From IMG/VR virus record IMGVR_UViG_2703719286_000002, positions 3,723-67,722 of that record: a stretch of DNA of 64,000 bases; one strand, written 5' to 3'. Shown in pieces: positions 1 to 64,000 of the stretch (positions are counted from its first letter, which is position 1; every line of letters begins with the position of its first letter). Origin of the DNA: a virus. Its lineage: Duplodnaviria; Caudoviricetes. Made by a program: the position numbers and the translations under genes. The notes under the pieces are model-generated. The model had not been told where the DNA came from, searched no databases, and saw only the letters and a program-made list of their open reading frames with translations.

Positions 1-185
1 TGGCTTGACGCCCTGGGCAACCGGCTGAGGCTGCGGTCGGCGACACGCCGCTCTGGGCTTGCCTCGGCCCTGCGGCTTCACGTCGCCGGCGGCGATGCGC
101 CGGTCGTCCTAATGGTCGACCGCCGCCCCCCGCAGGTTCGGCGGGTGGGTGCTCAATCTGAAATTGCGTGGTGTAAAATGGGGCC

Positions 186-611
186 ATGCCCAGGCGAGCG
201 CCCCGCAAGAGCTACCATCGACCCGGCGCCGAGAAAATCGCCCGCCGGCGGGCGTGGGTCCGTCACTGCTACCGCCTCGGCATGAGCGTCAAGGAGATCC
301 ACCGGACGCTGCAAGCCCAGGAGCCGGCGCTGCTGGCCGGGTCCGCCGCCCCCTACGCCTTGATCTGGGAGGACCTGGCGCTGATGAAGCGCGAGCAGAC
401 CGCCGCCATGGCCGCGGAGCTGGCCGACGTCATGGGCTACCACCTGGGCCGCGCGGGCCGCAGGCCGAGCTCGAGGATGGCGGGACGGCTGCGCGACTAC
501 GCGGCCGCGGCGGTGAAGGGTCCGGGCTTGCGGCTGCGGCCGGTGCCCGACTTCGGCCTCGGCGGTGCCGGCCTCAGCCTCGAGGGACCGGGGATCGCCC
601 TCGACCGCTAG
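186..611 (+). CDS. HTH protein, possible small-terminase-like
   Basis: N-terminal HTH-like pattern (W..CYRLGMSVKEIHRTL...WEDL) loosely parallels the prophage TerS candidate (WDWHVEGLSASAIAERS...KRDL); TAAAAT at 174-179 lies 6 nt before the ATG (leaderless-type start). Confidence 0.5.
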   Translation: MPRRAPRKSYHRPGAEKIARRRAWVRHCYRLGMSVKEIHRTLQAQEPALLAGSAAPYALIWEDLALMKREQTAAMAAELADVMGYHLGRAGRRPSSRMAGRLRDYAAAAVKGPGLRLRPVPDFGLGGAGLSLEGPGIALDR

Positions 612-811
612 GGTCCGGTGTCGGCGAAACCGCCTGGCCCGCCACCCACGCTGACAGCGTTGCCCGGAAACAGGACCTACCCGGCGGGAGACACAGCCCC
701 CGGCGTTCCGGGGGCCTGGCGGCGATCCTGGGGCGCCGGGGTCGGTGACGGTGCGGTGCGTTGACGCCGGCGAAGCCGATGACGCTGTCGGGGCGCTGGC
801 GGTGAAACCTC

Positions 812-1066
812 CTACATGGGCAGGCGGCCAGCCTGACCTCGGGCCAGCCGGACCTTCCTCTGCTTTCGCCACCGACGGGCGGCGGCGTTCCGGGCCAGCC
901 CTTGAGGGCAGGCGTGGAGTAGGCCGTCTTCGCCGAGCGGTTCCCACCTGTCGCCGCGCCGGCGCCAGCCGCAGATCTCGGCGCCACAACCGCGGCATGG
1001 GCGGCACTTTCCCATCGACGTTTCCACGGGCTGGGCGGGGGATAGGCGGGCCTGGTCAGGCGTCAT
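812..1066 (-). CDS. Small hypothetical protein with CxxC/Cys motifs
   Basis: ORF in series with neighbours; CRPCRGCGAEIC and HAC motifs. Confidence 0.5.
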   Translation of the reverse strand: MTPDQARLSPAQPVETSMGKCRPCRGCGAEICGWRRRGDRWEPLGEDGLLHACPQGLARNAAARRWRKQRKVRLARGQAGRLPM

Positions 1067-1068
1067 CG

Positions 1069-1482
1069 CTACTTCTCGAAGCTACGGCGGCCATCTGGGC
1101 GGCGAGTGCAACGGGCTTTAACCCCGTTGCGGCCTTTTCGGCGCTGAAAAGGGACCGCCACGACCAGCCCGCCGGTGCCCCCTGCCCATGGTCGGCCGAC
1201 GCGGAGCCCGGACCGCGACAGGTGAAGCCAGCAGCCGGCGCATACCTCGAACGGGCCATGGGGCTCGCGGGACAAGGACTCGTGGCCGGGACCGCCGAGG
1301 ATGCCGCAAGCGGCGCACATCCCGTGGCCGACGAAGGGGTCGCCGCAGGTCTCACAGGTCAAGGCGTCGACCGCCCAGGTGGGCGTCGCCCGCCCCCGCC
1401 GGCGGCGCAGAGGGTCCTCGGCCACGGTGGGCGCCCCACGCCGGCGCGCTGCCGTCCCTTCGCGGGCGGCGGTGCGGCTCAC
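1069..1482 (-). CDS. Hypothetical Cys-rich (zinc-ribbon-like) protein
   Basis: CETC, CAAC and CAGC motifs; abuts neighbouring ORFs. Confidence 0.5.
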   Translation of the reverse strand: MSRTAAREGTAARRRGAPTVAEDPLRRRRGRATPTWAVDALTCETCGDPFVGHGMCAACGILGGPGHESLSREPHGPFEVCAGCWLHLSRSGLRVGRPWAGGTGGLVVAVPFQRRKGRNGVKARCTRRPDGRRSFEK

Positions 1483-1808
1483 CTGACCGTCTCCGCCACG
1501 ACCAGCAGCCGGCGGGTTGCCAGCGTCAGGCCGGCGCCACCGCCGCCATCAAAGGCGCTGCCGCCCAGGATCGCCGCTACCGCGCACGGCCGGCACAGGT
1601 GTCCCTCGATGGCCCTGGCGACCAGGCCGACCGGGAGCTCCGCCCGCCAGCTGATCCCCCCGCAACGGCGGCATCGCCAGACCGAGCCCGGCGGCGCGTT
1701 CCCCTTCACCCGCCCGTCCCAGCCTCGAGGGCCTGACCGCCGGACCCCGCTCGGGGCCTCCGCCTGGCCCGCCTGCCGCCTGTCCTTCTTGCGTTCACGC
1801 TTGCTCAT
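1479..1808 (-). CDS. Hypothetical protein with CxxC motifs
   Basis: CRRC and CRPC motifs; 4-nt overlap with downstream ORF; GGAGG-like RBS upstream. Confidence 0.5.
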   Translation of the reverse strand: MSKRERKKDRRQAGQAEAPSGVRRSGPRGWDGRVKGNAPPGSVWRCRRCGGISWRAELPVGLVARAIEGHLCRPCAVAAILGGSAFDGGGGAGLTLATRRLLVVAETVR

Positions 1809-1874
1809 GATCCCTCCTCACCTGGTCGCCGGCCGCCCGGTCCGACAGGTCCCGCGCCGGCCCCCCGTAGGCCC

Positions 1875-2025
1875 TGACGGCTAGGCCGTGACGGCTTCCT
1901 GACGGGTTGACGGGTTTGACGGGTTTTCCCACTTTCTCCCTAGGGGGGGGGATTCTATAAGGGGAGTTATACGAAAAAGGGGTCCAACCCGTCAGCTAGC
2001 TTCGCGCGACCCCCCTAACCCGTCA
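1875..2025. repeat. Iteron-like repeats flanking an AT-richer core (probable satellite ori)
   Basis: TGACGG direct repeats at 1875, 1889, 1900, 1908 and 1917 (last three TGACGGGT(T)); inverted copies AACCCGTCA at 1986-1994 and 2017-2025; at the 3' end of the primase gene. Confidence 0.7.
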
Positions 2026-4268
2026 GGATCAGGGGCCGCGAATCCGTCCGTGTGTAGGCCGATTCCCTTGTACCGCCACCCCAAGTCGGTGTGTCGCCCG
2101 TCGAAACGGGCCTTTAGACGCTTGCCGAACGTCGTCGCTGTCACCACTTCCTTGCCGCGCATACCCTCTTGCTCCGCCCAGGTCTCGTACTCCTTGTACA
2201 GCCGGCCGCTCAGGGCCGAACACTGGTCGGCGATAACGCACCGCTCGCCTATGAAGGCGCCCAACAGGTCGCTCTCCTCCTCGTATGCCCGCGTTGCCGC
2301 CAGCACAGACGCGGGCGGCTTCAGTCCGTCCACCTGCCAGCGGATGGCGCCCTGCACCGCCCAGGCCAGCACACCGGGCAGCTCCGCGCGTAGCCTATCG
2401 GCAAGCTGCTGCTCCCGGTCCTCCTCGAACCGTCGGGTGAAGGGCACCAGCCGGACGCGGCGCCAGAACGCGAAGGAATCGTCCGTAACACGCGGCTTGT
2501 GATTGCAGGCCAGCCAGAACTTCGCCACCGGGTTGAAGCTGAAATGCTCCGAGTAGAGGAACCGGGCCGTCACGGGGTCGCTGCCCGACAGCATCTTCAT
2601 CCGGCCCTCGTTCAGCCGCCGGCCCTCCACCGTCTCCGACGCCATCACCAGGCGCTTGCCCACCAGGGCGGCGACGTCGTTGCTGATGGCGCTCCGCGTC
2701 TCCAGCTCGAACATCGAGAACGGCGCGACGTGGCCGTATGATCCGAGCACGACCAGCAGGGTGTTCAAGAACGTCCCCTTGCCATTCGAGCCCGTCCCGT
2801 GGCACAGAATCCACACCTGCTCGTGGACGTGGCCGGTCAGGGAGTACCCGGCGGCCCGCTGGACGAACTCGATCAAGTCGACGTCCCCGACGAAGATCTC
2901 GTCCAGGAACCGCAGCCAGCGGGGGCACTCGGCGGCCGCGTCGAAGGGAACGTCAGTGTGCGCGGTGATCGCGTCGGCCTGGCGCCCCGCTCGGACCTTC
3001 CCTTCGCGCAGGTCTAGCACGCCGTTGCCGACGCCCAGGAGCCACGGGTCGAGGTCCCAGCCGCCGCCCTTGTCCGTGATGGGCGCCTCGGCTCGGGCCA
3101 GGGCCAGGGCGGCGTCTATCCGCTGCCGGCTCTCGCTGCCCAGCGCCCAGATCGCTTGCTTCCGGCGCTCCTCTGCGTCCTCGATATTGACGGCAGCGTG
3201 ATAGCGATGCCGCGCCGCCGCCTTCCCCAGCTGCGTCAGCTCGGCGCCGGCGTCCTCGCTCCACCACTGACCCGCCCACCGCAGCCAGCGGCCGCGTTGC
3301 CAGTCGTACCGCAGCCTGTCGCCGTAGAGGGCGGCCAGGAGCTCCCCGTTCCCGCTATCGGACCGAGGGTAGATGCCAGGCGTGGGCGCCGCCTGCTCGC
3401 CAGCAGGGACGGTCGGGGTGGCGACCGCGGCCGGGAAGCCCGTCTCGACCTGTCCCTGGGGCTCGGCCTGAGGCGGCTCCCACAAGGGCACCGCGGCCGC
3501 CAGCACCAACAGCTCCTTCACCGTCCCGCCCGCGTCGAGCCAGTCGGAGAGGTCGCCCTTGTCGGCCAGGCCGGGTAGGGCCAACACGCGGACCTCGGCG
3601 GCGATGCCCTGGAGACCACTGGCGACTTGGAGGGCGTGGTCACGGCCAGGCACATCGTTGTCGGGCAGGATGAAAACCCGCCGGCCGCGCAGCGCCTCGC
3701 CCCACTCGGACCTCCACTTGCCGGCGCCGCCGGGGTTGGTGGTCGCCACCAGGCCCAGGGCGCCCAGCCGGTCGACGTCCTTCTCGCCCTCGCAGACGAA
3801 GACCCACTTCTCGCGGTCGGCGGCCAGGATCTCGGGCAGGCGGTAGAGGACACGCCGGACGCCCTTGATCCCCCAGTCCGACGCGCCGGGGCGCCGCTGC
3901 GCGAACCGCTTGCCGGGTAGCCGGCAGACTTCGAACAGCGCCGCTCCGTCCTCGGCTCGGTAGAGGTAGGTAACCTCGACGTCTGACCGGCGGGCATCGC
4001 CGCCGGGCTTGGGCCAAAGGTCGCGTTCCCGTAGGGCCGTGAGCACCGCTTCCTGCGAGCAGCCGGCGTGACACCGGACGAGGACCTTCTCGCCGGCGAC
4101 GCCGACGCTGAGGCTAGCCCGGCGATCATCATGCCCTGGACAGTGAACGATCCCACTCGCCCCGCCGCGGCCCCCCCGGCAACTGCATCCGCTCGTCCCG
4201 CACCGCAGGGCCTCAACGATCCTGGCGGCCTCATTAACCGCGTCGATGCCTCCGCCCGCGTCCGTCAT
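1992..4268 (-). CDS. P4/D5-type primase-helicase (Zn-binding, TOPRIM, D5_N, SF3 ATPase)
   Basis: HCPGHDD...RCHAGC Zn site; TOPRIM VCEGEKD and PDND; Walker A GTGSNGKGT; NHKP and FWRRVRLVPF motifs. Confidence 0.93.
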   Translation of the reverse strand: MTDAGGGIDAVNEAARIVEALRCGTSGCSCRGGRGGASGIVHCPGHDDRRASLSVGVAGEKVLVRCHAGCSQEAVLTALRERDLWPKPGGDARRSDVEVTYLYRAEDGAALFEVCRLPGKRFAQRRPGASDWGIKGVRRVLYRLPEILAADREKWVFVCEGEKDVDRLGALGLVATTNPGGAGKWRSEWGEALRGRRVFILPDNDVPGRDHALQVASGLQGIAAEVRVLALPGLADKGDLSDWLDAGGTVKELLVLAAAVPLWEPPQAEPQGQVETGFPAAVATPTVPAGEQAAPTPGIYPRSDSGNGELLAALYGDRLRYDWQRGRWLRWAGQWWSEDAGAELTQLGKAAARHRYHAAVNIEDAEERRKQAIWALGSESRQRIDAALALARAEAPITDKGGGWDLDPWLLGVGNGVLDLREGKVRAGRQADAITAHTDVPFDAAAECPRWLRFLDEIFVGDVDLIEFVQRAAGYSLTGHVHEQVWILCHGTGSNGKGTFLNTLLVVLGSYGHVAPFSMFELETRSAISNDVAALVGKRLVMASETVEGRRLNEGRMKMLSGSDPVTARFLYSEHFSFNPVAKFWLACNHKPRVTDDSFAFWRRVRLVPFTRRFEEDREQQLADRLRAELPGVLAWAVQGAIRWQVDGLKPPASVLAATRAYEEESDLLGAFIGERCVIADQCSALSGRLYKEYETWAEQEGMRGKEVVTATTFGKRLKARFDGRHTDLGWRYKGIGLHTDGFAAPDPDGLGGSREAS

Positions 4269-4633
4269 GGTCTCCCCTCAATCTCGGCCTCCACGGCCCG
4301 GCGTAGGCGCCGCACCGCCTTGATGGCGCCCAGCAGCCCCAGGGCCGCGTCCTCGGCAGGTGGCGATAGCCGGCGCCGCCTGGCAAGAGTCACCAGCCAC
4401 GTCGACGCCACTTCCAGCGCGAACTCGTCGTCGACCAGCTCCCCGAGGACACTTGCGTGGGCCGGCCCCCTAGCCGTACAATGCCCGCGACGGTGAGCAG
4501 CCGTCACATCCCGTCCCTTTCCTTGGCCCCGGCCTCCCCCGGTCGGGGCCGCTCCATTCGATCCCATAGCCTCGCTCCCTCTCGCCCGTAGGCGGGCCGT
4601 TAGGCGGGAGTCGGCGCCCTCGAGGGCCGTCAT
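4265..4633 (-). CDS. Hypothetical protein (start uncertain)
   Basis: 4-nt overlaps with xis-like gene and primase. Confidence 0.4.
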   Translation of the reverse strand: MTALEGADSRLTARLRARGSEAMGSNGAAPTGGGRGQGKGRDVTAAHRRGHCTARGPAHASVLGELVDDEFALEVASTWLVTLARRRRLSPPAEDAALGLLGAIKAVRRLRRAVEAEIEGRP

Positions 4634-4950
4634 CGTATCCGGGGGACCGGCCGGGCAGCGGTCTCGTCGACCGTTGCGGCCCCCACCCCGGCCTCGACGA
4701 AGGCCGAGAGCGACGCCGCCAGGACGCGCCTCGCCCTACCGACCGTCATGGACTGGATCAGGCCCCGCGCCAGCAACGTGTAGGTCTCGCTCCTGCTCAC
4801 GCCCAACATGGCGGCCGCCTGCGGCACCGTCACCAACAGCGGCCCGCCGGCGGCGTCAGGGCGTGCCTGGGCCGCCAGGGCGGCCCGGACCTCCTGGGCG
4901 ACGACGTCGCGGACGCCGGCCAGCAGCGGGCACCCCGTACCCTCACACAC
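4630..4950 (-). CDS. Excisionase-family HTH DNA-binding protein
   Basis: LLVTVPQAAAMLGVSRSETYTLL...GRARRV is typical of HTH_17/xis proteins. Confidence 0.8.
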   Translation of the reverse strand: MCEGTGCPLLAGVRDVVAQEVRAALAAQARPDAAGGPLLVTVPQAAAMLGVSRSETYTLLARGLIQSMTVGRARRVLAASLSAFVEAGVGAATVDETAARPVPRIR

Positions 4951-5185
4951 CGCGCGCCTCCTCCCTGCGCTCCCGCTGCCGCTGCCGCCACCACCGGCGC
5001 TTGCGAAGATTGGCGCGCGCCCGTGCGACCGCGCCGGGCGAGTACAGCCGCGCGCCTTCCCCTGTGCGAAGAGGCACCAGCACGCCGTCCAAGCGTCTGA
5101 TCGTGTCCGCGCAGACGCCCAGCTCGCGGGCGAGGGCGCCCGCCGTCACAAAATCCGGCGAGCCCCTTCCGACATTTCCCTTCAT
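4943..5185 (-). CDS. MerR-like HTH regulator
   Basis: TAGALARELGVCADTIRR...GARLYS pattern; AAGGAGG RBS upstream. Confidence 0.75.
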   Translation of the reverse strand: MKGNVGRGSPDFVTAGALARELGVCADTIRRLDGVLVPLRTGEGARLYSPGAVARARANLRKRRWWRQRQRERREEARGV

Positions 5186-5202
5186 TTTGGCCTCCTTTTC
5201 GC

Positions 5203-5231
5203 TTGACTACGGGCGGCGAGGGGTCTACGAT
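5203..5231 (+). promoter_or_regulatory. Sigma70-type promoter for the rightward regulator/int operon
   Basis: TTGACT-17 nt-TACGAT. Confidence 0.6.
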
Positions 5232-5268
5232 TAGTATTAGGCTGACGACCGGGGATGGCAATAACCTA

Positions 5269-6084
5269 ATGCACCACGATAAGGGAAACAGCGACAGCAT
5301 AAGGCGCCGGGCCTGGGGGTCACGTCTGGGCGCCGAATACGAGCGCCGCTTCGCGTGGCTCTGGGCCGAAGGGTATCGGGACCCCGCGGCGATGAAGACG
5401 CACTGGCCCCTAGAGCACCGCCAGCCCGGCGAGCCGCCCTGCCCGGACCCGAATCGGGAGCCGTCGACCGGCACGTTCCAGAACCGGATACGCGCCTACC
5501 GCGAACGCGAGGGCGCCCCGTGGCAGTTTGCGGAGGCGGACCCCGTAGAGGTCAGCGCCGTCATGCCGATCCTGGGCGCCCTACTTGAGCACACCGAGGG
5601 CCGGCTCAAGACGTTCACCCACGCCGAGGCGGCGCTGCTGGGCCGCGTGCGCGCCGCCGCCCCGGACCTGAACCCGTGGCTCACCTACCGGATAGCCCAC
5701 TCCTACGTTCTGGGCGACGCGGACGATCAGGAGTCGCTGGAGGCCCTGCTAGGCTTCGGCGCCTGGCGGTCGCTCCGCGCCGTGGGGCGCTTCCTTCAAT
5801 GGACGGCCGACCGGCGGCCGGGCTGGCTCCTGGTGCCGCGGCACCTCGCGGATAAGCGCAGTCCGAAGCGGCCGGCGCACCGCCGCAAGGGCGTCCGGGT
5901 CCTCAGCGGCATCGGCCCCGTAGACCGCCGCGCCGACGGCGCGGTCGACCCCGACGGCAAGGTGCTGCGGCCTGTGCGGACCGGGCGCCGCACCGTCATC
6001 GACTACGCGGACCTGGTCGGCGTCACGGCCGGCGTCCGGCTCGCGCTCGAGCTCGCGGCCACGATGGAAGGGGGGACACCTTGA
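5269..6084 (+). CDS. Putative satellite repressor/regulator (start uncertain, ORF open from 5203)
   Basis: Divergent from the MerR/xis/primase operon, the position of Stl-like repressors; no family motif recognised with certainty. Confidence 0.5.
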   Translation: MHHDKGNSDSIRRRAWGSRLGAEYERRFAWLWAEGYRDPAAMKTHWPLEHRQPGEPPCPDPNREPSTGTFQNRIRAYREREGAPWQFAEADPVEVSAVMPILGALLEHTEGRLKTFTHAEAALLGRVRAAAPDLNPWLTYRIAHSYVLGDADDQESLEALLGFGAWRSLRAVGRFLQWTADRRPGWLLVPRHLADKRSPKRPAHRRKGVRVLSGIGPVDRRADGAVDPDGKVLRPVRTGRRTVIDYADLVGVTAGVRLALELAATMEGGTP

Positions 6085-6305
6085 CGCGCCACCGCCACAA
6101 CTGGGCGCCGGCCGCGCCGATCGCCCCGAAGTGGGACACGGGCAACGTGCTGGCCCAGCAGGTCGCGGCCAGCCCGAAGCTGACCCACGCTGCCTGCGCG
6201 TGCGGCGCCGTCCGGTCGATCCTTGCGACTAACCGCAGGCGCAATATCTACGTCACACGGGACGGGCCGCGCGGTCGGCGCCTGTGGCGAGGCAGGAGGA
6301 GGTAG
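6081..6305 (+). CDS. Small hypothetical protein
   Basis: 4-nt overlap with upstream ORF; CxCG motif. Confidence 0.45.
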   Translation: MTRHRHNWAPAAPIAPKWDTGNVLAQQVAASPKLTHAACACGAVRSILATNRRRNIYVTRDGPRGRRLWRGRRR

Positions 6306-6310
6306 GCCAG

Positions 6311-6676
6311 ATGGTCGAACAGGACTTCGATGCCGTCGCCCGCGAAGCATGGCAGGCAGGTCTCCAGAGCGACGCACAGGCGCTCATCGGGCCGGTGGCT
6401 GAGGGTTTATGGGACGGCCTTGGCGCCATGTATCGCTATGGCGACCCCGACACGAAAGCGCGGGTCGTCTTATTGATCAGTCGAACGAAGTCGGCACAGC
6501 CGCTCGCGGGAGACGAGGCCGAACTCGTGACGATCCTGGTGGGCCTGATGGGCAGCATAGTACAGGGGTTCGCCGGGGAGGGACGATCGCGCGGCTCCGA
6601 CGCATTGATCATGGCGGCGGTCGGCCTGGCGGCGACCGTGGGCTACGTCCTGGGTCAGCGGTCAGGTGAGGGATAG
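6311..6676 (+). CDS. Hypothetical protein with hydrophobic C-terminus
   Basis: GGAGGAGGT RBS before ATG 6311; hydrophobic ALIMAAVGLAATVGYVLG segment. Confidence 0.55.
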   Translation: MVEQDFDAVAREAWQAGLQSDAQALIGPVAEGLWDGLGAMYRYGDPDTKARVVLLISRTKSAQPLAGDEAELVTILVGLMGSIVQGFAGEGRSRGSDALIMAAVGLAATVGYVLGQRSGEG

Positions 6677-6710
6677 GCCGGCGGGAGCCGACCAGGAAGG
6701 GGAACGGGTC

Positions 6711-7850
6711 ATGAAGAACAGAAGGGCAAAAGGCGAAGGCGCGCTATATAAGAAGGCTGACGGGCGCTGGTACGCCACGCTCGACCTCGGCTGGTCAGGG
6801 GGCAAGCGCCGCCGGCGGGAGGTCAGCGGAAAGACGCGGCAGGAAGCGGCCGCCAAGCTGGCCACGCTTATCAGGGAACGCGAGGACGGCCTGGACGTGC
6901 AGGCCGGGCGCATCACGGTGGCCGATCTCTTGCAGCGATGGCTCAGCGCCCTCGACGTGCGCCCGACGACGGCGCACAGGTACGAGGAGATCTGCCGGCT
7001 CAACCTGACGCCGGCGGTGGGCCAGGTGCCGATCGGCAAGCTGACGCCCCAGCACGTCGAGGAGCTGATGGCGTCCATGGTCGCGGCCGGCGCGAGCCCC
7101 AGGTCGGCCATGCACGCCCGCAGCGGCCTACGGGCGGCGCTCCACGCCGGCGAGCGGTGGGGCCTGGTGGGCCGCAACGTCGCCAGCCTGGCGAAGCCCC
7201 TCCAGGTGCCTCAACACGAGGTCCGGCCGCTGTCGCCGGCGGACGCCCGCGCCGTCCTGGCGGCGGTCCGCGGCGACCGCCTGGCCCCGCTCATCACCGT
7301 TGCGCTGGCGGTCGGCTTGCGCCAGGGCGAGGCCCTGGGGCTCCGCTGGACCGACGTGGACCTTGACGGCGCCGCCCCGATGTTGACCGTCCGGCGCACC
7401 CTGACGCGGACCGATGGCGAGTGGTCATTCGGCGAACCGAAGACAACACGATCGCGCCGGACCATCCCGCTGCCCTCCCCGGTCGTGTCCGCGCTACGCC
7501 AGCACAGGACCCATCAGCTCGAGGAGCGCCTCCAGGCTGGGCCGCTGTGGGAAGCCGACCGCTGGGAGCACCTGGTCTTCACCACCGAGACCGGCGGGCC
7601 GCTGTCCACCTTCCACGTCAGCCGGCGGTTCCGAATGTTGATCGCCGAGGCCGGACTGCCGCGTATGCGCTATCACGACCTCCGCCACGGGGCGGCGTCG
7701 CTGATGGCCGCCCAGGGCGTCCCGGTCCGCGCGGCCATGGAGCTCCTGGGCCACTCGCAGATCAGCACCACCATGGACATTTACGCCCACGTCGCCCCGG
7801 AACTCGTCAAGGAAGCGACCGACCGCGTCGCCGCGGCGCTGTGGACCTAG
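6711..7850 (+). CDS. int: Tyrosine integrase with N-terminal arm-binding region
   Basis: GEGALYKKADGRW N-terminus; catalytic GLRQGE, K(T), HDLRH, LLGHS and IYAH. Confidence 0.96.
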   Translation: MKNRRAKGEGALYKKADGRWYATLDLGWSGGKRRRREVSGKTRQEAAAKLATLIREREDGLDVQAGRITVADLLQRWLSALDVRPTTAHRYEEICRLNLTPAVGQVPIGKLTPQHVEELMASMVAAGASPRSAMHARSGLRAALHAGERWGLVGRNVASLAKPLQVPQHEVRPLSPADARAVLAAVRGDRLAPLITVALAVGLRQGEALGLRWTDVDLDGAAPMLTVRRTLTRTDGEWSFGEPKTTRSRRTIPLPSPVVSALRQHRTHQLEERLQAGPLWEADRWEHLVFTTETGGPLSTFHVSRRFRMLIAEAGLPRMRYHDLRHGAASLMAAQGVPVRAAMELLGHSQISTTMDIYAHVAPELVKEATDRVAAALWT

Positions 7851-7898
7851 GCATGAACCGCTTGACAAACGCTAGCCGCCACGGCTACATAAGAAGGG

Positions 7899-7930
7899 CA
7901 GGCGGGACCGATAGGCGGGAGATAGGCGGG
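7899..7930 (+). repeat. Tandem (GAT)AGGCGGG repeats, candidate integrase arm-type sites
   Basis: CAGGCGGGA 7899, GATAGGCGGG 7910 and 7921, between the int stop and the tRNA. Confidence 0.45.
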
Positions 7931-7975
7931 TCTGGGGGCGCCTTTGGAGCCCATACGGACGGAAATCGTATCTAC

Positions 7976-8051
7976 GCCCCTGTAGCTCAGCGGACAGAGC
8001 AGCGGTTTCCTAAACCGCGGGTCGCCGGTTCGAGTCCGGCCAGGGGCTCCA
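7976..8051 (+). tRNA. tRNA-Arg (anticodon CCT)
   Basis: Acceptor stem GCCCCTG/CAGGGGC, D arm TAGCTCAG, anticodon arm GCGGT-TTCCTAA-ACCGC, T loop GGTTCGAGTCC, encoded CCA end; 76 nt. Confidence 0.97.
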
Positions 8052-8101
8052 AAAGGCACGGGTAGCATCCTTGAAACGGGGTTTGACCTCATGTCGCGAG
8101 A

Positions 8102-8130
8102 ATCTTAAGGGATTTCTTAATAGCTGTCAA
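8102..8130 (-). promoter_or_regulatory. Leftward sigma70 promoter of the divergent switch
   Basis: Minus strand TTGACA (8130-8125), 17 nt, TAAGAT (8107-8102). Confidence 0.65.
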
Positions 8131-8159
8131 GTACTTAGAAGCCAAAGTTGAGAAAAATC

Positions 8160-8188
8160 TTGACAACCCGCCGATACCGCCGTAGAAT
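8160..8188 (+). promoter_or_regulatory. Rightward sigma70 promoter for the repressor
   Basis: TTGACA (8160-8165), 17 nt, TAGAAT (8183-8188); ATG at 8196 fits a leaderless mRNA. Confidence 0.8.
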
Positions 8189-8195
8189 GAGGTCG

Positions 8196-8429
8196 ATGAA
8201 GAATGCAGCTGTCCAAGAACTGCAAGCCATCATCGGCAAGAGAACGGTCACAGATGTTGCCGAAGGCTGGGGTATCCCGCGCTGGGTTCTCTACGACTGG
8301 ATTTACGGGAACACCAAGTGCCCGCAGGCCCGGCACCTCGTCCCCATCGCCAAGGGCATGAACCGCACCGTCGAGGAAATAGTCGAACTCTGCGACCGAC
8401 CCAACGGCGAGTCACCGCCCGCCAGTTAG
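8196..8429 (+). CDS. XRE/Cro-C1-type HTH repressor
   Basis: TVTDVAEGWGIPRWVLYDWIYGNTKCP...LVPIAKGMNRTVEEI resembles HTH_3. Confidence 0.75.
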   Translation: MKNAAVQELQAIIGKRTVTDVAEGWGIPRWVLYDWIYGNTKCPQARHLVPIAKGMNRTVEEIVELCDRPNGESPPAS

Positions 8430-8620
8430 GAGGTCTCTATGAGGGCCGCTAGCCCACGCAACTGATACCTCCGCCATCCTTCCCTCTGCCCGGTCTTGTT
8501 CCCCGCCAGATTGGTCACGGAGCAGTGCTCCTTCGCTTGCCTCTACCAAAGGTTCTACGTCTTCGGGCCGATACCTCTCTCAAAGGCCCCTTTGTCGTTA
8601 ACGACATACAGGATGATGAC

Positions 8621-9442
8621 GTGGGGAGGGACTCCTATGCTCTCTGGCTCGTCACGCGGGGGTACACGGAGGCGACCCGCCGCGGCTACCTCAAGATGCA
8701 CCGCATCTGGGATGAGTGGTGCCGGGCTCACGGCACGACCCCACGCCGCGCCAAGCGGAGCCATATCGCCCGATGGCTGCTGGAGCGGCAGGGGCGGGCA
8801 CCGGCCACGATCCGCAACACCATAATCGGACTCCGCTGCTTCTACCGTTACGCCGTCGACGTGAAGGCCCGAAGGGACAACCCGACGGAGGGCTTTCGCT
8901 GGCCAAAGGTCACGCTACCGCCCATCGCTCCCTACACCGAGGACGAGTTGCACACCCTTCTCGGCGCTGCCCGAACGCCGAGGGACCATGCCATGCTGCT
9001 CGTCCTTATCGACACGGGCCTCCGGGTGTCGGAGTTAGCCCAGATAGCACCTGCCGACATAGACTGGGAGACAGGCACCTTCACGGTGCATGGGAAGGGC
9101 GGCAAGAAGCGTCGGCTGGGACCCGGCGAGAAGACAATGAAGGCGCTCAAACGCCATGCTAAGGCGCAGAACGAGCACCTGTGGGGAGAGATCACGACGA
9201 CGGAGGGCGTCAGGGCGTGGTTCTACCGGCTGGCGAAGCGGGCCGGGGTCTCTCATGCCAACCTTCACCGCTTCCGGCACACGTATGCGACCGACTTCGT
9301 CCTAGACGGTGGCGCTGAGGGCGAATTGCAAAAGATTCTCGGACATAGTAGCCTCGCCATGTCGCACCACTACGCCGAGAACGCCCGGGACGAGACGGCT
9401 CTCGACGCGCAGCGGCGGCACAGTCGGGCGGACAGGCTATAG
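8621..9442 (+). CDS. XerC/D-like tyrosine recombinase, likely the prophage integrase (ORF open from 8525; GTG 8621 follows AGGA)
   Basis: SAM-like core-binding domain; DTGLRVSE, GKGGK, HRFRH, ILGHS and HHY; no obvious arm-binding domain. Confidence 0.9.
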   Translation: MGRDSYALWLVTRGYTEATRRGYLKMHRIWDEWCRAHGTTPRRAKRSHIARWLLERQGRAPATIRNTIIGLRCFYRYAVDVKARRDNPTEGFRWPKVTLPPIAPYTEDELHTLLGAARTPRDHAMLLVLIDTGLRVSELAQIAPADIDWETGTFTVHGKGGKKRRLGPGEKTMKALKRHAKAQNEHLWGEITTTEGVRAWFYRLAKRAGVSHANLHRFRHTYATDFVLDGGAEGELQKILGHSSLAMSHHYAENARDETALDAQRRHSRADRL

Positions 9443-9454
9443 GAGGAGGGCATC

Positions 9455-9910
9455 ATGTTCTACAAGTACCTGGCGATTGCAGCATTGGTGGCTGCTATCA
9501 TCTTGGCAGGCGTCGCCGCATGGGGGTTCTCTTCGCAGTCATCCGATGACTCTCCCGCCAACATCGCGCGTCCAGAAGCGAAGGCAACCCTGGCCGCTCT
9601 CCAACAGAAGATAGAGCGTATGATAACGTCGGCTGAGGCCGACCTTGCCGAGAGCGAACGCGAGTTGGCGACGATGGAGGCGAAGTCTACAAGCTGCCGC
9701 CAAGCCCGGCGTGACCTCCTAGATGATCTGGTGGCCATGGCCAACGCTAAGGGCACCGTCCCATCGTCAGTCATCCTCTCCGATGCAGTGCTTTTCGACG
9801 GGACGCGCCTGATTAGCATCGATACTGGAGAGCTCGACGGAGAGGTATGGCTGGATCGGGCTGCCACGGGCACCTGGAAAGTAGCGACACAGACCCTCGG
9901 ATGCCGTTGA
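9455..9910 (+). CDS. Membrane-anchored/secreted coiled-coil protein (lysogenic accessory gene)
   Basis: N-terminal hydrophobic helix; GGAGGAGG RBS; lower-GC codon usage than flanks. Confidence 0.7.
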   Translation: MFYKYLAIAALVAAIILAGVAAWGFSSQSSDDSPANIARPEAKATLAALQQKIERMITSAEADLAESERELATMEAKSTSCRQARRDLLDDLVAMANAKGTVPSSVILSDAVLFDGTRLISIDTGELDGEVWLDRAATGTWKVATQTLGCR

Positions 9911-10021
9911 CGCCCTAGCTCGGCGCCCTCACTCCGGCCCAATTGCCCTAGCAATTAAACAAAACGCCCCGAAAGTATCATTCCCCCGCGCCCCTCGCCG
10001 AAGCGGTATAATAGCCCTACG

Positions 10022-10216
10022 ATGGCCGCGCCCAAGGTCGAAGCCAAGGAGCTTGCCTGGGCCAACCTGCGCCGGCTCGCCGAACGCATCGGCTACGGCG
10101 AGTTCGAGAAGGTCCAGCTTCAGGACGGCGTCCCCGTCCGCGTCGCTATCGCCTGGGGCACCGTCAAGCTGGACAGCCGGGAGGAAGTCGACCGGATTGT
10201 AGGCCCCCGCCGCTAG
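10022..10216 (+). CDS. Small protein, DUF2292/YezD-like
   Basis: IGYGEFEKVQLQDGVPVRV resembles that family; TATAAT at 10007-10012 just upstream. Confidence 0.5.
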   Translation: MAAPKVEAKELAWANLRRLAERIGYGEFEKVQLQDGVPVRVAIAWGTVKLDSREEVDRIVGPRR

Positions 10217-10241
10217 GTCGGGGCCCAGGGGGACGACCCAA

Positions 10242-10277
10242 GGGCTGCGCTCACAGAGAGCGTGGCCCTTTCCTTTT
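10242..10277 (+). terminator. Intrinsic terminator
   Basis: Stem GGGCTGCGCT/AGCGTGGCCC followed by TTTCCTTTT. Confidence 0.55.
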
Positions 10278-10506
10278 GCCCATGACGCACCGCATCGCCG
10301 ATCTGCTGACGCCGGAATCCTGGGCCGCCCTCATCCGCGCGGGCTACATCAGGAAGAGGGAGTCGCCGCCCCAAGAGGAGAAGCGGCGGGCTGCCGGAGA
10401 GGCGCCTGAGCTCACGGCAGAGCAGGCCGAGATCGCGCGCGAGATGCGGGCGCCGCCGACCGGGGACTACGCGCGCTACATCGGCGGTGGGCCGGAGCCG
10501 TCATGA
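10276..10506 (+). CDS. Hypothetical protein (start uncertain)
   Basis: ORF coupled (ATGA) to the next gene. Confidence 0.45.
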   Translation: MPMTHRIADLLTPESWAALIRAGYIRKRESPPQEEKRRAAGEAPELTAEQAEIAREMRAPPTGDYARYIGGGPEPS

Positions 10507-10793
10507 CTGGCCAGCCATCGCGCCCTTGGTGCTGTCCTGAGCCGCGCTGCTGGCTCCTGATGAACTACAACATCGCTGGCACGAGGCCAGGGGAAAGCTT
10601 CATCTGCTTCGGCCTAATGGAGCGCCCAATTGAGTTCAGCTACGACGGCACGGCTCACAGGAACGACCTGAACCACTGCGACTACACGCCGCTCAAGGGC
10701 GTGATCCGCTGGCAGGAGAACGAGGAGGACTGGCGGGCGATGCGAGTCCTCTATGGCGTCGCGCTGAGGAAGTTGAGAGCCAGCAGGAGATGA
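10503..10793 (+). CDS. Hypothetical protein
   Basis: ATGA overlaps at both ends. Confidence 0.55.
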   Translation: MTGQPSRPWCCPEPRCWLLMNYNIAGTRPGESFICFGLMERPIEFSYDGTAHRNDLNHCDYTPLKGVIRWQENEEDWRAMRVLYGVALRKLRASRR

Positions 10794-11215
10794 CTGACCG
10801 CCCCTGGCAGACCGACGAGTGGCATCACGTCGGGCGACAGATAAGGGACGCCTGGCGCGCCCTACGGCGACTCTCGCTCCAGGCGTGGCCGGTCCGTGTG
10901 GAATGGCCGCCGCGGGTCAGCGTCGACAAGGCGCAGCGCACCAGCCATCCGCAGCGGGCCGTCGAGAAGCTGGAGGAGCGCGAGGAGAAGATCGGCCTCA
11001 GGCGCCAGGACGTGAACGACGCGATAGCCGAGCTCTCCGACGTCGACCACGAGGCGTTCCTGGCCCTGGCCCAGCGCGAGGGGCTGGTCAAGGGCGAGAA
11101 GCAGATGCAGGCAGCCGAGATCGCCCAGCGCCACTCCTGCTCCGAGGCGCGCATCTACGGGCTGCTGAGCGACGGCTGGGCGTTCATTGCGTACCGAATC
11201 AGCCATGAAGGGTGA
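10790..11215 (+). CDS. RinA/ArpU-like phage transcriptional activator (sigma-region-4 HTH)
   Basis: Coiled coil, then AIAELSDVDHEAF...MQAAEIAQRHSCSEARIYGLL HTH. Confidence 0.6.
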   Translation: MTDRPWQTDEWHHVGRQIRDAWRALRRLSLQAWPVRVEWPPRVSVDKAQRTSHPQRAVEKLEEREEKIGLRRQDVNDAIAELSDVDHEAFLALAQREGLVKGEKQMQAAEIAQRHSCSEARIYGLLSDGWAFIAYRISHEG

Positions 11216-11363
11216 GACCTGCCCGCCGCACCACGTCATCATCGACCGGGAGGAGTTCGTGGAGATGCGGGACGGCCTCGCTGTCTATCGCTGGTGGGGC
11301 CGCTGCAAGAAGTGTCGCCGCCAGCGGAGCGGCAAGTCCGTGAGGCTGCCGTACAGGGAGTAG
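11205..11363 (+). CDS. 52-aa Cys/His protein missing from the ORF track
   Basis: My translation MKGETCPPHHVIID...GRCKKCRRQ...LPYRE*; it fills the gap and ends 3 nt before the recombinase ATG. Confidence 0.5.
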   Translation: MKGETCPPHHVIIDREEFVEMRDGLAVYRWWGRCKKCRRQRSGKSVRLPYRE

Positions 11364-11366
11364 GAG

Positions 11367-11927
11367 ATGGCCCGACGTCTCCCCCGCGTCCCCTCGGTCG
11401 ACGAGGCCCGCCGGCTCCTGGCCGCGGCCGCCTCCCCGCGAGACAAGGCCATCATCGCCTTCGGCCTCTACGCCGGCCTGCGTCGGGCCGAGATCGCCGG
11501 CCTGGATATCGGCCACGTCTCACTGGCCGAGGGCCGCGTCTACGTCCACAGAGGCAAGGGCGACAAGGACCGCGTGGTGCCGCTGCACCCCGAGCTGGCG
11601 GAGGTCTACCGGGAGTACCTGGACGGTGTGCTGAGGGATGACGGCCCGCTCTTCCCCGGCCGGGACGGGCCGCGCATCGGGCTACGGACGATCCAGGACA
11701 TAGTGACGAGGACGGCGGCGCGGGCGGGGACGAAAGGAATCCACACCCACAGCTTGAGGCATGGGTTTGGAACCTTCAGCTATGAGGTGAAGCAGGACCT
11801 CCGGGCCGTACAGGAAGCGATGGGGCACGCCAGCATCAGCACGACGCAACTCTACGCTCACATCTCAGGGAAGCACCTCCGGCAGACGGTGGAGGGGTTC
11901 TCGCTGACGGGCGGCGGGCAGGACTAG
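11367..11927 (+). CDS. Short catalytic-domain-only tyrosine recombinase (186 aa)
   Basis: AGLRRAE, GKGDK, HSLRH, AMGHASISTTQLY; no core-binding or arm domain. Confidence 0.9.
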   Translation: MARRLPRVPSVDEARRLLAAAASPRDKAIIAFGLYAGLRRAEIAGLDIGHVSLAEGRVYVHRGKGDKDRVVPLHPELAEVYREYLDGVLRDDGPLFPGRDGPRIGLRTIQDIVTRTAARAGTKGIHTHSLRHGFGTFSYEVKQDLRAVQEAMGHASISTTQLYAHISGKHLRQTVEGFSLTGGGQD

Positions 11928-12658
11928 CGACCCGGAGGCCTCGGCTTCAGTCTCGGCTTCACCCCCAGGCAGATGACCATCGCATTCACCGCGTCCTGGT
12001 CGCGGCCCTCAGAGAGCGCCTTGATGATCTTCATGCGCTTGCGGTGCTTCTCCAGTTCCTTCTCGGCGTCGGACATGGTCAGCGCCTCCATGTGGTAGCG
12101 GACGCGGGCCTCGAACGCCCGGTCATCAAACAGTCTTCCAGGGTCACTCTTGCCCCATTTCCTCCCGTTGGCGCTCCGGTCGTGGCGTGCGATGCCAGGC
12201 GCCTCGTGGTTGTCCCCCGAGACGTAGGGCAGCACCACCGGCGGGATGTCGTAGCGCAGACAGTCCCTTGCCACCTCGAGGGCCGCGCGCTCAAGGCAGG
12301 CTGGGGTGAAGGCCGACTGCCAGCTCGGTTGCGCCAGCTCGTAGGAGATGGCGATCGGGTCCATGTGGCCGGCGCTCCAGGTAGGATGATACTCGTCGGG
12401 GATGCTGATGCAGTGCTGGCCCTCGTGCGAGATGATGCGCGAGGACATGGAGCCCCAGACGGCGCCGCTCGGCTCCACGACCTTGTTGCTGGGGGCGACC
12501 TGCCAGTTCTTGGTGGCCGGGTACTGGAGCGCCATGCGTACCCGGCCCCGCGTCGCGTGCATCAGGATCAGTCGGACGGGCTGGGTGCGACGGGCGTACT
12601 TCCAGCGATGGGCCCGGACCTGGGGCCAGATTGTCTCATCGGGTGGCCACGTCGCCAT
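11924..12658 (-). CDS. Endolysin, N-acetylmuramoyl-L-alanine amidase (Amidase_2-like)
   Basis: LILMHAT, ISYEL, ARHD and KSDPG Zn-amidase motifs; next to holin-like genes. Confidence 0.8.
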   Translation of the reverse strand: MATWPPDETIWPQVRAHRWKYARRTQPVRLILMHATRGRVRMALQYPATKNWQVAPSNKVVEPSGAVWGSMSSRIISHEGQHCISIPDEYHPTWSAGHMDPIAISYELAQPSWQSAFTPACLERAALEVARDCLRYDIPPVVLPYVSGDNHEAPGIARHDRSANGRKWGKSDPGRLFDDRAFEARVRYHMEALTMSDAEKELEKHRKRMKIIKALSEGRDQDAVNAMVICLGVKPRLKPRPPGR

Positions 12659-12679
12659 GCAGCATCCTCTCGATCCTTT

Positions 12680-12943
12680 TCATGAGCTCATCCCATCGTC
12701 TCGGAGATAGGGCCCCTCGATTCCTGGTGCTCCATCCCCCGCCAGCGGCCGCGAGGTTCCGTCTCGGAGCTTGTACAGAAGGTAGAGGCTGTCGCCGCAG
12801 ACCTTTTGCACCGCCTCGTAGCTTCCGACCAGCCTTATCGCCCATCGGCCATCCCCATCAGCGATCTCTATGACCGGCTCCTCGCGCGTCCCCTGGGCCT
12901 CGACCTTGGTGGCAAGGTCGACCGTGAGCGCTGGCGTTGGCAT
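12680..12943 (-). CDS. Hypothetical protein in lysis module
   Basis: MPTPALTVDL... start follows GGAGGGG RBS. Confidence 0.45.
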   Translation of the reverse strand: MPTPALTVDLATKVEAQGTREEPVIEIADGDGRWAIRLVGSYEAVQKVCGDSLYLLYKLRDGTSRPLAGDGAPGIEGPYLRDDGMSS

Positions 12944-12960
12944 CGGCCCCTCCGTCCGCA

Positions 12961-13161
12961 CTACTGCCCGTTCCGCCTGTTCGTGAGGTAGGCGGGGAGC
13001 TTGATGCCCAGGGCACCGACGCCGGCCGTGATCATGGCCACGGCCAGGAGGCCGGCCATCGTGGGATCGCGCAGCGCGGGATACCCAAAAAACAGGCCGG
13101 CCGCCCCCAGCGCGATGAGCGAGAAGGCGGCCGCGGCCCGCACCCACTGGAGCGGCGTCAT
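12961..13161 (-). CDS. Holin-like protein (two TM helices)
   Basis: MTPLQWVRAAAAFSLIALGAAGLFFG...AGLLAVAMITAGVGALGIK, basic C-terminus; upstream of the endolysin. Confidence 0.65.
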   Translation of the reverse strand: MTPLQWVRAAAAFSLIALGAAGLFFGYPALRDPTMAGLLAVAMITAGVGALGIKLPAYLTNRRNGQ

Positions 13162-13253
13162 AGCTCGTACACCCCCGCCCAGGAGCCGAGGTACATCAGC
13201 CCCACGTAGCCCAGGCCGATCAGGATGCCCGCGATGTATTCCACTGTCGTCAC
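13158..13253 (-). CDS. 31-aa single-TM peptide missing from the ORF track
   Basis: GGAGG RBS overlapping a GTG start; MTTVEYIAGILIGLGYVGLMYLGSWAGVYEL*; ATGA overlap with the holin. Confidence 0.45.
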   Translation of the reverse strand: MTTVEYIAGILIGLGYVGLMYLGSWAGVYEL

Positions 13254-13256
13254 CTC

Positions 13257-13610
13257 CTACCGTGTCGCTGCCTGCCGCAGCGTCGCCCGCCCGAAGGCGA
13301 GCACCGTCTCGTAGCCTGCGTCGGAGCGGCGCAGGGTGTAGTAGTAGTCGCCGGGGTTCAGCTCGAGCGTATCGCTGTCCGCGATGGCGACCGAGCAGAT
13401 GCCCGCCGTGCCATCCGCAGTGATGCCGGTTCCGAGCGTCTTGGTCAGCACCGTCGTCCCTGCGTCCGGCCGCTCCCTCAGCACCCACTCCAGGCCCCAG
13501 CCGGTGATGGGCTGGACGTCGCCGTCGCTGTCCACGACCGTGTGCCGGAACGTGCGGTCCTCGCCGATGAACCAGTGGTCGCCCGCCCGGACAGGGCTCT
13601 CTTCGCTCAT
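13257..13610 (-). CDS. BppU-like Ig-fold baseplate/tail accessory protein
   Basis: Beta-rich; GDYYYTLRRSD...VLAFGRATL pattern; end of tail module. Confidence 0.55.
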   Translation of the reverse strand: MSEESPVRAGDHWFIGEDRTFRHTVVDSDGDVQPITGWGLEWVLRERPDAGTTVLTKTLGTGITADGTAGICSVAIADSDTLELNPGDYYYTLRRSDAGYETVLAFGRATLRQAATR

Positions 13611-15832
13611 GCCACTGACGCCTCCAACTCGATGATGGGCTTGTACGACGCGGCCAGGGCCAGCACCGGCTTGTAGCTGGCCGCGAGGGCCAGGATGGGC
13701 TCGTAGGACGCGGCCAGGTCGGTGATCCGGATGGCGAAGACGACGGCCGAGGCGGTCAGCGTTCCCGTGCCCGACAGGACGGCGGCCCCCTCCCTGGCCT
13801 CGCCGGGGACGACGACCCGGCCATCGGCCGTCAGCGTGCCCTCGCCGCTCAGCGAGGCGGCGCCGGCGTAGAGGACGACCGACTTGACCGTGAGGACGCC
13901 CTCGCCCGAGAGGCTGGCGACGGCCGCATAGCTGACGGTGGCCTTCGACGTGAGCCCGCCCTGGCCTGAGAGCGACGCTTCACCGTGTAGCCCCTTGACT
14001 GCGCCAGCCGACAGGGTGCCTTCGCCCGCCAGGGACGCCCCGGCGGTGCGTTCGCGGAGCCCGGAGGCGGCAAGGCTGCCCTGGCCGGACAGGCTGGCGG
14101 CCCCCGCTGCCTCGACCATCCCTGCGGCGGTGAGCGTCCCCTGGCCGGAGAGCGACGCTTCACCCTCGACCTTGCCGACGATCTCGCCGGCGGCGGTGAG
14201 GGTGCCTTCCCCTGAGAGAGCCGCAGCCCCCGCCGCTTGGAGAGCTCCCGCCGCGCTGACGGTGCCCTGGCCCGAGAGGGACGCCGCCGCCTCGTGCGCC
14301 ACCCCCGTCCGCCCGTCGGCGCTGAGCGAGCCTACACCGGAGAGGGCGGCGGCTGCGACCAGCGCGACGGTCGCGATGCAGGAGAGGGCGCCGGCCCCGG
14401 AGAGGGCGGCGCTGCCCTCGTGGGCCACGCCCCCCGCTGCCGTGTACTCGATGTGGAGCTTGGCGGGTGAACTGTTTGCCTCGTAGGAATCCCAGTCCTG
14501 ATAGTGATAGCCGGAGCTGACCCCGTTGTTCTTGTGGACGATCTGGATCGCTGACGGGTCGTGCTCATCGACCAGCTCTTGGAGTACGCTGTTCAGCGAT
14601 GGGCTCGTTCCCCAGGCGTTGTTGACCGAGTTAGCGTCCCAGTCAGCGCCGGCAGTGGTGAGCGGGAGAGCGTCAAACTCAGTGGCATCAGTCGGCGCGA
14701 GCGGGGCCGCACGGTCATCGGCGTAGAGCTTGGTTTGTGGACTGCCCTGCCCGTTGCCGTAGCCGTACTTCTCCACATAGCTAACGTCTATCGTCGCACC
14801 GGATAGGCCGCTTATGCCCGTGAAACGGTCGGAGGCGTGCATATTCAGATAGGCGGCGGCGTCTCCCCACCCAACCATGTGGCGGCTGGCACTGCTATCG
14901 AAGCCGCCAGTCCCGGTTTGGCGTCGCGTATCGTCTGCCCCTGTCCCCACCTGTGCGGGTTGGGGGTCAATGTCCACGTCCACCACGAGCGGGTAGGCCG
15001 CGCCCTGCACGAAGCCCAGCGGTACACGATGCGAGACGTAGAGAGCGTTGCCCACCTTCTTGAACCGGAAGGTGCCTAGCTGCTCCTCGCCCTCGGCGTC
15101 CCAGGAGCGGGGCAGGTTGAACCACCAGAGGACGTTGCCATCGCCGTCCCGGAACTCCACGAGGCCCTGAGTCTCGCGCTGCTCGCGGTCCGCGCCCCGG
15201 CCCCACGGCTGGCCGTTGACGTAGGGGGTGATGCCGCTGCTGAAGGCGAAGATGAAGTTCAGCTCCAGGACCGGCTCGCCGCCGTCAAGGATGTACTGCT
15301 CCACGGGCGGCAGATCGGAGGGGCTGTCGATGGTGAGGCGCTTGGCGAGGCGGGCCGTCTGGGCCTGCCAGGAGATGGAGACGCCGGGGCCGTAGCCGTC
15401 CGGCCAGGTGAGGGTGTCGTCCTCCACCTCGGCGTCAACGGCCCCCGGCATGGCGATGGGCTGTATCTGGTCAAGGGCGTTGCTGTACTGGAGGGCGTGC
15501 GGCTGGAAGCGCACCCACTCGCCCGACTGCCCATCGCGGTACTCGATGACCTGCCCGGCGTCGAGGCGGGACAGCGCCCGCACCTCGAACCCGGCATGGG
15601 TCATCTCCCACTGCCAGGGCGCGGTGGACGGGGCGAAGGCGGTGTCTATCTCCAGGTCCGCGTCCGGACCGCAGTGGAGCGGGCCGATGGCGCAGTCGAG
15701 GGCAAAGCGTTGCCTACCGTCGGGCGCGTCGAACAGGCGATGCTTGATAGAGTTGCGGCCGCGCTCGACGACGACCGCCTCCGGGTGAGCGGCCAGGACG
15801 CGGGCGCGGGCTTCCGCCGCAGGGTTGGCCAT
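13607..15832 (-). CDS. Tail fibre/receptor-binding protein with A(S)LSGxGxL repeats
   Basis: Many GxAxLSG(E/Q)GxLxA repeats in the C-terminal third; central CBM-like domain. Confidence 0.7.
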   Translation of the reverse strand: MANPAAEARARVLAAHPEAVVVERGRNSIKHRLFDAPDGRQRFALDCAIGPLHCGPDADLEIDTAFAPSTAPWQWEMTHAGFEVRALSRLDAGQVIEYRDGQSGEWVRFQPHALQYSNALDQIQPIAMPGAVDAEVEDDTLTWPDGYGPGVSISWQAQTARLAKRLTIDSPSDLPPVEQYILDGGEPVLELNFIFAFSSGITPYVNGQPWGRGADREQRETQGLVEFRDGDGNVLWWFNLPRSWDAEGEEQLGTFRFKKVGNALYVSHRVPLGFVQGAAYPLVVDVDIDPQPAQVGTGADDTRRQTGTGGFDSSASRHMVGWGDAAAYLNMHASDRFTGISGLSGATIDVSYVEKYGYGNGQGSPQTKLYADDRAAPLAPTDATEFDALPLTTAGADWDANSVNNAWGTSPSLNSVLQELVDEHDPSAIQIVHKNNGVSSGYHYQDWDSYEANSSPAKLHIEYTAAGGVAHEGSAALSGAGALSCIATVALVAAAALSGVGSLSADGRTGVAHEAAASLSGQGTVSAAGALQAAGAAALSGEGTLTAAGEIVGKVEGEASLSGQGTLTAAGMVEAAGAASLSGQGSLAASGLRERTAGASLAGEGTLSAGAVKGLHGEASLSGQGGLTSKATVSYAAVASLSGEGVLTVKSVVLYAGAASLSGEGTLTADGRVVVPGEAREGAAVLSGTGTLTASAVVFAIRITDLAASYEPILALAASYKPVLALAASYKPIIELEASVA

Positions 15833-15845
15833 CGGGGCCTCCTAG

Positions 15846-16235
15846 CTACGCCAGGCTCACCTGTAGGCTGCCGGCCGGGAAAGTGAAACTGTCGCCGTTC
15901 GCGACGATCTTCTGCGCGTCCAGCGGGCCGTGCCACAGGAGATTGCCGGCGCTCGCCGCGTCGCGGATGCCGACGTGGGTTATGGTGCCCCAGTCGGCGC
16001 TCGCCGTGCCCCAGTTCAGCAGATCGTCGTTGTCCGCCACCCCGCCGGACGCCGCGCCGAACGTGATCTCCGGCCGCAGGTAGCCGCCGGCCGAGCCCTC
16101 GCTGCCGCTGTCCGCGTCCGTCGGATCGTCCGTGTAGAGCGCGCCCCAGACCGTGCCCGGCATGGTGAAGGCGCTCACTCCCAGGACGTGATCCAGCAGT
16201 TTGTTCTCCGCGTAGTTGCTGATGTTGTCGGCCAT
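15846..16235 (-). CDS. Minor tail (fibre-associated) protein
   Basis: SNYAENKLLDH...WGTITHVGIRDAASAGNLLWHGPL...GDSFTF, a common siphovirus tail protein pattern. Confidence 0.75.
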   Translation of the reverse strand: MADNISNYAENKLLDHVLGVSAFTMPGTVWGALYTDDPTDADSGSEGSAGGYLRPEITFGAASGGVADNDDLLNWGTASADWGTITHVGIRDAASAGNLLWHGPLDAQKIVANGDSFTFPAGSLQVSLA

Positions 16236-16362
16236 GTCGTACCCCCTTCAGGTCGTGCGCGGCGCCCTAAGCAGCCGCTCTATCAACCGTTTCTGCTTCT
16301 GAATGGTGGCCCTAAGTCCGGCCTCTTTCATCTGTTGTATCAGCGGCCGGCGGCGGCGTGGC

Positions 16363-18015
16363 CTAGTCATCCCGCACCATCCGCACCGCTAGGTCCATCT
16401 CGCCCTCGTATTCGGCCGGCTGCATGGCCATGACGCGGACGCGCCGGCTGATGCCCCCGAACCCCACGTTGGCCAGGATGGCGCGCACGACGTCGCCGGG
16501 CCCGAAGTCGCCCCAGTCGAGGACGCTGTTGATCGTCACGTCCAGCTCCTCAGCCGCCGTCAGGGGCTCCTCAAGGGCCCGCGCCGCCGCGTCCGCCAGC
16601 ACCGCCTCGTCCTCGTCCATCGGCGCGTAGTGCATCACCTCGCGGGACAGCGCCGGGCCGCCCAGGGCAACGCTCCGCCGATGCGCCTCCGACCCCGCCT
16701 CGCGCACCGTCCCGCGCTCCGTGTAGCCGCTGAGATGGGATGAGGCCGCCACCGCCACCGCCGCCGGCCGGTCCGCCACCGCCGCTCCGCCGCCGACCAC
16801 CGCCACCGACTGCACCAGGCCCAGGGCGTCGCGCACGTACTCGGCGCGGGTGAAGTGGATCCCCTCCTGGAGGTGGATCGACCCGCTCTTGTCCACGCCG
16901 CGCCGGTGGCCCCACCGCAGGTAGGTCTCGATGCGGTTGCGCCCGACGACGTGCTCGAGCCACCACTCGTTGCCGCTCTGCTCCGCCAGCTTGTCCAGGG
17001 CCGGCCCGAGCATGGACCCGGAGGCGTCGAACGTGCCGCGCACGGGTGTCCCCGGCCCGCTGCTGGTGCTGGCCCAGATGCCCGTTGGGTTCGTGCTGTT
17101 GACGAGGTCGAGCATCTGTCGGGCGATGCTGCCGGCGCTCTGTCCAGCGAAGGCGCTGTCGAGGGGGAGCTGGCGCTCGTACAGGATGGCGTCGAGGCTG
17201 TCGCCGCTGACCTCCACCACGCGGGTGTCGGGATCCTCCTCGATGCGGTCGACGCGCCCCACGTAGGGCGGCAGCTTGGTGGCCGACCAGATGACGACGA
17301 TGCGGCCCTCGCGGATCGTGTCGGCGTTGGCCTGCGCGTCGCTGTTTGCGAGGCTGAAGCTGAAGGGGGCCGGACCCGATACCGTGTAGACGCGGTCGAC
17401 GCGGTGCGCCGTGACCAGCTCGGCGAGCATCCGGCCGCCGTCGGCGTGGACCGTGACGGCGCCGGCGAAGCGCGGCCCGCCCTCGTACTCGATGAAGAGC
17501 ATGGGGGCATCGGCGGCCCCGTACTCGTAGGAGCGGGCGGCGCGAGAGAGGCTGACCCCGGTCCCGTCGTTCTGGTGGAAGATGCCAATGGCGTTCCCGG
17601 CTTGCCAGCCAGGGCGGTCAATGACCTCCTGGATCACGGAGGCGATGTCGGGTGAGAGATACCATGTGTCGAGGGTGAAGGGCTCCGGGTTATCCCAGTC
17701 AACGGAGGCCGTTGTCAGCGAGCGGCCGTCGTAGTCGACCTGGCCAGTGACACGGGTCGCGTCGTCCTCATCCTCAGCCTGGATCGTCGTGAGCACGCTG
17801 ACAGCGGAGGTGCCCGCCGCCTTGTAGTAGAGATAGGCGGCCCGAATCTTCGTGCCCTGGGGCACGTCGAAGTTGATGAAACGCATCCAGCATGAGAGTC
17901 GGTTGCCGCCCGAGTCGCCGAAAGCGAGGTCCACCAGGCTGTCAAACCAGGTGTTGCCCCAGAGCATGCCGTCGTCCAGCCCCGCCGACACCTGCGGCTT
18001 GGCGACGACGATCAC
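16363..18015 (-). CDS. Tail hub/Tal-like protein (ReqiPepy6 gp37-like) with N-terminal CBM-like domain
   Basis: Follows the Dit-like gene with a GTGA overlap at 18015-18012; DFGPGDVVRA...RRVRVMAM C-terminal pattern. Confidence 0.6.
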   Translation of the reverse strand: MIVVAKPQVSAGLDDGMLWGNTWFDSLVDLAFGDSGGNRLSCWMRFINFDVPQGTKIRAAYLYYKAAGTSAVSVLTTIQAEDEDDATRVTGQVDYDGRSLTTASVDWDNPEPFTLDTWYLSPDIASVIQEVIDRPGWQAGNAIGIFHQNDGTGVSLSRAARSYEYGAADAPMLFIEYEGGPRFAGAVTVHADGGRMLAELVTAHRVDRVYTVSGPAPFSFSLANSDAQANADTIREGRIVVIWSATKLPPYVGRVDRIEEDPDTRVVEVSGDSLDAILYERQLPLDSAFAGQSAGSIARQMLDLVNSTNPTGIWASTSSGPGTPVRGTFDASGSMLGPALDKLAEQSGNEWWLEHVVGRNRIETYLRWGHRRGVDKSGSIHLQEGIHFTRAEYVRDALGLVQSVAVVGGGAAVADRPAAVAVAASSHLSGYTERGTVREAGSEAHRRSVALGGPALSREVMHYAPMDEDEAVLADAAARALEEPLTAAEELDVTINSVLDWGDFGPGDVVRAILANVGFGGISRRVRVMAMQPAEYEGEMDLAVRMVRDD

Positions 18016-20882
18016 GCCCACCGGTTCCTCCATGTGGTCGTGATGACGACCGTGCCGATGCCCGCCTCGGTGTATCTGAGATTCACCGTGCCCGGGTCCA
18101 GGCGCATCCACTCGACGAGGTCGCTGGGCGCGACGACCCCCGGCACGCTCTCGCCCGTGTCGGAGCGCACGACGGTGTGCGCCTCGCAGTCGATGGTGAG
18201 CGTGGGGCTGTTGACCGGCAGCACGAAGTCGAGCGTGAGTGTCTGGCCCGTGTCGTCGTTCTTGAGGACCCCGGCCAGGTGGTAGATGGTCTCCTGCGCG
18301 GCCACGACGATCTTGGGCGTGCGCGGCGTGGCGTCGTCGAGGGTGACGTCGATGTCGTCCAGGGTGATCTCGTGCGCGGAGCCGGAGGGAGCCTCGGGCT
18401 GGATCGTGGCCTCGGGCGTTGCCAGGACAGCGAAACGGACCGTCTGCTCTTTGACCTCCTCGCCCAGCGAGTAGTGGACCGTGATACGGAGGTGGTCGAG
18501 ATTCGCGGTGCGGCCACCGCCGGAACTATGTACCCGGATCGCAGTGCCGAAGTTGGCCGCGTTGATCTCCGTGTAGGTCCAGGTCTCACCCCACAGGTCC
18601 GCTGGCCCACCTGCCCCGATGTAGACATCGGCACTTGTGCCCAGGAAACCCATGGAACGATAGGCCGCACCTATCGTGCCCGCCTTCACGATTCGCGCGT
18701 AGGCGAGAATCCCGGCGATACTCCCGTGGGCCTCGAATTCGCATTCGATGCCATCAATCGTTGCGGCGGCGGGGATGCTAAAACCGAAGCCCGTTGCCTT
18801 TAGGAACTGGGATGAGCCAGTAGGCGCAACCGTCGCATAGGCATCATCGGACGCCCCGGCGTTGTTCTTATCTGCCCAGGCGTCCCCGGCTACGAGAGGG
18901 TCATCTACGAAGGTACTCCCACTATTCGGACCTTCGGGTTCGCCCCCGCCAACGAAATACTTGCCTCTCCCATAGACCTGGCGCGAGCTGATCCCCATGT
19001 AGATGCTGGCGACCGAGGTGCTGCGTTTGTAGGCCAGCCAGTACGTCCCCGCAGGCAGGACGATGTAGGGTTCATATCCTGCGGCTGCGACATGAGCCAC
19101 ATAATCAGCATAGGCCGTATCGAGGTCGCTGGCCGCGACCGTGTAGATGTCGGAGATCTGGGCGTCCGGGCTGTCCTCATTGTCGCTAAGAAGATAGAAG
19201 TGAATGTCCCCCGTGGGGCTGCCGACCTTCTTGAACCGTCCGAGCAGGTGTCGGACGAACGTTTCCTGATCTATCACGAACTGCTGCGCCCGAACAGCCT
19301 GCGTGACCTCTTCGTCGTCTGGGTTTTCCAGCCATGCGCCCGTCACCATCGCAATGTTCGCGTTGTAGCGAATGCGACTCAGGACTGAGGCGGGCTGGAG
19401 CGTCACGGGCGTCCCGTCGTTGTAGGAGGTGTAGCGCTCTAGGAGCGCCTCGAGCCCGCCCATGTCTATGCCGTAGACTTGGAGGTTCAGGACATCCTTG
19501 TTAACCGTCACGTCATGACTGATCGCGCCCGCCGCTGCCTTGACCCCGCACGGCACGGACAGCTCCAGGTTGTTGTAGCGCGGCGCGAGGGCCGACGGAG
19601 CCACGTCCCGGAAGTCGGCATCCGTCCCGTTCTCCAGGAACGAGATCGCGGGCGACAGCAGGTTGTCATTCGTGTACCGCCGAAGCATCTGGCCGGGGCG
19701 TAGCGTCGTCGGGGCCGTGAGGGGACCCGGGTACTTGTGGAGCGCGTTGGTGCTGTTCGCCAGGTCGATGACGGGCTGGCGGTCGCTGGCCGCTGGCGGG
19801 TTCGCCGCCGCCTCGTTGTCATACAGGGCGTAGATTTCGTGCTCCATCCAGTAGAGGTAGTCGGTGCCGCCGGTGTGCGCGGCCGCCGTGCTATTCCGAG
19901 CCCCGCGACCGTTGGTGCTGGATAGCTTGAGTCGCCTTGCCTCACGGTCGACGTAGTGAAAGGTCTCATCGTCGATCATGAAGTAGCCGTCGTTATCCCA
20001 GCCGAGCGTGCCCTCCGGGTCGGACACATCGAACCACTCGCCGTTGGCAGGCGAGACGTCCGACATGTTGTCCTTGAGCATCAGCCGGCGCATGGGGGCC
20101 CAGGTGATGCCCGTCCAGATGTAGTCGTCAGTCAGGTCCGTCTTGATGAAGCGATCGATCTCCACGCCATCGACGTAGACACGGAAGTCGGCGCCGTCGG
20201 CCTGGAGTTGGCTTGCGTCGAATAGGGCGCTCAGGTCGATGGCGTCCTCGCCAAGCTCAGTCTGGTAGGGTAGCCCGTTAGTGGACACGCCGGGCAACTC
20301 CGAGCGCCAGGCGATGTTGATGTACTGCCGCCGCAGATACTTGTTGCTGTGATTCGCCGCCACCGTCGGCTTGAACTCGATCGTGGGGTACGTCCGCGTC
20401 GTGCCGCCGACGGTCACCTGCCAGGTGTCCGAGCCGCCTGCCGCACTGACCGTCTGCTCGTCGCTGCTCTCGCTGTCCGCGAGCCAGATGGGGCGGGCGG
20501 CGTAGAGCTGAACGATCCAGAGGTTGACCTGGTGGCTGAACTGAGGCGCCCGCATCACGCGCACCGTCATCCGCCAGGTCGTTGCGTCCCCATCATCCAC
20601 CTTGAGGATGCAGTCGCCCTTGGCTGGGTCAAACAGCTTCTTGAACGCATAGACGCCGGCCTGTGTGGAGGGAATCTTCACGTAGAGCGGGAAGACGCGG
20701 CTCTGGGGCTGCGAGCGCGGCGACGTGGGGAAGGCGTACTCGCCGGGCACCTCCACCTCGATGGGCTCGAAGTCTGGCGTGCTGGCCACATCGTGCTCCG
20801 CCAGGAACTTCGCGTCGTAGGTGGCCGCGTCATTGATAGCCGTGCCATCGAAGTAGGTCGGGGTCAGTGTTGGGTCAGCCAT
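18012..20882 (-). CDS. Distal tail (Dit)-like protein with large insertions
   Basis: Directly after the tape measure; C-terminal TLTIDCEAHTV...WMRLDPGTVNLRY...WRNRW is Dit-like; 956 aa. Confidence 0.65.
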   Translation of the reverse strand: MADPTLTPTYFDGTAINDAATYDAKFLAEHDVASTPDFEPIEVEVPGEYAFPTSPRSQPQSRVFPLYVKIPSTQAGVYAFKKLFDPAKGDCILKVDDGDATTWRMTVRVMRAPQFSHQVNLWIVQLYAARPIWLADSESSDEQTVSAAGGSDTWQVTVGGTTRTYPTIEFKPTVAANHSNKYLRRQYINIAWRSELPGVSTNGLPYQTELGEDAIDLSALFDASQLQADGADFRVYVDGVEIDRFIKTDLTDDYIWTGITWAPMRRLMLKDNMSDVSPANGEWFDVSDPEGTLGWDNDGYFMIDDETFHYVDREARRLKLSSTNGRGARNSTAAAHTGGTDYLYWMEHEIYALYDNEAAANPPAASDRQPVIDLANSTNALHKYPGPLTAPTTLRPGQMLRRYTNDNLLSPAISFLENGTDADFRDVAPSALAPRYNNLELSVPCGVKAAAGAISHDVTVNKDVLNLQVYGIDMGGLEALLERYTSYNDGTPVTLQPASVLSRIRYNANIAMVTGAWLENPDDEEVTQAVRAQQFVIDQETFVRHLLGRFKKVGSPTGDIHFYLLSDNEDSPDAQISDIYTVAASDLDTAYADYVAHVAAAGYEPYIVLPAGTYWLAYKRSTSVASIYMGISSRQVYGRGKYFVGGGEPEGPNSGSTFVDDPLVAGDAWADKNNAGASDDAYATVAPTGSSQFLKATGFGFSIPAAATIDGIECEFEAHGSIAGILAYARIVKAGTIGAAYRSMGFLGTSADVYIGAGGPADLWGETWTYTEINAANFGTAIRVHSSGGGRTANLDHLRITVHYSLGEEVKEQTVRFAVLATPEATIQPEAPSGSAHEITLDDIDVTLDDATPRTPKIVVAAQETIYHLAGVLKNDDTGQTLTLDFVLPVNSPTLTIDCEAHTVVRSDTGESVPGVVAPSDLVEWMRLDPGTVNLRYTEAGIGTVVITTTWRNRWA

Positions 20883-23800
20883 CAGAAGCCCCTAAACTGG
20901 CGGTCCCATTCCTTCATCGCCGCCCGCGGGTCGACCTGCGGGAAGATGAAGTTCTGGCGGCCGAAGTTCTCACGGTGGATGATGGTCGTGCCAGCGCCGC
21001 CACCTCTCTCCCCGCCCGCTGGCGTTATGCGCTCGCCGCCGTGGACGATGGCAAGCTGCGCCGCACCACGGGGCCCGGGCACGGTGCCCCCGCTCTGGTA
21101 GCTGGAGACATTGAGACCGGCGGCGCCGAAGCCCGACAGTCCTCCCAGGGCATCCTGCACCCTGTAAGCCGCGTCCGTGAGGGCGTTAAGCTGGCCCACC
21201 GGAGCCGCGGTGTCGATGCTGTTGAGGGCGGGCTGGAACTCACGAACGATGTGATTCCCAAGCTCATCGAGATAGATCTGGACGACAGCCGTGCCGAACA
21301 TGAGCTTGCCGTATTCTTTGAGCGCCGCGTCCGTCTCGCTGACAAGGGCGCCCTCCAGCGTCCCCAGCGCCCCGGCCAGGTCCCTGTAGAGCTGCTCGTT
21401 GGCCGCGATAGTCTCCTGGCTGTCTTTGTGTGCGGCATCAGCATCAGCTACCCGCTGCTCTTGTGTCAGCAGCAGCTTGTTGAGGTACTCCAGCGTCGGC
21501 TCAGCGAGCGCGATCTCTGATTGCGCGCCCTTGATGCCGTCGATGATCTGCTGGAAGGTCAGCTCCTCGACCGGGGTGAGCAGGTCCTCGATCTGCCGAC
21601 GCAGGGGGTCCAACTCCAACTGCTCTTGAAGCCGTACCTTCTCGGCCTCTAGCCCCAGCCGCGTGATTTCATCCTCTAGTTCCTTGATGGCCCCCGCATT
21701 ATTCCGGAGAGCGGCCTCGGCGTCCTCCACCCTTTGTTTCTGGGTAGCGAGGAGGTCATTGAGGTTGGTGAGGCTCGGCTCGGCATCCTCTATTCTTGCC
21801 TGTGCCTCGCGGATGCCCGCGATGATAGCCTCGAAGGTTAGTTCCTCAGTTGTATCGAGGAGGTCTTCGATCTGACGGCGCAGCGGGTCGAGCGCTAGTT
21901 GCTCCTCTAGCCGCACTCTCTCAGCCATGTCTCGAAGCCGAGCCAATTCTGCTTCCAATGCCGCGATTGCCTCTTGAGTACCCCCAGCCGCCCGTAGGTC
22001 AAGAAGCTCGAGGCGCGCACGGGCAATGGCCTGCTGGATCTCGAAAGCCCGCTCCTCGAACTCGGCTGTACCCGCGAGCTGGGCATTGGCAAGGCGACTG
22101 AGGGCGTCGCGGGCGGCGCCTAACTCATCGGTGTACCGTTGCACAGAGGCCGTTAGGTCGTCATAGATACCCTGCTGCCGGGCAAGGTTGTCGATCAGGC
22201 TGGTATCCCTGGCCTGCGCTTCCTGCAGTTCGATGATCTGCAGGCGGATTCCGGCGATAGCCTGCTCAATATCGAAAGCAGCCTGCTCAAAGTCAGCCGT
22301 GCCAGCCAGTACGGCACTGGCGAAGTAGGTCAAGGCATCCTGGGCGGCGCCGAGCTTGTCCTCGTACCGCTGCACGGCGTCGGCCAGCATGTCGTAGGTC
22401 TGCTGCTGGCCCAGGAGGTCCGTCATCAGAGTTGCCGCCTGGCCGTGCTGAATGCGAAGGGCGGCGTCCAGGTATCCGAGCTGATTCTCCAGACGCCCTA
22501 CGGCGTCCTGGGCGGCCAGGTAGGACGCCGGCACGTCGGGCCCGAGGACGGCCAGCTCGTTGATGCCAATGAAGACCTGCTCGATAGCGGGCCGGAAGGA
22601 GGCGCTGAACTGCTCGATGGCCTCTCCCGCCTGAGAGATAACGGCCATGACGTGCGGCGGCAGGCCCTCGAGGCCGGCGAGCAGCTCCTCGGTGAAGGTG
22701 GCCGACAGGCGCTGGCCGAGATCGGCCATGGCCTCCTCAGCAGCGGCACCATCGGGGGGTGGGACACTCGGCGGCGGGGGTGCGTTGAGGCCGTCGTCGA
22801 CAGCGGCCCTCATCGCCTTTCCCATCTCACCTGCCCGGTCGAGCATCCCCCCAAGTAGGTCGGACCAGGCGTCCATGAGACCGGGGCCGCTCTTCTCCAT
22901 CGCCCCCCGCATGGCGCCCGCGATGTCGAGCTCGGCCGTGATCGTTGGAATCGCAATGGACGGAAGCCCGGGGATGCCTGCCCAGGTCCAGGCCTTCTCG
23001 ACGTTCTTGGCTGCTGCCATGAGGTCGTTCAGCTTCCCGATCACCCAGTTGATCATGTCGACGATGCTGTTTCCCACCTTGTCGAAGATGCCAGCCACGA
23101 CGACGGCGAACTCCTGTACCGGCCGGGGCAGAATCTTGAAGAGCTTGGACCAGTTCTCCTTGATGAGCATGAAGAGCAGGGCGCCGGGAACGAAGAGCGC
23201 GATGAGGGCCTTCACCCAGTTGTCCTTCAGCCACTTCAGCAGCCCAGCGGGAGCCCGCTTCAGCGCACCCCAGACGGCGTCCCAGTTCTTGACCAGCAGC
23301 ATGACGGCGACGCCGAGGGCAGCTATAGCGGCGATGATGGCGTAGATCTCCCACATCAGCGCGACCTTGACGGCCAGGGCGGTCACCATGCTTGCGGTCC
23401 AAGCGACGAATGCCGCAACCAGCACCGTTCCGATGGCCGTAGCCAGAGCCAACGTGAGGGTCTTGTGCTCAGCGAGGAAGGCCATCGTTGCGCTCACGCC
23501 GTCCAGGGCCTTCGATACGGTCGGGAGCACCGCGACCCCGAGCTCCGTCAGCGTGACCTTTATGTTGTTCATTGCGACCTGAAGCTGTCGCGCGACCGTG
23601 TCATCGACCTTCTTGAATGCCTCGTCTGCGGCACCGGCACTATTCGCCATCGCTAGCTGCGCGTCCTCGAACTTGTACGCCTGGTTGCCGGCCAGGGCGA
23701 GGACCGCCTTCAGCGCTTCGCTGGAACCTACGAGCTTCCTCATCTGCTCCATGTTGCCGCCAGTTGCCTCATACAGTTCGGCAAAGGCCCCGGAGAGACC

Positions 23801-24556
23801 GACCGCCTGTAGGTGCTGCGCGGAGAACTCTAGGCCCAGTTCCTTTGCTAACTTGGATTGCGATTGGGTCGGCGCGCTGAGGGAGGTGATGGCCTCCTTC
23901 AGTTGCGTCGCAGCCACAGCCGTCGGCACACCCTGGGCAGTAAGGGCAGCGAGGGCGGCTGTTACCTGCCTGAAATCGACGCCAGCGGCGGCGGCTATAG
24001 GAGTGACCTGAAATAGTGAAGCTGATAGTTCATCGAATGTCGTTTTGCCCAGACGCACGCCGGTGAACATGATGTCGGCGGCTTCCTGAGCACCGATCAC
24101 GCTCTTGCCGTAGGCATTCACGACTGACGTGATGCCGTCGACGGCCGTCTCGAGATCCGTCACGCCGCCGATGCTAGCCTTCGCTGCCGTCTTCATGAAG
24201 TCGAGCACGTTGTCGGGGGGAACGCCGGCGGAGATGGCCTGGTAGAGCGCGGGCACCACCTTGTCCGTGGCGATGCCCATCTCCTTGCTGAAGCCCAGCA
24301 CGTCCTTCTTGAGGCTGCCAAAGGCCTTCTCGGACATCTGGGGCATGAGCGTCCAGACCTCGGCCATGCTTGACTCGAAGTCGGCACCCATCTTGATCGC
24401 AGCTATCCCGATGCCAGCGAGGGCGGCGCCAGCGGCCATGCCCATCGGTCGGAACTTCTTCTCCATCGCCTGGGCCTTGTTGCCGATGCCGCTCAGGGCG
24501 CGGCTTGCGTCGTCACGGGCCTTGATGACGATTTGCAGTTGAGCCGTCGAAGGCAT
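20882..24556 (-). CDS. Tape measure protein, TP901 family
   Basis: 1224 aa helical protein; GADFESSMAEV, ALYQAISAG, GKTTFDEL motifs; hydrophobic mid-region. Confidence 0.93.
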   Translation of the reverse strand: MPSTAQLQIVIKARDDASRALSGIGNKAQAMEKKFRPMGMAAGAALAGIGIAAIKMGADFESSMAEVWTLMPQMSEKAFGSLKKDVLGFSKEMGIATDKVVPALYQAISAGVPPDNVLDFMKTAAKASIGGVTDLETAVDGITSVVNAYGKSVIGAQEAADIMFTGVRLGKTTFDELSASLFQVTPIAAAAGVDFRQVTAALAALTAQGVPTAVAATQLKEAITSLSAPTQSQSKLAKELGLEFSAQHLQAVGLSGAFAELYEATGGNMEQMRKLVGSSEALKAVLALAGNQAYKFEDAQLAMANSAGAADEAFKKVDDTVARQLQVAMNNIKVTLTELGVAVLPTVSKALDGVSATMAFLAEHKTLTLALATAIGTVLVAAFVAWTASMVTALAVKVALMWEIYAIIAAIAALGVAVMLLVKNWDAVWGALKRAPAGLLKWLKDNWVKALIALFVPGALLFMLIKENWSKLFKILPRPVQEFAVVVAGIFDKVGNSIVDMINWVIGKLNDLMAAAKNVEKAWTWAGIPGLPSIAIPTITAELDIAGAMRGAMEKSGPGLMDAWSDLLGGMLDRAGEMGKAMRAAVDDGLNAPPPPSVPPPDGAAAEEAMADLGQRLSATFTEELLAGLEGLPPHVMAVISQAGEAIEQFSASFRPAIEQVFIGINELAVLGPDVPASYLAAQDAVGRLENQLGYLDAALRIQHGQAATLMTDLLGQQQTYDMLADAVQRYEDKLGAAQDALTYFASAVLAGTADFEQAAFDIEQAIAGIRLQIIELQEAQARDTSLIDNLARQQGIYDDLTASVQRYTDELGAARDALSRLANAQLAGTAEFEERAFEIQQAIARARLELLDLRAAGGTQEAIAALEAELARLRDMAERVRLEEQLALDPLRRQIEDLLDTTEELTFEAIIAGIREAQARIEDAEPSLTNLNDLLATQKQRVEDAEAALRNNAGAIKELEDEITRLGLEAEKVRLQEQLELDPLRRQIEDLLTPVEELTFQQIIDGIKGAQSEIALAEPTLEYLNKLLLTQEQRVADADAAHKDSQETIAANEQLYRDLAGALGTLEGALVSETDAALKEYGKLMFGTAVVQIYLDELGNHIVREFQPALNSIDTAAPVGQLNALTDAAYRVQDALGGLSGFGAAGLNVSSYQSGGTVPGPRGAAQLAIVHGGERITPAGGERGGGAGTTIIHRENFGRQNFIFPQVDPRAAMKEWDRQFRGF

Positions 24557-24580
24557 CTACAACACTTCCTTGACAACGTG

Positions 24581-24589
24581 TGCTATCAT
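24581..24589 (+). promoter_or_regulatory. Extended -10 promoter for the lipoprotein gene
   Basis: TG-C-TATCAT, 45 nt before ATG 24635. Confidence 0.5.
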
Positions 24590-24634
24590 TCGAGTTGCCC
24601 CGCCACGAGATTCCCACCGAGAGAGGTGATTGAG

Positions 24635-25078
24635 ATGGGAAGGTGTCTACCCTTAGTCCTCCTCGCGGCGTTCCTCTTGGCGGGGTGCGGCGGCGCTGAG
24701 CGCACACTCCGCTTGCCAGCCGGGGAGTTTTCGGAATCTGAAGCCAGGAAGCAGATGGCCACCGCTCTCCTAGAAGGCGGAGCTGTGGCCTGCCCCATCA
24801 TTAGAGATGTTCCTGATGACGAGGTTCTGCCTCTCCTAGATCGCAGGATCCGAGAGCTGGCACTGGAGATCGTGACAGGACAGGCGACCGCGGTCGCCGA
24901 AGACCTGGCGAATCCGATAGTCGCTATCGCCGAGGCGGATGCTACGGCAGCAGCAAGTACAGCAACCACCGCTCTCGCCGAGGCCACCGCCGCCGCCGAG
25001 GCATACGCGGCCATGGATCGGCAAGACCTTGCCGCCCTGGGTGCCATCCTCAAAGAGGAATGCGATCGCATCGACTAG
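24635..25078 (+). CDS. Lipoprotein moron (antisense to the late operon)
   Basis: MGRCLPLVLLAAFLLAGC lipobox; GAGGTG RBS. Confidence 0.8.
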   Translation: MGRCLPLVLLAAFLLAGCGGAERTLRLPAGEFSESEARKQMATALLEGGAVACPIIRDVPDDEVLPLLDRRIRELALEIVTGQATAVAEDLANPIVAIAEADATAAASTATTALAEATAAAEAYAAMDRQDLAALGAILKEECDRID

Positions 25079-25335
25079 CCCCTCGCATCCTTCGGCGTCT
25101 CCGCCTTCACCCGCTCGTGCTCCGCCAGCGCCACGACGAGGAGCAGGTAGTCCTCGCGCAGCCACGCCGGCAGGGCGTCCTCCCACTCCGTGAAGGTGAC
25201 GGTTACCCCGGCGAGTCTGAGCTCGTTGGCGGCGCCAAGCTCATCGGGGATACCGCCGGTGACGACGGCCCCGTAGAGGCTTTTTTTGCGGTCTCCGTCC
25301 GCAGGCTCATCTCGAGGATGCAGTCCGCCGCCCAC
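25075..25335 (-). CDS. Tail assembly chaperone, frameshifted (T) part
   Basis: -1 frame overlapping the G gene; joined at slippery A-AAA-AAA-G (25287-25280). Confidence 0.7.
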   Translation of the reverse strand: MGGGLHPRDEPADGDRKKSLYGAVVTGGIPDELGAANELRLAGVTVTFTEWEDALPAWLREDYLLLVVALAEHERVKAETPKDARG

Positions 25336-25658
25336 TCCTCGGTTCCGGCCACGAGGTCGGCCTTGTGCTCGTCATCGCAGTCCACCTCGTAGGTCCAGGC
25401 CACCAGCCCGTGCCTCACGACGGTCTCGGGGTCGTGGCCGGCGCGTCGCTGCTCGGCCTCGTCCACCTCGGCCCTCTCGTCGGCCCGGAAGCCCGACAGG
25501 TCGACGCCGCTGATCGCCTTCATCTGGTCCGCCATACCTGCCAGAGCGACACGGCGGGCCTCCCTGATCTGCGAGCCGGTCAGCGGCCGGAACTGCATCC
25601 GCTGGTCCTGCTCCCCCGGAATGTCGCGCCATTCCGTAAGCTCACTGGCGCGTGGCAT
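25203..25658 (-). CDS. Tail assembly chaperone (G)
   Basis: Between tail tube and tape measure genes; carries the slippery heptamer. Confidence 0.8.
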   Translation of the reverse strand: MPRASELTEWRDIPGEQDQRMQFRPLTGSQIREARRVALAGMADQMKAISGVDLSGFRADERAEVDEAEQRRAGHDPETVVRHGLVAWTYEVDCDDEHKADLVAGTEEWAADCILEMSLRTETAKKASTGPSSPAVSPMSLAPPTSSDSPG

Positions 25659-25693
25659 GTGACGCCTCCTTTGCTTCGCTATCGCTCCTATCC

Positions 25694-26131
25694 CTACGTC
25701 ACCGTCCCCCAGGTCAGCCCCACCGTCCCGTAGGGGCGGAAGGCCGCCGTATAGGCGATGGGCCCGCCCACGCCCGAACTCAGGGCGTAGCTCTCCAGCA
25801 CCACCTGGCCCGTCAGCTTGGGCTTGGTGCTCGCCGTGCCGGCCGGGTAGAACTCCAGGGTGTAGCCGGCCGCCGTGCCGCCCTTGATGCCGCTCAGGAC
25901 CTTGTGCGACTCGGCGACGGCCGTGCCCAGGCCTGCCGGCCCGCTGATGCTGACGCTCTCCTCGCTGAGCCCGGAGATGTAGTTCTTCTTGCTGGCGCCG
26001 AAGGCCGACACCTCGGCCATGTCGACGCTGGAGGGGGTGTCAACCGAGTTGACGTAGGTGGAGATATCCCTGAGGTTTTCGCCGCTGTCGTCGATCTTGA
26101 AGACCGAGTCCTTGCCGTGAATCTTGCCCAT
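25694..26131 (-). CDS. Tail tube (major tail) protein
   Basis: 145 aa, directly upstream of the chaperones; SSVDMAEVSAFG...KNYISGL motif. Confidence 0.75.
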   Translation of the reverse strand: MGKIHGKDSVFKIDDSGENLRDISTYVNSVDTPSSVDMAEVSAFGASKKNYISGLSEESVSISGPAGLGTAVAESHKVLSGIKGGTAAGYTLEFYPAGTASTKPKLTGQVVLESYALSSGVGGPIAYTAAFRPYGTVGLTWGTVT

Positions 26132-26137
26132 CTACAT

Positions 26138-26162
26138 GGCTCCTGTCCCTCCGTCCATGGCT
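26138..26162 (-). repeat. 25-bp GGA-rich leader, copy 1
   Basis: Minus strand AGCCATGGACGGAGGGACAGGAGCC, identical to 35281-35305. Confidence 0.9.
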
Positions 26163-26187
26163 CGAACCCCCGGTCCGTGGGGGATGA

Positions 26188-26889
26188 CTAGAGGCGCCTG
26201 AAGGCCACCGCGTAGGTGCAGGTGCCGCCCGTCACCTTCGTTCTGATGTACTGCCTGACCGTCCCCGAAGCCTCGCCCCCCTCGGCGAAGGGTGCTGAGT
26301 CCGCCTCGCCGAAGGCTACGAGATCGTTGTAGGCGGCCTCTGCGACGGCCGTGCCGTGCTGCAGCGCCACCGTGGGCGAGCCCGCGGCGATGGCGAATAT
26401 CTGGACGTAGGCCCTCACGCCGGCGTTGCTCGGCGTCTCGCTGAGGACGCTGGCCGACTTGGTCCCGCTGCCCTCCGCCTTCTGGCGCGCCATCCTGATC
26501 GGGTCGGCGCCGGGATCGCTGAACTGATAGGCCGCGCCGATGGTGACGGCGCCGCCTATCGCGGAGCTCACGCCGTACTCGTTCACCAGCTCCGCCGAGC
26601 CGGCGTAGCCGTAGGCGCCGATGCCCGTCCCGAAGGCCGCCATGAAGTCGACCGCCGAGCCCTTGCGGGCCGACAGCACGGCGCGCGCGCCGTCGGCGTC
26701 GTCGGTGAAGAAGGCCTGGTGCCTGCAGACGCTCTCGTCTAGGCCTGAGACGTAGTTCTTCTTCGACTGCCCGAAGCTGCTGACCTCGGCCATGTCGACG
26801 CTGGAGCTCGGCTCCAGCGAGGACGAGTCGCCGGTCAGGTCGTAGCCGTCGATGTGGACGACCGTGTCTTTGCCGTGTACTTTGCCCAT
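26188..26889 (-). CDS. Tail tube paralog with C-terminal extension
   Basis: Shares MGK(V/I)HGKD and SSVDMAEVSxFGxSKKNYxSGL with 25694-26131. Confidence 0.7.
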   Translation of the reverse strand: MGKVHGKDTVVHIDGYDLTGDSSSLEPSSSVDMAEVSSFGQSKKNYVSGLDESVCRHQAFFTDDADGARAVLSARKGSAVDFMAAFGTGIGAYGYAGSAELVNEYGVSSAIGGAVTIGAAYQFSDPGADPIRMARQKAEGSGTKSASVLSETPSNAGVRAYVQIFAIAAGSPTVALQHGTAVAEAAYNDLVAFGEADSAPFAEGGEASGTVRQYIRTKVTGGTCTYAVAFRRL

Positions 26890-26901
26890 AGCACCTCCCC
26901 T

Positions 26902-27345
26902 CTATTCCTGCTCCTCTACCTCCACGTCCTCGGCGATCACGACGTCCATGCTCTCGGCGTGGAACACCACGTTGCCTATCTCGATCCCCTCCGGCTCCTC
27001 AGCGCCCGTCTCTATGAGGGTGTCGAAGATGCCGGAGGTGCCGCCCAGTGTCGGGTACTGCGCGATGCGGTCTAGGATGGCCTGCCGGTCGTCCCGGAGC
27101 TGATTGTGGACCTGCACTTCGTCCTTGTAGCGGGCGAAGAGCCAGATCTTCACGCGCCAGGCGTAGCGGTGGCCGCCGCGGAACTCCATCCGCAGGTGCT
27201 CGAAGCCGTCGTAGGCCAGGATGATGGCGCGCTTCACGCCCCTGCTGAGCAGCCTGTAGTCGGCCAGCGTGACCCGTTCCTCCCAGTCCTCGCCGATGGC
27301 CTCGATCTGGGTCTTGAGCGCCGCCTCGCAGGTCTCGTAGCTCAC
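26902..27345 (-). CDS. Tail terminator/neck protein
   Basis: Position before tube genes; AILDRIAQYPTLGG motif. Confidence 0.6.
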   Translation of the reverse strand: MSYETCEAALKTQIEAIGEDWEERVTLADYRLLSRGVKRAIILAYDGFEHLRMEFRGGHRYAWRVKIWLFARYKDEVQVHNQLRDDRQAILDRIAQYPTLGGTSGIFDTLIETGAEEPEGIEIGNVVFHAESMDVVIAEDVEVEEQE

Positions 27346-27527
27346 TCGGTCCCCGCCTGCCGCCGCTCCACCTCATCGCGCAACAGGGTGACGCTCTCCG
27401 GCGCCGTGATGCCCACGCGCACCTTGCCGTGGTCGACCTCCAGGATCTTGAAGACGATCCTGACGGGCGGCGTCCCGCCGCAGAGCGCGATGATCTCCTG
27501 CTCCACCTTCCGTGTCAGTACCAGCAT
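27342..27527 (-). CDS. csrA: Carbon storage regulator CsrA/RsmA homolog
   Basis: 61 aa; MLVLTRK N-terminus and KVRVGITAPESVTLLRDEV C-terminus, with the RNA-contacting Arg6 and Arg44-equivalent residues. Confidence 0.9.
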   Translation of the reverse strand: MLVLTRKVEQEIIALCGGTPPVRIVFKILEVDHGKVRVGITAPESVTLLRDEVERRQAGTE

Positions 27528-27528
27528 G

Positions 27529-28086
27529 TCAGTTGTCCGTTCTGTAGGTGTCCACCTCGGCCCGGCCTTCGCCCAGGTCCTGGCGGACGCCGAACCCGCG
27601 CGGGAAGCGCGGCGGCACGAGGTCCGTGTCGGCGGCGACCGTCCTCTTGCGGCTGCGGCTCCTGCCCGTCAGCACCAACCCTGTGCCGACGCGCTCCGTC
27701 CTCGCGCCGCCCAGGGCCTCGAAGGCGTCGGTCGCCATGAAGGCCGTGCCGTCCCGCCAGGCCGCCGAGAACTCCTTGAAGCGCTCGTTGGGCTCGCCGC
27801 CGCCGGCCACGGGCTGCGTCAGCTCGACCTTGCGGGTGGCGCCCACGGCGTTCAGGTCCTCCAGGTAGCCGACCACCTGCGTGTCGGTCTGCGCCGGGTT
27901 GTAGCCCTGCTCGGCGAGGATGGCCTGGAGCTGGTAGTAGGTCTGCGTCAGGAAGCGCTCGACCTGGGCGAGCGTCGGGTGGCTCGTCGTGTCGAAAATG
28001 CCGTCGCTGGTCAGGTGCCGGCAATAAGCCTCCACAGTCTGGATGCAGCTCGAGCCGGCCGTGAGCTCGTAGGCGTTGTAGGACAA
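27529..28086 (-). CDS. Head-tail adaptor/connector
   Basis: TTG start after GGAGG-rich leader; helical, QVERFL...LQAILAEQGY; neck position. Confidence 0.55.
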   Translation of the reverse strand: MSYNAYELTAGSSCIQTVEAYCRHLTSDGIFDTTSHPTLAQVERFLTQTYYQLQAILAEQGYNPAQTDTQVVGYLEDLNAVGATRKVELTQPVAGGGEPNERFKEFSAAWRDGTAFMATDAFEALGGARTERVGTGLVLTGRSRSRKRTVAADTDLVPPRFPRGFGVRQDLGEGRAEVDTYRTDN

Positions 28087-29303
28087 GCCTCCACCTCCCT
28101 CCTCAGTGTCTTCGGGGTGATGGTCTCGGCCAGCTCGTCCATGAATGGCCTCCAACGGTTCTCCACTAGGGTGTCCCAGTCGTATTGCATCGCGAAGTCG
28201 CGGGCCCGCTGCCGCCGGGCCGGGTCCCTCGCGCTGTCGTGTGCCCACTCCAGCAGGGTGGCGAGGGCATCGACGTCGGGTATCGCCTGCCAGGAACCGA
28301 GGGGGCTCATGTGCCGCGCCGCGACCGGGATGCGCCAGTTGGCGTCCTCGACGAGCTCGGCGCTGGCCGCGAAGTCGGTGGCGATGACGGGCGTTCCGCA
28401 GGCCTGCGCCTCCACCAGCGGGATCCCGAAGCCCTCGCCCATCGTCGGCAGCGCGAACACGTCGAAGGCGTTGTAGATCCTGATCATGGTCTCGCTGTCG
28501 AAACCCCGCTGCACCTTGTACGGGTCGGGGAAGCGCAGCCTCTCGGCCACCCCGGTTCTCCGGCCCCAGTCGAGGAGGTCCGGGCCGCCGTGCTGGCGGG
28601 TGGCCAGCGTGTGGACGTAGAGCTGGGCGTCGTCGTGGCGGTCGGAGAAGCCCTTGAACGCCTCGAAGAGCCACTGGAAGCCCTTGCGGTCGGGCCAGCC
28701 CTTGTTGGCGCCGACGCAGCCCACCAGGAAGCAGTCGCGGGGGAAGCCCAGCATCTCCTTGCAGTCGCCCCGCTCCTCGGGCAGAGGCCGGAATAGCTTG
28801 GTCTCCACGCCGTGCGGGATGTAGACGTTCTCGACGGCGTGGCGGTTCAGCTCAATGTGCGCGGAGCGGCTGTAGGTCAGCGGCATGTACGCCTGCCGGC
28901 AGCGGTCGAGGACCGGCGGCGGGACCGGCTCGTGGTCGATGGGCATCCAGGGCAGCCAGTAGTAGGAGCTGGCCCCGAACTTCTGGACGTCGAGCACCCA
29001 GAGGTCCATGAGGGTGATGAGGCAGTCGGCCCCGAAGTCGGCGGCGTGGTCGGTGATGGCGTCGTTCCCCCACACGTCGCCGAGCACGGGGTAGCAGGTC
29101 ACCTCGGCCTCGCCGCTGAACTCGTTGCCGATGCGCTGGCGCGTCATGGCGCCCTGCACGCCGTAGTAGGCGAACACGGCGATGTCGTCGACGCTGTCCA
29201 GGCGCAGGAGCCGGGGGAGCAGGCTGTTGCTCTGGATCCCGTACCCGGTGAGGCACCAGGGCGCGTTGGCCATGTAGAGTATGCGAAGTCCTTTGTTCGT
29301 CAT
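28011..29303 (-). CDS. Glycosyltransferase, GT-B/GT4-like
   Basis: LRILYMANAPW..TGYG N-terminus; FDVFALPTMGEGFGIPLVEAQACGTPVIAT nucleotide-sugar motif. Confidence 0.92.
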   Translation of the reverse strand: MTNKGLRILYMANAPWCLTGYGIQSNSLLPRLLRLDSVDDIAVFAYYGVQGAMTRQRIGNEFSGEAEVTCYPVLGDVWGNDAITDHAADFGADCLITLMDLWVLDVQKFGASSYYWLPWMPIDHEPVPPPVLDRCRQAYMPLTYSRSAHIELNRHAVENVYIPHGVETKLFRPLPEERGDCKEMLGFPRDCFLVGCVGANKGWPDRKGFQWLFEAFKGFSDRHDDAQLYVHTLATRQHGGPDLLDWGRRTGVAERLRFPDPYKVQRGFDSETMIRIYNAFDVFALPTMGEGFGIPLVEAQACGTPVIATDFAASAELVEDANWRIPVAARHMSPLGSWQAIPDVDALATLLEWAHDSARDPARRQRARDFAMQYDWDTLVENRWRPFMDELAETITPKTLRREVEACPTTPTSSRPARAASRLWRLIAGT

Positions 29304-29373
29304 CCTGCTCTCGCTCCTTCTGGCTCCAAGATTTCCCGCCGCCGGCCCGCCATCGGCATGACTATCTGTAGCA

Positions 29374-29619
29374 TCAGGACTCCTTTCCCTTCTCTCGCCA
29401 CTCACGCCATGCGGCAGCGTTCCTTACTCGTTCAGCGTGCCTGTCTATGGGCTCGGGAGAGGGTGGCTCTACAGGCCGGTGTCCCCACTTCAGCCGGTGC
29501 AGCCACCGCACACCGATGATTTCCCAACAGAGGTCGCAGGGTTGGCCACCCGAACTGAGCTTCCCATAGTCCGGCGGCAGCACTGGTGGGTCAGCCGGCG
29601 CTGTCAGCACTCTTCTCAT
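29374..29619 (-). CDS. Small hypothetical protein (CxxC)
   Basis: ORF within the cluster; PCDLCW. Confidence 0.45.
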   Translation of the reverse strand: MRRVLTAPADPPVLPPDYGKLSSGGQPCDLCWEIIGVRWLHRLKWGHRPVEPPSPEPIDRHAERVRNAAAWREWREKGKES

Positions 29620-29638
29620 ATCAGGACCCCTTTCCCTT

Positions 29639-29854
29639 TCAAGCCTTCTTCACCTCGAAGGTGTAGTGCTGGAGCACGGTGGCCAGGGGCTCGGCCTGGT
29701 CATCGCGTACCCACCGCTCTACCGTAACCCTCGGCAGCGCCCCCGCTCGGAACTTGAAGGTTAGCGTTCTCACATCCTCCGGGCGTAGCCCTAGTGCCTC
29801 GCAGATCTTTGTCTCCAGTTCACTGAGAGCGTTCATGCTTAATCGGGCTACCAT
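29639..29854 (-). CDS. Small hypothetical protein
   Basis: ORF within the cluster; GGAG RBS. Confidence 0.5.
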   Translation of the reverse strand: MVARLSMNALSELETKICEALGLRPEDVRTLTFKFRAGALPRVTVERWVRDDQAEPLATVLQHYTFEVKKA

Positions 29855-29913
29855 TCAGGACTCCTTTCCGGCGCCTGCCAGCACCGCTTCCAGCGTCACC
29901 TCGGCCCGTCCCT

Positions 29914-30870
29914 TCACACCACGACTCCTTTCTTCGCCACCACCTCCTGCAGCAGCGCGAGGAACCGCTTAGCGACCACCGACCAGCCCATCTCGGCCAG
30001 TGGCTGTGACCACGTGTCCAGGCCGCCCCTGTGTGCCTGCCGAAGGGTCTCAGCCAGCCGGGCATGGTCACGAGTGTCGCAGGTGTAGGCGTGCTCTCTC
30101 ACGTCCCTGAAGTGCCAGAGGTCAGGCACAACCACGGGCCGGTGGGCAGCGATGCCCAGGCGGACTCCGCCACTCACACCCGCAGCCCAATACCAAGAGG
30201 TGTGACCGAAGGCATAGACAGATGCGGACTCGGCCACGAGTCTCACCACTGCTTCATCCGAGAACCAATCATATATGATAGTGAGGCGCTCTGGAGGGAG
30301 AATCTGCTGGCAGGCGGCAGCAATATCTCGAGCGTCACCGTGCCGTGTCTCCGGCATGATGAAGCAGGCTTTGGCCTGGGGGATCAGTGCTACAGCACGA
30401 CAGATGTCTACGTGGCCCTTCCAGGCGTGAGGGATGCCTGCCGTGCCCACCACCAGCTCCTCCGGCCCTTCCGGCAGATCCTTGACCTCCAAGATGCCGT
30501 GGGGTATGTAGCGGAAGTTGGGGGCCTCGTGGACTACCTCTTTGTGATGTACTACCACGGCATCGAAAGCGTCTGTGAAGGCCGAACGGTTACTCCCGAT
30601 AGCCGTCTCTTGCCGGAGCAACACCTTCTTGACGGAGAAGTTGGGGAAGGCGTTCAGCCATTCCGGGTCCATGGTCATCGCTGCGGCGTAGTTAAAGACG
30701 GCCACATCCATATCCAGCTCCTCAAACCCCGAAGGGGAGTTCGAGGCAGCTACGAGCTGGACCTTCACTGGATAGCGGGAGAGCGCCTTGGCGAGATTGG
30801 ACGCATAGCCAGCGTTGCCGCAGCGCTCGTCCCAAGACGTGACTATCGCGACCTTCAGCAACTCTGGCAT
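29914..30870 (-). CDS. Glycosyltransferase, GT-B-like
   Basis: KVAIVTSWDERCGNAGYASNL; VVGTAGIPHAWKG; SGGVRLGIAAHRPVVV. Confidence 0.75.
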   Translation of the reverse strand: MPELLKVAIVTSWDERCGNAGYASNLAKALSRYPVKVQLVAASNSPSGFEELDMDVAVFNYAAAMTMDPEWLNAFPNFSVKKVLLRQETAIGSNRSAFTDAFDAVVVHHKEVVHEAPNFRYIPHGILEVKDLPEGPEELVVGTAGIPHAWKGHVDICRAVALIPQAKACFIMPETRHGDARDIAAACQQILPPERLTIIYDWFSDEAVVRLVAESASVYAFGHTSWYWAAGVSGGVRLGIAAHRPVVVPDLWHFRDVREHAYTCDTRDHARLAETLRQAHRGGLDTWSQPLAEMGWSVVAKRFLALLQEVVAKKGVVV

Positions 30871-31571
30871 ATCAGCATCGCTCCGTTGTAGACACTGTCG
30901 CGGTCGCCGAAGCAGCGGATGTGCTCACCTGCATAGCTGTAGTCGTAGGGCTCCACTGGCCTGAGCCCACAATCAGCCAACCAGCTTATGAGCTCCTCCA
31001 TGCTGGCCTGGGTGTAGAAGCGGGCCTGATGGCGCGTGGGGGGGCGCTCCTCGTTCACAAAGTCGAAGCTCAAGATGAGATAGCCCTTCGGCCTCAGCAC
31101 CCGCACCATCTGCACCAGCGCCGGCCGGTCGTCTGGGAGGTGCTCGAGCGTTGAGATGGACATCACGCAGTCGAAACTCTGGTCATGGTAAGGCAGGTCC
31201 TCAGCACGGCCATATCGCCAAGAGACACCTGTGAAACCCACAGAGCGCAAATAGGCCACCTTGGCTGCACCCTCGGAATTGACATCTAGGACTGTGACCC
31301 GGTGCCCAAGACAAGAGACGGCAGCGGGCAGCGTTGAACCGGCACCGCCCACATCCAGGATCTCACAAGGCGAAGCCAGCCGGTCGTGGCAGAAGTTCAG
31401 CACCCGACCGTACTCCCAGAAACGGTTGCCATCCACAGGAATCAGTTCGGGCTCGCCCAGCAGCAGTGCCGTCTCCTCCCAAAGATAGCGCATCTCCTTC
31501 GGATCATAGGGCTTGTTCCACATGGGAACCGGCAGCTCTAGCCCTTCAGGTTTGGCCAGCAGCTCTTTCAC
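30855..31571 (-). CDS. Class I SAM-dependent methyltransferase
   Basis: ILDVGGAGS motif I; EDLPYHDQSFDCVMSISTLEH; RVLRPKG. Confidence 0.9.
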   Translation of the reverse strand: MKELLAKPEGLELPVPMWNKPYDPKEMRYLWEETALLLGEPELIPVDGNRFWEYGRVLNFCHDRLASPCEILDVGGAGSTLPAAVSCLGHRVTVLDVNSEGAAKVAYLRSVGFTGVSWRYGRAEDLPYHDQSFDCVMSISTLEHLPDDRPALVQMVRVLRPKGYLILSFDFVNEERPPTRHQARFYTQASMEELISWLADCGLRPVEPYDYSYAGEHIRCFGDRDSVYNGAMLICQSC

Positions 31572-32938
31572 GGTGCGACTCCTTCCGCTACTTGATCACA
31601 CTCCATTTCTGACCTGCGATCCCGCGAGCCGAACATCTCGGCGAACTCGGCCAGCATCCAGCGACGAGCCTTCACCAGCTCTTCCCTCGGCATCTCTGGG
31701 TACTCAGCGATGAAGCCCTCTTCTGTCTCCTCTAGGCCGATGAGCCAGTATTTGTCCCAGTCCTGGGAGCGGATGGTGACGCCAAACCGCTCCGGGTTGT
31801 GCCAGACCGCGCAGCCGGGATAAGGGACAAAGGTGCTGAGAGTCACCTGATGAGGCCTGGTCTGGCTCAGGAAGCCCACGGTCTCCCGCACGGTCTCCCA
31901 GGTCTCGCCCGGGAACCCTACGATGATGTAGGCTCTCGGATTCAGGCCGGCCTCCTTGGCCCAGGCTATAGCCTTGGCGTGATTCTCAACAGTGTTGCGC
32001 TTGTTCATCTTGTCGAGCATCGTCTGGGAGCCGGTCTCGATGCCCAAACCGATCTCCACGCAGCCACAGTCAGCCATCATCTCGAACTCATCAAGGCTGA
32101 CATGGTCGGTGCGGGTATGGGCTCGCCACGTCAGGCCCCGATCCTTGAAGCCTCGGCAGAGTTCTGCAAAGCGGTCTTTGCGAAGGTTGCAGGTGTCGTC
32201 TTGGACGCGTAGATGAGTGATACCATACTGGGCCCGCAGGTGGTCGGCCTCCGCCAAGCAGTCCTCCACAGCTCGGAATCGCACCACCCGGCGCCACATG
32301 TCGAGGTCGCAGAAGTTGCAGTCAAAAGGGCAGCCCCGGCTCGTGAAGAAGCTGCAGCCGGGCCCTGCTCGATGCCCCTGGCTGGCCACGACCGATACAT
32401 CACCCAGCTCCGGCCAGAGGTCGTAAGCGGGCCAAGGGATGGTGCCTATATCGAGCAACGGACGAGGGGGGCTGCGCCGTACCCGGCCATCAAGACGCAA
32501 CGCTAGGCCCCGGATGTCCGCCAGGTCGCGGAGCTCTTGGTGAACACGCCAGCGATTCACAACAGCCGCCGCCGTTTCCTCACCTTCGCCCATCACTGCG
32601 ACATCGAAAGGTGATTCGGAAGTGAGGCACTGCTCAGGCATACTGGTCGGATGCGGGCCGCCAACGACCTTCAGCCCGGCATCCACCCTACGAGCCAAAC
32701 GCTCAGCCTCGGCATAGGTGCCGGAGTTAGCCGTCACCATCAGGACGTCGGCTGCTCCTGGGTCTCCTCTGTGATAGTTGCAGTCCCAAAACTCAGGCTC
32801 AATCCCGGCCCATTCCCGGAGCGCGGACGCGATGTGTAGGATGCCCTGCATCGGCATCATCCGAGGCACCCAAAGGTAGGGCGTGTAGGGATTGACCAAG
32901 AGAACCCTCACGACAGGGCGCCCTCCGCCAACTGCCAC
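31568..32938 (-). CDS. B12-binding radical SAM enzyme (class B-like)
   Basis: VVGGPHPT..P and VMGEGE cobalamin-domain motifs; SRGCPFDCNFC CxxxCxxC; GIETGSQTML. Confidence 0.92.
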   Translation of the reverse strand: MAVGGGRPVVRVLLVNPYTPYLWVPRMMPMQGILHIASALREWAGIEPEFWDCNYHRGDPGAADVLMVTANSGTYAEAERLARRVDAGLKVVGGPHPTSMPEQCLTSESPFDVAVMGEGEETAAAVVNRWRVHQELRDLADIRGLALRLDGRVRRSPPRPLLDIGTIPWPAYDLWPELGDVSVVASQGHRAGPGCSFFTSRGCPFDCNFCDLDMWRRVVRFRAVEDCLAEADHLRAQYGITHLRVQDDTCNLRKDRFAELCRGFKDRGLTWRAHTRTDHVSLDEFEMMADCGCVEIGLGIETGSQTMLDKMNKRNTVENHAKAIAWAKEAGLNPRAYIIVGFPGETWETVRETVGFLSQTRPHQVTLSTFVPYPGCAVWHNPERFGVTIRSQDWDKYWLIGLEETEEGFIAEYPEMPREELVKARRWMLAEFAEMFGSRDRRSEMECDQVAEGVAP

Positions 32939-33741
32939 AGGCGATCACCGGCCTGGCAGCAGTCCTCGGCCAGCGCCTCCAACGGCTTGTCGAAGCTGAA
33001 GCAACCGAGACGGCCAGAGTAGACGATCTCCAGACCAGCCAGATAGGCTTCGAGGATCGACAATGTGAAGCCCTCCGGCTTCCTGGGGAAGTGCAAGAAG
33101 CATTTGTGGTCGTAGAGTATCAGTGACCGCTTGTCTGACTGGAACATCCCCTGGAACGTCACCCACTCGCTGTTCTGAACCGCCTGGCCGATGCCGAAGA
33201 GGTTGAGGTGCCGCTCGTTCTGTGTCGCCCACCGCATGGCGATGTCGGGCCCCTTGAAGGGGTGAATCTCCCCCCACCACAGGCAGTCGTGGGGCCGCAC
33301 ATCGAGAGGGGGTGGGGTTACTTCAAGCAGCCCCCTATAGTCCATTGGGCAGGGAACGATCTCGACCTGTCCTTTGGGTTCCAGCGGCCACAGCCGCAGA
33401 AAGTGGTCCCTGTGAAAAGGGGAGCTCCAGCAGACCAGCCGTGCATCCTCCAAGAGCAGCTTGCGCCAGTGGTCCTGCAGCGGGTGCTCGTCCGCCCACC
33501 AGCCAAAGACGTAGACAGCGAAAGGCCTGCTGGTTATGAGCGTCAGTTCCTCCTGGGAGTAGCGCAGGAAGTTGCCTATGAGATACGCGTCGCACGCCGT
33601 CTCTTCAACCTGCCCTGGCGGACAGTAGACGACCTCGCTGGTGGCTGTGGAAGAACGATGCAGTATCTCTTCAGCAACCTCCTGCGCCCCTCCGGGCCGT
33701 TCAGAGAGCCTGAAGTCCTGAATGAAACCTATCCTTGGCAT
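32908..33741 (-). CDS. Glycosyltransferase-like protein
   Basis: PGGAQ N-terminal loop; WWGEIHPFKG; HFPRKPEGFTLSILEAYLAG. Confidence 0.7.
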   Translation of the reverse strand: MPRIGFIQDFRLSERPGGAQEVAEEILHRSSTATSEVVYCPPGQVEETACDAYLIGNFLRYSQEELTLITSRPFAVYVFGWWADEHPLQDHWRKLLLEDARLVCWSSPFHRDHFLRLWPLEPKGQVEIVPCPMDYRGLLEVTPPPLDVRPHDCLWWGEIHPFKGPDIAMRWATQNERHLNLFGIGQAVQNSEWVTFQGMFQSDKRSLILYDHKCFLHFPRKPEGFTLSILEAYLAGLEIVYSGRLGCFSFDKPLEALAEDCCQAGDRLWQLAEGALS

Positions 33742-34000
33742 TGCTGGGCCTCCGTGTTCTGGGCAGGCAGCTCGTCCCGCCACCCGCATGTGGTCAGCTC
33801 CTCACGGCACCCGTACTCGGGTCACGGTCGAGGAACACCACTGGCCGCCCGGCGCTGTCGACGAACATGATCCACGACAGATCGTCGGGTTCAACCCAGC
33901 CCTGCCAGTGCTTTCGCAGGGCTGGGTCCTGATACCGGCCTACTCGGATGTTTCACACGACTGCCTACCTCCTTCCTGCCTAAGATTCTTGCGCCCAGAC

Positions 34001-34345
34001 TCAGTACACGTACCGCCCGGTGAAGAAGCCGGCCACCGTTCCGGCGCCGGCGTTCGTCTTCAGCCCGAGCTTGTTGCCCGCCGTGAGCTGCTTCCCGGCG
34101 CCGAAGCTGACCGGGGCGGCCGGCTGCTCGTCCGCGCCGATGGCGAAGGTTCCGATCGTCCCGGAGGCCGCCGCCGTGCCGTCGGTCAGATGGACCAGCA
34201 GGCCGTTGGTCACGGTCTCCGTCTGCGCCAGGGTCGCGCTGTAGAGCAGCAGCGCCCGGCCGGAGCCGGGATCCCACGCCTCCGCCGGCGTCGTGGTCAG
34301 CGCCGTCGTGCCGAGGGGCTGCGTGTGCGTCGGCCTGTAAGCCAT
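34001..34345 (-). CDS. Beta-rich putative capsid decoration protein
   Basis: Gly/Ala/Thr-rich jelly-roll-like sequence downstream of the MCP. Confidence 0.45.
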   Translation of the reverse strand: MAYRPTHTQPLGTTALTTTPAEAWDPGSGRALLLYSATLAQTETVTNGLLVHLTDGTAAASGTIGTFAIGADEQPAAPVSFGAGKQLTAGNKLGLKTNAGAGTVAGFFTGRYVY

Positions 34346-34357
34346 GCCTGCCGCCCC

Positions 34358-34762
34358 CTACGACGCTGCCGTCACGGTCGGCGTCCCGCCATTGACGACC
34401 GACAGAACGAAGGCCGAGCCATTGCAGACCCAGCCCAACTGGATCGTGGCGCCGCTGAAGCCCACGCGGACCTCGCCGGCGTTGGCCGTCGCCAGGTTGG
34501 ACGTACCCAGCGCCGTCCCGAAGCTCGCGCCGGGCGCCGGTAGCCGCAGCTTCGTGGCCGCGGCATCGAACGTATCGCCCGTCGCCGGCCCGACGCGGTT
34601 GGCGCCGGTGCGGACCAGGGCAGCGTCGGCTCCCAACGTCATGGTGCCCGCCGTGGCGGTCACGTTGCCGGTAGCCACCACGGCACCGCCGATGGTCGCG
34701 GCACCGCCGATGGTCAGCGGCCCCTTGATGTAGAATCCTCGCCTTACTTTCTCAAGTCCCAT
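34358..34762 (-). CDS. Putative head fibre/decoration protein
   Basis: GPLTIGGAATIGGAVVATGNVTAT beta-repeat-like stretch. Confidence 0.45.
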   Translation of the reverse strand: MGLEKVRRGFYIKGPLTIGGAATIGGAVVATGNVTATAGTMTLGADAALVRTGANRVGPATGDTFDAAATKLRLPAPGASFGTALGTSNLATANAGEVRVGFSGATIQLGWVCNGSAFVLSVVNGGTPTVTAAS

Positions 34763-34807
34763 GTCATCCTCCTCGCCTCATCACCTCCTTGTTAGGCTAA
34801 GCCAGCG

Positions 34808-35278
34808 CTACTTCGCTGAGCGCTGGACGGTCTTCACCCCTTCCGTGGTCATCTCCAACCGCGTGGGGTGAGGGTCTGTGTTGGTGGAGGCGCCCTCCGG
34901 GTCGATGTCGGGGGCCTCCTCACCCTTGTCGATCTGTTCGGGCGTCGGCTGAGCCGCCTTCTTCCTTGACCGCTTCACCTGCGGCCTGTCGGTCTCAGCC
35001 GCCCCCTCGTCCGCGTGCTTCCGCTGTAGGTGCTGCTGCGGGTAAGGCGAGGTCACATCGTTCCCGATGAACTGCTCGCCGCAGTGCGGGCAGCGCCACA
35101 GCGGCGTCCCCTTTTCCACCGGCTGGCAGTAGACGCGCTGGAGCGCGTTCTGGCCGAGGAGCTTCGCGTCATTCCTGAGGCCGCGCAGCTCAAAGACCTG
35201 CCCGCGCTCCAGCGTCTTGCCGCCATACTCCCTGAGGTTCGGGTCCACGGCGTAGACGTTCTTGCCCATCCTTGTCAC
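34808..35278 (-). CDS. Hypothetical protein with C2H2 zinc finger
   Basis: CPHCGEQF...QHLQRKH; first gene after the MCP. Confidence 0.55.
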   Translation of the reverse strand: MTRMGKNVYAVDPNLREYGGKTLERGQVFELRGLRNDAKLLGQNALQRVYCQPVEKGTPLWRCPHCGEQFIGNDVTSPYPQQHLQRKHADEGAAETDRPQVKRSRKKAAQPTPEQIDKGEEAPDIDPEGASTNTDPHPTRLEMTTEGVKTVQRSAK

Positions 35279-35280
35279 AC

Positions 35281-35305
35281 GGCTCCTGTCCCTCCGTCCA
35301 TGGCT
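35281..35305 (-). repeat. 25-bp GGA-rich leader, copy 2
   Basis: Exact match to 26138-26162. Confidence 0.9.
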
Positions 35306-35332
35306 TCGCTCTCCCTCCTTGGAGATGCGTCC

Positions 35333-36337
35333 CTAGTCCACGCAGTCCTCGAAGAAGGCGCCCGCGTAGGGCTCCGTCGCCTTCTGGGCGATGTAGCTGT
35401 GCGCCTCGATCCAGTCCTTCTTCGGGCGCTCCTCGCGGCCCTTGCGGATGAACTGGACCCCGCCGCCCGTCATCGGCCTCCAGAAGAAGGTGTAGCCGGC
35501 GCTCGGCTCCAGCAGGCTCGGCCTCGGGGGCACGTAGAGCAGCAGCGCGTCGTCGTCGACCACGCGCGACAGCGTCATCGTCGCGGCGCCCTCGTCCGTG
35601 CTGCGGTAGATGGCCCGGCTCACCACTACCTCGTCGAGCTCCAGGATCTGCGCCAGGAGCTGGAGGCTGATGAGGGCCGGGTTGCTGGCCGCCGCCCCGT
35701 ACTTGATCCGGTCGATGAAGTCGGGGTGGTGCTTCAGCCGCCGCCACCCGATGGCGCCCAGGATCAGTTTGTTCGGCTGGCGCCCGCAGGCCAGCTCGAC
35801 GGTGTCGCGCTCGATCTCGATGTCCCCGATCGGATCGCTCGCGCCGTAGTCGCTCCATTTCGCGCCGCCGTGGCTCCCGTCCGTCACGTCGACGTCGGTG
35901 CCGCCCGTGCCGCCGGTCCACACGCTGGTGGCCATGAACGCGGCCGCGAACATGCGCTCGCGCCGGATCATCTGGATCTGCGTCACCAGGGCCATGGCGT
36001 CCTGGTCGAGGTTGAACACCGCGTCCGCGTTGCCCCGCAGCTCGTCCGGGATGTCCATGCCGATCGCCTGGTTGACGCAGTAGAAGGAGTTGTCGGCGTC
36101 CACGTCATAGCCCGTGGTGGCGGCCACCGTGCCGGGGGCGCGCACCATCAGCGCGCCGGGGTCGGCGAAGAAGTCGCCGCGCTGGTACTTCACGAACTTG
36201 TCGCTCTGCTTGTCCACCGGGACGAGGGGGAACACCCCGTCGGCGATGAAGTTGGTTAGCTTGTTCATGTGGGCGATGCTGAGCATGGTCAGCAAGGCGT
36301 CGACATGCACATCGCCCACGTCTGGCTGGTTCGCCAT
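35333..36337 (-). CDS. Major capsid protein (capsid-E-like HK97 fold)
   Basis: 334 aa after protease and cement genes; VHVDALLT..S.AH.N...FIAD.VFP.VPVDKQS, PNKLILG motifs. Confidence 0.85.
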   Translation of the reverse strand: MANQPDVGDVHVDALLTMLSIAHMNKLTNFIADGVFPLVPVDKQSDKFVKYQRGDFFADPGALMVRAPGTVAATTGYDVDADNSFYCVNQAIGMDIPDELRGNADAVFNLDQDAMALVTQIQMIRRERMFAAAFMATSVWTGGTGGTDVDVTDGSHGGAKWSDYGASDPIGDIEIERDTVELACGRQPNKLILGAIGWRRLKHHPDFIDRIKYGAAASNPALISLQLLAQILELDEVVVSRAIYRSTDEGAATMTLSRVVDDDALLLYVPPRPSLLEPSAGYTFFWRPMTGGGVQFIRKGREERPKKDWIEAHSYIAQKATEPYAGAFFEDCVD

Positions 36338-36397
36338 CCGCTGTTGCCTCTCTGTCTATCCCCGTCCGTGGCTTCACCAGCCCTCCATGACCGTTAA

Positions 36398-36790
36398 CTA
36401 TGCCTTGACGATCCAGGCCGGCTGCACCAGCAGCGTGAAGTTGGCGGCCGAACCGGAAGCGGCGTCCAGGGCCACGCCGACGGCCCAGGCCGTGCCCGAC
36501 GTGATCGGCGTGCCACGGCCCCCGGTGGTCGGCTGGATGAGCTCGCCCTCGTCCACGGCCGCGCCCGCCTCCATCTTCACGACGGAGCCGACGATGGCGA
36601 TCTCCGCTGCCCGTGCGGTGCCCGATGGCTTGTTCAGCAGGATGCCGATCGGTACGGTCGTTAGGACCGTACCGCTGCCCAGGACCGTCGCCTCGCCGTC
36701 GCTGGCGCAGTAGACGGCCCGGAACTGGCTGCTGCTCAGGTCGCCGCTGGCCGGGATCGTGATGCTGTTGATCTTCTTGTCAACGGTCAA
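36398..36790 (-). CDS. Capsid cement/decoration protein (DUF2190-like)
   Basis: PIGILLNKP...AEIAIVG.VVKMEAGAAVDEGELI...GRG pattern. Confidence 0.7.
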   Translation of the reverse strand: MTVDKKINSITIPASGDLSSSQFRAVYCASDGEATVLGSGTVLTTVPIGILLNKPSGTARAAEIAIVGSVVKMEAGAAVDEGELIQPTTGGRGTPITSGTAWAVGVALDAASGSAANFTLLVQPAWIVKA

Positions 36791-36837
36791 TTCCTGTTCC
36801 TCCTCCGCGCCGGCTTACCCGGGCGGTCGCACCCCGC

Positions 36838-38586
36838 CTAGTTGGGGAGGGGTGTCCTGCGGCCGGTGTGTTCCCGGTCGCGCTTGTCCCACAGCACGGG
36901 GTTCTGGGCGGCCACCTGGCTGATGGCCTCCGCCTTTTCGAGATCCGGCTGCTCGGCCATCCTCTTCTCGGCGAGCTTCCTGATCTCCTCGTCCGCCGTC
37001 TCGGGCGCGCCGTCGCCGCCACCCACGCCGGCCTCCTTGAAGAGCCCGGCCTCGTGGGCCTGCTTGGCGTGCGAGCGGGCGATGTAGACGTAGCGCGTGA
37101 ACTCCTCCGAGCCCTCGCCCTTGGCCTCGGCGATTGTCTCGAGGAGCTGGACGTGGACCTGGATGGCCCCGATCATCGGCCTGGCGCCGTCGCTCGCGTC
37201 GTCGCGCCCCAGCACGATGTCGGTGAAGCGCCGGTGCCTCGCGCCGTCCTCAAGGCTCTTGACGCGGTTCTCGGCGGCCTCGTGGGCCAGGTTGGCCAGG
37301 TCGGTCGCCTGCTTGTGTCCCGCGACCTCCGCCTTGAGCTCGCCGGTGGCCGCCTCCACGGCCTTCTTGCTCTCGTCTGCAACCAGCTCCCGAAGCTGGT
37401 CCTCTGTCATCTGGTTGGGCAAGATGCCACCCTCCTTCTTTCTGTCGGTCGGGGCGACGTGGCCCCGCCTCAACTCGATCCACCTGTCTGCCTTCCCTTC
37501 CTCCGCCAGCGTCACCTCCCACATGCCGCCCTCCCTGGCGACCAGCGGCTTCAGCGCGTCGTCCTTAAAGAAGGGGCGCGTAGTGAGGGCGCCCCCTATC
37601 AGGACGTTCTTGAAGGTCTCGTGTGACGCCGGGTCTTCCCATTCGTCGTACCACTCCGGGGAGAAGTAGCGGAACCGCTCAGCCTCGAGCAGCTCCTCGC
37701 CGCGGTCGGTCCAACTGACCTTCGCCCAGAGGCCACCCTCGCCGCCCGGCCCGCCGATCACTACTTCCTCGTAGTAGCCCAGCGCGCCCGACAGCTTGCT
37801 CTCGTGCTCGGCGTCGACCGGGATGTGCTCCTGATAGACACCGCGCTCGAAGTTGCGGGCGAAGTCCTCGAGCACTTCGTCCGTGATCTTGATCTCGCCG
37901 TAGCTCGGGTGGTCCCAGGAGCCGGGTGCCGGGATGACCTGAATCCACTCCGGCACCTCCCCAGCCTGCAGCGGCATGTCGTTGAGGAACCGGAACTCCC
38001 CGGTCCTCCCGATAAGGGCCACGAGATCACCTCCTCCGTCTGCGATGAATTGCGCCGCGGCCCTCTTGGCCTTCTCACGGGCAGCCGTCTCGCCCTCCTC
38101 GTCACTGTCCTCCGTGCCGATCTTGACCCACTGCTCCACCGGGTAGTGCCAGCCCGCCTCCCGCACGGCGTTCCAGCCCGCCTCCACCGCTTGCCAGTGG
38201 TCGACTCCGGGAACCGTCGCCGCCACCTTGTAGGCCTCGAGGAAGATGGCCTGCGCCTCGGGCGGGAGCCCGGCCCTGATATCGATGTCCATGTCGTCCA
38301 CCGTCTCCCAGTCCTTCGGGCACGGCGGCCGATACGGCTCCACCTCGCAGAGCGCGGCCAGCTTCTCCTCGGCCATCTCGCCCTCGATGGCCTTCCGCCA
38401 CTTGCCGTCCTTTTGCTTGCGGAAGCCGGCGATCTTCACGGCCGTCCACGCCACCCTGAAGGCCTTCTCGTCGGTGGCCCCGCTGTCCAGGGCCTTGTTG
38501 GCGACCCTCAGGAAGATGCGCTGCGCCGGCGCCGGGAGCGCCTCACGCACATCGTCCGGTAGCTCTTCGATGTTCTTGTAGGGCAA
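36838..38586 (-). CDS. ChaB-ChaB-Mu gpI-like prohead protease/scaffold fusion
   Basis: Two ChaB-like repeats (LP..AQ.IF....N/K...A...AW.AV); IPVDAEH, GLWAKVSWTDRG and FRYFSPEW protease motifs; coiled-coil scaffold tail. Confidence 0.8.
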   Translation of the reverse strand: MPYKNIEELPDDVREALPAPAQRIFLRVANKALDSGATDEKAFRVAWTAVKIAGFRKQKDGKWRKAIEGEMAEEKLAALCEVEPYRPPCPKDWETVDDMDIDIRAGLPPEAQAIFLEAYKVAATVPGVDHWQAVEAGWNAVREAGWHYPVEQWVKIGTEDSDEEGETAAREKAKRAAAQFIADGGGDLVALIGRTGEFRFLNDMPLQAGEVPEWIQVIPAPGSWDHPSYGEIKITDEVLEDFARNFERGVYQEHIPVDAEHESKLSGALGYYEEVVIGGPGGEGGLWAKVSWTDRGEELLEAERFRYFSPEWYDEWEDPASHETFKNVLIGGALTTRPFFKDDALKPLVAREGGMWEVTLAEEGKADRWIELRRGHVAPTDRKKEGGILPNQMTEDQLRELVADESKKAVEAATGELKAEVAGHKQATDLANLAHEAAENRVKSLEDGARHRRFTDIVLGRDDASDGARPMIGAIQVHVQLLETIAEAKGEGSEEFTRYVYIARSHAKQAHEAGLFKEAGVGGGDGAPETADEEIRKLAEKRMAEQPDLEKAEAISQVAAQNPVLWDKRDREHTGRRTPLPN

Positions 38587-38610
38587 GGCTCACCTCCCCG
38601 GTCCGGCCAT

Positions 38611-38640
38611 AACGAAAGCGGCCCTCTCGCGGGGGCCGCC
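38611..38640 (-). terminator. Intrinsic terminator-like hairpin before the protease gene
   Basis: Minus strand GCGGCCC-CCGCGAGA-GGGCCGC followed by TTTCGTT. Confidence 0.55.
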
Positions 38641-38727
38641 CTTGCTCTGATGAACGAGCCGCCCGAAGGCGGCCCTGTCACGGTCTACGGTCTATGTTTC
38701 CCCAGTTCCCAGGAAATGCCCAAGCCC

Positions 38728-39522
38728 CTACTCCGCCGCCGCGATGCTGCAGCGGCAGCCGGGGTGCAAGGGCGGCCCGTCCACGCCGCCTGCGAAATAG
38801 CCCTTCAGCTCGACCGTGGCGCCGTCCAGGTCGAGGCAGAGGTCGCAGGCCCCGGACTGGCCGTCGAGCCACTCCTTGCGCTCCACGCCCGCGAGCTTGT
38901 AGACCTGGAGGCTGCCCTGGGTGTAGGCCCGGATCACCTCTGTCTGGGCAATTTGCCGTGCCCGCCAGTCCGCCATGTCATCGGCCACGCCCCGGACGCG
39001 CAGGGCCAGGTCGTCGCGGCCCAGGCCCTCGCGGAGCCCGATGCTCAGGACCTCGCGGATGCGGCCCTTGGTAGTGGCGTTGATGCCCTTCGCCAGCTCC
39101 AGCCCGTAGCCCTGGAGGAACGCCTGCGCCTCCGGGCTGCCGACGTTCCACATGATGCCCAGCTCGGGGTCGAGGAACTCGGCGAGCTCTCGCCCCTCGG
39201 CCGCCTCGCGCTTCCCCACCTCCTGCATCGCCGCCCGGGCCCCCATCGCCAGCGCCACGGCCAGGGCCGGCCTCACCTTGTCGGCGAAGTCCTTCGCCGC
39301 CTCCTCGAGGGCCTTGTCGACATCCTCCGCCACGCCCGCCGGCACCTGGTCGGCGGGGAGCAGGGCCGGCCATATCCCCATGACCCACGCCCGCTGCTTC
39401 CTGAAGAAGGCGGCCACGCGCTCCTCGAGCGCCTTCTCCGCCCGCCGCATCTGGCGCAGGGTGTAGGGGCTGCGCTCGATGTTGGGGTGCCAGGCCTCGG
39501 CAGCGACAGCGGGAACGCTCAC
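38728..39522 (-). CDS. Head morphogenesis protein (Mu gpF/SPP1 gp7-like)
   Basis: RARQIAQTEVIRAY; KEWL...CDLC..LDG; PPLHPGCRC. Confidence 0.9.
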   Translation of the reverse strand: MSVPAVAAEAWHPNIERSPYTLRQMRRAEKALEERVAAFFRKQRAWVMGIWPALLPADQVPAGVAEDVDKALEEAAKDFADKVRPALAVALAMGARAAMQEVGKREAAEGRELAEFLDPELGIMWNVGSPEAQAFLQGYGLELAKGINATTKGRIREVLSIGLREGLGRDDLALRVRGVADDMADWRARQIAQTEVIRAYTQGSLQVYKLAGVERKEWLDGQSGACDLCLDLDGATVELKGYFAGGVDGPPLHPGCRCSIAAAE

Positions 39523-39854
39523 GCTGGGACGGCCTCCCTTCGATGCACAGCCTCGATCCACCAGCCGCGCACGTCAGTAACCCACACATCTTGCGGTGTC
39601 GGGCGCTCATACCAGATGCGGTCCTCGGTGATGCTCACGGCCCCTTCCGGCTGTCCCTCTTGCGTTAGGTCGATGCAATGCTCGGGATTCTCGCCATGCT
39701 GCGCTCGGACAACCCAGTGATCCTCGATAAAGAGGTGCAACTCCTCACCGCAGCCGCACGGGAATGTTAGAGAGGCTGCCCGACCAGCTACATAGGCCGC
39801 CCCGCCTTCAGACGGGAACGATAGACACTCGCGCGAATCTGGGTTCCCGTTCAC
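39519..39854 (-). CDS. Hypothetical protein (start uncertain)
   Basis: GTGA overlap with the gpF gene; FPCGC motif. Confidence 0.4.
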   Translation of the reverse strand: MNGNPDSRECLSFPSEGGAAYVAGRAASLTFPCGCGEELHLFIEDHWVVRAQHGENPEHCIDLTQEGQPEGAVSITEDRIWYERPTPQDVWVTDVRGWWIEAVHRREAVPA

Positions 39855-39885
39855 ATCGACCTCGCTTCCTCGGCGGCGACGGTCA

Positions 39886-40698
39886 TCAGTTCGCCATCTG
39901 ACAGAACTGCACCCGTATCCGGTCCCCAGCCATCCGCTTCTGGCACTCAGCGAGCAGCCGCTCGGGGCTGTAGCCATGGGCGGCCAGCTTAGGATTCGCG
40001 TGGAACTCGCCAGCCAGGTAGTCGACCCTGTCCAACAAGGCCATGCCTCTCGTCAGGACCTCGTGCTCCGCCCCCTCACAGTCGATCTTCAGCAGGCGCA
40101 CCCTCCCCGTACCCGCTATGTCGAAGACATCGGCAAGGGTAACGGCCTTCACCGTCGTCCCGCCGTTCAGATCCTCAATCCATCCCGACGGGCCGCCACT
40201 GTTCCCCTTTGAGACGGCGAGCACCACGCTGGTCGCCCCGCCCGCCAACGCGAAATCATACGGGGTCACATTCGTGATGCCGTTGGCCTTCAGGTTCCGT
40301 ACCAGGTGCCGATAGTTCGTTGGTTGCGGCTCGAAGGCGAAGATGCGGGTTCGAGGGTGGCGCTTCGCCAGGAATATGCTCACTACACCGACATGGGCGC
40401 CGATGTCGAGGATTGTGTCGTCAGGGCGTAGATCGGCGAAGCCGTCGCCATAGGTTCGGAGGCATTCGCGGAGTACGATCTTGGCAACGCCGCCATTGGG
40501 GTCGTCCTCGATATCGAGCAGTTCGCCATCCAGGTACAGGCCGGGGCCTTCCTTGACCGCCCACGTTTGCTGAGCTTCGGCACGGCAGTCTCTCTCAAGG
40601 CAGAAGATATGAGGGACTCCGTCTACATATAGGGCCGTCGGCGACCAACGGTGCTGACCCTCATCCGTACATCTCCGACCGTCTCGCTGCTCGGTCAT
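39886..40698 (-). CDS. FkbM-family methyltransferase
   Basis: LDIGAHVG, FAFEPQPTNY, LLKIDCEGAE. Confidence 0.9.
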   Translation of the reverse strand: MTEQRDGRRCTDEGQHRWSPTALYVDGVPHIFCLERDCRAEAQQTWAVKEGPGLYLDGELLDIEDDPNGGVAKIVLRECLRTYGDGFADLRPDDTILDIGAHVGVVSIFLAKRHPRTRIFAFEPQPTNYRHLVRNLKANGITNVTPYDFALAGGATSVVLAVSKGNSGGPSGWIEDLNGGTTVKAVTLADVFDIAGTGRVRLLKIDCEGAEHEVLTRGMALLDRVDYLAGEFHANPKLAAHGYSPERLLAECQKRMAGDRIRVQFCQMAN

Positions 40699-40717
40699 CT
40701 CGCCTCCTTGCCCGTCC

Positions 40718-42364
40718 TCATCCGCACACCCTCGCGTCTGGGAACAGTATACCGAATCCCTCGCAGGCCAGGTCCCGCAGCCGGTCCAGGTCCGGGCACC
40801 CCGGCTCCGGCGTCACCGTCGGCGTGGGCGTCGGCCTGGGCCCGTCCGGGCACTCGACCGTGAACGGCGCCCGCGGAGACCAGCGATAGCCGGAGACGTA
40901 AGCGCCGACGACCACCTGCCGCGCCTGGCCGGCCGCCCCACGGTCCCAGAGGAACCGCGTCCCGTCCACCGCCACTGAGCCGCGCCACAAAGCCTGTTCG
41001 CCCGCCTCGTCCGTGATGAAGACGCCGAACCACGATTCGTTCGGCGAGTTGTCGCGCCAGGAGACGATGACGTTGACCTCGTCGGCGGGGCACTCCGTTC
41101 TCACGCTCACATCGGACGGCGGGCCGCCTACTTCGGGCGTTGGCGTCGGCGTAGGCTGCGGGGAGCCGTCGCAGGGAACAGCCAGGGCCAGGGGCTCGGC
41201 GAAGTCGTCTCTGTCGCCCCTGAAGCCGCAAGGCCCGTCCTGCGCACCAGCCCTAGCCTTCAACCCGGCCTGTACCGCCCTGACGCCCGCACCGTCCACT
41301 GGCTTGCCGTGCTCCTCGATATAGAGCGCCGCTAGGCCGGCGACGTGGGGTGACGCCATGCTCGTACCGCTCTTGACCGCGAACGCCCCGCCCAGGAATG
41401 TCGAGCGGATATCTACGCCCGGAGCCGCCAGGTCAATGTCCTCGCCCCAGTTGCTGAAGCCCGCCAGTGTATCGTCCGGGCCGTAGCGCTCCGTGGGCGG
41501 GCCCCTGCCGCCCGGCTCGCCGTCACTGTCGGCCAGCGCGGACACGGTGAGCACCTCGGCGTAGGTGGCGGGTACGGTGTTGTCGGCGTCCCTGTTGCTG
41601 TTGCCCGCCGCCACGACCACGACGATCCCGGCGTCGACGACGTTGCAGATGGCGCGGTGCATCGCGCCCGCTGTCGCGCAGGTCGTGCGGTCGATCACCG
41701 ATGCTCCCAGGCTCATGTTGACGACATCGATGCGATCCCGGTTGACGATGGCCCAGTCGAGGCCGGCGATGATCCAGCTCAGGTTGCCCGAGCCGCTGTC
41801 GCTCAGCACCTTGATGGCCACCAGGTCGGCGCGGGGCGCGACGCCCACGACGCCGCCGCCGTCGTCCCGCGCGGCGATGATGCCGGCGACGTGCGTGCCG
41901 TGGCCGTAGCCGTCGTTCCAGCTTCCCTTGCCCGTGAAGTCGCGGCTGAGGGCGGCGAGTATGTCGAGGTCGCTATGCTGCGCGATGCCGGTGTCGAGAA
42001 CGGCGACGGTGACGCCTTCGCCCCGGCCGGTGCCCCAGTGTCGCTCGGCCTCGACGCGGTCCACGCCCGTGGGCAGCGTGTCGAAGGCCTCGAACTCGAT
42101 GTCGGGCTCGACGCTCACGCCGGCCTGCGCGGCCAGAGCCTCCGCCTCCGCGTCCGTGAGGTCGGCGGCGAAGCCCGAAACGGCGTGCGAGTACATGAAC
42201 GTCGGCTCCACGTCCGCAGCAAGCGCGGTGAACGCCGGGTCGTCGGTGAGCACGATGTACCCCGCACGCTCCGGCCCGGCCCAGGGCTCCGTGATAACTA
42301 GAGTTCCCCCCAGGACTCCAGCCAGCACCAGCGGCAATGCCAGAATACGAAGTATCGCTCGCAT
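40718..42364 (-). CDS. Secreted S8 subtilisin-like peptidase with I9-like prodomain
   Basis: Signal peptide; catalytic triad VLDTG, HGTHVAG, GTSMASPHVAG; PTPTP linkers and a beta-sandwich C-terminal domain. Confidence 0.95.
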   Translation of the reverse strand: MRAILRILALPLVLAGVLGGTLVITEPWAGPERAGYIVLTDDPAFTALAADVEPTFMYSHAVSGFAADLTDAEAEALAAQAGVSVEPDIEFEAFDTLPTGVDRVEAERHWGTGRGEGVTVAVLDTGIAQHSDLDILAALSRDFTGKGSWNDGYGHGTHVAGIIAARDDGGGVVGVAPRADLVAIKVLSDSGSGNLSWIIAGLDWAIVNRDRIDVVNMSLGASVIDRTTCATAGAMHRAICNVVDAGIVVVVAAGNSNRDADNTVPATYAEVLTVSALADSDGEPGGRGPPTERYGPDDTLAGFSNWGEDIDLAAPGVDIRSTFLGGAFAVKSGTSMASPHVAGLAALYIEEHGKPVDGAGVRAVQAGLKARAGAQDGPCGFRGDRDDFAEPLALAVPCDGSPQPTPTPTPEVGGPPSDVSVRTECPADEVNVIVSWRDNSPNESWFGVFITDEAGEQALWRGSVAVDGTRFLWDRGAAGQARQVVVGAYVSGYRWSPRAPFTVECPDGPRPTPTPTVTPEPGCPDLDRLRDLACEGFGILFPDARVCG

Positions 42365-42373
42365 GTGTGTCTC

Positions 42374-43777
42374 CTATCCGGCCCTCGCCATGTACTCGTC
42401 GGCCCACTCGCGGGCGCTCTTCTTGCCCTCGTCGTCGCCCGGCTCCGGCTTCGGCTTGACCTCCTCACCCTCCGGCAGCGGCGGCAGCCCGGCCTTGGAG
42501 CGCAGGAACGCGCTCGCGTCCTCGTCGTACACCGGGATGCCGGCGCTCGAGATCTGCGCGATGAAAGCGCCCAGCGTCTTGAGGTCGACCTCGCCGATGT
42601 CGCTGTGCTCGATGGTGGGAAGCGCCGTGAGCTGGCCGAAGTCGTTGAGGGCCATCAGCTTGGGCACCAGGAAACGGTTGATGGTCTCCTGGATAACGTT
42701 GAGCCAGCCCTTCACCGCCTGATGGAAGAGGTTGCTGTGATCCCGGCTCAGGGCCAGCGAGCCGACGCGCCCGGAGCCCAGGGTGAGGAACTGCGCGAGG
42801 ACGGAGCGGGCGATGGCGATGCTGTTCCGCTGGATGGCCTTGTCTATGTCGACCTTGCCGCTGCCGGGGGAGGCCATCAGCTCCGCGTCCCACTGCTCAT
42901 GCGGCTCGGGACCCATGCGCTTCAGCAGTAGACCCGCCTGGTCGTCCTGCTTGTAGGTCTCCAGAATGCCTTCGGCCTTCTCGAGATCGGCCTCTGAGGC
43001 AACGGCCGGTGCGTGGAGCACCAGCGTCCCCGTCAGGTCGCGCTCGGCGCCGATAACCTCGATCTCCTCGAGGTTGCGGCGGATGAAGTAGGGCCGGTAG
43101 GCGTTGCGGATGATGCTCCAGCCCTCGGGGTTGTTCTTCTCGCGTTTCGGCCTGAAGAGGACGGCCTTCTCGATGGGGATGAAGCGCTCCTGGGTCTCGA
43201 AGGCTACGCGCTGCACCATGCCCTGGAGCCCGCCGGTCTCGTCGAAGTCCCACCGGAACAGCGTGTCTTGCCCGCGCAGGACGATCTTCCGCCAGCCGAT
43301 GCGCCCGTCCTCATACTCCGAACGCGGGTCGGCGCCCCGGCCGAGGCGCTGCTTGTAGACGATCTCGAAGTAGGCCCAGCCGAAGGGGAACATGCTCAGG
43401 ACCTCGTCGATGAAGTCCCGCCACGAGTGGCTCATGTCGGCCATGCAGGATTCGAGGAAGCCCGCCGCCTCCTCGTCCTGCGGGGTCTCGCCGCCGGGGA
43501 CGACCGCCCACTCCGCCGAGTGGATGATCATGCCGATGGCGGTGAGGATGGCGCCGACGTCGGGGTCGATGCGGCGCATCTCGTCGTAGACCTTGACGCC
43601 CTTCGCGCCCCGCAGTTGGGGGTCGAATTCCTCCTGGACCTGGCCCCCGAAGCGCCGGAGGCCGGAGGTGCCGACCTCGATCTGGCGCTCGCTCTTCGTG
43701 AGCTCGGCACCCTCCATCGGATCCTTCGCGTAGGCGCCGGCGCCGATGGGGGCCGGGGTGTCCTTCTTATCTGCCAT
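42374..43777 (-). CDS. Portal protein (Mu gp29/DUF935-like)
   Basis: Follows TerL; FGWAYFEIVY, NPEGWSIIRNAYRPY, ETINRFLVPKL. Confidence 0.85.
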   Translation of the reverse strand: MADKKDTPAPIGAGAYAKDPMEGAELTKSERQIEVGTSGLRRFGGQVQEEFDPQLRGAKGVKVYDEMRRIDPDVGAILTAIGMIIHSAEWAVVPGGETPQDEEAAGFLESCMADMSHSWRDFIDEVLSMFPFGWAYFEIVYKQRLGRGADPRSEYEDGRIGWRKIVLRGQDTLFRWDFDETGGLQGMVQRVAFETQERFIPIEKAVLFRPKREKNNPEGWSIIRNAYRPYFIRRNLEEIEVIGAERDLTGTLVLHAPAVASEADLEKAEGILETYKQDDQAGLLLKRMGPEPHEQWDAELMASPGSGKVDIDKAIQRNSIAIARSVLAQFLTLGSGRVGSLALSRDHSNLFHQAVKGWLNVIQETINRFLVPKLMALNDFGQLTALPTIEHSDIGEVDLKTLGAFIAQISSAGIPVYDEDASAFLRSKAGLPPLPEGEEVKPKPEPGDDEGKKSAREWADEYMARAG

Positions 43778-45281
43778 AGAAGTCTCTGTCCCTCTGTGCG
43801 CTATCACCCCTCGGCCTCAGTCCTGCCCGGATGCCCCCGCTGCGCGCCGCGCTGGGCCCCAGGGCCTTCAGGCGGCTCTCCCTGTGCGGCTGGTCGGGCA
43901 GGCCCGCCCCGCCGACCGTGAAGCCCTCGCCGATGAAGGGCTTGAGGTGGGCGATGGCCATGCTCGTCGTGTCCACCTGGTCGTCGAAGGCCGCGTTCGG
44001 GAAGGCCAGGTGCTCCTTCTCCCACCCCTCCCGCCAGTCGGCGTTGGCCGGCAGGAACACCCGCCGCGCCTCGAACAGCGGCATCGCCGTCCTGAAGCGC
44101 AGCACCTTGTCGGCCTGCGGCACCTTGACCGCCGTGATGGGCAGCCGCGTGTCCCGCCGCAGCTCCTGGACCGCCGACTGGCCCGAGGAGGCGTCCTCCA
44201 CGACGATGATGTCCGGCTTATGGAGCTTGTACTGACTGACCATCGCCTTCTTCAGCTCCGGGAACTCGACCCGCTCGTGCCACACGTCCAGCACGTAGAG
44301 CCCGCGCCGGCCCAGGCCCCAGGTGGCGCAGACCGAGTAGCTGCGCCGCTGCTGCTCCTTGGTCTTGCCGGCCTCGTCCTCCTTGGCGCCGGTGTCCCAG
44401 AGCTGCACGGTGTAGCCGATGTCGGGCGGGTCGTCGTAGTATTGCAGCCACTCCCGCTGCAGAATGCGGCCCGTGGGCGGCGCCGGCCGCTGGTCGTACA
44501 GGGCGGCCCAGAAGTAAGAGCCGAGAACCTCCTTGGTCGCCAGCAGCGTGCGCTCGTCGTAGCGCTCCGGCCATAGCGCCTCCCCCTCCGCCCGGCCCAG
44601 GGGGTCGTCGGGCCCGGCCAGCGCCGGCAGGACGAGCTCGACCCATTCCTCCTCGCTGTCGGCCAGGATGCGCCCGGCCAGGTCGTCCTCGTGCCACCGC
44701 GTCATAATGAGCACGACCACGCCCTCGGGCTCGAGGCGCGTGTAGGCCGTCGATCGCCACCAGTCCCACGCGGCCTCCCGGTAGGTGGCGCTCTCGGCTT
44801 CCTTCCAGTTCTTCACCGGGTCGTCGATGATCAGCAGGTTCGCGCCCCTGCCGGTGATGGGCCCGCCGACGCCGGCCGTCACCATGCCGCCCTGGTGCCC
44901 GGCCAGGTCCCACCTGTTGGCCGCCGAGGAGTCCTGGCTGACCTGGACGTCCCACAGCGCCGGGCCCCATTCCTCCAGCTCCGTCCGCGCCTTGCGGCCC
45001 CAGGACGCGGCGAAGTCGGCCTCGTAGGAGGCCAGGATCACCCTGTCCTCCGGGAAGGTCCCCAGCCACCAGGCCGGGAAGTAGTGGCTGCATAGCTCGC
45101 TCTTCCCGTGCCGCGGCGGCATCATCACCACCAGGCGCCGAAACTTGCGCCGCGCCAGGCCGACGAGGCCCCGGTTAAGGAGCCTCAGGTGCTCGGCGAG
45201 TTCCCAGCGACCGCCGCTTGCCACCATCGCCAGGCCCGCCGGGCTCCACCTTGCGACGTCCGAGTCGCTCAGTGAGGGCAA
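43767..45281 (-). CDS. terL: Terminase large subunit (start uncertain, ORF open to 45338)
   Basis: MPPRHGKS Walker A; GRGANLLIIDDP Walker B; WDTG and DDQVD nuclease motifs. Confidence 0.95.
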   Translation of the reverse strand: MPSLSDSDVARWSPAGLAMVASGGRWELAEHLRLLNRGLVGLARRKFRRLVVMMPPRHGKSELCSHYFPAWWLGTFPEDRVILASYEADFAASWGRKARTELEEWGPALWDVQVSQDSSAANRWDLAGHQGGMVTAGVGGPITGRGANLLIIDDPVKNWKEAESATYREAAWDWWRSTAYTRLEPEGVVVLIMTRWHEDDLAGRILADSEEEWVELVLPALAGPDDPLGRAEGEALWPERYDERTLLATKEVLGSYFWAALYDQRPAPPTGRILQREWLQYYDDPPDIGYTVQLWDTGAKEDEAGKTKEQQRRSYSVCATWGLGRRGLYVLDVWHERVEFPELKKAMVSQYKLHKPDIIVVEDASSGQSAVQELRRDTRLPITAVKVPQADKVLRFRTAMPLFEARRVFLPANADWREGWEKEHLAFPNAAFDDQVDTTSMAIAHLKPFIGEGFTVGGAGLPDQPHRESRLKALGPSAARSGGIRAGLRPRGDSAQRDRDFYGR

Positions 45282-45765
45282 GCGCGGCTTCGGTCGCCTC
45301 GTCGTCGCCGAGGATGTCCTGGGTGAGGCTACGGCCAATGGCCACCGCTTCCACTTCCACGCCGCCGGGACCGGCCTTGAGGCGGAGGGCGGCGATGGCG
45401 CCGCCCCTGGGGCGCAAGCCCTCGAGGTCCTCGATGGCGTCCTGATTCTTCGATACGACTATGAGTAGTGAGGCGCGGCCCGAGGCGTCGACGATCCCCG
45501 GTACGAGGTTGTCCAGCGCCAAGGTTTGCATACCGCGTCGGTGCGCGACCGCCATCACCTTCTTGGCGTCCACGTCCTTGCCCGCCGCCTCTCGCATCAG
45601 GCCCCGTGCCCTCTGCAGGTCGCGCTTGACCGTTGCTAGAGAGACGGTGGACCTCTCCGCTATCGCGGAGGCGCTGAGGCCTTCCACATGCCAGTCCCAG
45701 TGCTGCTTGACCCGCTCGACGGTCTCCGGCTCCTGATCCCATGGACGCTGTCGCGGTCGGCTCAT
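45175..45765 (-). CDS. Terminase small subunit candidate
   Basis: N-terminal HTH (GLSASAIAERSTVSLATVKRDL); immediately upstream of terL. Confidence 0.7.
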   Translation of the reverse strand: MSRPRQRPWDQEPETVERVKQHWDWHVEGLSASAIAERSTVSLATVKRDLQRARGLMREAAGKDVDAKKVMAVAHRRGMQTLALDNLVPGIVDASGRASLLIVVSKNQDAIEDLEGLRPRGGAIAALRLKAGPGGVEVEAVAIGRSLTQDILGDDEATEAALALTERLGRRKVEPGGPGDGGKRRSLGTRRAPEAP

Positions 45766-45808
45766 CTCTAACGGCTCACCATCTCGTATCTGTGGCCGGT
45801 TCAGCCTG

Positions 45809-46348
45809 TCAGATGCCCGCCCCGGCTGCGTCCGCGAGGCCGAACCCGCCCGCGAGGTGCTTCTGCAGCGCCGCCCGGAGCAGGCCGACGACCTCGCCGC
45901 CCTTCTCGTCCACGGCCCGCTGGGCCATGTGGACGCCCTTCGTGCCGGGGTGCTTCACGACGCGGGCGAAGGCCAGGGCGCCCTTGCCCTTCCGCGTCCC
46001 CTGCGGCCCACGGCCCAGACCGGCCGCCGACCGGCCGCCGATGGGCCAGGCCAGCACCTTCTTCGTCCGGGGCCGTATTTCGTGGGGCCGCGTGCCCTCC
46101 TCGACGAACCGGGCATACGCCTTGTCAGTCCCCACGATGACCGCCCAGCCGCCGTTGCGCGTCTGGGTCGCCCAGGAGGCCCGCAGGTGGCCGGTTCTCA
46201 CGGGCGTCCGCCGCTTGACCTCCCGCTCGATGCGCGTCCCGGCGCGCCGGAGGCTGCGCTTGGCCGCGGCCTGGAGGCCGTGCTTGCTGAGGCGGCGCAC
46301 CAAGTCATCGACGCCCTCGACGCGGATCGAGAATCCGGGCTCGGGCAC
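45809..46348 (-). CDS. HK97 gp10-like tail completion protein
   Basis: TPVRTGHLRASW, AYARFVEEGT, VKHPGTKG motifs. Confidence 0.85.
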   Translation of the reverse strand: MPEPGFSIRVEGVDDLVRRLSKHGLQAAAKRSLRRAGTRIEREVKRRTPVRTGHLRASWATQTRNGGWAVIVGTDKAYARFVEEGTRPHEIRPRTKKVLAWPIGGRSAAGLGRGPQGTRKGKGALAFARVVKHPGTKGVHMAQRAVDEKGGEVVGLLRAALQKHLAGGFGLADAAGAGI

Positions 46349-46470
46349 GGCGACTCCTTACGGTTATTCCGCTAGGGAGAGAGGCAACGAAGGGCCAGAA
46401 GAACGGCCGGGCTCCCACGAACCCGGCGGATCAGGAAGGCCGCCCCCGCTTAGGGAACGGCCCACGATAG

Positions 46471-46543
46471 AGTATACCACGGGATCGCCTCAGCGACTTT
46501 AGAGACTATACGGACTCTAAAGACTCCAGCGACTTTAAGAACT
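46471..46543 (-). promoter_or_regulatory. Probable late promoter with upstream repeated boxes
   Basis: Extended -10 TGG-TATACT (46479-46471), no consensus -35; CAGCGACTTTA direct repeat at 46491 and 46527; CTTTAGAG/CTCTAAAG inverted pair 46497-46522. Confidence 0.6.
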
Positions 46544-46563
46544 CTAGGCTCTTCATCCTTTGC

Positions 46564-46596
46564 GGGGGCCGGTCGCCCACTGCGATACCGGCCCCC
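46564..46596 (-). terminator. Strong hairpin closing the GGT-NN array
   Basis: GGGGGCCGGT.../...ACCGGCCCCC 10-bp inverted repeat. Confidence 0.65.
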
Positions 46597-46604
46597 GACG
46601 CAAG

Positions 46605-46750
46605 TCCTATCCTCACCCTACCGGACCACACCGCACCCGACCAGACCTTACCGAACCCGACCCAACCTGACCAGCCTTACCTCACCAGACCCTACCGGAC
46701 CAGACCATACCAAACCGCACCGCACCCCAGCGAACCAGCCTTACCTCACG
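46605..46750 (-). ncRNA. GGT-NN pentamer array, candidate VIPR-type guide RNAs
   Basis: Minus strand (GGT-NN)n with a repeated 16-nt handle GTGAGGTAAGGCTGGT (46749-46734, 46685-46670); 10 and 11 variable dinucleotides; non-coding, downstream of a RAMP-like operon. Confidence 0.75.
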
Positions 46751-47411
46751 GAAGGGCCACGAGCAGCTTCTCAAGGAGCCCGTGCAGGTGCCGGAGCCGC
46801 CCAGACAGGTGCTCATCATGTTGAACCAGCAGCTCGCCCTCGATGAAGTTGATCACCTGGTCGACGTAGTAGACCTGGGGGAAGCCGCCGGCCTGCTCAT
46901 TCGCCTCTTCCTGTTGCGGCGTCAGCTTCATAGCTGCCAGATGTGACACCGAACGCTTGATCACCACGGCTCCGTCCTGGCCCTCGGCGAAGCGGCGCTT
47001 CTCGATCTTCGCCACCATGATCTTCGTTATGCCGAGCGCCTCCGCAACGACGGCCCTCTCGATCTTGAAGTCCGCCGCCCGGAGGAGACATCGGTCCCGA
47101 TCCAGGGGCGTCAGCGGCGCCCCGTGGCCAGCGTTGAGCCGGATGGCGTCGAGATACATCTCCTCGTCCGACCCGTACTCTCGCCACTCCACAAGGATTT
47201 CCGCGTCACGGCCAGCGGCGACGGTCGTGGCCCGCACGCGGTGGAAGCCGTCCACTACCCGCTTCGACTTCCGGTCAACGATGATGGCTGGCAACCGACG
47301 GCCAAGGCCAAGGGCCTCGATGAGCCGCCGCGTGTTCAGGCTGTCCAGCTCGGTGCGGGGGTAGATGTTGTAGTCGAGTACCAGTTCGGCCAGCTTGACT
47401 TTAGGCATCAT
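46746..47411 (-). CDS. ParB/Srx N-terminal domain plus HTH protein
   Basis: LPAIIVD....VVDGFHRVRA ParB motif; RLNAGHG..LT; AVVAEALGIT HTH. Confidence 0.8.
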   Translation of the reverse strand: MMPKVKLAELVLDYNIYPRTELDSLNTRRLIEALGLGRRLPAIIVDRKSKRVVDGFHRVRATTVAAGRDAEILVEWREYGSDEEMYLDAIRLNAGHGAPLTPLDRDRCLLRAADFKIERAVVAEALGITKIMVAKIEKRRFAEGQDGAVVIKRSVSHLAAMKLTPQQEEANEQAGGFPQVYYVDQVINFIEGELLVQHDEHLSGRLRHLHGLLEKLLVALP

Positions 47412-48015
47412 GCACCTCTTCGATGCGCTCTACCTCGAACCGTCCGTATGGACCACGCTTCTGAGGGCGGAAGTCCAGCAGGCCCATCGTCTTGCCGCTC
47501 TCCTGGGCGCGCTCGACGATGTAGCCTTCTTTGCCCTCCCAAGTGTCGAGATCGTATTCCCACTGCACCTCGATCTCCCAGGGCGGGTCGATCCTGGGCC
47601 GGCGGCGCATGATGCGACCACGGCCGCGGATGACGACGGGCTGGGAATCGACAGCATACTCCGTGAGGCACTCGCCGTTGCGCCGCAGCGGATGGGCGTG
47701 GACCGTGGGGAAGACGGAACCCGCCATGATCGGACCCAGAGCGACACTGCGCTTCTTTCCCGGCACCTTAATCTCGTAGCCCTTGCAGGCATTCATGAGG
47801 GCTTGATAAGGAGCCATCGCTGGAACGTAGAGCCGCCCATCTGGGAGACGGTGAGCCCGCTGCTCGGCTTCCTCCTCTGGGGTCCCATAGTCCTTTGGCT
47901 TGCTGACCTCCTTCTCGCGCTCTTTCCCGCCCTCGTCCTCTTCCATGCCCTTCGTGCTGCTCATAAGCAGCGGCGTGAGCCCGTTGAACCGTAGACTGAG
48001 AATCCCTGTTTTCAA
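47401..48015 (-). CDS. Stand-alone Cas7/RAMP-like protein (Vipr-like)
   Basis: RAMP hallmarks: N-terminal strand LRFNGLTPLLM, GRLYVPAMAPYQAL (IPGSSLKG-equivalent), C-terminal Gly loop GLLDFRPQKRGPYGRFEV; 204 aa; no other cas genes. Confidence 0.7.
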   Translation of the reverse strand: MKTGILSLRFNGLTPLLMSSTKGMEEDEGGKEREKEVSKPKDYGTPEEEAEQRAHRLPDGRLYVPAMAPYQALMNACKGYEIKVPGKKRSVALGPIMAGSVFPTVHAHPLRRNGECLTEYAVDSQPVVIRGRGRIMRRRPRIDPPWEIEVQWEYDLDTWEGKEGYIVERAQESGKTMGLLDFRPQKRGPYGRFEVERIEEVHDA

Positions 48016-48091
48016 CCGCTTCGTTCCTTCCTCCCGGCGTCGCCGGGGCTAATCGCCACCCGCCCGTCGGCGCTGGCCCAGGTGGGGGCGG

Positions 48092-48715
48092 TCATGGCGC
48101 GGCCTCCATTAGCAATTGCGTGGGGAACCGTCCCGCCTCGTCTCCCCAGACCGCCCAGTTAGGGCGAGAGCGACGTCCGAACAGCTCTAGGTAAGGGCCG
48201 GGTGACATGGACTCGACCAGTTGGAAGAAGCCCTCAGGCTTTTCGCTGTGAGCGCCCTTCGGCCACTGATAGGCGGTCGGGCGATCGTGGCGAAGGCTGT
48301 CCAGTTTGCCCCGCACGCAGAACAGCACATGCTCTGTGTTGTTCCGAAAGGTGTGCCCCATACCGATCCCGCGCTTCTCCCACGTCAGGATCGTTCGGAC
48401 GGAGAAGCCCCAGGCAGCGGCTACTTGGTGACCCTCCACCATGAAAGCATTTGTCACCCAGAGATAGAGGTGGGCGTTCTCGGCAGCGAGGTCACGCACG
48501 GGCAGGCTCATGATTAATCCCAGCTTCATCAGCGGGTAGTGAGACTCCGCCCCACGTACGCTGTGGCGACCCCGTTGCAGCGGGTCTCGGTAGTCCCAGG
48601 GCGGATCAGCCACGATAGTCGTAAACGTGGCGATGGGCAGGCCGAACAGAAGCTCGAGCCCGCCCTTGAACACCCGCCCGTCGGCGGAGGTCCAGTAGGG
48701 GGCCGGCGCCGTCAC
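48092..48715 (-). CDS. MT-A70-family adenine methyltransferase
   Basis: IVADPPW; HLYLWVTN; TWEK; HSEKPE; YLELFGR. Confidence 0.9.
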   Translation of the reverse strand: MTAPAPYWTSADGRVFKGGLELLFGLPIATFTTIVADPPWDYRDPLQRGRHSVRGAESHYPLMKLGLIMSLPVRDLAAENAHLYLWVTNAFMVEGHQVAAAWGFSVRTILTWEKRGIGMGHTFRNNTEHVLFCVRGKLDSLRHDRPTAYQWPKGAHSEKPEGFFQLVESMSPGPYLELFGRRSRPNWAVWGDEAGRFPTQLLMEAAP

Positions 48716-48975
48716 GACGCCCTCTCCCGCACCGGGTCGTACAACGCCACCAGCCGGGCCAGGATCACCGCCCCGTCCGGCCGGCGCTCCAGCTCGGCCA
48801 GCAGCTTCCGCACCACGTAGTCCAGCTCCTCGAGGGTGTGGCTCGACGGCGACTTCTTCTGCCAGCCTCCGCCCGGCCACGCCCGCCAGCGGATCTCGAG
48901 CTCGATGCGCGTCGCCGTCGGGATGGGGCGCAGCGCCTCGTCGTAGAGCTCCTGCCAGCGGAGAGCGTCAGGCAT
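48712..48975 (-). CDS. Hypothetical protein
   Basis: Translationally coupled to neighbours. Confidence 0.5.
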   Translation of the reverse strand: MPDALRWQELYDEALRPIPTATRIELEIRWRAWPGGGWQKKSPSSHTLEELDYVVRKLLAELERRPDGAVILARLVALYDPVRERAS

Positions 48976-49162
48976 CGCGGGCCTCTCGAAGGATGTCTAC
49001 GGCGGGGGCGGCGGCACCGGCCGACACGCAGTCGCGGTAGGTGGCGAAGATGGAGTGGTCAATGAGGCGAAGGCCCGCATCGTTTAGCTGCTCGGCATAG
49101 TCGGCGCGGAGCCGCATCAGGTGGCGGAGGCGCTCGAGCTTGCCGGGGGTCGGGTCAGGCAT
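48968..49162 (-). CDS. Hypothetical protein
   Basis: Coupled small early ORF. Confidence 0.5.
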   Translation of the reverse strand: MPDPTPGKLERLRHLMRLRADYAEQLNDAGLRLIDHSIFATYRDCVSAGAAAPAVDILREARDA

Positions 49163-49165
49163 CAG

Positions 49166-49432
49166 CTACACCGCCGGCAGGGCGCGGCGGGCCCGCATCA
49201 ACGCCACTAGCTCTCGTGTCGTAACGCACCTAACGCCCCGGTGGAGCGCCTGCCTCCACTTCATCAGGCCGATGTCGTAGTGCGGAAACCGACCCGCCTG
49301 GAACCAGTGCCTCTTGAGGCCGAGGGTGCGTGCCATATGGTGCAGCTCCTCCTCGTTCTCATCACTAACCATGTGAGCCCAGGCCCCGCGCCGCCGCCCA
49401 GGGTAGAGGCGTGGTGCATCTACCAAGATCAC
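49166..49432 (-). CDS. DUF4031-like protein
   Basis: WAHMVSD..EELH.MA..LGLKR.WFQ....PHYD. Confidence 0.75.
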   Translation of the reverse strand: MILVDAPRLYPGRRRGAWAHMVSDENEEELHHMARTLGLKRHWFQAGRFPHYDIGLMKWRQALHRGVRCVTTRELVALMRARRALPAV

Positions 49433-49803
49433 TCCTCCTCGGCCCCGGCCAGGGCGTCGCAGTCCGGGCAGCGGGCGGCCAACTCGAACTCAATGACGGC
49501 GACCTCTTCCCAGGGGTCCCACTTACCGTGCAATCCCAGCCAATATCGTGCGAACTCTTTGACGGAGCCGAAGCCCTCCCACTGGGCATCGTAGATGTCC
49601 ATATCGCGCAGGTTTTCCTTCGTCACCTTCAAGATGAGGATGTGCCCGATGTGGTGCTTCCCCCGGCCCGGCTGGACGGCGTACACCTTACCCGGCTGGT
49701 AGCGCACGGGTCGCCCGTTGCGATGTGTGGGCCGCCGCCGGGTGACGGTCTTCTCGCCTGACAGAACCTTGGCTGCTAAGTCACGATGAAAGATCATGCG
49801 CAC
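49429..49803 (-). CDS. ASCH-domain protein
   Basis: KVLSGEKTVTRR (GxKxxTxR) and DAQWEGF motifs. Confidence 0.8.
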   Translation of the reverse strand: MRMIFHRDLAAKVLSGEKTVTRRRPTHRNGRPVRYQPGKVYAVQPGRGKHHIGHILILKVTKENLRDMDIYDAQWEGFGSVKEFARYWLGLHGKWDPWEEVAVIEFELAARCPDCDALAGAEEE

Positions 49804-49806
49804 TCC

Positions 49807-50454
49807 TCACTCGCACCCCAGCGCCGACGTCCACGGCACCCAGCCCTGCTCGTCCCATATCTCCTTAGCCACCTGCGCGTTCACCATCGGGTCGAAGGCC
49901 GTGTCCCAACCGCCGTGCTTCTCGAACCGCCAGGCGTGGACCGGGTGAATCCCGAAGAGGCCGCGCTCGCTGGCGTCGCCCACCGCCCAGGGCAACCACT
50001 CGGACTCCTGGGCTACGATGCACGCGGCCCGGGCCCACTCCCCCTCCGGCCAGAGGACCAAAACGGCAATCGCCCACGGTCCGCCGCTTTGATCCCCGTC
50101 TCGGGCCGGTTCGCCGCTTTCGTCCGCCGCTTCTGGGGCTCCGCCGCTTTGTGCCCATTGCGGCGGTTCGACTGCCAGAGCAGCAACCGGCGCTCCTGTG
50201 GGCTCAACCGTCGGCGTCGGCGTGGCGGGCCGTTGCGGAGGACGTAGACCAAGTAGGCCCCGATAAATATGAGTGCCGCACCATAGATCGCTACAACGAA
50301 CTGCCCGGCCGTCCGGCCCCAAAGCATCGTGACCATGAATGTCACCAGCCCTACCACTACCCCGCCCCACGCCAGGCTCGTGTACCACCGTCTCATCGGC
50401 ACCTCCGATCAGCGCCACGCCCAGCAGGAGCCCCAACAACAGGGCGCGGCGCAC
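49807..50454 (-). CDS. Exported lysozyme-like/lytic transglycosylase (SLT-like) protein
   Basis: N-terminal hydrophobic leader; CIVAQES (catalytic Glu), RGLFGI, FDPMVNA..A..IW...GW.PW. Confidence 0.75.
   Translation of the reverse strand: MRRALLLGLLLGVALIGGADETVVHEPGVGRGSGRAGDIHGHDALGPDGRAVRCSDLWCGTHIYRGLLGLRPPQRPATPTPTVEPTGAPVAALAVEPPQWAQSGGAPEAADESGEPARDGDQSGGPWAIAVLVLWPEGEWARAACIVAQESEWLPWAVGDASERGLFGIHPVHAWRFEKHGGWDTAFDPMVNAQVAKEIWDEQGWVPWTSALGCE
50013..50396 (-). CDS. Two-TM protein nested out of frame in the SLT ORF
   Basis: GGAGGT RBS before ATG 50396; two clear hydrophobic helices then an Arg-rich tail. Confidence 0.45.
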   Translation of the reverse strand: MRRWYTSLAWGGVVVGLVTFMVTMLWGRTAGQFVVAIYGAALIFIGAYLVYVLRNGPPRRRRRLSPQERRLLLWQSNRRNGHKAAEPQKRRTKAANRPETGIKAADRGRLPFWSSGRRGSGPGPRAS

Positions 50455-50458
50455 GTAG

Positions 50459-50707
50459 CTAGTCAGCGGGGGGCTCCTCCGGCTGTACTGGCTCGCCCGG
50501 CCTACAGCGTTGGCATGGATGCCAGGCTACGTTTTGGTTGGCGTCACTGCCGAAGCCTCCCCCTGTGCCGTGGCAGGCAGGGCACTCCCCCTTCCCCGCC
50601 GGCAGGCCCGCCAGCGCCACCAGCCGGGCGCGGAGGGCGGTGATCTCAACTTGCATCCGATAACTCTGGTCGGCGGCATCCTCTGGGCTGCCATGTGGTA
50701 GCATCAC
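50459..50707 (-). CDS. Hypothetical protein with CxxCxGxG motifs
   Basis: CPACHGTGG...CQRC; coupled to the MTase gene. Confidence 0.5.
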   Translation of the reverse strand: MMLPHGSPEDAADQSYRMQVEITALRARLVALAGLPAGKGECPACHGTGGGFGSDANQNVAWHPCQRCRPGEPVQPEEPPAD

Positions 50708-51372
50708 TCCACCTCTGCGGCCAGGGCGAACTTGACCGCCTTCGCCACGGCCCGACCCATCGGCATGGGCACAGCGTTGCCAAGCATTTCCCTCTTGCCA
50801 GCTACCGTGAACGGTGTGTTGTCGAGGAAGTCTGGCGGCACGCCCTGAAGCTCACACCGTTCCGGCCAAGAGTAGGTAGCCATGCCCCGGACCACTGTGC
50901 CCACGCGGTTGCCGTGGTTAGCCAGAACGGCGTGCTTCCAGTCTGGGTGCTCAAATAGGGCAACCTCGATGTGGCGCTCCAAGGCTAGGTTGGAGTGGAA
51001 GTAGCGCTTGCGGCTTTGCTTCTCGCCGAGCCAGCGGGGGCTCAGGGCCATGACGTAGGGCGCTTCGTGTCGAATGACAGCCTCCATGACCCACCACCGG
51101 GGCTGCGCCTCCTCAACCACGCGCCAGAACTCAGCCGCGAGTGACACCCCCGGCCTGCCGTTCAAGGCTGCCAGGTTGCTCTCGCCCTTGCACGGCGGGC
51201 CGCCTATCACCCCGTCGAACACGCTGGCTGGCGGGTGAAATGCCCTGATGTCCCATTCGCGGCCCCACATGACATCGCCAGCCGACACTACACAGCAGCC
51301 CTCTCCCTTGAAGGCGAGTCCCAACAGATCAATACCGGAGAAGGTTGATAGGGTGAGGCCCGGTGCCTTCAC
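50704..51372 (-). CDS. C5 cytosine DNA methyltransferase
   Basis: STFSGID (motif I), GGPPC (motif IV), ELQG.P and LGNAVP (motifs IX-X). Confidence 0.85.
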   Translation of the reverse strand: MKAPGLTLSTFSGIDLLGLAFKGEGCCVVSAGDVMWGREWDIRAFHPPASVFDGVIGGPPCKGESNLAALNGRPGVSLAAEFWRVVEEAQPRWWVMEAVIRHEAPYVMALSPRWLGEKQSRKRYFHSNLALERHIEVALFEHPDWKHAVLANHGNRVGTVVRGMATYSWPERCELQGVPPDFLDNTPFTVAGKREMLGNAVPMPMGRAVAKAVKFALAAEVE

Positions 51373-51666
51373 GCTTCCTCCTCGCCCCCGGCCAGGGCGC
51401 GCAGGTCGGTCAGTTGCCTGTACCCATCCCGCCACAGGATGAGACCACGCTCGCACATACCGAAGATTCCCCCACAGGCGGAGCATTCTGAGACGTGGGC
51501 GTGTACCCTATCCTAAGCAAGCAAGACTGGCTCCGCCAGCTTCCGCAGCGCAGCGAGCCGGGCCTCTAGGTCCATGCGAATCATGTCGAGGTCAGCAGCA
51601 AAAGCCGCCCACGTCTCCCCGCCCTCGCCACCCTCATTGGGGAGAATGTGCCAAACATCCATCAGT

Positions 51667-51930
51667 TCAGGCATGGGGCACCTCCGGCAGTAGGGCACGG
51701 GCCACAGTTCTCAGGTCTACCAGTGCCGAACCGGGTCCATACTTGGTCTCGTAGTCGTGAACTGTCAGCTCCTCGGCATCAATGACACGCTGGGCAAAGT
51801 CCCGCGCCCGCCGCAGGTCGCGCACCAGGCGGACCACAACGCAGGAAGGATAAGTAGACTCACATCCCCGGTGCCGGGCCTCGATGCCAGCCAGCTCCTC
51901 TTCGCTCAGGCGCTTGCGCTCCTCAGACAC
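51667..51930 (-). CDS. Hypothetical phage protein
   Basis: LSEEELAGIEAR N-terminus common in phage early ORFs; coupled. Confidence 0.5.
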   Translation of the reverse strand: MSEERKRLSEEELAGIEARHRGCESTYPSCVVVRLVRDLRRARDFAQRVIDAEELTVHDYETKYGPGSALVDLRTVARALLPEVPHA

Positions 51931-52345
51931 GGCGATCCGCCTCCTCCCTCGATCCCAAGACGGTGTCTAGGGCCTCTGGGATGTGCCGCTGACAGACGTA
52001 GAGATACCGGGTTGTGCCCAGCGCCCGGACGATGTGCGTCGGCAGCTCTTGCATCTCGATGGCGCAGACCTTCCCGACCGCCTGCTCGTCTGTCAACATA
52101 CGAAGGCTAAATCCGGCTCCCATGATCCTTCTCCTCTCCGGTCACCAGCTCATAAACGTCGAGTGCGGCCTCTCTACATGGGTAGCAGTTCGTTCGGCCG
52201 CGGATCGTGCGGACGGAGTCGGGCTTGCATACCGGCCGGCGGCAGCCGTCACAGGTCCCAAACCCGATCCCGCGGCACAGATAACACTTGTCCTCGCCCA
52301 CCTCGGGCCCTACACTTGCGCCAGCGACCGGCATCTCCCTCTCCT

Positions 52346-52792
52346 TCACCAACGGATGAACTCCTCCGCCCAGGCCAGCTCGTCGGGGGCCAGGACCTCC
52401 GGCGATAGCAGGAAGAAGCCGCACACATAGGCCCCGGCTTCAAGTAGGTTCCCGGGACTGAGCATCGCACCTCGGCTCCCGTGGGCGGCGTAGATCGGCG
52501 TGAAGGCCTGTCCCTCCGGGGTCGCCGCCCACCCATCCAACATGCGGTCGTCGTCTGCGAGGTTGCGGCCCTGCCAGCCGTGGCATAGCTCGTGCCAGAA
52601 GATGATCGGTGTGTTGAGCCCCGTCGTCGGGGAGATGATCACCGTCCGCTCCTCCTGGACCCAGCAGGAGGTCGCCGCGCTGTAGTAGCCGTCGGACAGG
52701 TCGCCGCAACGCTCGCTGATCTCGATGCTCCTGATGTTCCAACCGCAGCCGACTAAAAGAGTGGTCAGGAGCAGCAAAGCTATCAGCCTCAC
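52346..52792 (-). CDS. Lipoprotein with HExxH zinc-peptidase motif
   Basis: GTG start coupled to the DnaC-like stop; LLVGC lipobox; FWHELCHG. Confidence 0.7.
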   Translation of the reverse strand: MRLIALLLLTTLLVGCGWNIRSIEISERCGDLSDGYYSAATSCWVQEERTVIISPTTGLNTPIIFWHELCHGWQGRNLADDDRMLDGWAATPEGQAFTPIYAAHGSRGAMLSPGNLLEAGAYVCGFFLLSPEVLAPDELAWAEEFIRW

Positions 52793-53562
52793 TTGCCGTC
52801 CATGCCGCGCCGCACATCCCGGCCGCGGCACACCACCAGGCCCTCGTGGTAGCGGCTCCAACTACGCGGGTCGATTCTTTCAGGGTGTACATTGCTGGTG
52901 ATTATGGTCGGCGCTTGGTGGACGTATCGGCCGTCGAGGACCTCGTACAGCCGCTCGTCCGCCCACTCCGTTCTCTTCTCAACGCCCAGGTCGTCGAGGA
53001 TGAGGAGGAACTTTCCACGCTCGTAGGGCGCCAGCAGCGTCGTGATGTCCCTTCGCTCACCCTCTTCGCCGTAGGCTTCACGCCGCAGCCAGTCCAACAG
53101 CCGCGGAACTGACCAGAAGACCGACGGCCGATCCCAGGCGCTTTCGACGCCAGCAGCCACGGCCAGATGCGTCTTGCCGCACCCATAGTCGCCGATGAGA
53201 AGGGCGCACCACCTCTCGCGGGCCGCTACCATCCGGCAGAGCTCCGCCGCTTCCCTCATGCCTGGATTCTGCCGCAGGTCGAAGTTATCGAACGTGGCGT
53301 TCTCGAAGCGCGGTGGCACACCTGCGATAGCCGGCACCGGGTTGCACTGCGGGCACTGGAAACTCTTGCCGAAGTCGACATGGCCAGGGACAACCGGCCG
53401 TCGCACATGGCCAGCCCCCTGACACCACTCGCATTGATCCTCATCGTCCTTCTCCGGCAACGAAGGCGGCGGCCCAGTCCCCCGGGCTTCCCTGTCTGCG
53501 TTTAGAACCGCCCTGGCGTTCCCCAGCAGATCCTCTAGCTTCTTGAAGGCTCCCGCGCCCAT
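52789..53562 (-). CDS. DnaC/IstB-like AAA+ helicase loader
   Basis: CEWC..CPQC Zn site; GDYGCGKT; LLILDDLG; TIITSN. Confidence 0.9.
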   Translation of the reverse strand: MGAGAFKKLEDLLGNARAVLNADREARGTGPPPSLPEKDDEDQCEWCQGAGHVRRPVVPGHVDFGKSFQCPQCNPVPAIAGVPPRFENATFDNFDLRQNPGMREAAELCRMVAARERWCALLIGDYGCGKTHLAVAAGVESAWDRPSVFWSVPRLLDWLRREAYGEEGERRDITTLLAPYERGKFLLILDDLGVEKRTEWADERLYEVLDGRYVHQAPTIITSNVHPERIDPRSWSRYHEGLVVCRGRDVRRGMDGK

Positions 53563-54250
53563 TCGCCAAAATCCTTTCCATGTAGTCGTGGGGTTCTATG
53601 GCCCGCTGGCCGACCGCCTCCATCACCGCGGTGATGAGGCTCTGGCCGTGGCCGTACCGCCTGACAAGCGCCGCTACTCGGCCGCCGGTCAACTTCACCC
53701 CCAGGCAATGGCCGACGTCGATGAAGGCCGCGACCTGGTCATGCTTCTTCTGGCTGCCCAAGAACCGCTCGATGTGACCCTTCAGGTCGCCGGCCTCGGG
53801 GCGGCGGAGATCTTCACCGTCAGGTGAAGATCTACGAACGTCTCTATGGGTAGTTCTAGGGTAGTTCTGCGACGCAGAGGGCGACGGTCGCTTTTGCACA
53901 GGGCGACGGTCGTCCTTAAGTGCGAAGGTCGCGGGGGGCGACGGTCGTTCGATGGGTATGAGCGGCGGTTGGATTGCCCCCGTGAGTTCCCAGACATTGG
54001 GGTGACTATGGGCAGTGCCCGCATGGCGCCCATTGCGGCGGAGATACCCATCGTTTTCTAAAGAACGGAGGGCCCTAATGACCGTGGCGCGGTGGAAGCC
54101 GGTCTCGCCAGCCAAGGTCGCGTAACTTACCCACGCCGTGCCCTTGTGGTCACAATGGGTTGCGATAGCGAGCAATACTGGCTGCTGCGGCGTCTTGAGG
54201 TGGCGTTCACGCGCCCATTTGATCCAGTTATAGGCGTTTGAGCCCGACAT
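53441..54250 (-). CDS. Replication initiator with N-terminal winged HTH
   Basis: VLLAIATHCD..G.AWVSYATLAGETG.HRATVIRALRSLE..GYL; upstream of the loader; internal iterons. Confidence 0.8.
   Translation of the reverse strand: MSGSNAYNWIKWARERHLKTPQQPVLLAIATHCDHKGTAWVSYATLAGETGFHRATVIRALRSLENDGYLRRNGRHAGTAHSHPNVWELTGAIQPPLIPIERPSPPATFALKDDRRPVQKRPSPSASQNYPRTTHRDVRRSSPDGEDLRRPEAGDLKGHIERFLGSQKKHDQVAAFIDVGHCLGVKLTGGRVAALVRRYGHGQSLITAVMEAVGQRAIEPHDYMERILANGRGSLQEARGSAGERQGGSKRRQGSPGDWAAAFVAGEGR
53848..53947. repeat. Iterons inside the initiator gene (probable phage ori)
   Basis: GGGCGACGGTCG at 53879, 53901 and 53936, variant GCGAAGGTCG at 53922; GGGTAGTTCT at 53848 and 53859. Confidence 0.7.
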
Positions 54251-54620
54251 GGCGTGACCCCTTCCGCGAATTGCAGGTGGCGCAGAGCGTTTGGAGGTTG
54301 CTGAGTTCGGTAGGGCCGCGCTGCGACTCAGGGATGATGTGGTCGGCCCGCAGGTTGTCCCGCGAGCCGCAGCCGCGGCATCGGAAGTCATCTCGCTTGA
54401 ATACCTCCCAGCGGAGGGAGGAAGGGATTGGGGCCTTCTTCGGGTCGGCGGGTTTCGGCGGCCAGTGGACCTGTAGGCCTCGCACGAAGTACTCGAAGTC
54501 TGCCTCGTCATCAAAGCCCCAAGCGGGGACTGTGTGGAGGTCATTGATCAACCAGGCGAGCCGGTCCCAGATCAGAGGGTGCGCTCTCTTGAGTTCAGGG
54601 AAGGGGTTCTTGCCTGTCAT
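54228..54620 (-). CDS. HNH endonuclease
   Basis: RDDFRCRGCG...DHIIP...G.T..SNLQTLCATCNSRK. Confidence 0.92.
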   Translation of the reverse strand: MTGKNPFPELKRAHPLIWDRLAWLINDLHTVPAWGFDDEADFEYFVRGLQVHWPPKPADPKKAPIPSSLRWEVFKRDDFRCRGCGSRDNLRADHIIPESQRGPTELSNLQTLCATCNSRKGSRHVGLKRL

Positions 54621-54628
54621 CACGCACC

Positions 54629-55042
54629 TCAGATGGGGCAGAGCTCCAAGAGGAGCCCGGCCTCGTCGCCGTACCGCTTCTCGATGATGGCCCGGGCGAT
54701 CTGGGCATCGTTGCGGAAGGCGATGCCCTCGCACGCGTCGCCGACGATGCGTGCCAGCTTGTCGTAATCGGGCGTGGTGGCCTTGAAGACTGGTGGGTTC
54801 CGTTTCGGCGCCGACTTCGGGCGCAGGAAGACGAAGCAGACGTTCAGACTGACCGGGCCCTCGAGGGGCGGCCCCTGCCAGGCCTCCTGCACGGCGCGCC
54901 GGACGTCGCTCTCCCACTGCCGCATGGTCTTCTTGTTGTCGTCGACGATGATGGGGCGGAGCGTCCTCGGGTTCGTGAACGCCTTCTTGGAGCCCTTCGG
55001 CTGGGGGATGCCGCGGATGAAGATGGAGAAGGGGAGGGTCAT
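54629..55042 (-). CDS. rusA: RusA-family Holliday junction resolvase
   Basis: GIPQPKGS; PDYDKL...GDA..GIAFRNDAQI. Confidence 0.88.
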   Translation of the reverse strand: MTLPFSIFIRGIPQPKGSKKAFTNPRTLRPIIVDDNKKTMRQWESDVRRAVQEAWQGPPLEGPVSLNVCFVFLRPKSAPKRNPPVFKATTPDYDKLARIVGDACEGIAFRNDAQIARAIIEKRYGDEAGLLLELCPI

Positions 55043-55265
55043 GGCAGGACCGCCTTCATCCTGGTCCGATACCAGGGCTTGAGCAGCGGCCGCAGTCCGC
55101 GCATGTGCTCGCAATCGCCGTCGACGTAGCGCCTCAGCCCGCACATGCAGGCCATCTCATACCGGCCAGGCAGCACCCTTGAGATGAAGAGGATGCTGCG
55201 ACCGTCGCCACGGCGGTCCTTTGGGAAGAGGGTAGCTACGTGCTGCGTCCTCGGCGTCGCGTCGC

Positions 55266-56120
55266 TCATGGCCTCTCCTGCCACAGCCGGGCGTCCAGCC
55301 GGGCCTTGTCGCCGCTGTGCTTGTCGGGCCAGCCGCCGAGCTGCTTCAGGAAGAAGGGGACGCTAGCGGCGGCGCACTGGCCCTGGAGGCTCGCCAGCCA
55401 GAGGGGATCACAGGGCCGCGCCCCGGGCCCCGACTCGCCGCCAGCGATGACCCAGCCGATGTTGGGGGCACCTTGAGGATGGCCATGCGTAGGCACGCCC
55501 CGATGCCAGGGATAGCCGTAGCGGTTCTCGCACCTGCGACAGAAGCCTTTGCCATTGTCATCAAAGACGTGGCCTAGCCAGTCCCAGTCGCCGGGGTAGT
55601 CAGACTCGAAGGACTGGCAGGGGTCTACTAGGTCAATCGAGTCGATAACGGGCTCAAGAGAGGCGAAACGAAGGACGGCCGGGACCTCTAGGAGCTCCGT
55701 GATCCGCTTCTCCGCCCACCGCTGGTTCTCCGCGCTCACGCCGAGCCAGACGTTCGGCCAGCCCTCGCCCCAGTCGCGCGGCAGACAGGCCCGTATCCGC
55801 CCCGGCCGCTTGGTGAGCAGGAGGAAGGTGTGCTGCGGGCAGCGGCGGATGACGTCGTTGAAGTAGGTGGGGCGCCACTCGTCGGCGCCCTCGATGAAGA
55901 AGTCGCTGAGTGAGCAGACGAAGATGAAGCGCGGCTCCGGCCACTTGAGCGGCGCGTAGAAGGTGGCGTCGCTTGTGCGCGTCACGGTGTCGAAGTCCCA
56001 GCCGCGCCTCTTGGCGTCGGTGGCGGCGTAGCAGCCCCGACAGCCGGTGGAGCAGCGCCGGCAGCCCCGCCAGGGGTTCGTGCTGGCGTCGGCCCAGCCG
56101 ATCGGCGTCTTGTCAGCCAT
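55266..56120 (-). CDS. Gp37/Gp68 (DUF5131) family radical-SAM-like protein
   Basis: W.D.STNPWRGC..CS.GC.GCYA; FVCSLSDFF; LLTKRP; WVIAGGESGPGARP. Confidence 0.88.
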   Translation of the reverse strand: MADKTPIGWADASTNPWRGCRRCSTGCRGCYAATDAKRRGWDFDTVTRTSDATFYAPLKWPEPRFIFVCSLSDFFIEGADEWRPTYFNDVIRRCPQHTFLLLTKRPGRIRACLPRDWGEGWPNVWLGVSAENQRWAEKRITELLEVPAVLRFASLEPVIDSIDLVDPCQSFESDYPGDWDWLGHVFDDNGKGFCRRCENRYGYPWHRGVPTHGHPQGAPNIGWVIAGGESGPGARPCDPLWLASLQGQCAAASVPFFLKQLGGWPDKHSGDKARLDARLWQERP

Positions 56121-56172
56121 CCTTGGCCCTACCTCTCATGTCCTGCGGCGGCCCCAGCTCTTCGTCCACCAC

Positions 56173-56448
56173 TCACCCGGCACGGTCGGCCTCCAGTGCA
56201 GCCTTCAGTCCCTCCCACCAGGCGGCGTCCAGCCTGCGCCAGAGTGTAATGCTGGTGCCGAAGACACGGGCCAGGGCCACAGCAGCACACTCAGTCATGG
56301 GCTTGCCCTCTAGGACATCGAATACGTCCCGCTGCCACTCAGCGCCTATCCGCTCCATGAACTCCTCTTGGGACATGCCTCGGAACGCCATCTCTTCCTT
56401 GATGTACTCCGCTGGCGGGAAGACCTCGGCTGGCTGTCTGTCACCCAC
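56173..56448 (-). CDS. HigA-like HTH (antitoxin-type) protein
   Basis: PPAEYIKEEMAFRGMSQ...ALARVFGTSITLWRRLDAAW. Confidence 0.75.
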   Translation of the reverse strand: MGDRQPAEVFPPAEYIKEEMAFRGMSQEEFMERIGAEWQRDVFDVLEGKPMTECAAVALARVFGTSITLWRRLDAAWWEGLKAALEADRAG

Positions 56449-57154
56449 CGGCGGCCTCCTTCAGCGAGCGCGAGAACTCTTCGTACTCCGGCAGGTAGCG
56501 AGCAAGGTAGTGGACATGCCTCACCCCTGCCGGGCAGTCAGCATCCTCAGCGGTGTGCTCCCAGACTGGCACGTCAGCTAGGTACTCCACCGGCCCACCA
56601 CAGTTGTTGCACCGCTCACCGTCTTTCGTATGGGCAGGGAGCCTCATTTGATGGCCTCCTTCCTAATGGCGGCCCCAGCTTGCACCCCACCTCTCGGCAA
56701 ACCGAGGCCGCCTGCGCGGCCGGTTCGGCCTCATGCCTCACCTTCCGCCGACCGAAGCCCCAGCGATGGCGTCCCATCGTGCTCCCTGGGCCAAAGTCCG
56801 GGTGCCTGGAGCACCGGGCATCCGTCTAGCCTGTAGCCCAGAGGTCAGGGCCTCGGTCGGCGAGTGGCGAAGCCTAGTCACCGGCCTCTCCCTTCCGCCC
56901 ACTAGATGCAGAAGCGGCAATCCACCCCTGGCTCTCGGCGGTGCTGGCCAGCCGGGCGAACGCACCCTGGCGCTCGTCATCGGGCTCAGGGAAGACCTGG
57001 CGGCCCTGGACAAGTGCGGTAAGGACCGCCTCGGCCAGTTGCGAGGCCCCATGCGTTTCGAGCCACCGAACGGCTGGCGGATAGCCGTGTTCCCCGTCCG
57101 TGAACAGGACCCGCGCCTCGCCGTACTCGCCGGGCGTGAAGGGCGTGAAGTCTG

Positions 57155-57496
57155 TCATTGCCGTTTCTCGACCTTTGCGGCGGGTGGGCCTTCTTCTTCG
57201 CCGACCCGCTGGCCCAAGGACCGAAGGCGGGCAGCTATCCCACCAACGCCGTAGTGCTCCATCTCCTCGAGAGAGATTCCGGCGCAGGCGTTGACTGAGG
57301 CGACGATGCGCCGCGCGTACTCTTCGAGTTCGGCAGTGAGCGGGCAGCGGGCAAGCGGCAGGTATATTGTGGCGACGTGGAACCAACGGCCAGGCTCAGG
57401 CTTGAATCCAATCACGATCGCTTCTCTGCCACCGCCTGCATCTCGGGCAAGGTGGAGGGTTTTCCATGGTGCCCATCGCTCGTTCGCCACGTTCAT
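57155..57496 (-). CDS. Hypothetical phage protein
   Basis: EEYARRIVASVNACAGI motif frequent in phage small ORFs. Confidence 0.55.
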   Translation of the reverse strand: MNVANERWAPWKTLHLARDAGGGREAIVIGFKPEPGRWFHVATIYLPLARCPLTAELEEYARRIVASVNACAGISLEEMEHYGVGGIAARLRSLGQRVGEEEGPPAAKVEKRQ

Positions 57497-57508
57497 CTCC
57501 CTCTGCCG

Positions 57509-59248
57509 CTAACTGGACAAAGCGGCGACCCCCTCCGGCCAGAGAATGTCAGCGGCGCGGACCATGCCCGGCGAGGGATACTCGACGGCACCGAGCGTCC
57601 GCAGGCGCCCCAGGTTGTTGAAGTATCCCCCGCTCGTAGGGGACACATCGACCTGCGCCGCCAGGTCGTCCTTCCTCATGGCCTCCGGGTAGATGTCGAT
57701 GAGCGCCCTGAGGATCGCAGCCTGTGGCCGGGGCAGGATGCGATACCAGGACTCGTGCAACTCCTCAACGCCGGTGATGGGCTCGACGTCATGGGCCTGC
57801 TCGGCGCCGGCGTCGGTCAAGGAGACGTAGCTCGGCTGCGGGTAGTCGATGAGGCCTAGGCTGCGCAGCCGACCGAGGTTGTTGAAGTAGCCGCCACTCG
57901 TCGGACTGGCGCGAGCATGGACCGCGACCATGTTCTTGTGGACCTGGTCGAGGCCTAGACCTCTGAAGGCGGCCAGCACGTCGAGGATGCGCTGCTGAGG
58001 AACCGATATGCCGTCGGCAGGGAGAGGTTCAGGACTAGCCGCAGGCGGCACGTAGGCCGCTGGCGGCGTCACGCGAACCGACCTCTCGAGGGGTTCCGGC
58101 GGCACCGGCCTCTCCTGCGAGCCGTTCAAGGCCGCCAGCATCCGCTCGGAGAGCCGGGCCAGGGTGCCGGCGCCTTCACGCAGGGCTCGCTCGAGCCGCT
58201 GTTGACGGCGCTCTGCCTCGCGCACCTGGGCTCCATGCTCGCGCTTGGCTATCCCCACGGCCGCTGTGACCCGTCTCTCGATGGCCGCCTCGTCGACGGT
58301 CGCCGCCGGACGCTCCCGCTTGGCCTGCGCCAGCGCTCTCGTCAGTCGGGTGTTCTCTCGCTGCGCCCCCTCGAGAGTGCGGCGGTGCTCCTCGGCCTCG
58401 GCCGGCAGGTCGGCCAGTTGCGGGAGCAGCTCGCGGACCTTCTCGGTGGGCGGCGGTGCCCGAAACGCGAGGCGGGCACCGGCCTTGGGGTGCGTCGTGA
58501 GCACCCCGCCGACCTTGACCCGGGCGACGGTGCGGCAGAGGGCCGGCCCGAAGGCGAAGAACTCGCCGGGGTCCAGGTCCCGAAGCGCCGCCTGCTCCTC
58601 GCGGCCACTAAAGCCCAGCTCCTCGGCCGCCCGGCGCATGTCGACGTCCAGGGAGCTCCGGCCGATCAGCTTGTTGTTGCACTCCGCGGCGCCGTCCTTG
58701 TTGAGCTTGGACAGCCGCTGCGTGGCGAGGATGGCGCAGAAGCCCCGCTTGCGGCCCCGCGTCGCCAGGTCGATGACGGCGCTGGCGCTCTCCGCCTCAC
58801 CCTTCTGGGGGCAATAGACGTGCGCCTCGTCGACGACCACCAGGACGGGATGCCAGAGGGCCTTCGGCGCGTCGACCAGGGCCTCGAGGAACTGCCGGAC
58901 GAAGCGGACGCGCTCGTGCGCCTTCAGCTCGTAGAGGTCCAGGATGGCCGAGGCGCGTAGCTCCAGCAGCCTATGGGCGAGCAGCTTCGCCGATCGGGGG
59001 TCGGCGGCGGTGTCCCCGCCGCTCTTGGCCGCCAGCACGTAGTCGAAGCGCTCCCGGAGGCTGGCGAACTCGCCCTCCGGGTCGATGACGAGATGCTGGA
59101 CATGGCCGAAGGTCTGCTCGAGGATGCGCCGGATGCACCAGGACTTGCCGGCGCCGGAGTTGGCCTGGATCAGAAGGCGCGTGTCGACCAGGACGTCGAG
59201 GTCGCACCTCTGCTCGGTGGTCGCCGCGTCGCCGATAGTGAAGCGCAT
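57509..59248 (-). CDS. HerA/FtsK-like (DUF87) P-loop ATPase with coiled coil and two winged-helix repeats
   Basis: ANSGAGKS, IDPEGE, VDEAH, GRKRG, ATQR motifs; duplicated SPTSGGYFNNLGRLRxLG. Confidence 0.88.
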   Translation of the reverse strand: MRFTIGDAATTEQRCDLDVLVDTRLLIQANSGAGKSWCIRRILEQTFGHVQHLVIDPEGEFASLRERFDYVLAAKSGGDTAADPRSAKLLAHRLLELRASAILDLYELKAHERVRFVRQFLEALVDAPKALWHPVLVVVDEAHVYCPQKGEAESASAVIDLATRGRKRGFCAILATQRLSKLNKDGAAECNNKLIGRSSLDVDMRRAAEELGFSGREEQAALRDLDPGEFFAFGPALCRTVARVKVGGVLTTHPKAGARLAFRAPPPTEKVRELLPQLADLPAEAEEHRRTLEGAQRENTRLTRALAQAKRERPAATVDEAAIERRVTAAVGIAKREHGAQVREAERRQQRLERALREGAGTLARLSERMLAALNGSQERPVPPEPLERSVRVTPPAAYVPPAASPEPLPADGISVPQQRILDVLAAFRGLGLDQVHKNMVAVHARASPTSGGYFNNLGRLRSLGLIDYPQPSYVSLTDAGAEQAHDVEPITGVEELHESWYRILPRPQAAILRALIDIYPEAMRKDDLAAQVDVSPTSGGYFNNLGRLRTLGAVEYPSPGMVRAADILWPEGVAALSS

Positions 59249-59256
59249 GAGCGGTT

Positions 59257-59538
59257 CTACCCCTCCGCAGCGTCCTTGATCTGGAGGCGCTGGCCGCTGC
59301 CGGCCCGAACCGCGTGACCGTCCCGGGAGAAGGGCGTGGCCTCGATGAAGTAGCTCTCGCCGACCACGAAGCGCGTCGGCTTCTCCACCTTCGGCACACG
59401 CTTCTTGATCTCGCGGTCGGCCGCTCGATGGGCGGAGGCTTCCCTCTTGGTGGCGAGATACTTCGTGATCTCGTCGGCGAGCACCTCGTCCATCAGCGGC
59501 ACGTCCTCGAAGCTGGCCTGCTTGTTTACCCTTGCCAT
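59257..59538 (-). CDS. Hypothetical protein
   Basis: GGGGAG RBS; in the early operon series. Confidence 0.55.
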   Translation of the reverse strand: MARVNKQASFEDVPLMDEVLADEITKYLATKREASAHRAADREIKKRVPKVEKPTRFVVGESYFIEATPFSRDGHAVRAGSGQRLQIKDAAEG

Positions 59539-59784
59539 CTACTCCCCCTTCTCGCCCTCGTCGGGCGGGATAACTACGCCGCCGGCATCTCGGAAACGCC
59601 TGGAGGCGGCCTCGTAGCGATTCGGGATGTCCCGTATGTCCACCGTGAGATGCGCGAGGTAACTCCATCTCACCTCGCCCGTTCTCGGGTTCATCGCCTT
59701 GACGGGCTGCGGCCACGGCACGAGCATCAACTTCAGGCCCATGGCATTACCTCTCTCACCCACCGGAGCCATCGATGCACCCAC
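59539..59784 (-). CDS. Hypothetical protein (start uncertain)
   Basis: Abuts the next ORF. Confidence 0.45.
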   Translation of the reverse strand: MGASMAPVGERGNAMGLKLMLVPWPQPVKAMNPRTGEVRWSYLAHLTVDIRDIPNRYEAASRRFRDAGGVVIPPDEGEKGE

Positions 59785-59891
59785 CGCCGGTTGCGGCGGT
59801 GCCGGCGCTCCTTCCGGTGGGCTTCCGCGCCGGCGTGGCGCCCGTGGTGGCCGATCCAGCCGTTGCGTCGACGCTCACGGCTGTTCATCGC

Positions 59892-60344
59892 CTAGCTCCC
59901 GGTGCCACCGTTCAGCCCGGCCATCAGCGCACGGAGCGCCGCACGCTTCTTGCCGCCGAGGGCTCCGAAGGGCCGCGCCAGGATCTTGTCCATGAGCGGC
60001 AGCGCTTCGGTGAGCGCCTTCTGGCCGGCTGGCGTGATAGAGACCAGGTGTGCCCTCCGGTCCTTCGGGTGCTGGGACCTCTTGGCGAGCTTGCGGGCTT
60101 CCAGCCGGTCGAGGAGCATGGTGAGGGTCTGCGCCTGCCGGCGTAGCTCTGACGCTACGGTGGCCTGGGCGCACGGCCCCTTGGCCTGGAGGCAGATGAG
60201 GGTGTGGACCTGAGCCAGCGAAATGCCCTGCTCCGTTGTGAGAGCCTTATCGAGCCGGGCGTACATCGTCGCGTGGCCCTGCTGGAGCGTCAGCCAGTCC
60301 TCCATAACGAGGGACGTGTCGGACCTTGCTGTTGGGGTAGTCAA
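59892..60344 (-). CDS. MarR-family transcriptional regulator
   Basis: LTMLLDRLEARKLAKRSQHPKDRRAHLVSITPAG. Confidence 0.9.
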   Translation of the reverse strand: MTTPTARSDTSLVMEDWLTLQQGHATMYARLDKALTTEQGISLAQVHTLICLQAKGPCAQATVASELRRQAQTLTMLLDRLEARKLAKRSQHPKDRRAHLVSITPAGQKALTEALPLMDKILARPFGALGGKKRAALRALMAGLNGGTGS

Positions 60345-60378
60345 TGGGGACTCCTTTCTTCTGTTGGCCTACTGCCCC

Positions 60379-61641
60379 CTAGGACTCCGATCCCAGGGGT
60401 AGGGACTCCTGCTCGCCTTCGGCACTCTCTCGCTTTAGCCGCGCCATCGGCCCGACGGCGTTCCGCGCCTTCGCTGCCGTGTCGCCGTCTCGGATCAGCC
60501 CCGCGATGTCTATGAGTGCGTGGCCCAATATCAGCCAGGCGTCGGGCTCTGAGAGGCCCGCTTCCTGGGCCTTCGTCCGCACGAGCGCCTGGACATCCTC
60601 GTCGTTCTCGGGCCAGCCCATCGTCCGCTTGACGTCGGATCGGCTGTCGCAACCGGGGTGCCCCGCCTCCTTCAGCTTGGCCGCAACCCGGAGGAAGCCG
60701 TCGAAGCTCCCCTCACGCCCTCCGCTTTCGGCGGGCGCTGCCTCGGCCTGCGCTGGCTCCGCCTCGGCGGGCGGCACCTCGCGGGACTCGGCGTCGATGG
60801 GCTCATCGCCCGGATTCACCAGGGCCTCGGCGGGGATGGCCTCGGCGGGGATGGCCTCAGCCGCCTCCGTCGGCAGAGCATCCATGACCTCGGCAGCCTC
60901 GCCCACATCGGTGCCGGCGATGGCGTTGATGAGGTCGGGTGCTCCGAACCGGCAGGCCCGCTTGACGGCGGCCCAGGCCAGCATGTCGCGGGGGTAGAGC
61001 CGCCAGGGGCTCCCCTCTCGCTTCGTCTGGCCGGATGCCTGGGCGTCCTCGATCGTGTACCGGCTCCGGATGATGGTCTGCCCGCCCCGCTGGAGCTCCA
61101 CCTCGCAGGCCTCGCGGGTCCGCTCGTGGAAGACGAAGCGCGCCGTCGGATCGCGGGCCTGGACGACGCCCATCATGGCCTGCGCGTCGGGCTCCGTCCT
61201 GCCGTTGACGACGAAGCAGTGCCGTAGGGCCGTCATCGGCTTGAGGCCCAGCTCCCAGCCGGCGAGCATCACGGCGAACGCCTTCTCCGGCGAGTCGATG
61301 CCCGCCGGCACGGCGTGGCCGCGGGCCTCGATGACCGAGTTCGCGATGGTCTTGATGATCTGGACCTCTGGGATGGTGGGTAGGGTCGTGGCTGGCGGCG
61401 TCACGTGGATCGGCACCAGCGCCTTGCTCTGTTCCTGTGGGACCACCGCGGTGCTCGTGGCCCCCTCGTCCTCTTTAGCCATGCGAATAGCCTCCTTCAG
61501 ATGCCAGCAGTTGTGATGGCGTTCATAGCCCGGACAGTTGCAGATGACCGTCCCGTCCGGCCCGACCTGCGTGATGTAGCGACCGCCCCGCCGCGACCGT
61601 GAGGGGAATGTGTAGGAGCGGATGGGGCCGCTGACTACCAA
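60379..61641 (-). CDS. RecT/Bet-like single-strand annealing protein with N-terminal SWIM zinc finger
   Basis: CNCPGYERHHNCWH SWIM; AFAVMLAGWELGLKPM.AL....VVNG, W..YPRDML...AVKRACR annealase motifs; TTG start after GGAGGA. Confidence 0.75.
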   Translation of the reverse strand: MVVSGPIRSYTFPSRSRRGGRYITQVGPDGTVICNCPGYERHHNCWHLKEAIRMAKEDEGATSTAVVPQEQSKALVPIHVTPPATTLPTIPEVQIIKTIANSVIEARGHAVPAGIDSPEKAFAVMLAGWELGLKPMTALRHCFVVNGRTEPDAQAMMGVVQARDPTARFVFHERTREACEVELQRGGQTIIRSRYTIEDAQASGQTKREGSPWRLYPRDMLAWAAVKRACRFGAPDLINAIAGTDVGEAAEVMDALPTEAAEAIPAEAIPAEALVNPGDEPIDAESREVPPAEAEPAQAEAAPAESGGREGSFDGFLRVAAKLKEAGHPGCDSRSDVKRTMGWPENDEDVQALVRTKAQEAGLSEPDAWLILGHALIDIAGLIRDGDTAAKARNAVGPMARLKRESAEGEQESLPLGSES

Positions 61642-61655
61642 TGGTCTGCTTCCTC

Positions 61656-62036
61656 CTACGCCCCCGGCGGTCGCCTCTCGGCCTCGTGGCCGGCGAGCGG
61701 GCACAGGTGGGTGCTGCTGGGCTCGCGGCAGTGAGTACAGGTGTCGCCTTCCAGGTATGAACTGCGCTCATAGCCCATACGCTCGGCCTCTTGCGCCTTG
61801 TGGGCGTCGATGGCGGTGCGGGCTACTTCCAGCACCGCCTCGACGTGTAAGCCCTCGCTGTTGCTGATGGCTTGCTCCTCGTGAGCGATGTACATGCGCT
61901 CAAGCTCCGCCGTCACTGGTCCCAGCGCCTTCAGCAGCGTCGGCGGCTTGTCCTGGCAGTGCGGGCAGCCCAGGTTGTCGCAGTGCGGGCAGCCACCACC
62001 GGGCGGCAGTTGCACGTCAGGCTCGCGCGTAGTCAC
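61656..62036 (-). CDS. Hypothetical protein with CxxC motifs
   Basis: CPHCDNLGCPHC; coupled ORF. Confidence 0.5.
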   Translation of the reverse strand: MTTREPDVQLPPGGGCPHCDNLGCPHCQDKPPTLLKALGPVTAELERMYIAHEEQAISNSEGLHVEAVLEVARTAIDAHKAQEAERMGYERSSYLEGDTCTHCREPSSTHLCPLAGHEAERRPPGA

Positions 62037-62449
62037 GCCCCCACCTCCGCCTCTTTCAGCCGATCGCCCGAGCCCAGACCGCCGTCGTGCTCGCTCTCGG
62101 GGTGCGCTGCGTCGTAGCGGTCATCCCCTTCCGGCTGGCCTAACTCCTCGAACATCTTCTGGAGAACTTCGCGAGTGAGCGGGGACACCTTGCAGAGACC
62201 GGCGACGGCGTCTGTCACGTCGCCGAACCACCGACACTCGCCATCGGCCTCCCAGGAGTAGCCGAGGGTGTCGGCGATGGTGTGCATCTGCTCCCAGGAC
62301 AGGTTGCCGTCGTAGCCATCGAAGCTGCGAACGCCACCGCACTTAGGACAGACCATGTTGAGCCCGTTCAGGAGCCCAGAGATCGGGCGCGGCTCATGGT
62401 CATAGGCCCAGATCACTCGCTTGCACTGAACGCAGACGACCATGCTCAC
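62033..62449 (-). CDS. Hypothetical protein with CxxC motifs
   Basis: CVQC and CPKC; coupled ORF. Confidence 0.55.
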   Translation of the reverse strand: MSMVVCVQCKRVIWAYDHEPRPISGLLNGLNMVCPKCGGVRSFDGYDGNLSWEQMHTIADTLGYSWEADGECRWFGDVTDAVAGLCKVSPLTREVLQKMFEELGQPEGDDRYDAAHPESEHDGGLGSGDRLKEAEVGA

Positions 62450-62715
62450 GACGGCACCTCCTCGAACAGGTGCCAGACAAACGGCGGGTTCATAGTGGTG
62501 CCGACGTGGGCAAAGGTCGGCCCCTCTGGCAACGGGTGGCCGGTGCCCACGACGTGGAATACTCTCTCTTCAAGGCGGGCGTCCGTCTCTACCAATGCCC
62601 AAGTCATGGGTCGGTCCCCCTGCATATCGAAATGGACGATCTCCGCCCCGATAGGCATCCCCACCGATTGCTCCCCGCCGATGAGCCGAAGCGCGTACTT
62701 GTGAACGGTTCTCAC
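62446..62715 (-). CDS. Conserved small phage protein
   Basis: RTVHKYAL...TWALV......R.FHVVGTGH...YVWHLFE-type pattern; GTGA coupling. Confidence 0.6.
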   Translation of the reverse strand: MRTVHKYALRLIGGEQSVGMPIGAEIVHFDMQGDRPMTWALVETDARLEERVFHVVGTGHPLPEGPTFAHVGTTMNPPFVWHLFEEVPS

Positions 62716-63602
62716 GATCCCGCCTCCGCCTTCGCCAGCGCCCCGGCTGGTTGTAGCCCCGCCCACTGCCGGCACCACGGCGCCGCCCGACAGTAGGACT
62801 CGCAGCGCGTGTTGCCGCCCGGACGGTGCTCTATCTCCACCGGCACGGTCTGCCGCGATGCGAACGCCTCAGCGGAGGCCGCGTCGGTGTGAACGCCGCC
62901 GCTCATGGCTCTCTTGTTGCCCCTCTTCTTCACGGCCCAGACGTCCGGCTTGGCCCATCGGTCCTCGTCCGTGCAGGGCGGGAAGGAACCCTCCTCTCGG
63001 GCCTGCTTGTGCAGGGCCACGGTGTTCCGTAGCTGTTGCTCCGCGATGGGAGACGGCCACAGAGGGACGTTGACCGACATGAACGGGCTCGGCGGATAGT
63101 TGCCGCCTTCCTGGTAGCGGCCGAACGACCAGTCGCGCAGTATCGCAGCGATCCAGGCCTGCTCGACGGCGAACCCGTTCCGCTCGTAGAGGATGGCGTA
63201 GAAGTTGAGCTGCGCCTCCCAGTCGGGCTTGTCGCCGAGCAGGAAGCTCCAGACGGATGTGATCTTGTAGTCCTTGAGCGTGTAGGGCTCGACCCACAAG
63301 TCGGGCTGGCCGCTGACGACCCAGCCGCCGACCTCGTAGGTCAGGCGCTCCTCCTGCAGCGCGTTCTCCAGCCTGGCCGCGCCGAGGACCTGGTGAACGG
63401 CCTTGCCCAAGAGCCGCCAGAGGCCGTCGCTGACGTCCTCCTCGATCTCGTCCCGGTGCTGGTGCTCCAGGGCGACCATCTGGGGCGGGCGGATGAGGGT
63501 CGTCACGGAGATGTCGCCGACGCGCTTGTAGTCCTCGTCCATCCCCATGACGGCACGGGCGATCGCCTCGTCCACTCCATAGCGGTTTGTCCAGCGGGTC
63601 AT
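62712..63602 (-). CDS. PD-(D/E)XK exonuclease (lambda Exo/Cas4-like)
   Basis: ISVTTL, GKAVHQVL, E.RL...SGQPDL, LKDYKIT; C-terminal CxxYCxxxxWC. Confidence 0.85.
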   Translation of the reverse strand: MTRWTNRYGVDEAIARAVMGMDEDYKRVGDISVTTLIRPPQMVALEHQHRDEIEEDVSDGLWRLLGKAVHQVLGAARLENALQEERLTYEVGGWVVSGQPDLWVEPYTLKDYKITSVWSFLLGDKPDWEAQLNFYAILYERNGFAVEQAWIAAILRDWSFGRYQEGGNYPPSPFMSVNVPLWPSPIAEQQLRNTVALHKQAREEGSFPPCTDEDRWAKPDVWAVKKRGNKRAMSGGVHTDAASAEAFASRQTVPVEIEHRPGGNTRCESYCRAAPWCRQWAGLQPAGALAKAEAGS

Positions 63603-64000
63603 GCGTGCGCCTCCCTCCAGTCCCGCTCCGCCGTCCCCACCACGCGCTGTTCATCGACCGCGAGGTTCTCGGGGGCGATGTCCGGTGGCTTCTCGCCCAG
63701 CGGCGTCGTGCGCTGGGACAGGTGGCCGACGCGGCCGTACAGCGTCGTATCGAGCGCGGCCAGTTGCTCCAGGGCCTCCCGTGCGTCCCGACCCAGAACC
63801 TCTCCCGACGGCGCCAACATTGCCGCCACAAGGCACGTCCGTATCCGCAGCTCGATCAGCGCGTTCTCCGACCGGTTGAGCTTCCGCTCTAACAGTTCGA
63901 TTCTCTCCTGGGTGAGTTGCAGCGCGTCGGTAGTCTTTCCCAGGGCATCACCAAGGGTCTCGCCCAAGGCTTCGACCATCTTGACAGTGGCGTAGTGCAC
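63599..64000 (-). CDS. Hypothetical coiled-coil protein (start may be outside the window)
   Basis: ORF runs to the window edge; ATGA coupling to the nuclease. Confidence 0.5.
   Translation of the reverse strand: MHYATVKMVEALGETLGDALGKTTDALQLTQERIELLERKLNRSENALIELRIRTCLVAAMLAPSGEVLGRDAREALEQLAALDTTLYGRVGHLSQRTTPLGEKPPDIAPENLAVDEQRVVGTAERDWREAHA

Follow-up and report, generated by a model that had tools for sequence, protein, structure and literature searches.

Two-site operators of CsrA and RsmE, such as those of E. coli glgC, P. protegens hcnA and B. subtilis hag, combine a GGA in a hairpin loop with a second GGA at or near the Shine-Dalgarno sequence (SD) (PMC7652899). Published CsrA sites include the GGA hexaloop, the glgC and hag architectures and the bridging of sites 10-63 nt apart, with a reported optimum intersite distance of ~18 nt (PMC7652899). 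Phage csrA genes are themselves already published: homologues occur in 30 of 2517 phage genomes (Sobrero and Valverde 2020, PMC7366521), PTXU04 gp28 is a phage CsrA homologue, and one phage csrA was shown in 2025 to alter plaque size (PMC11879866). Another described element, the Start-Associated Sequence (SAS) of actinobacteriophages, is asymmetric, conserved and 13 nt long, and occupies the SD position 3-7 nt ahead of the start codon (PMC3203893); for the ESAS repeats, the authors considered RNA hairpins unlikely (PMC3203893, PMC7302621).

We have analysed a 64,000-nt stretch of viral DNA (the window) from an uncultured prophage with its own csrA copy, in which three virion-module genes are preceded by related leaders of ~65 nt. 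As with other phage CsrA (PMC7366521, PHROG 9500, PTXU04 gp28), whose role is usually assumed to be host manipulation, this is a small gene in a tailed phage. Unlike them, it lies inside the neck module, with its translation coupled to the neck gene before it and the tail terminator after it, and mRNAs of the phage itself offer it candidate cis targets. The leaders share with the bacterial two-site operators the core CANGGANG and a 19-20 nt spacing that falls within the 10-63 nt range and near ~18 nt, and the putative targets, like flagellin (hag), encode major polymerising structural subunits. They differ from those operators in being placed on phage virion genes with csrA in the same late operon, in carrying four to six GGA each and in forming three paralogous copies spread by duplication; no sponge RNA or FliW-like antagonist was visible, unlike in bacterial Csr systems. 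The apparent resemblance to SAS/ESAS of Cluster K mycobacteriophages and Cluster EF Microbacterium phages (PMC3203893, PMC7302621) lies in an asymmetric, over-conserved motif at the SD (GGGACAGGAGCC here, GGGATAGGAGCCC in SAS) with an associated upstream element. SAS, however, occurs in 10-19 copies on non-structural genes of phages without csrA (TM4), whereas here two to three copies precede virion genes and include a covarying, GGA-presenting RNA hairpin.

The csrA gene and its neighbours

The genes relevant to the analysis were as follows:

25694-26131, minus strand: major tail protein 2 (MTP2), 145 aa, paralogue of MTP1 (PHROG 10528, E 5e-25)
26188-26889, minus strand: major tail protein 1 (MTP1), 233 aa (PHROG 9522, major tail protein, E 4e-17)
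26902-27345, minus strand: tail terminator-like gene, 147 aa, named from its predicted fold; its GTG overlaps the csrA stop
27342-27527, minus strand: csrA, 61 aa, CsrA family by Pfam PF02599 and PHROG 9500
27529-28086, minus strand: neck gene 5' of csrA, 185 aa from TTG 28086 (or 168 aa from GTG 28035), role assigned from position
34808-35269, minus strand: post-MCP gene, 153 aa, start alternatively GTG 35278; homologues in the relatives G001-G003 and L017
35333-36337, minus strand: major capsid protein (MCP), 334 aa (PHROG 1005, E 6e-74)

Judged by its sequence, the 61-aa ORF is a CsrA-family gene. It scored 47.4 bits against Pfam PF02599 over residues 1-56, the whole domain (curated cut-off, 27 bits), and also matched PHROG 9500, "CsrA-like regulator". 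The product could be aligned with RsmE 2JPP and CsrA 1Y00, strand 1 reading MLVLTRK and strand 5 LLRDE (vs. VHREE). Residues M1, L2, R6, the R44 equivalent and E52 were invariant across six phage CsrA copies, L4 was retained in the window's clade and H43 was replaced by L; by this alignment, the RNA-binding residues are conserved. The csrA call of an earlier note on this DNA was thus borne out. In the close relative L127, the protein was 90% identical and the divergence of the gene was highest at third codon positions, as under purifying selection.

The tight coupling to the neck genes claimed in the same note was also confirmed: the TGA of the upstream ORF ends 1 nt 5' of the csrA ATG, and at the other end csrA (TGA) and the following gene (GTG) overlap as GTGA. 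This layout was identical in L127, and the neck position was also kept in G001, with csrA occupying two different genome positions among the relatives. Searching isolated phages by tblastn returned no match to the phage CsrA at E 1e-3.

The structure model of the 147-aa protein (pLDDT 61) matched lambda gpU (E 7e-6, TM 0.54-0.60), with other tail terminators also among the fold matches, which backed the label "tail terminator". A FliW-like partner adjoining csrA was considered and rejected, the 147-aa neighbour folding as a gpU-like tail terminator instead. For the 185-aa neck gene, Pfam and PHROG searches gave no match and the model was unusable (pLDDT 36), so that the earlier label "head-tail adaptor" found no backing and the gene is named by position. 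The post-MCP gene had no family match, and what had been called the tail tube gene proved to be the second of two major-tail-protein paralogues. Regarding the source, the sole named relative of a 481-aa flanking protein came from an uncultured MAG labelled Elusimicrobia (65% identity); MCP relatives were scattered over many phyla at up to 43% identity, and those in isolated phages were below 40%. The attachment site is a tRNA-Arg(CCT) at 7976-8051.

Three related leaders before virion genes

An identical 25-nt block had been reported before the MTP2 and post-MCP genes, and we found it exact at both sites (26138-26162 and 35281-35305, minus strand), with 0 expected by chance. Allowing up to three mismatches, the window contained no further copies (0 expected, 100 shuffles), nor did an IMG/VR scan with the exact 23-mer return any. 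The block holds four GGA, the last within AGGAG; this SD lies 8 nt 5' of the MTP2 ATG, and in the post-MCP copy the distance is 13 nt to the ATG or 4 nt to the in-frame GTG at 35278. The 25-mer is the core of a ~65-nt leader present in three copies, before the MCP, post-MCP and MTP2 genes. Each has a short hairpin whose loop reads A-N-GGA-N, followed at 19-20 nt by a CC-ANGGAN-GG box and then by a purine run with the SD:

26132-26187, minus strand: MTP2 leader, with hairpin, box, 25-nt repeat and ATG-TAG just 5' of the start codon
26167-26183, minus strand: MTP2 leader hairpin CCCCC[ACGGACC]GGGGG
26151-26162, minus strand: MTP2 leader box AGCCATGGACGG
35270-35332, minus strand: post-MCP leader, with hairpin, 25-nt repeat and a third CANGGANG site at the start codon
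35307-35329, minus strand: post-MCP hairpin CGC-A-TCTCC[AAGGAG]GGAGA-GCG (-13.2 kcal/mol, z -2.9)
36338-36397, minus strand: MCP leader, a diverged copy with weak hairpin, box and GGA at the start codon
36378-36393, minus strand: MCP leader hairpin CGGTC[ATGGAG]GGCTG, weak
36362-36373, minus strand: MCP leader box AGCCACGGACGG

The MCP leader is a true diverged copy, as had been proposed, since GCCAYGGACGG occurs exactly at only three places, each of them a leader. In the leader alignment (A3), the GCCA-GGA-GG core was invariant, and the sites that vary coincide with the two N of CANGGANG. The hairpin was 92% paired; three of its five pairs change on both sides, and the observed score was reached by 1 of 500 shuffles. 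The stems thus covary between the copies while the GGA loops are retained, the post-MCP hexaloop being AAGGAG and the MTP2 loop ACGGACC (-9.4 kcal/mol). The MCP hairpin is weak and absent from the minimum-energy fold of its leader; that leader's SD lacks GGA, although one overlaps the start codon in CGGATG. Folding of the 25-mer itself revealed no structure (z 0 to +1).

As to spacing, the loop GGA lay 19-20 nt from the box and the SD GGA another 13 nt on. Among the 1391 minus-strand GGAs, 15 lie in an NNGGAN(N) loop closed by a 5-bp stem; three of the 15 are the leaders, their loops 45-49 nt before the start codons. The core CANGGANG is common in coding sequence (57 copies on the minus strand), and pairs of it 10-63 nt apart numbered five in the window, four of which lay in the MCP and post-MCP leaders at 19-nt spacing. 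Because the three leaders are paralogues, they amount to only one or two independent observations.

Signals beyond the leaders were at background level. Clusters of at least four GGA numbered 10 (8.2 +/- 3 expected), so GGA clustering across the genome was not above composition, and GGA-loop hairpins were not enriched in non-coding sequence (16 of 188, vs. 9.4% non-coding). The 10-mer GGACGGAGGG occurred three times against 0.69 expected; two of the three are the repeat copies, so the lysis-gene site adds only one. The leader claimed for a lysis-module gene (12948-12957) is hence a real match at chance level, and we have discarded it: it has neither hairpin nor box and was missed by the covariance model. 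That model (R1, searched against the window and 25 related loci) recovered only its five training sequences. Rfam searches of the window at the gathering threshold and of 25500-37000 at E 1 came back empty, and no candidate for a CsrB/RsmZ-type sponge RNA was found.

Distribution of csrA and leaders among relatives

The leader was confined to the closest relatives. The more distant G001, G002 and G003 carry csrA and lack the leader, the same genes being preceded by plain AAGGAGG leaders; a conserved role of csrA in the lineage cannot therefore depend on the leaders, and the proposed co-occurrence of the two gave no signal. L127 was the only relative with both, and we know of no relative with the leader alone. 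The MTP2 leader of L127 keeps 50 of 56 nt and, despite three substitutions within the 25-mer, all four GGA. The MTP1-MTP2 intergenic sequence was no better conserved than synonymous sites (10.7% vs. 15.6% divergence). In L017, the hairpin of the MCP leader is preserved through a G-U to C-G double change. For the two closest contigs (ERR10503089; MCP 91%, CsrA 76%), the gene spacing, with gaps of 54 and 59 nt, suggests that both leaders are present.

The gap between the MCP and the next gene is 63 nt in the window vs. 19 nt with a plain SD in L017. By this comparison, the post-MCP copy, a ~45-nt insertion relative to L017, is recent, and its 25-mer is identical (25/25) to the MTP2 copy of its own genome and not to the L127 version. 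In this lineage csrA predates the leaders, and duplication inside a small clade appears to account for the spread of the proposed operator once csrA was present.

Candidate CsrA operators and competing readings

We tentatively consider the three leaders to be operators on which a CsrA-family protein acts, the phage's own CsrA being the likeliest; this is quite possible, if short of probable. The fuller proposal is somewhat more speculative: a self-contained viral Csr circuit, in which the phage CsrA would bridge two CANGGANG sites in the MCP, post-MCP and MTP2 leaders and limit synthesis, with a regulon that is growing by operator copying. CsrA would be produced late, its translation coupled to the neck genes. 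A dimer would bridge the hairpin-loop GGA and the CC-ANGGAN-GG box ~19 nt downstream, could make further contact with GGAs that overlie the SD or start codon, and would block ribosome entry. Synthesis of the capsid, post-capsid and second tail-tube proteins would thereby be capped or timed, as a virion counterpart of the CsrA control over flagellin. Observed directly are the CsrA family membership, the repeat and its extension into a family of leaders, the covariation of the hairpin and the spacing of the sites; CsrA binding, the identity of the CsrA that binds and the sign of the effect are inferred. The circuit had been put forward in the earlier note, and the parts of the argument that held are the CsrA homologue and the two-site operator architecture; those that did not are co-occurrence, GGA clustering and the lysis-gene leader. 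The lack of structure in the 25-nt block and the likeness of its SD-embedded half to a motif repeated in a phage lacking csrA likewise fail to support it.

The circuit is tentatively the best single reading, and a CsrA-independent translation-start element is nearly as likely. The leaders would then be cis-acting, over-conserved and SD-embedded, like SAS. Their role would lie in ribosome recruitment or positioning, or in stabilising or segmenting the late mRNA, for the most abundant virion proteins, and they would have been copied before further genes. The 3' half of the repeat, GGGACAGGAGCC, matches the Cluster K SAS consensus at all but one of its first 12 nt (11 of 13 positions match over the whole motif) and has SAS-like placement 6 nt before the MTP2 ATG; before the post-MCP ATG the distance is 11 nt. 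A third exact GGGATAGGAGC lies just past the MTP2 stop. Mycobacteriophage TM4, with no csrA, has GGGATAGGAGCC ten times at gene starts, and an analogous motif is found in Cluster EF phages (PMC7302621). This reading would also suit the high-output MCP and tail-tube genes that the leaders serve and the csrA-carrying relatives that manage without them. It does not, however, explain why the A-N-GGA loop is retained amid complete stem change, nor why a second box, CC-ANGGAN-GG, follows at a fixed distance of 19-20 nt. The resemblance beyond AGGAG covers 6-7 positions and could be convergence or chance. GGGAYAGGAGC has three exact copies in the window, all in the structural module, and with up to one mismatch there are four vs. 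4.95 expected. Against the 10-19 copies of SAS on non-structural genes, the two to three leader copies are on structural genes, and the window showed fewer than the at least ten copies per genome on non-structural genes by which SAS is recognised.

The leaders might instead be real operators read by the host CsrA or another host RNA-binding protein, which we judge improbable. The phage CsrA would then have other tasks, targeting host mRNAs or serving as decoy or competitor. The age of csrA relative to the leaders and its two genome positions among relatives would fit, as would the published views favouring host manipulation (PMC11879866, PMC7366521); the lack of a candidate sponge RNA and the empty Rfam result speak against it.

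Slightly less probable again is that the repeat has no function of its own and was left behind when leaders recently underwent illegitimate recombination or gene conversion with each other. The ~45-nt post-MCP insertion relative to L017, its full identity to the genome's own MTP2 copy rather than to the L127 version, and ATGGGCAAGA following both copies are in its favour. Yet the sequence adjoining the perfect 25-mer has diverged between the copies at 3 of 6 nt and by an indel, which argues for constraint on the block; moreover, the stems covary with loops and box kept, L127 retains the MTP2 leader and L017 the MCP leader, the latter with a compensatory change. A site acting on DNA, as a late promoter or regulator-binding site, is very improbable: the sequence is repeated and intergenic before late genes, but no sigma-70-like promoter or intrinsic terminator was found at any copy, the element is strand-specific and abuts the SD inside a tightly packed co-directional operon, and the stem covariation argues for RNA.

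For phage csrA genes the literature gives no target or mechanism, and the leaders offer a testable target. The prophage is a small, concrete system, whose components are a 61-aa protein and three RNAs of ~65 nt in which the GGA positions are defined. Should CsrA binding fail, the element would join the unexplained SAS-type start-associated repeats. If it holds, the phage CsrA would regulate virion protein output, instead of or besides manipulating the host, and the recent insertion would be an example of a post-transcriptional regulon expanding.

Gene order of the prophage and position of csrA

The window covers 64 kb of an IMG/VR provirus record that is 67.7 kb long and has a G+C content of ~67%. 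From ~11.9 kb onward its genes lie on the minus strand, in the following order:

Block 1, minus strand: early genes, terminase, Mu-type portal, S8 subtilase, FkbM methyltransferase, Mu-F-like protein
Block 2, minus strand: ChaB-protease/scaffold fusion, scaffold-like gene, major capsid protein (MCP)
Block 3, minus strand: small genes, then a glycosyltransferase/methyltransferase/radical-SAM cluster
Block 4, minus strand: neck genes, two major tail proteins (MTP1 and MTP2), chaperone-like genes, tape measure
Block 5, minus strand: tail genes, lysis genes

The ORF at 27342-27527 (minus strand) reached 47.4 bits with the Pfam CsrA profile, above the cut-off of 27, and matched PHROG 9500 ("CsrA-like regulator"). 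Its product aligned over the full length to both RsmE (2JPP) and E. coli CsrA (1Y00), retaining MLVLTRK and the arginine equivalent to R44. The earlier note had described csrA as translationally coupled between a head-tail adaptor and a tail terminator gene. The coupling was confirmed, with the stop codon of the upstream 185-aa ORF lying 1 nt before the csrA ATG and the csrA stop overlapping the GTG of the next gene, and the 147-aa product of the latter has a predicted fold like that of lambda gpU and numerous further tail terminators. The adaptor assignment found no such backing, as the upstream neck gene gave no family hit in profile searches and its structure model was unusable. Phage csrA genes as such are already published, having been reported in 30 of 2517 phage genomes with no known role (PMC7366521); our literature search found no paper assigning a target to any phage CsrA.

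Several other features were observed. A sugar-modification cassette (28011-33741) separates head and neck genes and occurs throughout the phage lineage (also L045, L046/L047, L048 and the more distant csrA-carrying relatives G001-G003). It combines a GT4 glycosyltransferase and a 277-aa protein, present in every case, with variable methyltransferase, B12-radical SAM, epimerase, DegT aminotransferase, acetyltransferase and GT2 genes, which suggests that the virions are glycosylated. Between the portal and Mu-F-like genes (39886-42364) lie a full subtilase (Peptidase_S8 with I9 propeptide) and the FkbM methyltransferase; G001 has neither and L046 only the FkbM gene. The prohead protease/scaffold gene (36838-38586, Mu-like_Pro) carries two copies of an N-terminal ChaB domain. 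Upstream of the terminase genes, ~30 tandem GGT-NN pentamers (46591-46748, minus strand) lie in the gap between the genes at 45809-46348 and 46746-47411. Flanking a tRNA-Arg(CCT) at 7976-8051 are three tyrosine recombinase genes (6711-7850, 8537-9442 and 11367-11927) and a D5-type primase-helicase (1992-4268); a second integrated element may adjoin the prophage (1-8051 and 8537-11927).

A family of hairpin-bearing leaders

The identical 25-nt leader noted before a tail gene and the first post-MCP gene was exact at 26138-26162 and 35281-35305, with none expected by chance and no further copy in the window at up to three mismatches. We have aligned the stop-to-start regions of the MCP, post-MCP and MTP2 genes with the MCP leader of L017 and the MTP2 leader of L127, two contigs of closer relatives. 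In this five-leader alignment the 25-mer is part of a larger family of ~65 nt, to which the MCP leader, previously described as related, also belongs. Each leader comprises a 5-bp hairpin located 45-49 nt upstream of the start codon, with loop AUGGAG, AAGGAG or ACGGACC; an invariant GCCA-GGA-GG core ~9 nt past the hairpin, readable as CC[ANGGAN]GG and varying solely at the two N positions; and a purine run with the Shine-Dalgarno site (SD), followed by (G/A)GAUGG. No Rfam family matched the leaders.

Directly after both 25-mers stands a two-codon start-stop (26132-26137 and 35275-35280), ATG-TAG in one and GTG-TGA in the other, with 3 of 6 nt different and the start-stop reading kept; L127 also has ATG-TAG (2432-2437). 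Use as a mini-ORF is doubtful because only 2 nt separate it from the SD.

The three stems are unrelated in sequence, yet all pair (CGGUC/GGCUG, UCUCC/GGAGA and CCCCC/GGGGG). Across the alignment, 92% of cells were paired, with both-side changes in three of the five pairs; the score was reached by 1 of 500 shuffles, and every slid register was worse. Folding placed GGA in the loops of the post-MCP hairpin, which is stable alone (-13.2 kcal/mol, z -2.9), and of the MTP2 hairpin (-9.4 kcal/mol, identical in L127); the MCP hairpin is weak and absent from the minimum-energy fold. The layout is uncommon in this genome by two counts. Only 15 of the 1391 minus-strand GGAs lie in an NNGGAN(N) loop on a 5-bp stem, three of them being the leaders. 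Pairs of CANGGANG 10-63 nt apart number five in the window, four of which fall in the MCP and post-MCP leaders at a spacing of 19 nt; the motif is common in coding sequence of this purine-rich strand. Clusters of at least four GGA were at composition level (10 observed vs 8.2 +/- 3 expected), and the related sequence noted before a lysis-module gene matched at chance level.

Distribution of csrA and leader among relatives

All three IMG/VR relatives (G001-G003; MCP identity 70, 54 and 52%) carry csrA, in the same neck position and coupling in G001 and at the end of the late operon in G002 and G003. The leader is missing from all three, whose MCP, post-MCP and MTP genes show a plain AAGGAGG or overlapping stop/start codons; the comparison proposed earlier thus gave no signal of co-occurrence of leader and csrA. 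In G003 (L013), two adjacent AAGGA-loop hairpins (295-330) lie ~50-60 nt before the portal gene, at the contig edge and in a possibly coding stretch.

The closer relatives were retrieved from the protein database. In L127 the gene order is the same and CsrA is 90% identical. Its MTP2 leader is unchanged at 50 of 56 nt, with the four GGAs and the ATG-TAG ahead of the start codon all intact; the leader is conserved no better than synonymous sites are, third codon positions differing by 15.6%. In L017, whose MCP is 86% identical, the MCP leader is retained, and its stem carries a double change from G-U to C-G. The 63-nt post-MCP leader is a recent insertion in this prophage, because the corresponding gap in L017 is only 19 nt with a simple SD. 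The post-MCP 25-mer matches the MTP2 copy of its own genome exactly, and not the L127 version.

No csrA was found nearby in more distant relatives, for which the search covered 27 genome loci, 78 metagenome loci recovered by means of the tail protein, and three long contigs with ~60% MCP identity, nor any independent csrA/leader co-occurrence among the relatives examined. On this distribution, csrA predates the leader, which occurs only within a small csrA-carrying clade.

Possible readings of the leaders

In reviewed CsrA sites, ACA and GGA are invariant in the SELEX consensus, the GGA lies mostly within hexaloops on short stems, and one dimer bridges a pair of sites separated by 10-63 nt, ideally by about 18 nt; glgC joins a high-affinity hairpin site to a weaker one over the SD, and flagellin, a major filament subunit, is under CsrA control (PMC7652899). 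In sequence terms, the leaders fit all these features.

A CsrA-independent start-associated element is possible, and nearly as likely as an operator for the phage CsrA. The 3' half of the 25-mer, GGGACAGGAGCC, differs by one substitution from the opening 12 nt of the Cluster K mycobacteriophage Start-Associated Sequence (SAS), GGGATAGGAGCCC, which likewise occupies the SD position; an analogous motif is present in Cluster EF phages (PMC3203893, PMC7302621). TM4 carries ten SAS-like motifs, all on the same strand, and no CsrA homologue at E 1; therefore, over-conserved SD-embedded repeats can exist without CsrA. The window has one exact extra match, GGGATAGGAGC at 25684-25694, directly after the MTP2 stop; its 11 nt reproduce the beginning of the Cluster K consensus.

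It is unlikely that the leaders serve host CsrA or another protein as operators, and a little less likely still that they are a functionless recombination relic, against which stand the covarying stems and the persistence of leaders in L127 and L017. That the repeat acts as a promoter at the DNA level is very improbable given its strand specificity, its position and a scan that found no sigma-70-like promoter at any copy.

An operator read by the phage's own CsrA is, tentatively, the best single reading of the leaders, because A-N-GGA loops are kept on covarying stems, a second CANGGANG box stands at a fixed 19-20 nt, and csrA lies in the same operon.

Follow-up and report, generated by a model that had tools for sequence, protein, structure and literature searches.

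VIPR (Viral Interference Programmable Repeat) systems were first described in 2026, in three bioRxiv preprints (10.64898/2026.04.26.720920, 10.64898/2026.04.26.720927 and 10.64898/2026.10.15.759431). The exemplar is the type II system of Escherichia phage SUSP1 (KT454805; Vipr at 28474-29061; PDB 36pp), and a further example comes from a Pseudomonas fulva prophage. These preprints give seven VIPR types and the accessory families vap1-6, with mention of WH-like, HTH-like, HNH and helicase types. Published guides contain 9-16 repeats, and a vrRNA gene is defined by at least four tandem YNNGG units that flank vipr on its own strand. In SUSP1 Vipr, the G-loop residues Asp177-Trp178-Arg179 and the thumb residue Arg138 hold the GGY bases (10.64898/2026.04.26.720927); binding of dsDNA by an NNx code and transcriptional silencing have both been demonstrated for this protein in the VIPR preprints. 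According to the same preprints, phage-borne guides aim at mobile elements and the loci do not carry self-targets.

The locus described here lies within a 64,000-nt stretch of viral DNA (i.e. the window; positions 3,723 to 67,722 of IMG/VR record IMGVR_UViG_2703719286_000002). A first-pass annotation of this DNA had proposed a VIPR-type system. The proposal is supported by the fold of the protein, by the linkage of its homologues to GGY/NN arrays and by homology to the characterised SUSP1 Vipr. We consider it very likely (probability of about 0.92) that the locus is a VIPR module of a temperate siphovirus-like provirus, consisting of Vipr, a ParB-like partner and two GGT-NN guide RNAs.

Genomic setting of the locus

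The carrier is a temperate siphovirus-like provirus from a GC-rich (67% GC) uncultured bacterium. Its proviral context comprises a large terminase, portal, major head protein, tape measure, integrases, a tRNA-Arg and the IMG/VR provirus class. The module occupies ~1.45 kb (i.e. two genes and a 190-nt RNA region, all on the minus strand) between phage DNA-methylase/early genes and packaging genes. A satellite-like element is present beside the prophage at the left end of the window. The features of the module are as follows, in window positions:

47401-48015, minus strand: vipr, encoding a 204-aa stand-alone Cas7-like RAMP protein, with a TTG start and a strong Shine-Dalgarno sequence
46746-47411, minus strand: vap-like accessory gene, encoding a 221-aa ParB/Noc/KorB-like protein (ParB/Srx N-domain, HTH and C-terminal helices)
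46734-46749, minus strand: handle copy 1, GTGAGGTAAGGCTGGT, which shares bases with the accessory gene's TGA stop, as read from the sequence
46673-46736, minus strand: vrRNA unit 1, a GGY/NN tract ending in GA-GGT-AA-GGC (handle copy 2)
46670-46685, minus strand: handle copy 2, GTGAGGTAAGGCTGGT (16 nt), the end of unit 1
46604-46672, minus strand: vrRNA unit 2, with twelve perfect GGT triplets, ending in the degenerate motif GGTGAGGATAGGAC
46604-46617, minus strand: degenerate third handle copy, GGTGAGGATAGGAC, the end of unit 2
46563-46597, minus strand: GC-rich hairpin (stem 46563-46573 / 46587-46597, 10-11 bp; 13-nt loop; no U-tract)

The two genes form an operon in which the vipr stop and the accessory start overlap by 11 nt. 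Both ORFs are intact and have the high GC3 that is usual for coding sequence of this provirus genome. As the first-pass annotation had reported, no other cas gene or CRISPR array accompanies them: neither a CRISPR array nor CRISPR-like repeats, a second RAMP gene or other cas-like genes (Cas5, large subunit, nuclease) were found in the 64 kb, and the provirus yielded a single Vipr match. No model in Pfam, NCBIfam or PADLOC matched Vipr or the accessory protein, an Rfam scan of 45500-49000 returned no family (hammerhead included), consensus promoter and terminator scans gave nothing useful at the locus, and an IMG/VR peptide-word search detected no close relatives.

The 204-aa protein belongs to the Vipr family

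The 204-aa protein belongs to the Vipr family, whose members are minimal Cas7-like RAMPs. Translation starts at the TTG at 48015 with GGGAGGAAGGAA directly upstream, and the three hallmarks described for the minus-strand ORF at first pass (i.e. TPLLM, LYVP and the glycine loop G..LLDFRPQKRGPYGRF) are all present. The protein shows the expected RRM/RAMP fold, thumb hairpin and G-loop included, and its closest solved Cas7 relatives are Csm3, Cmr4 and the type VII Cas7. SUSP1 Vipr was reached only with a family profile; single-sequence searches did not reach it or the solved structures in the PDB (phmmer), or the SUSP1 protein among 50,697 phage records (tblastn). The profile of homologues matched phage SUSP1 at 28474-29061 (E 1.9e-23, 184/187 positions), hhalign of the family against SUSP1 Vipr gave 99.2% (E 7.5e-20) and PDB entry 36pp ('SUSP1 Vipr protein') was matched at E 5e-21.

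The RNA-contacting residues were compared by alignment. D181-F182-R183 aligns with D177-W178-R179 of the SUSP1 G-loop and R139 with the thumb residue R138; across 100 homologues D181, R183 and R139 are invariant or nearly so and position 182 is aromatic. His17 of SUSP1, which contacts G1, is replaced by Ser19 in a column that varies across the family. As His17 belongs to the SUSP1 clade and is not family-wide, Ser19 is no bar to membership. The closest relative (GCA_044345325.1) encodes a 74% identical Vipr on a 46-kb contig and keeps the same vipr and ParB-like gene pair. In a tree of 23 Vipr sequences, loci lacking the ParB-like gene formed one clade (support 91/81), and ParB-linked Viprs were not resolved as a single clade.

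The downstream array consists of two guide units

The tract downstream of the operon follows the canonical design of GGY/NN pentamers. The array (46604-46749, minus strand) contains 24 GGT triplets between 46617 and 46745, 20 of which lie exactly 5 nt from the next, confirming the GGT-NN run seen at first pass. Per 150 nt, the array has 20 GGT-GGT pairs at this spacing, and elsewhere in the window neither strand has more than 3; the 99.9th percentile for the array-free plus strand is 1. Periods of 5, 10, 15 and 20 were called in the array by TRF, and no further 5-nt array occurs in the whole 67.7-kb provirus record. The length of ~145 nt originally assigned to the non-coding run is correct if the handles are counted and not otherwise.

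The scaffold is almost purely GGT (22/24 in-register triplets are perfect), with one degenerate triplet (GCT) in unit 1 and GGA in place of GGY for the last two triplets of the array. Each tract has 12-13 repeats, within the published range, and lies 0-130 nt downstream of the last gene of the operon on the same strand. Unit 1 has 10 variable dinucleotides (TC GG GC GC TT AT CT CC AG CT) and unit 2 has 11 (CA TG CG TC AA CT CG GC GT CC AG), the two strings differing at most positions. The units meet without a spacer at a GGC-T-GGT junction, i.e. with a one-base offset.

The repeated 16-nt handle noted at first pass is present, at 46734-46749 and 46670-46685. The handle had been taken for a divider; comparison with related loci speaks rather for a conserved motif at the 3' end of each unit. 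A unit-end motif, GA-GGY-AA-GGY, is common to five of these loci (L001, L022, L025, L027 and L095), and the end motif of unit 2 (GGTGAGGATAA...) also closes units in L094. Units here end in a conserved GA-GGY-(A/T)A-GG motif, with no tail beyond the motif in unit 1 and the hairpin after unit 2; handle copy 1 has no repeat tract ahead of it. A handle-based scan of IMG/VR found no sister arrays.

The hairpin described as closing the array was also recovered, with its 10-11 bp stem and 13-nt loop. RNA folding predicted an unstructured repeat tract (z -0.14) and this terminal hairpin as the sole stable stem. It was not called by the consensus terminator scan, and no pseudoknot or Rfam match was found. 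The hairpin is a probable 3' tail and/or terminator.

Linkage between vipr homologues and arrays, proposed at first pass as a check, was observed: 13/15 genome loci encoding 27-35% identical homologues have same-strand GGY/NN arrays beside the gene. In SUSP1 and in all viral and metagenomic loci examined, GGY runs of period 5 lie directly beside vipr on the same strand; the opposite strand carries no such runs in any of the loci. In related loci GGY is kept and NN differs throughout. Most relatives carry 3-12 tracts per locus, as compared to two units here. Relatives also show AT-rich spacers or tails between units that the present array does not have.

The ParB-like gene is a recurrent partner of vipr

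The second gene belongs to the module and is not an insertion. It recurs beside vipr across phyla. Its product matched phrog_1033 (ParB-like; E 7.8e-8), and homologues carry PF02195. An AF2 model (pLDDT 95.5) matched ParB-N, ParB-CDP, Noc and KorB structures in Foldseek (5k5d, 6sdk, 7ng0, 7bnr and 8qa9; E 7e-6 to 1e-4, probability 1.00). Homologues adjoin vipr in nine additional distinct loci, which span four or more phyla as well as viral contigs, with arrays present wherever DNA was read; two further loci share the vipr/ParB-like synteny as known from gene order alone. No homology was detected to SUSP1 Vap1, which is the one accessory with experimental tests behind it.

As in the CTP-dependent, DNA-binding ParB/Noc/KorB clamps, a ParB/Srx fold at the N-terminus is followed by an HTH. 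The accessory protein differs from these clamps in having no ParA partner, a weak sequence match (E 0.011) and a strict linkage to vipr genes rather than partition loci. Box II (GERRxRA) aligns with G55-F-H-R-V-R-A61, such that the Gly, second Arg and Arg-Ala are kept; the Glu and first Arg are replaced by Phe and His, and D-G-x-H-R is invariant in the subfamily. CTP hydrolysis by this protein is doubtful because of these two replacements.

Searches for guide targets

Targets were sought under the 1-nt-skip rule (NNx) with the published cut-off of an 80% match. No self-target was found under this rule, the best matches in the provirus itself (16/24 and 17/26) equalling those of shuffled guides. 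At any skip length, no match in the provirus exceeded shuffled guides, with the sole exception of a self-match of the array at skip 3. This search included the satellite-like element, which is the kind of rival that VIPR fights yet is unmatched by the guides here. Four exact 18-base scans of IMG/VR produced two lone, out-of-phase matches, about equal to a scrambled control (1). These two matches, L026 and L032, were rejected as both fail on extension and place the skipped base at codon position 1 or 2; L032 is additionally from a low-GC phage. These target searches are low-powered because only exact matches can be found.

A metagenome scan for 9/11 of the unit 2 dinucleotides returned 60 matches, ~48 of them in pyrB of soil bacteria with ~70% GC, raising the question of whether the guides act on the host, with unit 2 silencing the aspartate carbamoyltransferase gene. 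The dinucleotides are antisense to the codons of the conserved LGTARSFER stretch and the skipped base falls at the wobble position, sequence variation among the pyrB matches is confined to skipped positions, and the overall match of 18/22 (82%) passes the published cut-off. All 18 matching bases, however, were demanded by the search itself, and of the guide positions flanking them, four to a side, none matches (0/4 and 0/4). The same scan yielded ~12 unrelated single matches, indicating that chance matches are expected at this database size, and any chance match in wobble phase will automatically recur in every homologue. Moreover, unit 1 did no better than shuffled guides in these same contigs (385 kb), and published phage-borne guides are directed elsewhere, at mobile elements. 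The pyrB match is probably due to chance, and a host-directed role for unit 2 is improbable.

The absence of targets in the provirus and IMG/VR would also be expected of a decaying or idle VIPR remnant, whose protein and guides are inherited but unmatched or unprocessed and have no current function in the prophage. The small number of units relative to most relatives, the GCT and two GGA triplets and the orphan handle at the stop codon of the accessory gene are consistent with decay. Set against these are the intact, high-GC3 ORFs, the retained RNA-contact residues, the 22/24 perfect triplets, the vipr and ParB-like pair kept in the 74% identical relative and the low power of the exact-match searches, which together make a remnant very improbable. 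A RAMP that binds repeat RNA for another purpose (for instance to target RNA, or to form an RNA scaffold that serves genome segregation or packaging together with the ParB-like protein) would suit the RNA-targeting complexes of the closest solved Cas7s, the ParB-like accessory and the adjoining packaging genes, but is scarcely credible given direct homology to a Vipr that binds dsDNA and silences transcription, a GGY/NN architecture shared with SUSP1 and the lack of an identified ParA partner or centromere-like repeat set.

Proposed mechanism

Under the preferred reading of a VIPR module, homology to SUSP1 suggests that vipr, the ParB-like gene and the array are co-transcribed and that the transcript would give rise to a pair of guide RNAs, each some 65-110 nt long. 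Each 5-nt repeat would be bound by a single Vipr protomer, with Asp181-Phe182-Arg183 and Arg139 holding GG and the next protomer the pyrimidine, and the resulting helical filament would present 10-11 variable dinucleotides. By analogy with SUSP1, these would pair with dsDNA as NN-x-NN-x, one base being skipped per repeat, and DNA binding would repress transcription of a competing mobile element. The 5-nt register is interrupted by a 4-nt step at the GGC-T-GGT junction, which may thus mark the boundary between two filaments or guides.

The ParB-like protein may be an accessory that binds DNA and strengthens or extends silencing. A more specific and unlikely proposal is that it is a dedicated VIPR accessory, recruited where the Vipr-vrRNA filament opens the DNA and then clamps or spreads in the manner of KorB/ParB, producing long-range silencing. 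If true, a guide footprint of roughly 35 bp would thereby be converted into long-range silencing of a rival element, adding a second, nucleotide-switch layer of RNA-guided repression that is not described for SUSP1.

Comparison with known systems

A class 1 CRISPR-Cas effector (type III or VII) was rejected as an identity for the locus: the Cas7-like fold is present, and the other cas genes and a CRISPR array are absent from the 64 kb. Vipr shares ~10-13% sequence identity with Csm3, Cmr4 and the type VII Cas7, has no Cas5, Cas10, Cas11 or Cas6 partners or CRISPR repeats, and would place a protomer on every 5 nt of an RNA made up of repeats alone, where the Cas7 subunits take up 6 nt of spacer each.

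There are several differences from SUSP1. The Vipr is ~18% identical over hhalign-aligned columns and belongs to a different clade, the accessory is ParB-like and not a Vap1 homologue, and there are two units as compared to four. The units are joined directly by the 16-nt motif with a 1-nt register shift and no spacer, the pseudoknot tail of the SUSP1 clade is absent, no vrRNA lies upstream of vipr, the scaffold is almost exclusively GGT and the host has 67% GC. In the abutment of its units, each beginning where the previous one ends, the array resembles the 'staggered' vrRNA arrays of the fig. S18 legend in 10.64898/2026.04.26.720920; their one-base offset would correspond here to GGC-T-GGT between units 1 and 2. 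Such abutting guides provide a minimal substrate for the question of guide boundaries, and the accessory, being linked to vipr across several phyla, is a tractable candidate for the boosting of silencing by accessories.

The locus otherwise agrees with the VIPR exemplars in its minimal stand-alone Cas7-like RAMP with a conserved D-aromatic-R G-loop and thumb Arg, in its same-strand GGY/NN pentamer tracts downstream of a vipr-accessory pair, and in having a viral carrier without cas genes, CRISPR array or self-target. Carried by a GC-rich soil-type provirus, it is a compact example of VIPR, ordinary but valid, that confirms the published system rather than extending it.

Locus organisation and repeat array

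The 204-aa ORF, GGT-NN array, 16-nt handle and hairpin reported in the first-pass annotation were all confirmed from the sequence. These features lie on the minus strand as follows.

Features of the VIPR module (window coordinates)
47401-48015, minus: vipr, 204-aa ORF; TTG start with a GGGAGGAAGGAA ribosome-binding site ahead
46746-47411, minus: accessory gene, 221-aa ORF; ATG overlaps the vipr stop by 11 nt
46734-46749, minus: handle copy 1, GTGAGGTAAGGCTGGT; at the accessory-gene stop codon, the array start
46673-46736, minus: unit 1; TC GG GC GC TT AT CT CC AG CT
46670-46685, minus: handle copy 2, identical 16-mer GTGAGGTAAGGCTGGT; between the two NN-GGT tracts
46604-46672, minus: unit 2; CA TG CG TC AA CT CG GC GT CC AG
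46604-46617, minus: degenerate third handle, GGTGAGGATAGGAC; after the second tract
46563-46597, minus: GC-rich hairpin, 10-11 bp; end of the repeat region

The array contains 24 GGT triplets, with 20 pairs spaced at exactly 5 nt within 150 nt, as compared to at most three such pairs per 150 nt elsewhere on either strand of the whole window. Twelve perfect GGT units make up the second tract, and a one-base register shift (GGC-T-GGT) inside each handle puts it out of phase with the first. Tandem Repeats Finder returned the region with periods of 5, 10, 15 and 20. No second array was found in the entire 67.7-kb provirus record, where two four-unit runs outside the array were consistent with the 1.15 expected from shuffles. 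RNA folding predicted an unstructured repeat tract (z -0.14) with the terminal hairpin as the sole stable element, and no Rfam family matched in the array region.

Homology of the 204-aa protein to Vipr

No match to the 204-aa protein was obtained in Pfam, NCBIfam or PADLOC; across its full length it matched phrog_4652, a phage family of unknown function. Among 1.84 billion representatives, profile searching recovered 6403 relatives at E ≤0.001. The AlphaFold2 model (pLDDT 93.9, pTM 0.88; alignment of 100 relatives) has an RRM core and a thumb formed by a beta-hairpin (121-142), and its last strand is preceded by a glycine-rich loop (177-192). Pairwise searches failed to reach Escherichia phage SUSP1, which carries a characterised VIPR, whereas the family profile matched SUSP1 at 28474-29061 (E 1.9e-23, 184 of 187 positions). 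This SUSP1 gene, annotated as 'hypothetical', has GGY arrays on its flanks and is itself followed by the 146-aa vap1. Profile-sequence comparison of the window family with SUSP1 Vipr gave a probability of 99.2%, and exactly one PDB sequence was matched by the profile (i.e. 36pp, 'SUSP1 Vipr protein', E 5e-21). Residues D181-F182-R183 and R139 align with D177-W178-R179 and R138 of SUSP1, positions that are invariant or nearly so in the family, whereas H17 of SUSP1 is replaced by Ser19 in a variable alignment column.

Linkage of the family to GGY arrays

Every fetched locus was scanned for runs of at least six GGY at period 5. Same-strand runs were present directly beside the gene in 13 of 15 genome loci, whose homologs are 27-35% identical and come from six or more phyla, so that the co-occurrence of homologs and arrays suggested as a check by the first-pass annotation was observed. 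SUSP1 exhibited the same pattern, with runs on the vipr strand beside the gene, and opposite-strand runs were absent from all 15 genome loci and from SUSP1. In a low-GC metagenomic homolog (L001), arrays flank the gene on both sides. Together, the Vipr homology (SUSP1, 36pp), the GGY array and the array linkage of homologs support the earlier VIPR-type interpretation, and the locus has those defining features of VIPR that could be examined here.

Two Vipr homologs, in an Alphaproteobacteria MAG (L014) and a Saccharibacteria MAG (L020), have no GGY period-5 run and may use non-canonical repeat scaffolds known from the literature. A Blastocatellia MAG (L013, 3744-7443) holds a very large VIPR locus, in which vipr and a ParB-like gene are flanked on either side by GGY/NN tracts, 12 in all, distributed across 3.7 kb.

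A ParB-like accessory gene

The 221-aa accessory protein matched a ParB-like phage family, and some homologs of the protein bear PF02195. Its AlphaFold2 model (pLDDT 95.5) resembles ParB-N, ParB-CDP/CTP, Noc and KorB structures (E 7e-6 to 1e-4). ParB box II (GERRxRA) aligns to G55-F-H-R-V-R-A61, and D54, G55, H57 and R58 are invariant among 58 homologs. In searches begun from this protein (loci L022/L023, L024=L029, L025, L027 and L031), vipr immediately preceded the gene and GGY arrays surrounded it in every locus with readable DNA; L025, truncated at the contig start, shows the arrays alone. L013 (Acidobacteriota), L006 (Verrucomicrobiota), L009 (Planctomycetota) and L095 have the pairing as well, and synteny extends it to the loci of homologs P0006 and P0001. 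In a 23-sequence tree, the window Vipr grouped with P0001 (support 100/100) and the Viprs of loci lacking a ParB-like gene formed one clade (91/81), outside which the ParB-linked Viprs fell with unresolved branching.

P0001 represents the closest relative (GCA_044345325.1, 46-kb contig; Vipr 74% and ParB-like protein 67% identical), and its gene pair is positioned right after the large terminase. The 570 nt that follow, predicted as an ORF on the minus strand, are probably its array; next comes a TROVE/Ro60-vWA gene, an RNA-binding protein unusual for a phage.

Guide anatomy

In related loci, every tract closes with a conserved GA-GGY-AA-GGY(-AA-GG) motif and then a short AT-rich tail, and the units of L094 close with GGTGAGGATAA, the sequence also seen as the third handle of the window array. 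The first-pass annotation had described the handle as a divider: the repeated 16-mer is present, but these sequence comparisons favour taking it as a conserved motif at the 3' end of each guide unit.

Target searches

Pairing of guides with double-stranded DNA involves the NN bases only, with one target base skipped per repeat (10.64898/2026.04.26.720920). Under this rule, the best self-matches in the provirus (16/24 and 17/26) did not exceed those of shuffled guides, in line with published loci, which lack self-targets. IMG/VR was scanned four times for exact 18-base matches, with 0, 1, 0 and 1 obtained as compared to 1 for a scrambled control; both matches were rejected, as they failed on extension and the skipped base was off the wobble position.

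A metagenome scan with nine unit-2 dinucleotides (3-11) gave 60 matches in soil contigs (L033-L092). Approximately 48 of these were antisense to the codons of the conserved LGTARSFER motif of pyrB (aspartate carbamoyltransferase) in soil bacteria of ~70% GC, with variation confined to the skipped (wobble) positions (e.g. L038, 9185-9210). This cluster is probably due to chance, because the search itself imposed the 18 matches, none of the 8 flanking guide positions matches, some twelve unrelated matches indicate how often chance alone produces one in a database this large, a chance match in phase recurs in all homologs, and unit 1 has no match in the same contigs.

Provirus context

IMG/VR lists the source record as a provirus; it is 67,722 nt long, with an estimated completeness of 78%. 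The window carries tyrosine integrases, a tRNA-Arg, a D5-type primase element, RecT-like, HerA-like and DnaC-like genes, and genes for C5 and MT-A70 methylases. Next comes the VIPR module and then a gp10-like gene and the genes for large terminase, portal, protease, major head protein, tape measure and endolysin; most of these genes, with few exceptions, are on the minus strand. The HK97 gp10-like tail-completion gene (45809-46348) is upstream of the terminase genes and apart from other tail genes, and is followed by a 196-aa HTH/sigma region 4-like protein (45175-45765) in the small-terminase position.

Immediately downstream of the array hairpin, an AT-rich patch (46491-46541) in this 67% GC genome contains a TATACT-like box and an 18-nt direct repeat (core AAAGTCGCTG) present in ~2.7 copies, two of them close. 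The late/packaging genes lie downstream of this patch, which may act as an operator or late promoter, or may be bound by the ParB-like protein.

A satellite-like element (186-8051) encodes an integrase and a D5-type primase-helicase without virion genes and adjoins the prophage at the tRNA-Arg (7976-8051). Neither guide matches this element under the pairing rule.

Comparison with published VIPR systems

The literature referred to in the first-pass annotation exists: VIPR was first described in April 2026, mostly in phages and proviruses, as a minimal RAMP protein, usually with one accessory gene (vap), and vrRNAs in which 9-16 YNNGG repeats precede a conserved tail; the systems are divided into seven types, and staggered arrays are among the variants (10.64898/2026.04.26.720920). 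Structurally, one protomer occupies each repeat, and the GGY-holding SUSP1 residues have been named (10.64898/2026.04.26.720927). The SUSP1 system combats a satellite and requires Vap1 (10.64898/2026.10.15.759431). In another preprint, intergenic DNA yielded 99 VIPR-like 5-nt clusters.

No homology links the window accessory protein to Vap1 of SUSP1 (hhalign probability 0.3%). Unlike the arrays of its relatives, the window array has no spacer between its two units, a junction similar to the 'staggered' arrays as these are described in one figure legend (10.64898/2026.04.26.720920, fig. S18). VIPR is already in print; the modest interest of this locus lies in its ParB-like accessory gene and spacer-less two-unit array.

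Follow-up and report, generated by a model that had tools for sequence, protein, structure and literature searches.

What does a short tract of G-rich pentamers on the minus strand of a provirus encode and, if it specifies guides, at what could those guides be aimed? The tract occupies 46749-46604 (-) of a 64,000-nucleotide window, the whole stretch of DNA analysed here (positions 3,723 to 67,722 of IMG/VR record IMGVR_UViG_2703719286_000002). The source record is an IMG/VR provirus, 78% complete; a DNA search of deposited phages returned no match to it, and its TerL is at most 41% identical to any. VIPR systems rely on Vipr, a small RAMP protein encoded by phages, which covers a guide RNA (vrRNA) composed of GGY/NN pentamers. 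The NN positions base-pair with DNA and leave out every third base of the target, and this binding shuts down transcription in competing phages or satellites (10.64898/2026.04.26.720920, 10.64898/2026.04.26.720927, 10.64898/2026.10.15.759431). Judged from its sequence, the tract is in all likelihood a VIPR (Viral Interference Programmable Repeat) vrRNA array with two guides in a high-GC provirus and, since VIPR and its skip rule were published in 2026 preprints, the locus would belong to an already described kind of system. The first-pass annotation had assumed a rule of one skipped target base per step, which is the same as the published one. It had also read a conserved scaffold with differing NN as a programmable-guide design, and a fixed GGY scaffold with variable NN matches the published vrRNA architecture.

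Anatomy of the array and its operon

Read on the minus strand, the tract is an unbroken succession of GGT-NN pentamers that falls into two registers. When the 67,722-nt record was scanned with the register taken into account, two GG[CT]NN runs of 12 units each were found, at 46736-46672 and 46672-46613; between them the 4-nt unit GGCT shifts the frame by one base. Outside the array, the longest GG[CT]NN run in the whole record has at most 4 units. GGT is kept in 24 of the 26 array pentamers. The features of the locus are as follows.

47401-48015, minus strand: vipr (P0002), coding for a 204-aa RAMP/Cas7-like protein, TTG start, two genes upstream of the array
46746-47411, minus strand: vap (P0001), coding for a 221-aa ParB/KorB-like protein; overlaps the vipr stop
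46737-46749, minus strand: repeat or tail copy 1 (GTGAGGTAAGGCT), 5' of guide 1; no guide stands ahead of this copy
46702-46736, minus strand: variable units of putative guide 1, TC GG GC GC TT AT CT (7 NN); in the second unit the scaffold is degenerate (GCT)
46673-46701, minus strand: conserved 3' part of guide 1 (GGT-CC, GGT-AG, GGT-CT) with repeat copy 2
46628-46672, minus strand: variable units of putative guide 2, CA TG CG TC AA CT CG GC GT (9 NN)
46604-46627, minus strand: conserved 3' part of guide 2 (GGT-CC, GGT-AG) with degenerate repeat copy 3
46563-46600, minus strand: GC-rich hairpin from a fold prediction, closing the array at about 46600-46563

The dinucleotides of unit 1 are TC GG GC GC TT AT CT CC AG CT, with the degenerate GCT scaffold at 46731-46729, and those of unit 2 are CA TG CG TC AA CT CG GC GT CC AG, followed by GA-GGA-TA-GGA. 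Both strings had been decoded in the first-pass annotation, and they proved letter-perfect: laid on the array at 3-nt spacing they score 20/20 (46687-46733) and 22/22 (46618-46669), against a maximum of 17-18 for shuffled strings.

The reading of the sequence between the guides needs to be corrected. GTGAGGTAAGGCT is found at 46749-46737 and 46685-46673 (-), and GTGAGGATAGGAC, a degenerate copy of it, at 46616-46604 (-). Copy 2 is itself built as GGT-GA, GGT-AA and GGCT, the 4-nt GGCT shifting the register by one base, and the degenerate copy 3 as GGT-GA, GGA-TA and GGAC. A 16-nt stretch containing this motif had been taken for a 5' handle of each unit, but every guide is flanked by this repeat, which resembles a tail and is common to related arrays. 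In the ParB-associated relatives, all guides end in purine-rich fixed dinucleotides and then a frame-breaking GGA(C), as in L001 (AG-GA-AA-GA-GA, then GGACAC) and L023 (GA-AA, then GGACGCC); the purine-rich ending with GGA(C) is present in L001, L023, L052, L081 and L027, and in L001 and L023 the tail-like motif also stands 5' of the first guide. At our locus the guides end in CC-AG-CT-GA-AA-GGCT (guide 1) and CC-AG-GA-TA-GGAC (guide 2). From this arrangement, the supposed handle is a conserved, pentamer-based repeat between guides, or a 3' tail. No sister array with the same tail was found in IMG/VR.

The dinucleotides CC-AG are common to units 1 and 2, and the earlier suspicion that they are scaffold holds for AG, as the nearest related arrays also close their guides with AG-GA-AA and then GGAC, while CC stays ambiguous. 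We would thus assign AG, GA and AA/TA to the scaffold and leave CC and the extra CT as ambiguous. Because the tail is shared with related arrays, the effective guides would shrink from 10 and 11 dinucleotides to about 7-8 and 9-10. Specificity most likely resides in TC GG GC GC TT AT CT (with or without CC) and CA TG CG TC AA CT CG GC GT (with or without CC).

The vipr and vap genes are intact and overlapping, and the TGA of vap lies inside the first repeat copy. A scan for a sigma-70-like promoter between the upstream genes and the array found none. The position of the vap stop within repeat copy 1, together with the absence of a promoter between the parts, fits a single transcript, and vipr, the ParB-like vap and the array appear to form an operon in which the 204-aa Vipr and its accessory gene share one leftward unit. 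The strong closing hairpin (46563-46600) has no U tract and was not called by the consensus terminator scan; it is predicted to be a terminator or a 3' cap. Predicted structure in the array did not go beyond that of shuffled sequence (z = +0.63), as expected for a protein-coated guide. No pseudoknot and no stable fold were predicted for the array tail, whereas the SUSP1 tail is a pseudoknot, and no family in Rfam 15 matched the array.

Two further elements lie between the array and the first late gene. The first, at window 46491-46538, consists of 2.7 copies of an 18-nt unit (plus-strand consensus CAGCGACTTTAAAGACTA); it is placed between the VIPR hairpin and the late operon, lies just ahead of a TATACT -10-like box and might act as a set of operators for the late promoter. 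The second, at 46427-46406 (-), is a hairpin that resembles a terminator and is followed by a T-rich tail. It is situated in the leader, after the putative late promoter and before the first late gene (46348), and suggests that late transcription is controlled by antitermination.

Vipr, its relatives and the ParB/KorB-like partner

The AF2 model of P0002 (pLDDT 80.6) has Csm3/Cas7 chains as its top Foldseek matches (6ifn_F/E, E ~2e-6); 6ifn also served the discoverers of VIPR as a query (10.64898/2026.04.26.720920, 10.64898/2026.04.26.720927). Alignment A1, which comprises P0002 and five homologues, was compared by hhalign with SUSP1 Vipr (NC_028808 28474-29061, minus strand) and matched it over its full length with a probability of 97.5%, E 6.7e-12 and 168 aligned columns. 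The G-loop D181-F182-R183 and thumb R139 of P0002 align to D177-W178-R179 and R138 of SUSP1, for which contact with both guanines and the pyrimidine is reported (10.64898/2026.04.26.720920, 10.64898/2026.04.26.720927). R139, D181, F182 and R183 are conserved in alignment A1; the position of SUSP1 H17, which contacts G1, is Ser19 in P0002 and His in some relatives.

At E<=1e-3, homologues of P0002 amount to 950 representatives, and a same-strand GGYNN array stands beside the vipr homologue in 76 of 80 IMG/VR loci. A tblastn search of deposited phages with Vipr gave no match. One orthologue, P0003, is 73% identical and absent from the genome-contig scan, so the array comparisons reach relatives only, the nearest Vipr with DNA compared being 39% identical. 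Among these relatives, the L003-L013 clade comprises six loci with vipr DNA 96-99% identical and arrays just upstream of vipr, each with 3-5 guides; 21 of the 24 guide strings are distinct while scaffold and tail are invariant. Such diverse NN on an invariant scaffold is what programmable guides predict. The first-pass annotation had regarded invariant NN positions in orthologous arrays as evidence against guides, and invariant NN is contradicted in this related clade, which is not a close orthologue. Array turnover in L003-L013 is fast relative to the protein gene. At another extreme of size, the IMG/VR locus L067 / L072 (4443-9131) has about ten vrRNA-like arrays, each ending GGCAG-GGA-TAC..., scattered among several genes around one vipr homologue, and is far larger than the two-gene minimum.

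P0001, the product of vap, matched phrog_1033 (ParB-like, E 7.8e-8) in PHROG, and its AF2 model (pLDDT 81.5) gave as top Foldseek matches ParB-CDP (6sdk), M. xanthus ParB-CTPgS (7bnr), Noc (7ng0) and KorB (8qa9), at E 1e-6 to 1e-5. Like ParB, Noc and KorB, which are CTP-dependent DNA clamps of the ParB family, it has a predicted N-terminal ParB domain and a helix-turn-helix domain. KorB of plasmid RK2 is a long-range transcriptional repressor. P0001 differs from these clamps in three respects: its nucleotide-binding box reads D-G-F-H-R and not G-E-R-R (R58 is invariant in alignment A2), it has no Pfam ParBc match even at E<=5, and no canonical C-terminal dimerisation domain was matched. With DGFHR in place of GERR, CTP-clamp activity can be proposed only tentatively. 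Of the 95 related loci, 16 have a ParB-like homologue adjacent to vipr, and the loci closest to ours (L001, L002 and L023) are among these 16.

The best-studied counterpart is the type II VIPR of Escherichia phage SUSP1, which consists of vipr-vap1 and four vrRNAs; experiments on the skip-1 rule concern type II (SUSP1) only, and target searches support it for the P. fulva clade and for types III and V (10.64898/2026.04.26.720920, 10.64898/2026.04.26.720927, 10.64898/2026.10.15.759431). Our locus resembles SUSP1 VIPR in being phage-borne, in its small stand-alone RAMP with aligned G-loop (D-aromatic-R) and thumb Arg, in its two-gene operon with same-strand GGY/NN pentamer guides, and in having no cas genes, no CRISPR array and no self-target. 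In contrast to SUSP1, the accessory gene is ParB-like and unrelated to vap1, the homology of Vipr is seen only by profile comparison, and the guides are shorter (7-10 variable units) and contiguous, with a 13-14-nt pentamer-built repeat between them, whereas SUSP1 guides each have a leader and a structured pseudoknot tail. In the staggered or contiguous vrRNA arrays of other VIPR types, which the first VIPR preprint mentions (fig. S18), guides abut too, each guide ending where the next begins, with a one-base register change at the junction. An accessory gene with a DNA-interacting domain, a conserved 3' tail and a same-strand array of at least four GGY-NN pentamers are all present at the locus.

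The Cas7 (Csm3) filaments that class 1 CRISPR systems form on crRNA are built alike: the fold is the same, each protomer covers an RNA period of fixed length, and a thumb interrupts pairing periodically. The period here is 5 nt with 2 pairing bases, versus 6 nt with 5 in those filaments, and Cas5, Cas6, Cas10 and adaptation genes are lacking, and the repeats differ from palindromic CRISPR repeats. No cas genes and no CRISPR repeats were seen among the neighbouring ORFs and families, and the hallmarks of CRISPR-Cas (24-40-nt direct repeats between unique spacers, cas1/cas2 or effector cas) were not found.

Searches for targets of the two guides

Targets were sought in the whole 67.7-kb provirus record, that is, the window and the 3.7 kb to its left, with 200 shuffled guides as controls. 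At skips of 0, 1 and 2 the best scores were 14-16 of 20-22 (14/20 and 15/22 under skip 1), and the variable cores alone reached 11/14 and 13-14/18; between 54 and 100% of the 200 shuffled guides reached the scores of the real ones. The sole outlier was the skip-3 self-match of the array. The first-pass annotation had pointed to the satellite and to the promoters at 8100-8190 and 46470-46545 as places to look for the decoded targets, and had held that a lack of enrichment over shuffled controls would speak against guides. No hits were enriched in this window: the satellite, both promoters and the rest of the record stayed at the level of shuffled guides in every register. Published VIPR systems show no self-targets either (10.64898/2026.04.26.720920, 10.64898/2026.04.26.720927), and thus a null window scan does not refute guide function.

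Self-targeting, including that of the satellite-like element (186-8051) and the two promoters, was rejected, since the best scores in skip registers 0-2 equalled those of the 200 shuffles, and this neighbouring element does not appear to be a target of the VIPR system at 46604-48015. A tRNA-Arg(CCT) gene (window 7976-8051) marks the junction of two integrative elements. Its best identity among 251 Planctomycetota is 89%, a search of 121 Verrucomicrobiota gave nothing at E<=1e-21, and single planctomycete and verrucomicrobial MAGs have it at 86-87%. The element left of the tRNA has a D5-type primase-helicase and a tyrosine integrase (window 1992-4268 and 6666-7850), and contains neither a vrRNA-like array of its own nor a match to either guide. 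Further left, outside the window, record bases 1-3722 (L126) hold a MarR-like gene and a 481-aa ORF without a PHROG match.

In IMG/VR, the full-length guide 1 pattern had no exact matches. The eight-NN pattern of guide 1 had 12 matches (about 7 distinct) on unrelated contigs with a GC content of 0.40-0.64; a single one of them extends to the shared AG, and the following CT is matched by none. The nine-NN core of guide 2 had one exact 18/18 match, on L096, and three order-shuffled controls of this core had 0, 0 and 0. The chance expectation for the core, scaled from the 12 matches (about 7 distinct) of the 16-base pattern, is about 0.4-0.75, and therefore the single L096 match is not significant. 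In JGI metagenomes the same core gave 15 scattered matches (GC 0.39-0.73), none of which extends into CC-AG or has a guide-1 match nearby, and the skipped base falls at a wobble position in at most 2 of 14. The 95 VIPR-bearing related loci (0.92 Mb) showed no excess once redundant loci were discounted. In none of the collections covered did a natural target rise above the chance level. The customary threshold of at least 80% matching NN loses all power when 14-18 informative bases are sought in a large database and no shuffled controls accompany the search.

Could guide 2 nevertheless truly target L096-type phages, so that VIPR would block expression of a competitor's virion gene? L096 (IMGVR_UViG_3300047160_002723, 1-13685) is a phage fragment of 61% GC, and its site lies in a 182-aa gene of no known function that stands between the terminase and portal genes, within the late operon. 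Under skip 1 all nine variable dinucleotides pair and the match ends exactly where CC-AG begins, the shuffled controls stayed empty, and the same site is found on a second independent contig, L119. Against these points stand the chance expectation given above and the position of the skipped base, on codon position 1, whereas in published VIPR targets it is typically at the wobble position (10.64898/2026.04.26.720920, 10.64898/2026.04.26.720927). Guide 1 scores 14/20 on the L096 contig, which is not above chance, and no function is known for the target gene. The GC content and a glycosylation/methylation cluster, inside which the site lies, count in favour; one of the cluster's transferases, GT1, resembles an enzyme of the window, but a single transferase at 33% identity connects the two only weakly. 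We consider such targeting rather unlikely.

Several observations on that cluster stand apart from the question of targeting. In L096, glycosyltransferase and methyltransferase genes are inserted between the terminase and portal genes, and the identity of 33% is between GT1 and the enzyme at window 28011-29405 (E 7e-57). The virion-glycosylation cluster of the window recurs in unrelated phages.

Alternative readings and proposed mechanism

That no target was found in the provirus's own record, IMG/VR or the JGI metagenomes could also mean that the decoded strings specify nothing, the array being a decayed, non-targeting remnant or a decoy RNA that titrates Vipr. One scaffold (GCT) and the last repeat (GGA-TA-GGAC) are degenerate, and there are only two guides, against 3-10 in many relatives. 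A decayed array is nonetheless hard to reconcile with GGT kept in 24 of 26 pentamers and with vipr and vap intact and overlapping as one operon; internal degeneracy is reported in the VIPR preprints as common in working vrRNAs, and with scans confined to the record itself and to public virus and metagenome collections, rather than the host and its mobile elements, a missing target is to be expected. On balance we hold decay or decoy function to be improbable. The ParB-family gene directly upstream and the tandem-repeat nature of the tract might instead call to mind an element acting as DNA, either a ParB-like binding array (centromere or iteron-like) or a satellite generated by slippage, with no guide RNA made. 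ParB sites, however, are palindromic 14-16-mers, not 5-nt G-rich strand-asymmetric repeats, GGY-NN arrays also accompany vipr homologues that have no ParB-like neighbour (79/95 loci), and slippage would make the NN positions uniform, but at 46604-46749 they vary. A DNA-level element is for these reasons scarcely credible.

For the VIPR vrRNA array that we favour, the following course of events can be proposed. A leftward transcript would run through vipr, vap and the array and end at the hairpin at 46600-46563. By analogy with SUSP1, each Vipr protomer would bind one GGT-NN pentamer and hide its GGT, and the NN bases would be presented to pair with double-stranded DNA, every third target base being skipped. 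The bound DNA would then be silenced, presumably in a competing phage or satellite. Each guide would be closed by the conserved tail-like repeat (CC)-AG-(CT)-GA-AA, followed by GGCT or GGAC. The ParB/KorB-like Vap probably reinforces silencing on the DNA. What the analysis itself demonstrates is the anatomy, the homologies and the lack of self-targets; that the array is expressed and processed, how it pairs in this clade and what Vap does are inferred.

A more far-reaching version, which we offer as speculation and think quite unlikely, is that the RNA-guided Vipr filament marks, in a programmable way, where Vap loads onto DNA as a ParB/KorB-like nucleotide-gated clamp. The clamp would then spread from the target and shut off an entire operon in a competing phage, for example an L096-type late operon, and the repeat flanking the guides would represent a CRISPR-like repeat-guide-repeat stage of array evolution.

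The first descriptions of VIPR date from 2026, and natural targets have been established for only a few clades. The features of note at this locus are the ParB/KorB-like partner and the repeat-guide-repeat layout. With its guide strings corrected, a clean minimal two-guide locus with a ParB-like partner in a high-GC provirus would extend the VIPR family.
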